Positions 1 through 20,765 of a stretch of DNA of 20,765 bases are shown piece after piece. The translations under genes and the position numbers were made by a program. Origin of the DNA: Bdellovibrionota bacterium (GTDB taxonomy: Bacteria; Bdellovibrionota; UBA1018; UBA923); contig JBFMCE010000070.1 in the NCBI GenBank assembly GCA_040754655.1, positions 1 to 20,765 of the forward strand. The letters are read 5' to 3'. The notes beneath the pieces were generated by a model that did no database searches, had not been told where the DNA came from, and worked only from the letters and a program-made list of their open reading frames with translations. Within the stretch, counting starts at the first letter, position 1, and each line of letters starts with the position of its first letter.

Positions 1-491
1 TTCGTCGCGGCGTATTCTTTGTTCTTGTTCCCCCATACGCCGATCATGAAGTAGATCGGCAATAGGGCAGAGCCCCAGAAAGCAAAGAGCAGAAACAGGT
101 CTTGAGCGGCGAAGGTTCCGAGAACGCTCGTCTCTAACATCAAGAATAAAGCGAAATAACCCCTCACCCCGGTGGTTCGATCCCATGAAGCGATGATGCA
201 CAACAGGAACAAGAGCGAGGTGAGGCAGATCAGGGCAATGCTAAGGCCGTCCACTCCGATTAAATAAGAAATATTCAACGAAGAGACCCACTCATAGTTT
301 TCAACAAACTGCATTCCGCTGGCCTCGGGGCTGAACTTCGCGACCAGCACGCAACTCAAGACAAACGTCATGAGACAGGTGGCCAAGGCTATGTAGCGCT
401 GCATCGTTTTATCGTTAGGGTGGAAGAGCAGGGTGAGAAACGATCCTATTAGAGGAAGAAAAATGATTGTGCTTAAAATGTAATTGATCAA
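1..491 (-). CDS. nuoM: NADH-quinone oxidoreductase subunit M-like (antiporter-like), 5' part only; runs off the window edge
   Basis: Not in the ORF track; translated manually. TTG start at 491, 4 nt after the nuoL stop, with a GGGGGA SD-like run upstream. Reads MINYILSTIIFLPLIG...MQFVENYEWVSSLNISYLIGVDGLS...QDLFLLFAFWGSALLPIYFMIGVWGNKNKEYAAT, matching the NuoM N-terminus (GVDGLS, DLFLF..W...P.YF.I..WG). Open to position 1. Confidence 0.93.
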   Translation of the reverse strand, partial: MINYILSTIIFLPLIGSFLTLLFHPNDKTMQRYIALATCLMTFVLSCVLVAKFSPEASGMQFVENYEWVSSLNISYLIGVDGLSIALICLTSLLFLLCIIASWDRTTGVRGYFALFLMLETSVLGTFAAQDLFLLFAFWGSALLPIYFMIGVWGNKNKEYAAT

Positions 492-495
492 GGCC

Positions 496-2457
496 TTATC
501 CCCCCAAGACAACGAACTTTGCGACGATGGCGCCCATCAAGATAAGCCCCATCGCGAAATAAAATTGAACCTGCCCGTTCTGTACGAGCCTCAACGACTT
601 TCCAATCGTAGCAATGGCTTCGGCCAGGCCATCGACGAGTTTTTGATCGATCAAACGAGTCTCTAAAGCAATGAAAGCATTTTTCAAAAAACGCATGGGC
701 TTCAACCATGCGTCAGAGGTGAGGTAATCCAAACCCCTTGAATCAATGAAGGCCGCAAGCCTTCCAAGGTTCTTGCCCGTCGGGCTGATGAACCAGTTCC
801 AAAGCAACGATTGATTGCCTTGCAGCCTGGCCAAATGATCGGTAAACGCGCTGACTTTGGCCTTGAATCGTTCGGTGGATTCGCGATCCCTAAAGATAAG
901 AAACATCGATAAGAGCCAAGAGAAAAGCAGGATGCTCACCAAAGAAACCCTCGCCAGAATATCGGAATCCGTTCCTACGAGCTCAAGGGCTGTCTGAGAA
1001 GAGCGTGACGATCCGACCGGGATGCTTACAAGTCTTTCAAACCAAGCGAAGTTCGGCAAAAGCTCAACGCCATCGTTTCCAAGAAGCCCGCTAAACAGTC
1101 TTCCACCGGTAAGCACCGCCAAACATGAAAGACAGACCAGAGCCACGGGAATGGCGATTTCAATGCGTAAATTTTCTTTCGTCGTCTTAGCGGCCCATCT
1201 CTCTCGCAGCACTCCCCACAAAGCCACGCTCAAGATGAAATCCGTCACGAACTTGATCCCGACCAGGACCCACTGAAGATGATAACCTTGTTCGCCCACG
1301 TGAAGAAGGCCAAGGTACTCTAGATAGCGCGCACCTGCCCAACCCGTTCCAGGAAAGCCGCTGAACGCCACAACAGCTAGCGCGACGAACCATCGCGATC
1401 CCCGGTCTTCCGCTTGAAATTGGTTCAAGGTCAATGTCACCAAAAAACTCACGATGACGCCGTTGAAAGCCAGCGCTTGCGCCGCCTGGTAATCCGCCGT
1501 AAGCCCGGAAATGAACACAGAGGCCGAAATATAACTGACGAGCCAGCCCGCGATCATGGAAGGTTCGCGCTCGGGAAGCGCCATCACCGCCGAAGTCAAC
1601 GCCGTGATCGCCGAAATGATGCCCAGGTATTCAAGACCATTGATCGATGAGAGGGCGGGATAGAGCTTCGAAAAAATCGTCGCAGACAAAAGCGCATGCC
1701 CGATGAAGAAAATCGGGAGCGCGCTTGATTTTGCCGAAGCGAGATAACGAACGTTCTGCATCAGCGGGAAATGCAAGCTGCGCAGCATGCACGCCAGTCC
1801 TAGGCAAACAATTGGCCAAGCCTCTGGCTGGCCGGCTGAATGTTCATTGATCTCTTTGAAACTCAACGATCCATACAACACGTAACATCCCAATGTGCCC
1901 GCCAGAAAAACGATCTCCGGTATCGCATTGAGAATCGCGTATCGAAACGAAGCTCTGGCTCGTTCATCGCGAGAAGGGCTGCTAAATCCAATGGCGACGA
2001 ATCCGATAAAACCAACCAAAGCCCATCCGAAGTAGAATGAGATGAGGTTGCCAGAACTCAACGTCAACAAGGTGCCGAGAGAGACCAATGGTATCGCTGT
2101 GACCTCGCCGCTAGATTGGCTCTTTGAGCCTTTGAGTTCTTGCATCAAGGCGAAGTATTCAAGAAGGGCGAGGATCACCGAGAACAAGAGCCAAAACAAC
2201 ATGGTCGTCGCGTCGACGTCGAATTTAAGCTCAAAACGAACATTTTCCGCGAGCGCAAACCAAGTCCCGCTCCATTGCACGACCGACGATTCCGCGAAAA
2301 TCCTCACCGCAGCCCAAATCGCGCTTCCGAGCTGCACGCATGCCATCGCCAGGCCCAGCCCTCGAACTCCCAACTTGGATCTGCTCCTGAAAAACACCGA
2401 GATCAGGGCCCAAAGAAGCAATGCTCCGGCGGAAAGGAAAAGCGGTGCTCGTTCCAT
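496..2457 (-). CDS. nuoL: NADH-quinone oxidoreductase subunit L-like, highly divergent (653 aa)
   Basis: Lies between nuoK and nuoM; many TM segments; NL..FY.GW..VG...F..IGF remnant of TM5; C-terminal amphipathic helix plus LRLVQNGQVQFY and a terminal TM typical of NuoL. Confidence 0.85.
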   Translation of the reverse strand: MERAPLFLSAGALLLWALISVFFRSRSKLGVRGLGLAMACVQLGSAIWAAVRIFAESSVVQWSGTWFALAENVRFELKFDVDATTMLFWLLFSVILALLEYFALMQELKGSKSQSSGEVTAIPLVSLGTLLTLSSGNLISFYFGWALVGFIGFVAIGFSSPSRDERARASFRYAILNAIPEIVFLAGTLGCYVLYGSLSFKEINEHSAGQPEAWPIVCLGLACMLRSLHFPLMQNVRYLASAKSSALPIFFIGHALLSATIFSKLYPALSSINGLEYLGIISAITALTSAVMALPEREPSMIAGWLVSYISASVFISGLTADYQAAQALAFNGVIVSFLVTLTLNQFQAEDRGSRWFVALAVVAFSGFPGTGWAGARYLEYLGLLHVGEQGYHLQWVLVGIKFVTDFILSVALWGVLRERWAAKTTKENLRIEIAIPVALVCLSCLAVLTGGRLFSGLLGNDGVELLPNFAWFERLVSIPVGSSRSSQTALELVGTDSDILARVSLVSILLFSWLLSMFLIFRDRESTERFKAKVSAFTDHLARLQGNQSLLWNWFISPTGKNLGRLAAFIDSRGLDYLTSDAWLKPMRFLKNAFIALETRLIDQKLVDGLAEAIATIGKSLRLVQNGQVQFYFAMGLILMGAIVAKFVVLGG

Positions 2458-2461
2458 ATGT

Positions 2462-2764
2462 CTAGTGCCTCAACTCGTTTTTCTCGCCTATGTTTGTCGT
2501 TCCTGAGGCCATGAAGCGGCGGTAGGTGAGGGTGCAGCCCAAGATGATCGTATTCAAAATCATCGTCGCGACGCAGAGGGCGAAGAACATGCCGTCGCTC
2601 GAATTAGGTTCATTTTGATGAAACGCCGCCATCGCCACCAGCGCTCCCATGCCTGCCGTCGTTAATCCCATGATCACGGCAAGGATACTCCCCCGCGAAA
2701 GGGCCGACGCGATCCCAATGCCCACCAAAACCGCGGATAAAACCAAATAGAGTTCAATTTGCAT
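2462..2764 (-). CDS. nuoK: NADH-quinone oxidoreductase subunit K-like, divergent (100 aa)
   Basis: 100 aa, three hydrophobic helices, YLVLSAVLVGIG start, DG before TM3, GTTNI...NELR tail; operon position. Confidence 0.88.
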   Translation of the reverse strand: MQIELYLVLSAVLVGIGIASALSRGSILAVIMGLTTAGMGALVAMAAFHQNEPNSSDGMFFALCVATMILNTIILGCTLTYRRFMASGTTNIGEKNELRH

Positions 2765-3296
2765 CGTCAGGTTTCCTCAATAGCAACCCGGTTCCAACCA
2801 CCGTTAAAAGCACCAGCACCCCGAAAAGCTCGAAAACCGCCAAATGATCCGTGAGCATTTTATCGCCCAACACATGCACATCCGCCTTCAAAGCGGAAGC
2901 GGCGCTTTGAGATGCCCCGACCACTGGTCTGAGCTTGGAGACTGACAAGAACGCCCAGGCGATAGAAACGCCAACGGCTATCCCAAGTACCACTCCAAGC
3001 CCCCTGGTCAGATGCCTGGTTGATGCTTTGGTCGAGGGTTGTCTGAACACTTCCCTGAGATTCGAAGATACGACGCTCGCGAAGTACAGCAGCAATACCG
3101 TGCCCATGAGGGCGACCCCGAAGATCGCTAAGGCCAGGTAATCCGCTTTCAAGCTCAGCAAAACCCCGGAGACGCTGAAAAGCTCGACAAAGAAAGCGAT
3201 ACTTGACCTCAAAAGATCTCGAGCAAAAGCGATATAGGTCGCTGATAAAACACAAAGCACCATGAACAAGAAGGTCATCACCTCGAGTAGAGTCAT
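2754..3296 (-). CDS. nuoJ: NADH-quinone oxidoreductase subunit J-like, divergent (180 aa)
   Basis: Five TM-like segments; L.ADYLA and C-terminal LG..ML.DHL.VFELFGVLVLLTVVG motif; ATGA overlap with the nuoI stop. Confidence 0.88.
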   Translation of the reverse strand: MTLLEVMTFLFMVLCVLSATYIAFARDLLRSSIAFFVELFSVSGVLLSLKADYLALAIFGVALMGTVLLLYFASVVSSNLREVFRQPSTKASTRHLTRGLGVVLGIAVGVSIAWAFLSVSKLRPVVGASQSAASALKADVHVLGDKMLTDHLAVFELFGVLVLLTVVGTGLLLRKPDDAN

Positions 3297-3877
3297 GTTT
3301 CACCTTCGTTCTTTTCCCGGCGCCGCAGCTCGGCCCCGACAGGGCTTTGCTCTAACCACGCTTGCTCTTCGGCCTTCGCTTCTTTAGCCATCTGTTCAGT
3401 AAGCCAATTTTGTTTCATGTCCCGCGTCGCCCAACCGCGACCGAAACTCTTCACAAGGCTACTCAGTTCAAAAACAGATCCTTGATACTCCCGGGTATGT
3501 TGCAAGCTCTTCGTCGGACATACTTCAACGCAAAGCCCGCAAAACATGCAACGCGCATGATCGATGTCGAAAACAGCTACCCAACTCATATTGCGTTCAG
3601 GACCCGGCTCTGTTTCGATGCGAATGCAATCGATCGGGCACACTTCCAAGCAGTACCGGCAGCCCGAGCAGCGCTCGATGTCGTTGTAGAGAAAGCCCCG
3701 ATACCTGGCGGGCAAGTCTTCCGGCATGCGCGCGCTGACCCGGTCGGGGTACTCCTCGGTGACGACCTTGAAACTCTCGGAAGCGCCTATCATATAAGGC
3801 AAGGTGGTGCGCAAAGCCATGATCAAGGTTTCACAACCCTTCCTTATTTTTGTCCAATATCCGTGTAGGCCGCTCAC
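3293..3877 (-). CDS. nuoI: NADH-quinone oxidoreductase subunit I (2x[4Fe-4S] ferredoxin-like, about 194 aa)
   Basis: T.EYP, RYRG, CSGCRYCLEVCP and CMFCGLCVEVCP motifs. Start re-assigned to GTG at 3877 (GTGA overlap with the nuoH stop, AGGAG SD upstream) rather than the ORF-track start at 4159, which lies inside nuoH. Confidence 0.95.
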   Translation of the reverse strand: MSGLHGYWTKIRKGCETLIMALRTTLPYMIGASESFKVVTEEYPDRVSARMPEDLPARYRGFLYNDIERCSGCRYCLEVCPIDCIRIETEPGPERNMSWVAVFDIDHARCMFCGLCVEVCPTKSLQHTREYQGSVFELSSLVKSFGRGWATRDMKQNWLTEQMAKEAKAEEQAWLEQSPVGAELRRREKNEGET

Positions 3878-4968
3878 AAGAAATCTCCTAAACCTCTTCC
3901 ATTGAAAATCACCATCCAAACCGCGACGAAAAATATCGAAAATAGCCCGACCGGAACCAAGCAGCGCCAACTCAGCTTGATCATCTGGTCGATTCGCATC
4001 CGCGGCAAGGACCACCGGATCCAAATTGACAAGAAAACCAGGAAAAAGACCTTTGTGATGAAAAACAACCACTCGACGAGATTGGCCGCGCGACCAAACG
4101 ATTCGAGATTCAGCGGCGTACGCCATCCCCCCAAGTAAGTGGTCACGATCAACGCGCACGACAAAAACATTGAAAGCGTCTTCAATATCGATACGAATCC
4201 ATGCCGAAGCCCGCTGAATTCCGAGGAAACGCCACCCGCCACCTCAACCAAAGAGTCATGATGGTCAAACGGAGTCCGTCCTTGCCATATCGACAATCCA
4301 AAGAACAGGCAGAGAAACGAAAGGAGCGTGCCCGGATTGTGCAAGACGATCCAGTTCCATGGCATTCCTCCTTGGACACGCACGATTTGATCAAAGTTTG
4401 GGCTGCCGGCAACCAAGACCGGCGGGACAAGCGCTACGGCCACCGGAATGATGTACGTCACAAGGGTGCCGATGATCCGAAATGACGAAAGCACAGACCA
4501 CTGGCTTTCTGCCGAATATGCCGCCCAGAAAATGCAGAGGTTGGAGACTCCCAAAGCCGTCAGCACCGCCACCAATCCTGATTCAAGATTCGATATCGCC
4601 CAACTCTGCGACATCGGAATGCTACCGACCGCGGCGAACATCACGACGATAGCGGCCGGGATGCCCCAACGAAAAAGAAAACGTTCCTGCAGCACGGGTT
4701 CGAGGTTTTCTTTGAACAAGAGTTTGATCGCATCGGCGATGACTTGAAAGAATCCGTAAAGCGGAACGCGATTGGGCCCGATGCGCATTTGAATGTCGGC
4801 GCCGAACTTGCGGTCCATGAATCCGATGGCGACGATCGGGGGCAGTGTGAGCAAAAACCCATGAACAAAAACCGCCAGAGAGACCAGCACCCAACCCGGT
4901 ATCGTTGCGCTGAAGAACGAGCCCAAGTAAGCGGCAAGCGGGCTGATCGCGTTCAAATCGGCGTTCAT
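3874..4968 (-). CDS. nuoH: NADH-quinone oxidoreductase subunit H-like (364 aa)
   Basis: DRK..A.IQ.RIGPNRV..YG.FQ.IADAIKLLFKE; R.PFD; EFSG; W.RWSLPRMRIDQ motifs. Confidence 0.95.
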   Translation of the reverse strand: MNADLNAISPLAAYLGSFFSATIPGWVLVSLAVFVHGFLLTLPPIVAIGFMDRKFGADIQMRIGPNRVPLYGFFQVIADAIKLLFKENLEPVLQERFLFRWGIPAAIVVMFAAVGSIPMSQSWAISNLESGLVAVLTALGVSNLCIFWAAYSAESQWSVLSSFRIIGTLVTYIIPVAVALVPPVLVAGSPNFDQIVRVQGGMPWNWIVLHNPGTLLSFLCLFFGLSIWQGRTPFDHHDSLVEVAGGVSSEFSGLRHGFVSILKTLSMFLSCALIVTTYLGGWRTPLNLESFGRAANLVEWLFFITKVFFLVFLSIWIRWSLPRMRIDQMIKLSWRCLVPVGLFSIFFVAVWMVIFNGRGLGDFL

Positions 4969-6077
4969 CGGTCTACCTCCGAAGCCATGATGTCAAATGA
5001 TCCCAGTATCGTCGTGACGTCGCTGATCGGGACATCCTTCAATATCGCCGGAAAGAGATTCAACACCGAAAACGAAGGCGTCCTGAACTTGACTCGGAAC
5101 GGGTGTTTCTCGCCTTGGCTCGAGATGTAGACGCTGAGGGTTCCGCGCGGGCTTTCAACCGAGGCGTACGCTTCCCCTTGGGGCGCTTTGAATATCCTGG
5201 GAAGCGTCGTTTGATAGTCGCCCGCGGGAAGATCATCGAGAGCTTGTTTGATGAGGGAAGCTGATTGCTCGATCTCCCGAATCCTGACCATGTGGCGGTC
5301 GAATGCATCGCCCGTTTTTCCCGCTTCGCCTTTGCCAACCGGGACGTCGAATTCGAGTTTGTGGTAAACGCAGTACGGAAAGACTTTCCTGACATCGTAC
5401 TTCAACCCGCTCCCGCGAACGATGGGACCCGTGACTCCACAGCTCACGGCCTCTGAAGCGGAAACAACGCCAACCTCGGCCAATCTTCCGACGAAGATCT
5501 GGTTATTCGAAAGAAGATCGTTGTACTCTTTAAGCTTGGGAACCAGGTAATCAATGAACTCATACGCCTTCTCGATGAATCCCTCTGTGACATCGGCGAA
5601 TACCCCTCCTATGCGGACATAGTTGTAGGTGAGGCGAGCCCCGCATAAGATCTCAAAGAGGTTGTTTACCTTTTCACGATCGCGAAGCGCATACAATAGA
5701 GCTGACTCAGCGCCCAGGTGATGGGCCAGGGTCCCAATGCTCATCAGATGACTCGCGATTCGATTCAATTCACCCGCGATCACCCTGATGTATTGCGCGC
5801 GCTCAGGGGCCTTTATCTCTGAAAGGCTCTCGACGGCCAATGCATAGACAAGGTTGCAGTGGATTGAAGCGAGGTAATCAATCCGATCGGTATAAGGCAT
5901 GAATCCGGTCCAGGTCATGCGTTCGGCGATCTTTTCAATGCCTCGATGCAAATAACCCACGTCAGGACGAGCCGTCAGCACGACCTCTCCGTCAGTTTCA
6001 ACGCTCACGCGAAACGGCCCAATGGCCGCTGAGTGGTGAGGACCGATATTAAGCCTTAGCGTTCGCGCTTCTGCCAT
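4965..6077 (-). CDS. nuoD: NADH-quinone oxidoreductase subunit D-like (370 aa)
   Basis: LNIGP.H, GYLHRGIEK, DRIDY, ELNRIASHL, GARL.YNY.RIGGV, ESPRG, C-terminal EVDR; no NiFe CxxC motifs; GAGGG SD. Confidence 0.96.
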   Translation of the reverse strand: MAEARTLRLNIGPHHSAAIGPFRVSVETDGEVVLTARPDVGYLHRGIEKIAERMTWTGFMPYTDRIDYLASIHCNLVYALAVESLSEIKAPERAQYIRVIAGELNRIASHLMSIGTLAHHLGAESALLYALRDREKVNNLFEILCGARLTYNYVRIGGVFADVTEGFIEKAYEFIDYLVPKLKEYNDLLSNNQIFVGRLAEVGVVSASEAVSCGVTGPIVRGSGLKYDVRKVFPYCVYHKLEFDVPVGKGEAGKTGDAFDRHMVRIREIEQSASLIKQALDDLPAGDYQTTLPRIFKAPQGEAYASVESPRGTLSVYISSQGEKHPFRVKFRTPSFSVLNLFPAILKDVPISDVTTILGSFDIMASEVDR

Positions 6078-6085
6078 TTAAACCC

Positions 6086-6595
6086 TCATGGTCGCGTATG
6101 CTCCTTACGCAACGGAGCCCGTCGATGTTCGATCGAATGGTATTCTTCGGGGAACGTGTAATCCTTCCGCAATGGGAATCCTTGCCAATCTTCCGGCAAA
6201 AGGAGTTTTCGAGGCTCAGGATGCCCCTGAAACGAGATGCCCAGCATTTCGGCGATCTCAAGTTCATAGTAAATCGCCGCTTTCCATGTCTCATGCGCCG
6301 ACGGCATCTTCGGAGAATGGCGGTCGACCGATACTTTGAGATTCAAGGTATGCACGAGCGACAAGGAGACGAGCCTGTAGATGATCTGAAGCTCTTGCCC
6401 AGCATCGATGCCAATCATGTTCTCAAGAAAATCAAATCTCAAGCTTGAATCAGCAGCGCAAAACTCAAGAACCTTTTTCAAGGAATCACGTTCAACGCCG
6501 ATTGAAATGAATTTTCCGCCATTCTGATCCTCGATAGGATGAATCGCCTTCCCGAAGTTCTTCTCGAGCGCCTCGAAAAATTCACGCGTCTCCAT
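6086..6595 (-). CDS. nuoC: NADH-quinone oxidoreductase subunit C (about 169 aa)
   Basis: E.E..EM.GI.F.GHP..R..LLP.DW.G.PLRKDY signature. Start taken at ATG 6595 (GGGGTG SD); 6613 is an alternative. Confidence 0.93.
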
Positions 6596-7097
6596 CGACA
6601 CCCCTGAGTTCATCGCGCACCAAGACGCGGCTGCCTGCGATTCGACGCTGCAAGGTCAACAAACCATGCAGAAGAGCTTCTGGGCGCGGGGGGCAGCCTG
6701 GCACGAAAACATCAACAGGAATGATTTTATCGACCCCGCTCACGGTCGAGTAGGAATACTCCCAACTGAACAACCCTCCGCAATTCGCGCAGCTTCCCAT
6801 CGAAATCACGTACCTGGGGTGAGGCATCTGCTCATAAAGCTCGCGAATGCGCGAGGCCATCTTATGAGAGACCGTTCCCGCGACGATCATCAAGTCCGCG
6901 TGCCGAGGAGAAACTTGCGACACAGCCCCGAATCTCTCGATATCGAACCGCCCGCCCGCTACTTGCATCATTTCAACGCCACAGCATGCAAGATCGAGAG
7001 TGAGATAGTGGATAGAGTTCTGCCTGGCCCAGTTTATCGCGCGATCGAGCTGGGTGAAAACGACGTACTCGGGAAAAGCATTTTCAAGAATTCCCAT
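6582..7097 (-). CDS. nuoB: NADH-quinone oxidoreductase subunit B (cluster N2)
   Basis: [45 protein letters not shown]; all four N2 ligands present. Confidence 0.97.
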
Positions 7098-7488
7098 GAT
7101 TGTTTCGACTTTCCTTGTCTCGAATCCAGCTCAAATCACCTTTGGTCCAAGCATACGCTAAAGCGACTGAAAGTGACGCTAGAAATAAGCTGACAGCCAC
7201 CAATGCCGCCAGACCGCGACCCTCCTCGAGAGCGTGCCGAAAGGTGCTCACCACCGGATAAAGCATGAACATCGCCCCGAAAAACGCCGCCGCCGCCACC
7301 ACGAGGGACTGATAGCGCGACGCCATTTTGATCCAAGGTTTCGACTCGATCGCTTCTCCTGAGCTGAACGCGGTCTTTCCGCTCTCATCTCGCCGACTGC
7401 GTCGAACCCAAAAGCTAAAGACCAGCAACGAGATGAGAAACCCAAGACCCCAGATGCCCGCTAGAAAATTTGGAAGGTGTTTTTCCAT
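7084..7488 (-). CDS. nuoA: NADH-quinone oxidoreductase subunit A-like, divergent (about 134 aa)
   Basis: Three TMs, K..F.SG loop, LYP, and YAW.KG.L.W C-terminal motif; first gene of the operon. ATG 7488 preferred over the TTG at 7509. Confidence 0.88.
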
Positions 7489-7537
7489 AATATAAATATT
7501 GAAATTCAAATAATAAAACTATATTGCGCCCCTATAA
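7489..7537. promoter_or_regulatory. Compact AT-rich divergent promoter region between nuoA and mfd, with palindrome TTGAA-A-TTCAA (7499-7509)
   Basis: 49-bp spacer, strongly AT-rich against a roughly 50% GC background. Plus strand TTGAAA(7499)-N15-TATATT(7520); several TAnnnT hexamers on the minus strand. Confidence 0.6.
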
Positions 7538-10500
7538 ATGTCTAGCCATCTTGGTCAAGAAATCTTCAATCGTTGGACACGTTCCTTTTCTCAAGTCGAA
7601 TTCGTAGGACTCAATTCAGCCGCGAAAGCGCTCGCACTTGCCGAACTCATCGTGAAATTCAACCAACGCGTCGCGGTAGTTTGCGCGAATGCCGAAGCTG
7701 CCTCGCGAATGCATCAAGACATCAAGGCGTTCGTCGCTCTTCTCGGAGGCGAAGAGCTCACCAATCAAATTGATTACTTTCCTGGTTGGGAACATTCACC
7801 ATACAAGGCATTCAACCCGTCTCTGAAAAATCGCATCCGGCGCCTTCGCACACTTCATCGCGCGCTCAATGCGGCCAATAGGGCGATCGTCACCGATATC
7901 GAGGCTTTCGCGCAGCGGTGCCCTACGATTGAGCAAATTCAAAACCGTGGTTTTACGCTGCGCGTGCAAGACGTTGTTAGCCGAGACGAGTTGGTCGCTA
8001 AACTTGAACAAGCCGGTTACGTTCGAAACGATCCTGTGGAAGACCCCGGCAGTTATACCGTGAGAGGGAGCATCTTTGATATTTTCTCGTCAGCATCGAA
8101 GAGACCTGTGCGAATCGACTTTTTCGATGACATGGTTGAAACTATCAGGAGCTACGATCCCAACTCGCAACGTAGCGACCAGGCGTCGCTGGGTGAAGCA
8201 ACGATCATCCCGACATCAGAACTCGCTCTGACGAACGAAGAGATCGCCGTTGGTAAGACCAATATCAAGAACCTTTGCGATGAATTCGGAATTCCGAAAC
8301 AAGCCCGCGATGAATTGTTTGAAAAACTCGATCTCGGAATTCGTGAGCCCTCTCTTGAGTACTTGCTCCCTCTGTTTAGTGACGCTGAACGCCCCTTCTT
8401 GCTCGAACACTTGCGCGGCGATTGGAAGCTTGCGATTGATGACTCATTCGGCGCTGAAAGCTCTTACGATGAACTCACCACTCGGCTAAAGGCTGACTTC
8501 AAACGAGCCGTCGCAGAGGGCAAGGTCGTCGCGCCCTGGGAAAGACTTTACGTGACGCCCGAGAGTTTCAATCTCGGGGAAAAAGCGTCCTTGCTGCTAG
8601 AAAGCATTTCCGTCGGAGTTCCCGAAGCTACGGTTCCCCAAGAAGATCAAGAATCGACTTCGCTTTCTCGTCGTTTAGAAGTCAAACTCTACTCAAACGC
8701 CGACATCTCGCCTCAAGAAAACCGGAAAGCTTCTTTTGAGCCTTTGGTTGAAAAAGCAAAGCTTTGGCAAGACAAAGGCTTTGCACGTGTGTGCATCGCA
8801 TCAACCAAAAGCCAGGCCGAACGCGTTAGTTTCTTGCTCAACCAAAAAGACATCCCTTGTCGAGTCGTATCGCAGATTGATTGGACAGAGCGTCTTGTCT
8901 TTCAGATTTGCGAAGGCTCGGTAAGTTCGGGATTTCGAATTCCAAGCCAAGAGCTTGTCGTCGTCACCGACGCCGAGATCTTCGGGCCAAAAAAACTCAG
9001 ATCGCATTCCACTCAAGGAGCGACCCAACCTGAAGTCAGCATGGGAAGCTTTGTTTCCTCCCTTGAAGACCTCAATGCAGACGAACTGATCGTACACAGC
9101 AAACACGGGATCGGACGTTATCGGGGTTTGATGAAGCTCGAAATCGACCGAGTTCCCCAAGACTTCTTGCTCATCGAATACGCTGGCGCCGACAAGCTTT
9201 ACCTGCCTGTTTACCGGCTCGATCAAGCCCAGCGCTACGTCGGCGCACAAGAAGGCGTCAGTCTTGATAAGCTTGGCACGAATCAGTTTGAAAAAACAAA
9301 GCAGAAGGTCAAGGCGGCGCTTCAAGATCTTGCCCATCAACTCTTGCAGCTCTACGCCAAAAGAGCGAGCAGAGAAGGTTTTTCGTTTTCCGCTAGAGAC
9401 GAAGACTACAGCGAATTCGAAGCAAGATTCCCGTATGCCGAAACTCCTGACCAACTAAAAGCCATCGAAGATGTCTCACGCGATATGGAGACCGACCGCA
9501 TCATGGATCGCCTCATCTGTGGCGACGTCGGTTACGGAAAGACCGAGGTAGCGATGCGTGCGGCTTTCCGGGCTGTCGTCGATGGGAAACAAGTCGTCGT
9601 TCTCGTTCCCACGACCGTCTTGGCGTTACAACATGAAAGATCATTTCGAGAGCGCTTCAAGACAGCGCCTCTTCCGGTGAACATCGGCGTATTGTCACGC
9701 TTCAAGACTCCCAAAGAAGTGAAAGAAACCCTCACTGGCCTCAAACAAGGAAGCGTGGACATCGTCATCGGCACTCACCGGTTGCTCTCAAAGGACGTGG
9801 CCTTTAAAGACCTTGGTTTGATCGTCATTGACGAGGAACAGCGTTTCGGCGTCGAACACAAAGAGAAACTCAAAGCCCTTCGCGTCAATACCGACGTACT
9901 TACGCTCACCGCGACTCCGATTCCGCGCACCCTTCAGCTCTCGCTCATGGGCATTCGAGACATCAGCGTGATCAATACTCCGCCCGTCGATCGATTGAGC
10001 GTGCGCACTTACATCGCGCGATTCAACGACGACGTGATCCGTTCGGCGATACAACAAGAGATCGCGCGCGGGGGGCAGGTCTTCTTCATCCACAACCGGG
10101 TTCAAAGCATCAATGCGATGGCCGATCGAATTCAGGCGATCGTGCCCGAAGCCAAGATCATCATCGCGCATGGGCAACTTGACGAGAAAACGCTTGAAGA
10201 ACGCATGCTTGAGTTCTACAACAAGAAGGGCAATGTGCTCATCTGCTCTACGATCATCGAATCGGGCTTAGACATCCCATCGGCCAATACGATGATCATC
10301 AATCGCGCCGACATGTTTGGCCTTTCCCAGCTCTACCAGCTTCGAGGTCGGGTAGGGCGCTCTCAGGTGCGAGCCTATTGCTACCTCCTTCTTCCGGAAG
10401 AGGGGGCCATCACCGAGGAGGCCAAGAAGAGGCTTGAAGTGATTCAACGCTTTGTGGATTTGGGGTCTGGCTTCAAGATCGCCTCACATGACCTTGAGCT

Positions 10501-11068
10501 CCGGGGCGGCGGCGATATCCTGGGGAAATCGCAGTCAGGGCACATCGCGGCCGTTGGATTCGAACTCTATGCCGAGCTACTCGATGAAACCATCAGGGAG
10601 CTTCGTGGCCAAGCGATCGAAGACCACTTCGATCCCGAGATTAAGCTGCCGGTGCCTGCGTTGCTGCCTGAGTCGTACGTTCCTGACGTCCACCAACGGC
10701 TTGGTTTTTATAAGAAACTTTCGCAAGCTTCTTCGGCCGAGATTCTGCATGCGCTCGAACTCGAACTCCAAGACCGTTACGGAAGAACTCCGACGGAGGT
10801 GCAAAACCTCATCTGGCTCATCCGAATCAAACAAATCCTGCGATTGCATCACATCAAAGCCCTCATCGCTGGCCCGGAAAGAACCTCGATCGACGCAGGA
10901 CAGGAGGCAAAACTTTCTCCCGTCAAAATGTTGACTCTAACCCAGCGAGAACCTCAGACCTACCTGCTCACGCCGGATTCGAAGGTCATCCTCAAACGCC
11001 CGTTCCAATCTGCCCAGCAGCTCTTTCACGATCTTGAGAAATTATTGACACAGGTTGCAGAGCACTAA
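7538..11068 (+). CDS. mfd: Transcription-repair coupling factor Mfd (1176 aa)
   Basis: UvrB-homology module (GY.R...VE.PG.Y.VRG.I.DIF), RID (VH.KHGIGRY.GL), [42 protein letters not shown] motif DLELRGGG. Confidence 0.99.
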
Positions 11069-11083
11069 TGTGCATGTTAGAAT
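11055..11083 (+). promoter_or_regulatory. Sigma70-type promoter for the PPIase gene, overlapping the mfd stop codon
   Basis: TTGCAG(11055-11060)-N17-TAGAAT(11078-11083) with extended -10 TG at 11075-11076; GAGGG SD before ATG 11125. Confidence 0.65.
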
Positions 11084-11124
11084 TTTTTTGTTGCACTATA
11101 TCTTTAGGATGAAGAGGGTCGCCC

Positions 11125-11958
11125 ATGGGCAAAGCGCTTATATTGACAGGCATGTTGTGTGCAGTGATTACGAGTCCGATGGTTCACGCAGCCACTGAGC
11201 TTGCGCGAGTGAATTCGAAAGTAATCACTCTCGAAGAGTTCAATAACAAATACAAAGAGAACCTAAAGTTCTTTCGTTACAAGACTCCGACGAAAGAAAA
11301 CGTTCTTGATGAGATGATCAAGCGCGATCTGGGCGTTCAAGAGGCTAAGAAGCTTGGTTTGGATAAAGACCCGGAAGTGATCGAGCGCATCAACACCGTC
11401 CTTTACCACTCGCTCCTCGACAAGAAACTTTCCTCGAAGTTTGAAACGATCCAAGTCAGCAACAATGAGATTGAAGACCATTACAAAAAAAATCCCGAGA
11501 TCCGAACCTCACACATCTTTGTTCAAGTCAGGTTCGATGCCAACAAGGCTCAAGACAAGAAAGCCCTTGAGAAGATCAAAAAGGTTCAAGGCATTTTAAA
11601 CGACGCATTGAAATCAGGCAAACAAACCTTCGCGGAAGTCGCTCGTACATACTCTGAGGGTGTCGCCGCACCGGCGGGCGGCGATATCGACTACCAAACC
11701 AAAGACAAACTTGACCCCGCTTATTACCAGACGGCTGTGAATCTTAAGAAGGTCGGAGCGGTGAGCGATATCGTTCGTTCTCAGTTTGGCTATCATATCA
11801 TCAAGCTCACTGGCCTCAAAGAGTTCAAAGACGTCGACCGCGGACACTATAAGCGCATGGTTTTCGATGAAAAACGCGCAAAAATCTTCGACTCTTATAT
11901 GGATGACCTTAAAAAGAAGGCCAGCATCACGGTACGCCGTGAATTGATCAAAGATTAA
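11125..11958 (+). CDS. Exported parvulin (PpiC/PrsA-type) peptidyl-prolyl isomerase / foldase (277 aa)
   Basis: Sec signal ending VHA; LARVN...ITL.EF chaperone N-terminus; rotamase motifs SHIFV, FAEVARTYSE, GGDI, VRSQFGYHIIKL. Confidence 0.92.
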   Translation: MGKALILTGMLCAVITSPMVHAATELARVNSKVITLEEFNNKYKENLKFFRYKTPTKENVLDEMIKRDLGVQEAKKLGLDKDPEVIERINTVLYHSLLDKKLSSKFETIQVSNNEIEDHYKKNPEIRTSHIFVQVRFDANKAQDKKALEKIKKVQGILNDALKSGKQTFAEVARTYSEGVAAPAGGDIDYQTKDKLDPAYYQTAVNLKKVGAVSDIVRSQFGYHIIKLTGLKEFKDVDRGHYKRMVFDEKRAKIFDSYMDDLKKKASITVRRELIKD

Positions 11959-12022
11959 AGGTCAGCCTGTGTTTTAGTCTGCTCTTGCCTTAACCCTGGA
12001 TTCCGCGGTAGTTTGGGCTCGT

Positions 12023-12994
12023 ATGGACCCTAAGAACGCACGCTCGTTTTTCATCTCTCTTCTTGGTTTGTGCGCTATCTCAGCTTTCGCGCTCGAGATG
12101 CCTGCGCACGCCGCATTAATTGATAAAACTGCGGCAATCGTCAACAACGAGGCCATCTTGCTCTCAGATGCAAGACGTTTTGAGCGTACATTGGGCTTGA
12201 GACGAGAGCTTGACCCGCTATTCGGTTTTTCAGAAGAACTTGAGGCTGGCAAACTTTCGAACTCCAAAGTCCTCGATTTCCTCGTGCAAGAACGCCTGAT
12301 TGCCCAAAACTTCAAGGTAACTGATTCAGAGGTCGAGCAAGAAATCCAAACCGTCCAGCGCAACAACAACCTCAATAGGGAGCAGTTGGTCGATTTCTTA
12401 AAGGCCAAGGGCTTTTCTTTCCCAGATTACTACGAGCTTATGAGGGTGGGGCTTTCGAAACGAAACCTCCTCGACAAAGAAATCCGTACTCGAGTCAATA
12501 TCAGCGAAGAAGACAAGCGCAATTATTTTTACAATAATGTGATGAAGAATTCGAAGACCCCGCTCGAATACAATCTTCAACTCATCATGATCAGCAACAA
12601 GAGTTATAAAACTCCCAAAGCCGCTCTAGAGGCCGCTCAAAACGCTTTGCGCTCAATCAAGCAAGGCGAATCTTTCGCGGAAGTGGCTAAAAGCAGCTCA
12701 GATCACCCCTCAGCCCGGCAGGGAGGAACGCTTGACTATATTTCATCTGAGCAATTGGGAGAACCCCTTCGCTCAGAGGCGCGTAAACTTGCCATTGGAG
12801 CCGTCAGTGATGTGATCAAGACGTCAGATGGTCACCTCATTGTGAAGCTTCTCGATGCTCGATCCACCGAATCTCAGAAGTATAAGGAAATGAAAGATCA
12901 AATCGAAGAACGCCTGGCGCGGGTCGAGTACAAGAAACAGCTCTTCATTTGGGCTGAACGGGCCAGAAACGATGCCTACGTTCGCCTCAATTAA
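12023..12994 (+). CDS. surA: SurA-like periplasmic chaperone with one parvulin domain (323 aa)
   Basis: Signal peptide; IDK.AAIVNNE.ILLSD SurA N-domain; FAEVAK..SD....GG.L parvulin remnant; immediately upstream of pdxA as in the common surA-pdxA linkage. Confidence 0.82.
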   Translation: MDPKNARSFFISLLGLCAISAFALEMPAHAALIDKTAAIVNNEAILLSDARRFERTLGLRRELDPLFGFSEELEAGKLSNSKVLDFLVQERLIAQNFKVTDSEVEQEIQTVQRNNNLNREQLVDFLKAKGFSFPDYYELMRVGLSKRNLLDKEIRTRVNISEEDKRNYFYNNVMKNSKTPLEYNLQLIMISNKSYKTPKAALEAAQNALRSIKQGESFAEVAKSSSDHPSARQGGTLDYISSEQLGEPLRSEARKLAIGAVSDVIKTSDGHLIVKLLDARSTESQKYKEMKDQIEERLARVEYKKQLFIWAERARNDAYVRLN

Positions 12995-14015
12995 GCCGGC
13001 AACCAAGCTCATCGGAATCACAACCGGCGATCACCGCGGTATCGGCGCTGAAGTCATCGCCAAAGGCCTGAAGAAGTTTTTTAGCAAAACACTCGAACCC
13101 TCGGATGTGGTCATCTTTGGCAAACCCGAGCTGTACAGGCCATTTCACAAGCTCCTTCCAAAAGAATGGCATAGCTGGACGGAAAAAGAATTCTTGGCCC
13201 CGGATTGGGCGGGCCCAGAGAGGGCCGCCCTGAATTTCGTCGTCCCTGATTCCACCCAAATCCCAAAAAACCTTCGAAGCGCTTATTTCTGCGGCCGATA
13301 TATCGAGCTTGCGACTCTTTCAGCTTTGTCCGGAAGGCTCAGCGCGATCACAACAGGTCCAATTGATAAGAGTGAACTCAAACGCGGCGGGTATCCTTTT
13401 GACGGGCATACCGAAATGCTGAGAAATCTTTGCAAGGCCCCCTCTGTGACTATGATGATGGCGGGTCCGCAAATGAAAGCCTCTCTCGCGACCGTGCATG
13501 TCGCATTGAAAGATGTCGCTCAAACCCTCACCATTGAAAACATCGCCACTTGCATTGAAAACACGGCCCTGGGTTTGGTGCGCGACTTTGGGATCAAGCG
13601 ACCTAAGATCGCGGTTCTCGGGCTCAATCCCCACGCTAGCGACCAAGGTCTCTTCGGGAATGAAGAGCGTGATAAAATCAAACCCGCGATCAAACGCGCT
13701 CGTTCACGTTTTCCTCGCATTGAAATCGACGGCCCTTTCCCGCCAGATGGCTTTTTTGCGCAGTGGCGGTCGAGGCACGCCTTGAATTTTGATGCAATTG
13801 TTTGCATGTATCACGACCAGGGCCTTATTCCGGCCAAATTACTCGACTTTGAAAATACGGTAAACGTAAGCTTAGGTTTACCTATCGTGAGAACTTCGGT
13901 AGATCACGGCGTAGGATATGACATTGCCGGCAAGAACAAGGCCGATCCTTCTAGCTTTTGTGCTGCGTTAGCACTTGCTGTAGAGATCACGCGGCGGCGC
14001 TGGTCACGCAAATAG
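12972..14015 (+). CDS. pdxA: 4-hydroxythreonine-4-phosphate dehydrogenase PdxA
   Basis: IT.GD..GIG.E, GPI.K, GHTE, T.H, GLNPHA, MYHDQGL, N...GLP.VRTSVDHG; the three metal-binding His are present. Confidence 0.96.
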   Translation: MPTFASIKPATKLIGITTGDHRGIGAEVIAKGLKKFFSKTLEPSDVVIFGKPELYRPFHKLLPKEWHSWTEKEFLAPDWAGPERAALNFVVPDSTQIPKNLRSAYFCGRYIELATLSALSGRLSAITTGPIDKSELKRGGYPFDGHTEMLRNLCKAPSVTMMMAGPQMKASLATVHVALKDVAQTLTIENIATCIENTALGLVRDFGIKRPKIAVLGLNPHASDQGLFGNEERDKIKPAIKRARSRFPRIEIDGPFPPDGFFAQWRSRHALNFDAIVCMYHDQGLIPAKLLDFENTVNVSLGLPIVRTSVDHGVGYDIAGKNKADPSSFCAALALAVEITRRRWSRK

Positions 14016-14023
14016 GAGCAAAA

Positions 14024-15445
14024 ATGAGTTACGCAGAAAAAATCTTCCGTGAATACGACATCCGCGGCGTTTATGGCAAAGATTACGACGCGGAGTTTGC
14101 GAGTCTCTTGGGCCATGGGCTGACCACTTATTTTCGCAAGCACTCAAGACCGGGCAAAGGACGCGATGTCTTTCGAATCGCCATAGGGCGCGACGCTAGG
14201 CCCTCGGGCGATGAGATCACGCCAAAGTTCATCGATGCGCTTGTCCGCGAAGGATTTGACGTTTATGACCTGGGCATTGTTCCCACCCCGCTCGTGTATT
14301 TCTCGACATTCAATCTTGACGTCGATGGCGCTGTTTCGATCACGGGCAGTCACAATCCATCTGAGTACAATGGCTTTAAGATTTGCCTTGGCACCTCGAC
14401 TCTTCATGGGGAGAACATCCAAGAATTGCGCGAGATTTGCTCAAAGATCGTCAAACACATCCCAACCACGAACACCAGCATGCCAGGCAAACCGGCAATG
14501 GGCAGGATCTCGAAACAAGACATCATTACTCCCTATATTGCCGACGTGAAGGGACGCATCAAGATCGCAAGACCCATCACGGTAGTCATAGACTCAGGAA
14601 ATGGAACCGCCTGCACGGTAGCTCCAAAGCTGCTTTCAGAGCTTGGTTGCAAGGTCATTCCTCTTTTCTGCGATCTTGATGGAACTTTTCCAAACCACCA
14701 TCCAGATCCGACGGTGGTCGAAAACTTAAGAGACCTTCAAAAGGAAGTTCTCGCGCATAAAGCCGATCTGGGGATCGCCTATGACGGAGACTCTGATCGC
14801 ATCGGCGCGGTCGATGAAAAAGGGACACCCATCTTTGGCGATGAGTTGATGGTGCTTTACTCGAGAGAGATTCTTTCACGCAAACCGGGCGCGACGATCA
14901 TCTCTGAGGTCAAGAGCAGCAATAGGCTTTACAACGACATCGCTAAACACGGGGGTAAGCCATTGATGTGGAAGACGGGCCATTCTCTCATCAAAGCAAA
15001 GATGAAAGAAGAACATGCGGAACTTGCCGGGGAAATGAGCGGCCATATCTTCTTTGCCGACCGCTATTATGGCTATGACGACGCAATCTACGCCTCAGCG
15101 CGTCTGCTAGAACTTTTGAGCAAGCAAAAGGGAACTTTATCTTCATTGCTCTCTGACCTTCCTCCTTCCGTCAGCACTCCTGAGATCCGCGTGGACTGCG
15201 AGGATGAGATCAAGTTTGAAGTCGTCAGTCGAGTTCGCAAAAACCTGGCGAGCCGTTTTAAAACCATTGATATTGACGGAGTGCGCATCGAAACTCCCCA
15301 AGGGTGGGGACTTTTGCGTGCGTCCAACACCCAGCCTGTGGTAGTAATGCGCTTTGAAGCGACCTCAAACTCTGATTTAGAGTCACTTAGAAAGACGATA
15401 GAAGATGCTTTCGAAGCAGCACGACGGGAAGTCAAATCGGCCTAA
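14024..15445 (+). CDS. Phosphomannomutase/phosphoglucomutase (AlgC-like, about 473 aa)
   Basis: [15 protein letters not shown] catalytic Ser, DGDSDR metal loop, GEMSGH, RASNTQP. Start re-assigned to ATG 14024 (AGGAG SD at 14014-14018). Confidence 0.96.
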
Positions 15446-18047
15446 CAAGAAGATCAAGGAAATCGCGACCTCAAATGATGAATTCATCGTCATCAAGGGT
15501 GCGAAAGAACACAATCTCAAGAATCTGAATATTTCGATTCCGCGGGAAACCCTCACGGTGATCACCGGGCTTAGCGGTTCGGGCAAATCTTCGCTAGCCT
15601 TTGATACTATCTTCGCTGAAGGCCAACGCCGTTACGTCGAATCGCTCTCAACTTATGCTCGTCAGTTTTTAGAAACTCTTGATAAACCTGATGTGGAAAG
15701 TGTTGACGGGCTGTCTCCAACGATCTCAATTCAACAAAAAACGACTTCTCACAACCCACGTTCGACCGTCGGCACAGTGACCGAAGTTTACGATTATCTA
15801 AGGCTGCTTTACGCAAGGCTTGCAAAGCCGTTTTGCCACCAGTGCGGAAAACCCATTTCAAGCCAAACGGCGCAACAAATCGTAGACCGGGTGCTGGAGC
15901 TGCCAGACAACTCTAAGATCTGCATCCTGGCTCCGATCGTTCGAGGGCGAAAAGGCGAGTACCAAAAAGAACTGATCGCCATGCGGCAAAAAGGGTTCTC
16001 CCGTGTGCGCATTGACGGAGAGGTCTTGGATTTGAGCCAAGACATCGCGCTCGACAAGCAGAAAAAACACAACATCGACGTGTACGTAGACCGACTCATT
16101 TTGAGGCGATCGACACCGGCGGCCAAGGGATTTGATCCCATCCGAGGCAGGCTTCAAGAGTCGATTGAGACCGCCCTCAAACTCGCTGAAGGCTTGGTCA
16201 AGGTTGAGCTACCTGATGAAAACACTGAAACCCTTTATTCCGAGAAATTCGCCTGCATCGATTGCGGCATCTCGTATCCCGCACCCGAGCCACGTACTTT
16301 CTCATTCAACTCGCCTATGGGAGCCTGCCCTGAGTGCAACGGGTTGGGTTATTTCGTGGAAGAACCGTCGAATGAGGACGAAGACGAAGAAGATCTTAAC
16401 GCATCAACCACGGCCGCCATAGATGTGTGGACGAAATGCGAGAAATGCAAGGGGACAAGGCTCAAGCAGGAATCTTTGTATTTCAAGATTCATGATCGAA
16501 ACATCGCCGATCTAAGCTCGATGTCGATCGAAAGGCTTGCTGAATTTTTTGGCAAGGCCAAGTTTGCCGAACGAGACCTGATGGTGGCTGACCGGATCTT
16601 AAAGGAAATCAAAGACAGGTTGGGATTTTTGTTGCATGTCGGGGTAGGGTACATTTCGCTCGACAGAGCGGCTCAAACCCTTTCAGGAGGCGAGAGTCAA
16701 CGTATTCGGTTGGCTACGCAAATCGGGTCGTCTTTGGTGGGTGTCATTTATGTCCTTGATGAACCCAGCATCGGACTCCATCAGCGCGACAACAACAGGT
16801 TGCTTGAAACCCTCGAGAGATTGCGCGATATGGGAAACACCGTCTTGGTCGTAGAACACGATGAAGACACGATTCGAAAGGCCAATCACGTGATTGACCT
16901 TGGTCCCAGGGCAGGCACTCAAGGAGGGGAATTGGTTGCGCAAGGCACCCTTGAAGAGGTGTGCGCGAATCCCAAATCGCTCACGGGCCAATACCTCACG
17001 TCGAAACTAAAGATCGAAGTGCCTAAAACGAGAAGGCCTTACAACGATCAACATGCAATCAAACTCAAAGATGTGGCCCAGAACAACCTAAAGTCAGTAG
17101 ATGCCACGTTCCCTCTAGGGGTTTTCACGTGCGTAACAGGGGTTTCAGGTTCAGGAAAATCGACCCTTGTGATCGACACGCTCTATGCGCTTCTAATGAA
17201 AGAGCTCCACAACACGAAAATTTCTGAGCTAAACTTCAAATCCATCGAAGGCCAAGAGCTCATCGACAAAGTCATCGATATCGATCAATCTCCGATCGGT
17301 CGCACGCCTCGCAGTAACCCAGCCACTTATACGGGCACATTCAGCATGATTCGTGATCTTTTCGCGATGCTGCCCGAGGCTCGAATGAGGGGGTTTAAGC
17401 CTGGCAGGTTTTCGTTCAACGTAAAGGGGGGAAGATGCGAGCGTTGTAAAGGCGACGGACTCGTACGCGTTGAGATGCATTTTTTATCCGACATTTACGT
17501 CACTTGTGATGAGTGTTCGGGCCGCAGGTACAATGAAGAGACCCTTTCGATTCACTACAAAGGAAAATCCATCTCTGACGTCCTTGCGATGACGATCGAT
17601 GACGCCACTCAGTTCTTTGAGAATGTTCCCAACCTTTCGCAAAAACTTCGGACCTTAAGCGAAGTAGGGCTTGGGTATATTACGCTTGGCCAAAGCGCCA
17701 CCACGCTTTCCGGAGGGGAAGCGCAGCGAATGAAGCTTGCGCGTGAGCTTTCGAGGCGTGCAACCGGGCGTACGCTCTACATCCTGGACGAACCCTCAAC
17801 AGGTTTGCATTTTGACGATGTCCGAAAGCTCATTCAGGTCTTGCACCGGCTGGTTGATCAAGGAAACTCTGTGATTGTGATCGAACACAACCTTGAGATC
17901 ATCAAAACCGCCGATTACATCATCGACTTAGGCCCGGAAGGCGGCGAGGGCGGGGGAGAAGTCCTGATTCAGGGCACTCCGGAACAAGTCGCAAAGCTTC
18001 CGCGATCGTATACCGGTCACTATCTAAAACCTTATCTTAGGAACTGA
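15405..18047 (+). CDS. uvrA: Excinuclease ABC subunit A, lacking the insertion domain (880 aa)
   Basis: GA.EHNLKN, two Walker A motifs ([18 protein letters not shown]), two LSGGE.QR signatures, LDEPS, Zn-finger CxxC pairs. Start uncertain: it overlaps the PMM gene by 41 nt. Confidence 0.98.
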
Positions 18048-18082
18048 AAATTCACATCACCGTCTAGAAGGAGGCTCTCTCT

Positions 18083-19507
18083 TTATTCTTGGCAGGGTTT
18101 TACCGCGGGGTAATACCTTGAAGTTGGTACTGGCTCTAAGAGGTGCTCGCATCCACTACCACCCCTGTCGATATTATCGACTGAACCTCGAATGGCAGAG
18201 TCAATGCGTCTTGCGCCAGGCTTCCAAGACGCTCCTCTGTTGACCGAAGTGCACGTTGCATCACCAGGAGCCAAACTCGCTGAAACAGAAGAAGCCCTTT
18301 CAGTTTTCGCCTTTGGCTCATGCCTTTGCATGAGCTTCCGGCGCAACTCAGCTTCTTTCATATCAATTGTTCCCGACTGATGAACAAAGTCGTTCCTCAA
18401 TCGTATGTCGAACCGCTGATTCCGCTTGGCATTCCAGTCTGAGAGCCTGGGTTGGATAACGCTTAAATTCGATGAAGCACCCACGGGTATCCCGTGCCTG
18501 CGGAGCTGAGATGAAAATTGTTCCTCCGCCTCGATCGAGATTGAAAATGTCTTTTTTTCCGACAAAAACTCCATGCTTCCAAAATGCTCCCCAAGTTTTG
18601 CGTAAAGGGTTCCGTTCCTCAGAGCTATCAAAGAAGCGGCGCCTTCCTTGAGTGCTGTTTCACCTTGGCCAATTTGCCTTTCGCGAGACCGGTAAGAAAA
18701 CCCATCCGCTTTATCAATACGACCGATTTCGATAAAACCGGCATTGCTTGATTCAGCCAAGATCCAAATGACACTTCCGTCAGTGATGAAATCTATGATC
18801 TTATTAGACGTGTATTTTGACAGAGAAAGAGCTTCTATCTTCTCATTTTCAACGAGGATGAGTCTCCTGTCGGTACTCGAGTCAGGCTGGCCTACCATCA
18901 TTCCATAATGAAGAGGCCTGCTGCCGGAAAGCGTTGGGTCATAGTTCGTCTTCAACTTCAAGATCGAATCGCTTACGAGGTATTGTTCAAGGCCCCTCGC
19001 GGTGATCTCCTCAGGCTCTCCTGATCTTGACAGCTGAAATACCCTTCCATCACGGCTTGCGGCGAGAATGCGCGCTTCAGCCGAAGACTCAACACTCACG
19101 AATTCAGCGGAATTCGAAAATTTGGACCAGGTCTTTGACTCACTCTCATAGCGAACAAGAGCGCCATTGAGTATTCCCACTAAAACACCCGGCTCAATCG
19201 CGGTACCGGTGATCTGAAATCCGCTCAATGCATATTGACTTAAAAGACCTGGCATCCCCTCTATTCTGTATATCTTTTGCTCCGATGCCAAAGCAGAGTC
19301 CGTCGTCAGCTCTGATGATCGGATCTCCCAAAGCTCAAGAACCATACCCGATGTTGAACGGTACTGATGAAGCACATAAAGCGGATCCGCAGGTCTACGC
19401 GCATACGCATCCTTAAATGCGCCAAAGAAAGATCCAATGAAAAATGTTAATAGCCAAATATTCGTTGAAATTGAGACTGCCGAGTTTTTCTTCCTGAAGC
19501 CCTTCAT
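18083..19507 (-). CDS. Hypothetical exported protein (474 aa), beta-rich, possibly propeller-like
   Basis: Long ORF; basic N-terminus, hydrophobic stretch and AYA cleavage site; short beta-strand-like segments; no family recognised. Confidence 0.7.
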   Translation of the reverse strand: MKGFRKKNSAVSISTNIWLLTFFIGSFFGAFKDAYARRPADPLYVLHQYRSTSGMVLELWEIRSSELTTDSALASEQKIYRIEGMPGLLSQYALSGFQITGTAIEPGVLVGILNGALVRYESESKTWSKFSNSAEFVSVESSAEARILAASRDGRVFQLSRSGEPEEITARGLEQYLVSDSILKLKTNYDPTLSGSRPLHYGMMVGQPDSSTDRRLILVENEKIEALSLSKYTSNKIIDFITDGSVIWILAESSNAGFIEIGRIDKADGFSYRSRERQIGQGETALKEGAASLIALRNGTLYAKLGEHFGSMEFLSEKKTFSISIEAEEQFSSQLRRHGIPVGASSNLSVIQPRLSDWNAKRNQRFDIRLRNDFVHQSGTIDMKEAELRRKLMQRHEPKAKTERASSVSASLAPGDATCTSVNRGASWKPGARRIDSAIRGSVDNIDRGGSGCEHLLEPVPTSRYYPAVKPCQE

Positions 19508-19518
19508 CTCAAGGGGCT

Positions 19519-19545
19519 ATACTATGGGCCGAATAAACAAGTCAA
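19519..19545 (-). promoter_or_regulatory. Putative sigma70-type promoter for the 474-aa gene
   Basis: Minus strand TTGACT directly after the upstream TAA, then TAGTAT (N15) or TATAGC (N18), 8-11 nt before the ATG; neither spacing is ideal. Confidence 0.4.
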
Positions 19546-19546
19546 A

Positions 19547-20728
19547 TTAGTGAGGCCGCACGAGCACCGGAACCTCATGGGCACGATCACATAATATAGC
19601 TCGCATCGCGTCCACCCTGCGCCCCACATCAGAGACCATGAACTGCGACAGCCGAGCTGAGGTCTCGGCTGACCGGGGAGCAATATGTAAGAATGACGTA
19701 TTGGTCTCGCTCGAGTGGCAACCATTGCACGTGTTCAATGCGAAGACCTTGCGCACCTTTTTCATCTCCTGACCAAGCTCATTTGCCTTGGGAGCCCAGA
19801 CAAACGGCGCGTGTGATTTCGCGCCCAACAACTGACGAGGAACGATGTGCTTTTCCGCCAAAATTTCATCTTTATGGTCAATCATCCATCGGATGAGCTT
19901 GGAATGCTCGTCTTCGATGCTCCCGACATTGAAGTGTTCCGCAGGAGTTTGCTTGGTCGTGGTCATCTTCAGCATCCCGTTACGAGACAATTTGAACTCC
20001 CTCATCTGCCAGGGTGATGCCAAAGAGATCTCATTTGTTCTCAACTGATTGAGGGCACTGTGATTGCGACGACCGGGAAATGAACCTCTTCGGGTAAAGA
20101 GATCTGTGATCTCTTGTAACGCCCTGTTGTACTGCTCTCCGAAAGAATGATTTCCCAGCGCGTGCCATCGCCTCGCCCACGATCTCACCGTGAGCCCCTT
20201 CTTTGGTAGACGAGGAAGGAGGTATTCAAAAATCACAGTGAAGGATAGGGGAGTTCCATTGGGCGCTAAGAAGCTAAAGACAAACCGGCCCTCGCCGGCT
20301 CCTCCTCTGGTGAAGGGCCCCCGATTATCAATTCGGTTCACGATTGCAAGCAATCGCAAGGGGGCTCGGTCAAGATCGAGCCTGCCATCTTCTTTCTTTG
20401 GCCAATCAGAGACGATTTTTTCGATAGCTTTTCTGGGCTCTACCATATCGGACGCGATTTTCTTTGTAAGCATCCACTCGTTCAACCAGCGAAGTACGAA
20501 ATCTGAAGGATGCATGCCTTTTGGCGTGAGCTGTCGCATCAGGTAACCAAAGGTCCAAGGCCCATTCGGGGCATGTGCCCTAGGATCATTCACGACCGAA
20601 AGATCTGTAATCACGAGCTCTTTTTCAGCCCGAATGGGCTCGTGACAATCAGTAGAAGCAAAGGCCGTGACCGAAATCAACCCGATGAAAATACCGAAAG
20701 GAATGTTTCGAAAATGACAAAAGTTCAT
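19547..20728 (-). CDS. Exported protein of unknown function with a single CxxCH (putative monohaem c-type cytochrome; 393 aa)
   Basis: Signal peptide ending AFA; CNGCH at residues 334-338 (19715-19729); AGGGG SD; motif-like blocks RLLAIVNRID, GEGRFVF, FTVIFEY, QLRTNEI, PWQMREF. Confidence 0.8.
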   Translation of the reverse strand: MNFCHFRNIPFGIFIGLISVTAFASTDCHEPIRAEKELVITDLSVVNDPRAHAPNGPWTFGYLMRQLTPKGMHPSDFVLRWLNEWMLTKKIASDMVEPRKAIEKIVSDWPKKEDGRLDLDRAPLRLLAIVNRIDNRGPFTRGGAGEGRFVFSFLAPNGTPLSFTVIFEYLLPRLPKKGLTVRSWARRWHALGNHSFGEQYNRALQEITDLFTRRGSFPGRRNHSALNQLRTNEISLASPWQMREFKLSRNGMLKMTTTKQTPAEHFNVGSIEDEHSKLIRWMIDHKDEILAEKHIVPRQLLGAKSHAPFVWAPKANELGQEMKKVRKVFALNTCNGCHSSETNTSFLHIAPRSAETSARLSQFMVSDVGRRVDAMRAILCDRAHEVPVLVRPH

Positions 20729-20765
20729 AAATTGCCCCTAATCCCGAAAGAATTTTACCCCTAGC

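Follow-up and report, generated by a model that had tools for sequence, protein, structure and literature searches.

The closest described systems to the locus analysed here are complex I and its relatives. Canonical 14-subunit complex I (Nuo in E. coli, Nqo in T. thermophilus) has homologous subunits A-D and H-N, shares the Fe-S ligands of NuoB and NuoI, and has a NuoL of common architecture down to the C-terminal lateral helix region, whereas our operon lacks NuoEFG and carries substituted coupling residues in NuoD, H, A, J, K, L, M and N. In the canonical enzyme the quinone-site His/Asp pair is described as giving the substrate protons and being re-protonated via the E-channel and the central axis (PMC10212512). 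More similar still are the 11-subunit NUO11 enzymes, e.g. of Desulfitobacterium hafniense, and the cyanobacterial and plastid NDH-1, with identical gene set and order (nuoABCDHIJKLMN without nuoEFG), a short NuoD and a donor outside the operon. NUO11 contains the nearest non-degenerate relatives of the NuoD and NuoM studied here, and NDH-1 the nearest solved chains, NdhH (E 7e-92) and NdhA (E 1e-37). In the account given in PMC11238625, ordinary 11-subunit enzymes retain the quinone-site and pump features. The clade described below differs from NUO11 in having neither the His-Asp pair nor the E-channel carboxylates nor the titratable lysines. The methanogen F420H2 dehydrogenase Fpo is a proton pump and also comprises 11 Nuo-like subunits. 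Its NuoD homologue is described as having the Tyr and no His or Asp (PMC4758237), as in our clade, but models for FpoD, FpoH, FpoC, FpoI and FpoK score far under their cut-offs (FpoD 341 vs 600), and FpoF and FpoO are absent from the operon. Ehr, a member of the same superfamily, is portrayed in PMC4758237 as having a catalytic site without the defining ligands and no known function. The likeness lies in that loss; however, Ehr derives from group 4 hydrogenases while our NuoD lies inside the Nuo11 radiation, and degeneration in our clade affects chiefly the coupling machinery. The type II NADH dehydrogenase NDH-2, an unrelated single-subunit flavoprotein, offers a functional analogy only, as a quinone reductase without pumping.

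The window, i.e. the whole analysed stretch of 20,765 nt from a Bdellovibrionota bacterium, holds nuoA-B-C-D-H-I-J-K-L and the first part of nuoM on the minus strand (3-7488), all intact and closely packed:

nuoA, 7084..7488, minus strand: PF00507, 44.8 bits; 134 aa from the ATG at 7488
nuoB, 6582..7097, minus strand: NF005012, 222.7 bits, exceeding the cut-off of 116
nuoC, 6086..6613, minus strand: PF00329, 116 bits
nuoD, 4965..6077, minus strand: short type, 370 aa; PF00346, 285.7 bits
nuoH, 3874..4968, minus strand: PF00146, 229.3 bits
nuoI, 3293..3820, minus strand: Fer4 families; TIGR01971, 79.3 bits, under the cut-off
nuoJ, 2754..3296, minus strand: PF00499, 41 bits
nuoK, 2462..2764, minus strand: PF00420, 31.2 bits
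nuoL, 496..2457, minus strand: strongly divergent, 653 aa; hhalign; TIGR01974, 46.6 bits (cut-off 407.5)
nuoM, 3..512, minus strand: first 170 codons, continuing beyond the window; TIGR01972, 164.8 bits on the fragment
weak sigma-70-like site, 7510..7538, minus strand: upstream of nuoA, 9/12 matches
mfd, 7538..11068, plus strand: TIGR00580, 1039 bits; divergent from nuoA

As the earlier note had claimed, the ten adjacent ORFs are free of internal stops and frameshifts and tightly joined, with spacings between -32 and +53 nt (-14, -32, +8, -4, +53, -4, -11, +4 and -17 nt for the nine junctions). A, B, C, D, H, I, J, K and M were identified by Pfam and NCBIfam profiles, nuoD scoring 441.6 bits with NF008974, under the cut-off of 522. 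Neither gene calls nor Pfam/NCBIfam yielded nuoE, nuoF or nuoG in this degenerate operon, which thus has no donor module of its own. The nuoA start at ATG 7488 is backed by the homologue in L003, one of two related loci (L002 and L003) used throughout; a second open start, TTG at 7509, lies upstream. The weak sigma-70-like site sits in the 49-nt gap between nuoA and the divergent mfd, and the region contains no more such sites than shuffled sequence would lead one to expect. We regard mfd as a synteny marker outside the complex. Where the degenerate copy is complete in relatives it comprises 11 genes, nuoABCDHIJKLMN, of which the window holds the nuoA-to-nuoM part. The earlier note had proposed looking for the operon beside mfd in relatives and for a second, canonical nuo operon in the genome; both were found in relatives. 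In L003 a divergent mfd (49% identical over 135 aa) is likewise located upstream of nuoA, the only one of the two loci in which mfd is seen on that side. In both L002 and L003 the degenerate operon directly precedes a canonical 14-gene nuo operon, which begins 49 nt (L002) and 67 nt (L003) downstream on the same strand in the order nuoA-B-C-D-E-F-G-H and keeps NuoA D79/E81, NuoH E157 and the NuoD His/Asp. Such a cell therefore has a pumping enzyme too.

The peripheral arm of the degenerate complex (NuoI clusters, NuoB N2, NuoD quinone Tyr) is retained and is its most constrained part. Alignment confirmed intact Fe-S ligands, with the four N2 cluster cysteines of NuoB (C63, C64, C129, C158) and all eight NuoI cysteines, i.e. 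both 4Fe-4S motifs, in place; NuoB carries R87→Q, and NuoI has a C-terminal tail conserved in the family. Compared with the copies in L002 and L003, NuoB is 86-87% identical (dN/dS 0.03-0.05) and NuoI 79% (codon alignment), and NuoC is 56% identical to the L002 copy. The quinone-site Tyr of NuoD is kept in the window and present in 121 of 122 NuoD sequences. According to the HMMER alignment to 6hum_H, His is replaced by Ile at the position known in the literature as H228 in E. coli and H38 in T. thermophilus, and Asp by His at D329 (T. thermophilus D139). The loss of this pair did not figure in the earlier note's list of substitutions. Column counts showed that the His is missing in 23 of the 122 sequences, and the partner column holds Asp/Glu in none of these 23 compared to 98 of the 99 His-bearing NuoD. 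The His-less sequences form a single clade (SH-aLRT 98, in a tree that took in 73 of the 122 rows); one family NuoD, P0199, retains the His. Of all the changes, the loss of the His-Asp pair bears most directly on decoupling.

All substitutions previously listed for NuoM, NuoL, NuoK, NuoA, NuoJ and NuoH were reproduced, be it in MAFFT alignments with E. coli, in HMMER comparisons with solved structures or by hhalign, and are given in E. coli numbering. For NuoA, NuoH, NuoJ, NuoK and NuoN the family is represented by two or three members. In NuoH we found E157→I, K140→Q and Y141→W (alignment, and HMMER against 6nbq_A), along with E241→K in the window copy only, while D63, E71, R148, D213, E220 and E228 are unchanged. 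TM2 of NuoA has lost both carboxylates (D79→F, E81→A) and contains no acidic residue, whereas the canonical NuoA of L002 and L003 has D and E. TM3 of NuoJ shows E55→F and Y59→L, and its TM2 has a family-specific conserved Glu, E38. In NuoK, MAFFT gave E36→T and E72→T, with which HMMER against 4he8_K concurs; against 8e9g_K the second Glu is aligned to Ile, one residue off. TM2 and TM3 of NuoK are devoid of acidic residues.

NuoL (653 aa) gave no match in Pfam, nor in PDB by phmmer or by profile, but hhalign aligned it full-length with canonical NuoL (probability 100, E 2.8e-44, 613 columns), and the ESM Atlas model of an identical protein matches NuoL clusters with TM 0.79/0.71 over 580 residues. 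E144→A, D178→E and D400→Y were found, K229 and K399 are replaced by R226 and R377, the TM8 His are lost in part, and H334, H338 and K342 are lost; the C-terminal lateral-helix/TM16 motif is retained. Canonical NuoL keeps the residues missing from the degenerate clade in 19/19 cases. R226 and R377 are invariant across eight close homologues, and new residues have become invariant within the family. The earlier note spoke of selective loss. The losses are real and clade-wide but not purely selective, as NuoL is rewritten nearly throughout: of 62 columns invariant in canonical NuoL it keeps only 9, a global divergence not confined to pump residues. The degenerate NuoM clade comprises 23 sequences, with residue columns counted in 22 or 21. 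Here E144 is G in the window as had been reported, but Glu is present in 12/22 family members and the loss is thus lineage-specific. E407 is present in 13/21, and both positions vary as under relaxed constraint. Beyond the window end, inspected in relatives, NuoM carries K234R (22/22) and H248Q (19/22), compared to K234 and H248 in 99/99 of the nearest canonical NuoM; K265 is retained in 21/22, and H322 and H348 also persist. NuoN of L002 and L003 shows K217R, K395R and K247T (K247C in L003) and keeps E133. As regards the loss of the charged axis proposed earlier, the Lys positions are mostly replaced by Arg and not merely lost.

The substitutions mark one distinct, old clade, with relatives whose metagenomic genomes bear the labels Oligoflexia, Bacteriovoracia and "Deltaproteobacteria". 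The 21 NuoL representatives fall into one clade whose stem measures 1.83 substitutions per site, share 17-50% identity and come from genomes of 51-64% GC. Identity to E. coli is similar for family and canonical copies in NuoB (50% vs 48%) and NuoD (39% vs 35%), while NuoA (22% vs 38%) and NuoH (30% vs 47%) are much more distant. Across every gene of the degenerate operon, NuoL included, dN/dS came to 0.03-0.28; in the closest pair, L002-L003, it was 0.13 for NuoL and 0.05 for NuoM, compared with 0.05-0.07 for nuoA and nuoB of the canonical operon next to it. These figures are rough because dS is close to saturation. As to disrupted orthologues, all eleven ORFs of L002 are intact, but in L003 nuoL is frameshifted and nuoC lacks about 116 N-terminal residues. 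The argument for selection on a new role over decay is thus backed by dN/dS and the invariant Arg, and weakened by the variable NuoM E144/E407 and the L003 lesions. Together, the clade-wide losses, the purifying selection, the invariant Arg and the second canonical operon speak for a change of role, not simple decay.

Judging from the sequences, we put a probability of about 0.5 on an electron-transfer complex that is decoupled and does not pump, and in which the membrane arm would be retained as a fixed-charge scaffold. The links between quinone chemistry and proton translocation are replaced, namely the NuoD His-Asp pair, the NuoH/A/J/K carboxylates and, in NuoL/NuoM/NuoN, the positions of the TM5 Glu, TM7 Lys, TM8 and TM12 Lys. 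With nearly all known proton-moving residues replaced and the Fe-S wire kept, electrons probably pass without pumping. A soluble donor, possibly a ferredoxin-like one of the kind suggested for other 11-subunit enzymes, would feed electrons in, and the Fe-S wire would carry them to a quinone-like acceptor at the NuoD tyrosine site without proton translocation. Electron transfer would have been freed from otherwise obligatory coupling by the loss of the His-Asp pair and of the E-channel, and the membrane arm would persist as a structural anchor fixed by permanent Arg-carboxylate pairs. Against this, about 1,650 NuoL+NuoM+NuoN residues under purifying selection seem more than an anchor needs. Furthermore, in P. 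denitrificans, mutation of the equivalents of NuoM K234, L244, H248, E144 and E407 is described as severely cutting activity while the enzyme remains strictly coupled (PMC9802314), so the substitutions could mean a catalytically dead complex instead of a decoupled one.

Some axis residues also persist, which speaks against a non-pumping complex and would suit one that still pumps protons or another cation via a path of different residues and water chains: NuoM K265, H322, H348 and partly E407, NuoN E133, NuoL E181, the new NuoJ Glu E38 and the partly kept charged funnel of NuoH (D63, E71, D213, E220, E228). We consider this very unlikely, as NuoK TM2/TM3 and NuoA TM2 have no acidic residue, the His-Asp trigger is gone, and arginine is no proton shuttle at physiological pH. 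NuoL, proposed in PMC10212512 as the sole proton exit of complex I, is moreover without E144, part of the TM8 His, H334, H338, K342 and both lysines. Least probable of all is a functionless relic of incipient pseudogenes. The L003 lesions, the few canonical columns left in NuoL and the drift of NuoM E144 and E407 would fit it, but the lesions may be co-assembly errors, the tightly coupled ORFs are intact (ten in the window, eleven in L002), dN/dS is low in all genes, and frames were not lost despite the deep diversification.

Another possibility, in our view an improbable one, is that the complex acts as a partner of the adjacent canonical complex I, either borrowing NuoEFG from it and so working as an NADH:quinone isoform that does not pump, or serving as a redox-inactive scaffold or assembly platform. 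The same-strand canonical operon in both related loci, gaps in which no terminator-like hairpin was seen by eye, and the missing donor module point that way. However, NuoD belongs to the short type, and enzymes that operate without NuoEFG account for both its closest non-degenerate relatives and the solved structure nearest to it (cyanobacterial NDH-1, 6hum_H). It shares just 37% identity with the canonical NuoD next door, so the docking surfaces need not match; a redox-inactive scaffold is at odds with the strong constraint on NuoB and NuoI (dN/dS 0.03-0.05). It is likewise doubtful that the membrane arm was repurposed, using redox- or voltage-driven changes and fixed Arg charges to move or sense another solute, gas, lipid or the membrane potential. 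The invariant replacement Arg (NuoM 22/22; NuoL R226 and R377 8/8), the new family-invariant NuoL residues, the purifying selection persisting on NuoL, NuoM and NuoN and the very long NuoL stem branch, as expected after a function shift, are consistent with this, and antiporter-like subunits offer precedents in the CO2-hydrating NDH-1 and the DAB complex, as presented in PMC6981117 and PMC13144422. Yet the operon has no extra subunit or domain for new chemistry, NuoM E144/E407 vary, and in NuoA and NuoK the E-channel, along which a quinone-site signal would travel, is apolar. A full-text literature search found no description of a complex I paralogue without pump residues. If the degenerate complex does transfer electrons without pumping, it would offer a natural experiment on the coupling of electron transfer to pumping in complex I.

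The nuo operon lies on the minus strand of the window as ten consecutive ORFs, among which NuoA, B, C, D, H, I, J, K and M (its first 170 residues) were identified by Pfam/NCBIfam, while a 653-aa ORF occupies the NuoL slot. Comparison with the related locus L003 makes the ATG at 7488 the most likely start of nuoA, and the junctions from nuoA to nuoM measure -14, -32, +8, -4, +53, -4, -11, +4 and -17 nt. The nuoEFG genes for the NADH-oxidising N-module are absent, nuoD being followed directly by nuoH with a 4-nt overlap. Ten consecutive nuo genes free of frameshifts had been described in the earlier note, and the frames proved intact in the window and also in L002, a second related locus. These two relatives are those confirmed among 63 pattern matches in a scan of 185,579 species genomes. 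The order nuoABCDHIJKLMN is seen from A to M in the window, in full from A to N in L003, and in L002 from C to N, preceded by the 3' end of nuoB; homologues of all core subunits (A, B, C, D, H, I, J, K, L, M, N) are thus present, with NuoN seen only in L002 and L003. The remaining genes of the window are of housekeeping type, including a phosphoglucomutase, apart from two ORFs without a family.

Features of the window
3-7509, minus strand: ten consecutive ORFs of the nuo operon
3874-4968, minus strand: nuoH, within the operon
from 7538, plus strand: mfd, divergent from nuoA
11125-14015, plus strand: two tandem SurA-like PPIase (isomerase) genes, then pdxA
15405-18047, plus strand: uvrA, 880 aa
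18083-19507, minus strand: ORF of 474 aa, no Pfam/NCBIfam family
19547-20728, minus strand: adjacent ORF of 393 aa, no Pfam/NCBIfam family

The order of the SurA-like genes and pdxA recalls the proteobacterial surA-pdxA linkage and is consistent with a Gram-negative host. The match of the uvrA product to the UvrA model (943 positions) is split in two, so that an internal segment is apparently missing. For the 474-aa ORF the Atlas feature search gave no match of at least 0.9 (best 0.87), and Rfam and tRNA scans across the window found nothing.

The electron wire of the complex is preserved. Both the four N2 ligands of NuoB (C63, C64, C129, C158) and the N6a/N6b ligands of NuoI, eight cysteines in two CxxCxxCxxxCP motifs, were recovered in the alignments, as the earlier note had stated for the Fe-S ligands. 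At the quinone site the situation is different for NuoD, where the quinone Tyr is kept, the His is replaced by Ile and its Asp partner by His in the window (Gln at the Asp column in the L002 and L003 copies). In the E. coli literature the His is numbered H228 and the Asp D329, the His having a number four lower in the RefSeq translation; the T. thermophilus counterparts are H38 and D139. We compared 122 NuoD sequences, comprising the best 120 matches of the NuoD search, E. coli and the canonical copy of L002. The His is missing from 23 of these, and in all 23 the partner column is without Asp or Glu; with the His present, Asp or Glu is found there in 98 of 99. The quinone Tyr is kept in 121/122. 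In a tree built from 73 rows of the 122 (all 23 His-less and every second other row), the His-less sequences form one clade (SH-aLRT 98). The degenerate NuoD of the operon belongs to the short, NuoEFG-less type, with cyanobacterial NDH-1 as its nearest solved relative. The sole exception to the pairing is the database protein P0199, a family-like NuoD with the quinone-site His and an Arg at the Asp column. Its source contig and those of P0015 (a degenerate NuoL) and P0295 (a NuoM with K234R) all measure 15,760 nt, so that P0199 looks like an intermediate member and may represent an intermediate stage of the His/Asp loss.

The residue audit of the membrane arm, numbered after E. coli K-12 (L001), reproduced every substitution that the earlier note had listed in NuoM, NuoL, NuoK, NuoA, NuoJ and NuoH.

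Audited substitutions outside NuoD (E. coli numbering)
NuoA: D79F, E81A
NuoB: R87Q in the window (partner of NuoH)
NuoH: E157I, K140Q, Y141W; confirmed by alignment to 6nbq_A
NuoJ: E55F, Y59L
NuoK: E36T, E72T; TM2 and TM3 without any acidic residue
NuoL: E144A; H334, H338 and K342 lost; K229 to R226; K399 to R377; D400Y; D178E
NuoM (window fragment): E144G
NuoN (L002 and L003, outside the window): K217R; K247 to T in L002 and to C in L003; K395R; E133 kept

The E-channel positions NuoH E157, NuoA D79/E81, NuoJ E55/Y59 and NuoK E36/E72 are apolar or Thr in the window, L002 and L003 alike. HMMER alignment to 4he8_K confirmed the NuoK substitutions; against 8e9g_K the second Glu pairs with a neighboring Ile. 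Residue 263 of NuoH is Lys in the window alone, at the position of E. coli E241, where L002 and L003 keep Glu; this loss, like NuoM E144G, is a lineage-specific extra on top of the family pattern.

In the antiporter-like subunits NuoL, NuoM and NuoN the set of TM5 Glu, TM7 Lys, TM8 Lys/His and TM12 Lys/Glu was not found complete. For NuoM we used 123 sequences, of which 21 database proteins, the L003 copy and the window fragment represent the family. Arg replaces K234 in 22/22 family members and Gln replaces H248 in 19/22; K265 is kept in 21/22, E144 in 12/22 and E407 in 13/21; further family-fixed changes include L244F, T178Q, K312R, Y363G and H367G. All 99 nearest canonical NuoM keep E144, K234, H248, K265, H322, H348 and E407. 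Of the near-invariant canonical columns 83/128 are kept, with the 45 losses concentrated in TM5, TM7 and TM8. The possibility that a conserved Glu in TM4 ("LET") is a compensating carboxylate in a new position was rejected, because the nearest canonical NuoM also show E, D or Q there.

The 653-aa protein had no Pfam match, and neither phmmer nor a family profile matched it to PDB chains at E ≤1. Even so, it is NuoL over its full length: in hhalign, 21 family members aligned to 19 canonical NuoL with a probability of 100 (E 2.8e-44) over 613 columns extending through the C-terminal lateral-helix/TM16 region, and the ESM Atlas model of the exact sequence (pTM 0.75) superposed on NuoL clusters with TM scores of 0.79/0.71 over 580 residues. 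Residues were compared among E. coli and the 39 top-ranked of 150 listed matches, fragments excluded (21 divergent, 18 canonical representatives). The 21 divergent proteins all lack Glu at E144 and His at both H334 and H338, and have no residue aligned to K342; Arg occupies the K229 column in 12/21 and Lys in 2/21, and at K399 Arg is found in 13/21 and Lys in 2/21. All those positions are kept in 19/19 canonical NuoL. The earlier note had inferred a selective loss of pump residues, and the losses are real, but degenerate NuoL retains only 9/62 canonical-invariant columns, so that in this subunit the loss is global and not selective, which qualifies the earlier argument. The 21 divergent sequences group as a single clade (SH-aLRT 100) whose stem measures 1.83 substitutions/site, though long-branch attraction may play a part.

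With the NuoL-like protein as query, a word-indexed search across 5.8 billion proteins yielded 9 matches at E ≤0.001; besides the window protein itself, these comprised one fragment and 7 full-length sequences of 45-50% identity. A profile search run exhaustively over 1.84 billion cluster representatives gave 240 matches at E ≤0.001 and 20 at E ≤1e-30, grading from the degenerate family into canonical NuoL. The nearest Atlas feature clusters are unnamed ("hypothetical protein", 552-625 aa), most commonly from Bdellovibrionota, Dormiibacterota and Pseudomonadota, and degenerate NuoL-like proteins may therefore occur in other phyla. PGAP likewise annotates one family NuoL as a hypothetical protein.

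Every NCBIfam equivalog model scored under its cut-off for the subunits of the operon. For the window proteins only the NuoB subfamily model passes, and NuoM passes with the full-length L002 copy.

Family-model scores and cut-offs (bits/cut-off)
NuoD equivalog: 441.6/522
NuoH equivalog: 205.8/305
NuoA equivalog: 30.6/163
NuoJ equivalog: 36.4/154
NuoK equivalog: 24.8/57
NuoL subfamily, TIGR01974: 46.6/407.5
Fpo models: FpoD 341/600, FpoH 191/475, FpoC 74/220, FpoI 59/180, FpoK 21/145

Regarding known systems, F420H2 dehydrogenase (Fpo) was considered because the absence of the His and Asp is common to both; according to PMC4758237, Fpo has the Tyr and lacks the His and Asp. We rejected membership, as the Fpo-specific models score too low, and the operon contains no additional gene and no FpoF input subunit. 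Ordinary 11-subunit enzymes (NUO11) share the gene set nuoABCDHIJKLMN without nuoEFG. Such enzymes retain pump features according to PMC11238625, and the nearest NUO11-type relatives keep the quinone-site and pump features (98/99 NuoD, 99/99 NuoM), whereas the degenerate clade does not. Two nuo clusters are reported for Bdellovibrionota in PMC13147790; we did not equate the operon with the nuoAHJKLMN cluster that the same paper reports for all Bdellovibrionota, since the operon also carries B, C, D and I. The earlier note knew of no described system of this kind, and in full-text literature outside subscription journals and supplements we likewise found no account of a complex I homologue that combines these losses.

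The second, canonical nuo operon whose presence the earlier note had left to be checked was found downstream of nuoN in both L002 and L003, on the same strand and with NuoE, F and G, after a gap of 49 nt (L002) or 67 nt (L003). Its coordinates are L002:9450-16336 and L003:10238-11106, with the order A, B, C, D, E, F, G, H and onwards, and its visible subunits keep NuoA D79/E81, NuoH E157, the NuoD His/Asp and NuoB R87. This genome type therefore also has a canonical complex I, and the two operons may form one 25-gene transcription unit. The degenerate and canonical NuoD copies are only 37% identical, and the former is of the short, NuoEFG-less type; the pair is not a recent tandem duplication. 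At just 467 aa, the NuoG of L002 lacks most of the molybdopterin-like C-terminal domain. In L003, a groundwater MAG labelled "Deltaproteobacteria", a divergent mfd again lies upstream of the operon. L002 (JBBRLF010000010.1) is labelled candidate division WWE3, the other source labels of family members being Oligoflexia, Bacteriovoracia and "Deltaproteobacteria"; its nuo genes group with proteins carrying these other labels, so that either its label or its binning may be in error. The GC contents of the three genomes are 51, 56 and 64%.

Divergence is lopsided across the subunits. Compared with E. coli, the degenerate copies and the canonical L002 copies are similar in NuoB (50 vs 48% identity) and NuoD (39 vs 35%), while the degenerate copies are far lower in NuoA (22 vs 38%) and NuoH (30 vs 47%). 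Every gene has a dN/dS of 0.03-0.28 (Nei-Gojobori; window, L002, L003), ratios that are rough because several pairs are saturated (pS 0.53-0.85); the neighboring canonical nuoA and nuoB give 0.05-0.07.

dN/dS of degenerate subunits (rough, several pairs saturated)
NuoB 0.03-0.05; NuoI 0.03-0.04; NuoD 0.08-0.11; NuoH 0.14-0.15; NuoL 0.10-0.18
NuoK 0.10-0.28; NuoJ 0.19-0.21; NuoA 0.25; NuoM 0.05-0.13; NuoN 0.09

The electron wire is not only kept but is the most constrained part. Decay of the operon as a whole would agree with two lesions in L003: nuoL (5210-7149) is frameshifted near 5578-5605, and the nuoB-nuoD gap of about 228 nt (1359-1587) leaves space for ~75 codons of nuoC, which would lack roughly its first 116 residues. 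The lesions reflect either genuine decay of the L003 lineage or an error of co-assembly. Apart from L003, neither disrupted frames nor a dN/dS near 1, the marks of a pseudogene, were found, and the intact frames of the window and L002 together with the low ratios speak against decay, which we retain as an alternative reading.

Older E. coli mutagenesis reportedly covers the NuoK, NuoA, NuoJ, NuoH and NuoL residues. In current models, as set out in PMC10212512, the NuoD His-Asp pair protonates quinone and is refilled via the E-channel and central axis, and this refilling starts pumping. According to PMC9802314, changing the NuoM equivalent of E144, K234, L244, H248, K265 or E407 one at a time cripples turnover and never uncouples it; the functional importance of the audited residues was judged from these two papers. 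In this clade trigger, conduit and titratable sites have been removed together. Non-titratable Arg stands at the TM7 and TM12 Lys positions, beside the retained carboxylates NuoL E181, NuoM D135 and NuoN E133. The most economical reading, to which we assign a probability of about one half, is an electron-transfer complex that would no longer pump, with its arm bound by fixed salt bridges. Among the alternatives, the complex could still have residual pumping via other residues, could depend on the N-module of the neighboring complex or serve as a scaffold, or its membrane arm could have been repurposed. Beyond the reading of a non-pumping electron-transfer complex, a naturally decoupled complex I is a tentative and rather unlikely extension. 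The Fe-S wire would still reduce a quinone-type acceptor, and the pump would be frozen by the Lys to Arg and Glu to apolar replacements and by the loss of the His-Asp trigger. Selection would maintain the arm for a different task, such as letting the membrane potential gate electron flow via the fixed Arg charges. The cell would then run pumping and non-pumping complex I in parallel, perhaps off one transcription unit.

How quinone reduction is linked to proton translocation ~200 Å away is still disputed. The degenerate operon would provide a natural counterpart to the single laboratory mutants, with all those positions and the quinone-site proton donors changed at once, while fold and Fe-S chain are retained, purifying selection persists and a canonical enzyme is encoded next door. 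In metabolic reconstructions of the Bdellovibrionota type such operons would count as proton-pumping complex I, with their NuoL called hypothetical. If the complex is active, it would reveal which changes release electron transfer from pumping and what use a non-pumping antiporter-like arm may have; if it is inactive, it would be a rare large respiratory complex retained for a non-catalytic role.

Follow-up and report, generated by a model that had tools for sequence, protein, structure and literature searches.

The window (the whole 20,765-nucleotide stretch of DNA analysed here) carries most of an eleven-gene operon encoding homologues of the complex I subunits NuoA, B, C, D, H, I, J, K, L, M, and N in operon order, which relatives preserve under selection after the loss of most pump residues and which therefore probably has a job other than proton pumping. 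As judged from sequence, the NADH module, the quinone-protonating His/Asp pair, and the charged relay of NuoH, NuoA, NuoJ, NuoK, and NuoL are gone, while three [4Fe-4S] sites and the membrane folds are kept, and the degenerate complex is very probably not a canonical pump. We tentatively propose that the operon encodes an assembled, proton-sealed membrane scaffold, which would present an Fe-S wire and a new NuoI′ surface to a partner. No description of a degenerate complex I of this type was found in the literature searched.

Organization of the degenerate operon

All nuo genes lie on the minus strand. The operon begins with nuoA′ (7084..7488, 134 aa; ATG at 7488; PF00507, 1.5e-11), which is separated by an AT-rich gap of 49 bp (7489..7537), probably a divergent promoter site, from mfd on the plus strand (7538..11068; TIGR00580), a gene outside the complex that serves as a conserved syntenic anchor for the nuo locus throughout the phylum. 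It continues with nuoB′ (6582..7097, 171 aa), nuoC′ (6086..6595, 169 aa; PF00329, 2e-33), nuoD′ (4965..6077, 370 aa, of the short type), nuoH′ (3874..4968, 364 aa), nuoI′ (3293..3877, 194 aa, GTG start), nuoJ′ (2754..3296, 180 aa), nuoK′ (2462..2764, 100 aa), nuoL′ (496..2457, 653 aa), and the 5′ part of nuoM′ (1..491). The first-pass annotation had described ten consecutive, translationally coupled nuo genes without frameshifts, and both points hold: the ten ORFs are unbroken, the D′/H′ and I′/J′ junctions are ATGA and H′/I′ is GTGA, and 4-nt gaps occur at K′/L′ and L′/M′, along with 14-nt overlaps at both A′/B′ and B′/C′, an 8-nt gap at C′/D′, and an 11-nt overlap at J′/K′.

The remainder of nuoM′ (2-973) and all of nuoN′ (970-2457) lie on another contig of the same genome, C36, which has no sequence overlap with the window contig (C70). 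The join is deduced from relatives, six of which carry the two halves on a single contig and a seventh of which has the downstream part. Directly downstream of nuoM′N′, C36 also carries a canonical operon of 14 genes, nuoA-N (2514-15812), the second operon that the first-pass annotation had suggested looking for. The degenerate operon contains no nuoEFG, nuoD′ being followed directly by nuoH′, and one nuoEFG set is found in the neighbouring canonical operon. GC3 is 0.62 in the degenerate operon versus 0.63 in the working one, and the degenerate subunits share 15-41% identity with the genome's own canonical subunits. Because NuoL′ shares only some 15% identity with NuoL, its single positions are less certain; its assignment as NuoL is nevertheless firm (hhalign 99.9%; top Foldseek matches NuoL/ND5), and it has the full NuoL fold with the long lateral helix.

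Loss of proton-pumping residues

Residues were called from MAFFT L-INS-i alignments with the E. coli K-12 Nuo proteins and 21-44 canonical copies. The charged central axis had earlier been read by eye as lost from every visible membrane subunit, and each named substitution proves to be real: NuoM E144G; NuoL E144A, H334A, H338N, and K342V; NuoK E36T and E72T; NuoA D79F and E81A; NuoJ Y59A; and NuoH E157I. At these sites the canonical copies show at most one deviating row, so the changes are not due to chance. NuoA′ has also lost E102 and E51, NuoJ′ G61, and NuoL′ K399, and NuoH′ carries E218L and E241K. The E-channel acids (NuoH E157, NuoA D79/E81, NuoK E36/E72) and NuoJ Y59 are all lost in this genome, and across 43 rows NuoK E72 is kept in one and the others in none. 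Inspection of A′, J′, K′, and L′ gave no conserved compensating acidic or basic residue of the kind that the first-pass annotation had allowed for.

The loss of the axis is nevertheless not total, in that 8 of 27 key sites remain in this genome, compared with 0-8 in other degenerate copies and two misses at most in each intact copy. Beyond the window, where the first-pass annotation did not reach, the axis is partly changed and partly kept: NuoM′ shows K234R and retains K265, H322, H348, and E407, while NuoN′ shows K395R and K247T and retains E133, K217, and H305. NuoL′ retains H254, with K229R and D178E, and is the most eroded subunit. Other families mostly keep 0-3 of the 27 sites, and the M′/N′ residues retained here are mostly lost there. 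K234R in NuoM′ is found in 37/38 copies outside family f10, and the NuoN′ K395 position is still basic in 35/38. Among the membrane residues retained in the lineage, Gly/Pro and charges at helix ends predominate. In E. coli, NuoN K247A alone is reported to lower both activities to about 10-35% (PMC13073174). An Mrp Na+/H+ antiporter was considered as an identity and rejected, as the operon contains no MrpE/F/G ORFs, its best families are Nuo, and its charged axis is eroded.

Quinone site and Fe-S clusters

NuoD numbering follows the literature, His228 and Asp329 being positions 224 and 325 in NP_416789.2. This pair, which is described as providing quinone protons in E. coli (PMC10212512), is absent in 44/44 copies of NuoD′ and is replaced here by Ile and His, respectively. 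Tyr277 is lost in 34/44 copies but retained in this genome, as is His224, and NuoB R87 is lost in 41/41 (R87Q here). Neither the loss of the His/Asp pair nor R87Q had been noticed in the earlier reading.

The Fe-S ligands are intact, as had been claimed, with 4/4 N2 cysteines in NuoB′ and 8/8 N6a/N6b cysteines in NuoI′. They are likewise complete in 41/41 NuoB′ and 44/45 NuoI′ of relatives, the single miss being a split ORF, whereas the N2 cysteines are lost in one of five sister-order NuoB′ and in three remnants of family f22. NuoB E67/D77/D94 and NuoH R46/D63/K70 are kept as well. These ligands could be retained for folding alone. A NiFe group 4 hydrogenase (Hyc/Hyf/Mbh/Ech) was rejected, since NuoD′ scores 441 bits as NuoD versus 13-25 for NiFe families, below cut-off, and its translation contains no CxxC pair of a NiFe large subunit.

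Conservation and loss among relatives

Sixty relatives were searched, and locus regions were examined for 49. In all 44 loci fetched from the class, the degenerate operon lies directly upstream of the working one, at a distance of -6 to 208 nt. For the degenerate operon, 6 of 13 genome pairs were saturated in dS; in the measurable pairs dN/dS is 0.03-0.20, far below 1 in each, as in G004/G009 (0.10; 2730 codons) and G018/G033 (0.030; 2188 codons). The most shrunken version has a dN/dS of 0.030 versus 0.025 for the working copy. Orthologous operons of this kind had been proposed as a check on decay; their low dN/dS and the lack of a frame break in the window speak against a pseudogene cluster.

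Loss nonetheless occurs. The gene nuoC′ is deleted in 13/41 relatives, the operon shrinks progressively in family f10, and G035, G039, and G059 have lost the whole block by clean deletion. At least 5/44 relatives carry one broken gene (I′ in G003, L′ in G009, G015, and G034, and D′ in G020), which may reflect assembly error, the canonical nuoL being likewise split in G004. Conversely, the degenerate copy is present in three assemblies of 90-93% completeness in which our searches found no intact complex I: in G012 both copies are degenerate yet open, and in G061 and G070, whose placement in the lineage rests on long branches, only the degenerate copy was found. The selection for a new role suggested earlier is likely, although the three clean deletions and the replacements at most lost sites, which vary between lineages, stand against it; entrenchment without benefit may instead be the cause.

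Ancestry and the reciprocal case

Sequence evidence traces the operon to the first member of a tandem pair of complex I operons that stood next to mfd in ancestral Bdellovibrionota. Quick trees, built without the longest-branch rows, place the degenerate NuoH and NuoM on the side of type 1 (SH-aLRT 99 and 92), and in NuoD trees the sister of the degenerate copy was not resolved. The type 1 operon, an ancestral complex I separate from that of the neighbour, is intact in other classes of the phylum. Recent tandem duplication of the neighbour was rejected, one clade with the class's canonical NuoH having a p-AU of 1e-15, and horizontal import is unlikely given the equal GC3 and the conserved synteny.

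In family f22, the other (type 2) copy has decayed in the same way, and the degenerate copy lies downstream or elsewhere. This copy is intact in G102 and G213, degenerate in G068, G114, G146, G170, G224, G135, and G233, and absent at the locus in G164, G226, G230, and G236, a series that looks like a slow ratchet toward loss. For the f22 and f10 membrane ORFs, profile comparison gave no Nuo subunit assignment (best probability 32%) and Pfam was blank, and their identity rests on order, size, hydrophobicity, and one structure match, that of the G068 L-position protein in the Atlas (TM 0.47/0.62 to the PF00361 cluster).

A lineage-specific NuoI′ surface

Positions whose conservation is confined to this lineage concentrate in NuoI′ (Y28, E41, D45, the inserted S48, D54, R58, W99, and G146), with further ones in NuoB′ (R50) and NuoM′ (K234R). 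Both orders of the class conserve the N-terminal insertion in NuoI′; type 1 copies lack it. In the NuoI′ monomer model the insertion is the least confident part (pLDDT 60-72 vs 88-98), as would be expected for a segment folding on a partner. NuoK′ modelled against NuoN′ and NuoJ′ scored 0.68, compared with 0.30 for the best control, with contact agreement between runs of at least 86% and partner pLDDT of at least 71; the pass mark is met by 116/157 solved pairs versus 2/215 mismatched pairs, and this pass may stem from resemblance to solved complex I.

Possible functions

In the tentatively proposed scaffold, the subunits would still assemble, and the membrane arm would neither pump nor leak, sealing being achieved by replacement of Glu with Gln or hydrophobic residues and of Lys with Gln or Arg. 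The selected part would be the membrane-held Fe-S head of NuoI′/NuoB′. On its new conserved surface a soluble partner would dock, either to exchange single electrons or for redox read-out, with canonical quinone chemistry playing no part. This docking or redox role is the uncertain step. Counting against the proposal are the retention of much of the NuoM′/NuoN′ axis in the family of the present genome, the N2 cysteine losses elsewhere, the clean deletions, and the broken genes.

The main rival, which we consider less likely, is that the dead complex instead stabilises, assembles with, or spaces the working complex I or another respiratory complex, its clusters being folding cores only and the dependence perhaps without benefit and escapable. 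The position directly upstream of a working operon at 44/44 loci fits such entrenchment, as do the f22 series and the shrinkage in f10, and there is a precedent in Acetobacteraceae, where a non-functional bc1 is proposed to persist as a stabiliser of complex I (PMC10715153). It sits poorly, however, with genomes in which both copies are degenerate yet open or only the degenerate copy was found, with an insertion motif conserved across both orders, and with a most shrunken version as constrained as the working copy. Far less probable are incipient pseudogenes, or frames kept open merely to avoid polarity on the working operon downstream: clean deletions imply that loss is tolerated in some lineages, and no sigma-70-like promoter was seen in the one junction scanned, but the low dN/dS, the conserved cysteines and new motif, and the matching GC3 all oppose decay, and the f22 degenerate copy lies beyond the reach of polarity.

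The first-pass annotation had offered a non-pumping electron sink and transport of another solute as new roles. The former would be an uncoupled quinone reductase, in which ferredoxin/flavodoxin or a borrowed NuoEFG passes electrons through N6a-N6b-N2 to a water-protonated quinone. The wire is complete, the acidic and basic residues of NuoB and NuoH listed above are kept, His224 and Tyr277 survive here, and single mutants (H38A, D139N) are reported to retain 5-25% activity (PMC5938582). This reading is weakened, to the point of being improbable, by the loss of His228-Asp329 in every copy, of Tyr277 in most, and of NuoB R87 throughout, by the lack of nuoEFG, and by an NDH-2-like gene already in the genome (27% to E. 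coli Ndh, E 1e-32). The deletions of nuoC′ also count against it; NuoC is a main NuoG contact. For transport, NuoM′ and NuoN′ would conduct H+ or another ion along a partial axis around the new Arg234, in keeping with the residues retained here, the near-invariant K234R, the basic position 395, and the precedent of NdhF3, an antiporter-like subunit re-used after its charged channel residues became non-polar (PMC6981117). There is little to favour it, and we consider it slightly more improbable still: most other families stand at 0-3 of 27 sites, nearly all have severed the link to the Fe-S arm (NuoH E157, NuoA D79, NuoJ Y59, NuoK E36/E72), erosion is greatest in NuoL′, through which protons are proposed to exit (PMC10212512), and the operon contains no MrpE/F/G-, Cup-, or DabA-like gene. 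DabA (PF10070), the partner expected in a DAB/MpsAB carbon pump, was not found in this 90%-complete genome.

Beyond the scaffold itself, complex I may, although this is more doubtful, have a separable second, non-respiratory job as an Fe-S sensor or docking platform anchored in the membrane, a pseudo-enzyme of respiratory-complex size. One of the two ancestral copies, type 1 in this class and type 2 in f22, would then repeatedly have given up its NADH input, its quinone chemistry, and its pumping. Its Fe-S head would have been kept on an intact membrane arm and would survive even where complex I respiration is gone.

Because annotation pipelines label such genes as NADH dehydrogenase or hypothetical, the genomes that carry them come to be listed with a pump that they probably lack. 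Some 3,300 codons under strong purifying selection across the class, with both coupling halves gone, suggest that the complex I scaffold has a role undescribed in the literature searched. Genomes of the phylum range from two intact operons, through one degenerate (either of the two) or both degenerate, to one deleted, a natural series in which coupling residues can be told apart from fold and assembly residues, and the phylum has cultured members, making the question testable.

Comparison with known systems

The closest counterpart is NUO11, an 11-subunit complex I without NuoEFG, whose type 1 form lies beside mfd and shares the gene set, position, and short NuoD; in type 1 NUO11, however, all or all but one key site are kept (19 membrane arms, 6 NuoD), as opposed to 8/27 here. 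Canonical 14-subunit NDH-1 (E. coli NuoA-N and the C36 operon) has homologous subunits, order, and folds, while the degenerate copy lacks its NuoEFG, E-channel, NuoL axis, and quinone His/Asp. Two complex I isozymes per genome, as phylogenetically distinct sets, are also described in Rhodobacter and Geobacter (PMC4453560), and Peredibacter has two nuo clusters, a nuoAHJKLMN cluster being noted to occupy a constant position throughout Bdellovibrionota (PMC13147790); in the parts of these sources that concern them, the sets are treated as working enzymes, with no residue analysis or degenerate copy given. Cyanobacterial NDH-1MS (NdhF3/NdhD3/CupA) likewise has no N-module and an antiporter-like subunit with charged channel residues turned non-polar, but, as described, a single subunit is re-used while the rest pumps (PMC6981117), whereas in the degenerate operon the changes extend to every membrane subunit and to the quinone site, and the operon has no accessory catalytic gene, neither CupA nor DabA lying in it. 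The 'deranged' bc1 of Acetobacteraceae is a respiratory complex retained after loss of functional residues, for which a structural role has been proposed (PMC10715153), yet it is a different complex that, by that account, has lost its metal ligands, which are the best-kept feature of the operon described here.

Organization and spread of the degenerate operon

Along the minus strand of the window, from 7488 to 1, open frames with tight junctions encode nuoA', B', C', D', H', I', J', K', L' (primes denote the degenerate complex I) and part of nuoM', namely its first 163 codons. On the opposite strand, mfd begins at a distance of 49 bp from nuoA'. The window is contig C70 in full. The first-pass annotation had raised the questions of a second canonical operon and of nuoM and nuoN beyond the window; a tblastn search of the genome answered both by revealing another set of nuo genes, on contig C36. 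This contig opens with the second half of the divergent nuoM', then has a divergent nuoN' and, after 56 bp, a complete canonical nuoA-N. The two contigs share no overlap, and their combined arrangement is found entire on single contigs in relatives. In 44 fetched relatives, canonical nuoA comes immediately downstream of the degenerate block.

Alongside this operon, the window carries an ordinary housekeeping run (7538-18047, plus strand: mfd, two PPIases, one of them SurA-like, pdxA, pmm/pgm and uvrA), whose mfd-PPIase-surA order is kept in relatives. Two minus-strand ORFs with signal-peptide-like starts, of 393 aa (19547-20728, with one CxxCH near its end) and 474 aa (18083-19507), have no family match above the cut-off. 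Canonical NuoG is only about half as long as in E. coli, with 466 aa at L001:6976-8376 and 455-502 aa in the class as a whole.

The class is probably UBA1018, which is described as comprising two orders and as sister to Bacteriovoracia (PMC13200544). A NuoI' profile matches at E below 1e-52 in 36 of the 38 genomes of the source genome's order, most of which contributed to building it, and also matches in all five genomes of the other order. In these five, nuoL' and nuoM' are separated by a fourth antiporter-like ORF, about 450-490 aa long (L088:5536-6984, L089:12732-14069, L090:5491-6966, L091:5752-7167 and L092:5652-7118), whose Atlas features point to PF00361. Two relatives carry a third, 11-subunit nuo operon (G003, L066:6154-16036; G042, L067:5963-16330), which is intact apart from two changes, NuoM K234 to Ile/Leu and NuoN H305 to Gln.

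The degenerate operon is real, conserved and selected. By NG86, its dN/dS was 0.10 (G004/G009), 0.030 compared with 0.025 for the canonical operon (G018/G033), and 0.046, 0.064, 0.13 and 0.20 in pairs close to saturation; dS was saturated in 6 of 13 genome pairs, and G018/G027 (three genes) gave no value, belonging to a group of six or seven with undefined dS. The measurable range of 0.03-0.20 is thus not near 1, the value that the first-pass annotation had associated with incipient pseudogenes. Several losses speak against the block being permanent: 13 of 41 relatives have deleted nuoC', membrane genes are much shortened in family f10, one gene is broken in at least 5 of 44 loci, and canonical nuoA directly adjoins mfd on one contig in G035, G039 and G059.

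Loss of coupling residues and retention of cluster ligands

Each subunit was aligned with its E. coli K-12 counterpart and with both canonical and degenerate copies from relatives, and scored at positions that we take from the complex I literature to be key, with letters verified against the E. coli sequences. Every substitution named in the first-pass annotation was borne out. Among degenerate copies, none keeps NuoA D79 or E81 (0/38), NuoJ Y59 (0/43), NuoK E36 (0/43), NuoH E157 or E216 (0/42), or NuoL E144, K229 or K342 (0/43). NuoK E72 is kept in 1/43, NuoM E144 in 2/43 (K265 in 8, E407 in 5), and NuoN E133 and K247 in 7/43 and 1/43, while NuoM K234 has become Arg in 37. In NuoD, His228 and Asp329 are kept in 0/44 and Tyr277 in 10/44. 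With 8 of the 27 scored sites kept, the source genome's copy ties for the highest number; families other than its own mostly keep 0-3. A buried-charge scan of A', J', K' and L' found no conserved residue that could compensate, such as the Glu or Lys envisaged earlier. The Fe-S cysteines are kept in 41/41 NuoB' and 44/45 NuoI', the single miss being a split ORF.

Folds persist in the models. For the NuoL' AlphaFold model (pLDDT 83), the top structural matches are NuoL/ND5 chains (TM about 0.65, 15% identity); the NuoL profile match is 99.9%, and NuoI' has the NuoI fold. Positions that are conserved among degenerate copies and differ in intact ones concentrate in NuoI', in an N-terminal stretch that carries an insertion common to both orders; this stretch is the least confident region of the monomer model. 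Outside NuoI', NuoB' R50 and NuoM' R234 are newly conserved. A NuoN'+J'+K' model passed (0.68 vs 0.30 for the best control; contact agreement at least 86%, partner pLDDT at least 71); the mark is reached by 116 of 157 solved pairs and by 2 of 215 mismatched ones. This pass may stem from resemblance to solved complex I and not from binding of the degenerate copy.

Evolutionary origin

Other classes of Bdellovibrionota show the ancestral layout: mfd, a type 1 membrane-arm cluster, a type 2 cluster and a TPR gene, with the type 1 B-C-D-I genes elsewhere and a short NuoD. Six genomes have both types at the mfd site (G064, G072, G071, G062, G065 and G073), and two have type 2 only (G074 and G081). 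Type 1 membrane arms lack at most one key site (19/19), and type 1 NuoD keeps all five of its sites (6/6). In quick maximum-likelihood trees, degenerate NuoH and NuoM group with type 1 (SH-aLRT 99 and 92), and a single clade of degenerate NuoH with the class's canonical NuoH was ruled out (p-AU 1e-15, 26 rows); NuoD trees did not resolve the sister of the degenerate copy. The NuoH and NuoM trees and the clade rejection indicate, at the sequence level, that the degenerate complex goes back to an old, once working enzyme whose coupling was lost, and did not arise by recent duplication. In G073, the gene directly after the intact type 1 B-C-D-I cluster (L098:8019-10013) encodes a 665-aa Fe-S protein with CCG domains, which could serve as the electron input module of type 1.

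In family f22 of another class, type 1 is intact and type 2 is decaying. Its B, CD and I remnants nest within type 2 (SH 100); the five first examined keep the cysteines and have lost His228 (5/5) and Asp329 (4/5), and three further remnants retain the full eight NuoI cysteines but have also lost N2 ligands. One genome, G146, retains eroded E, F and G within a complete but eroded B-CD-E-F-G-I set (L172:6051-11531), an apparent intermediate in NADH module loss. In seven or eight f22 genomes, a string of seven hydrophobic ORFs occupies the place of type 2, and in four it is absent; profiles assigned none of the ORFs to a subunit, and for one of them the best structural match is antiporter-like. 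The nearest Atlas clusters by features to L100:11242-12756 (G068) are Pfam-less proteins of 510-590 aa that occur most often in Chloroflexota and may represent degenerate NuoL-like proteins from a different phylum. At L127 (G102) and L133 (G213), type 2 arms look intact but have a low-scoring NuoN with K247 replaced, possibly a first step of decay.

In G012, both tandem operons (L168, L169) are eroded with open frames, and in the type 2 copy E, F, G, L and M are missing, His228 is Arg and Asp329 is Cys. G061 and G070 (1.5 Mb) carry an eroded B-D-H-I-J-L-M-N string, and a search of both found no COX1. Intact complex I was not found in these three assemblies, which are 90-93% complete.

Functional implications

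In E. coli, NuoN K247A and K395A each lower oxidase and pumping activity to 6-35% (PMC13073174), and the single mutants H38A and D139N leave 5-25% activity (PMC5938582). The E-channel and all three antiporter-like subunits are described as essential, and His228-Asp329 as proton donors for quinone reduction (PMC10212512). Because most key sites are lost together, canonical pumping is very unlikely; the degenerate operon is an 11-subunit complex I by descent and, judged by the features tested, not a working pump.

Beyond the gene set, residue losses, retained ligands, purifying selection and type 1 descent seen in the sequence analysis, we infer that the degenerate subunits would assemble, that the membrane arm would be sealed and non-pumping, and that function would centre on the Fe-S head with a putative partner. 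This assembled, sealed arm serving its Fe-S head is our tentative preference, at somewhat under an even chance. A structural or entrenched partner role is a less likely reading, though one of some weight. An uncoupled quinone reductase, compatible with the kept cysteines, is weakened by the loss of the NuoD His/Asp pair and seems improbable. Slightly more doubtful still is a residual transporter. Decay or polarity, with the clean deletions in its favour and low dN/dS against it, is highly improbable.

We found no description of such an operon in full-text searches of open-access papers; deltaproteobacterial nuo clusters are listed in supplementary figure S2 of PMC4758237, which could bear on prior notice.
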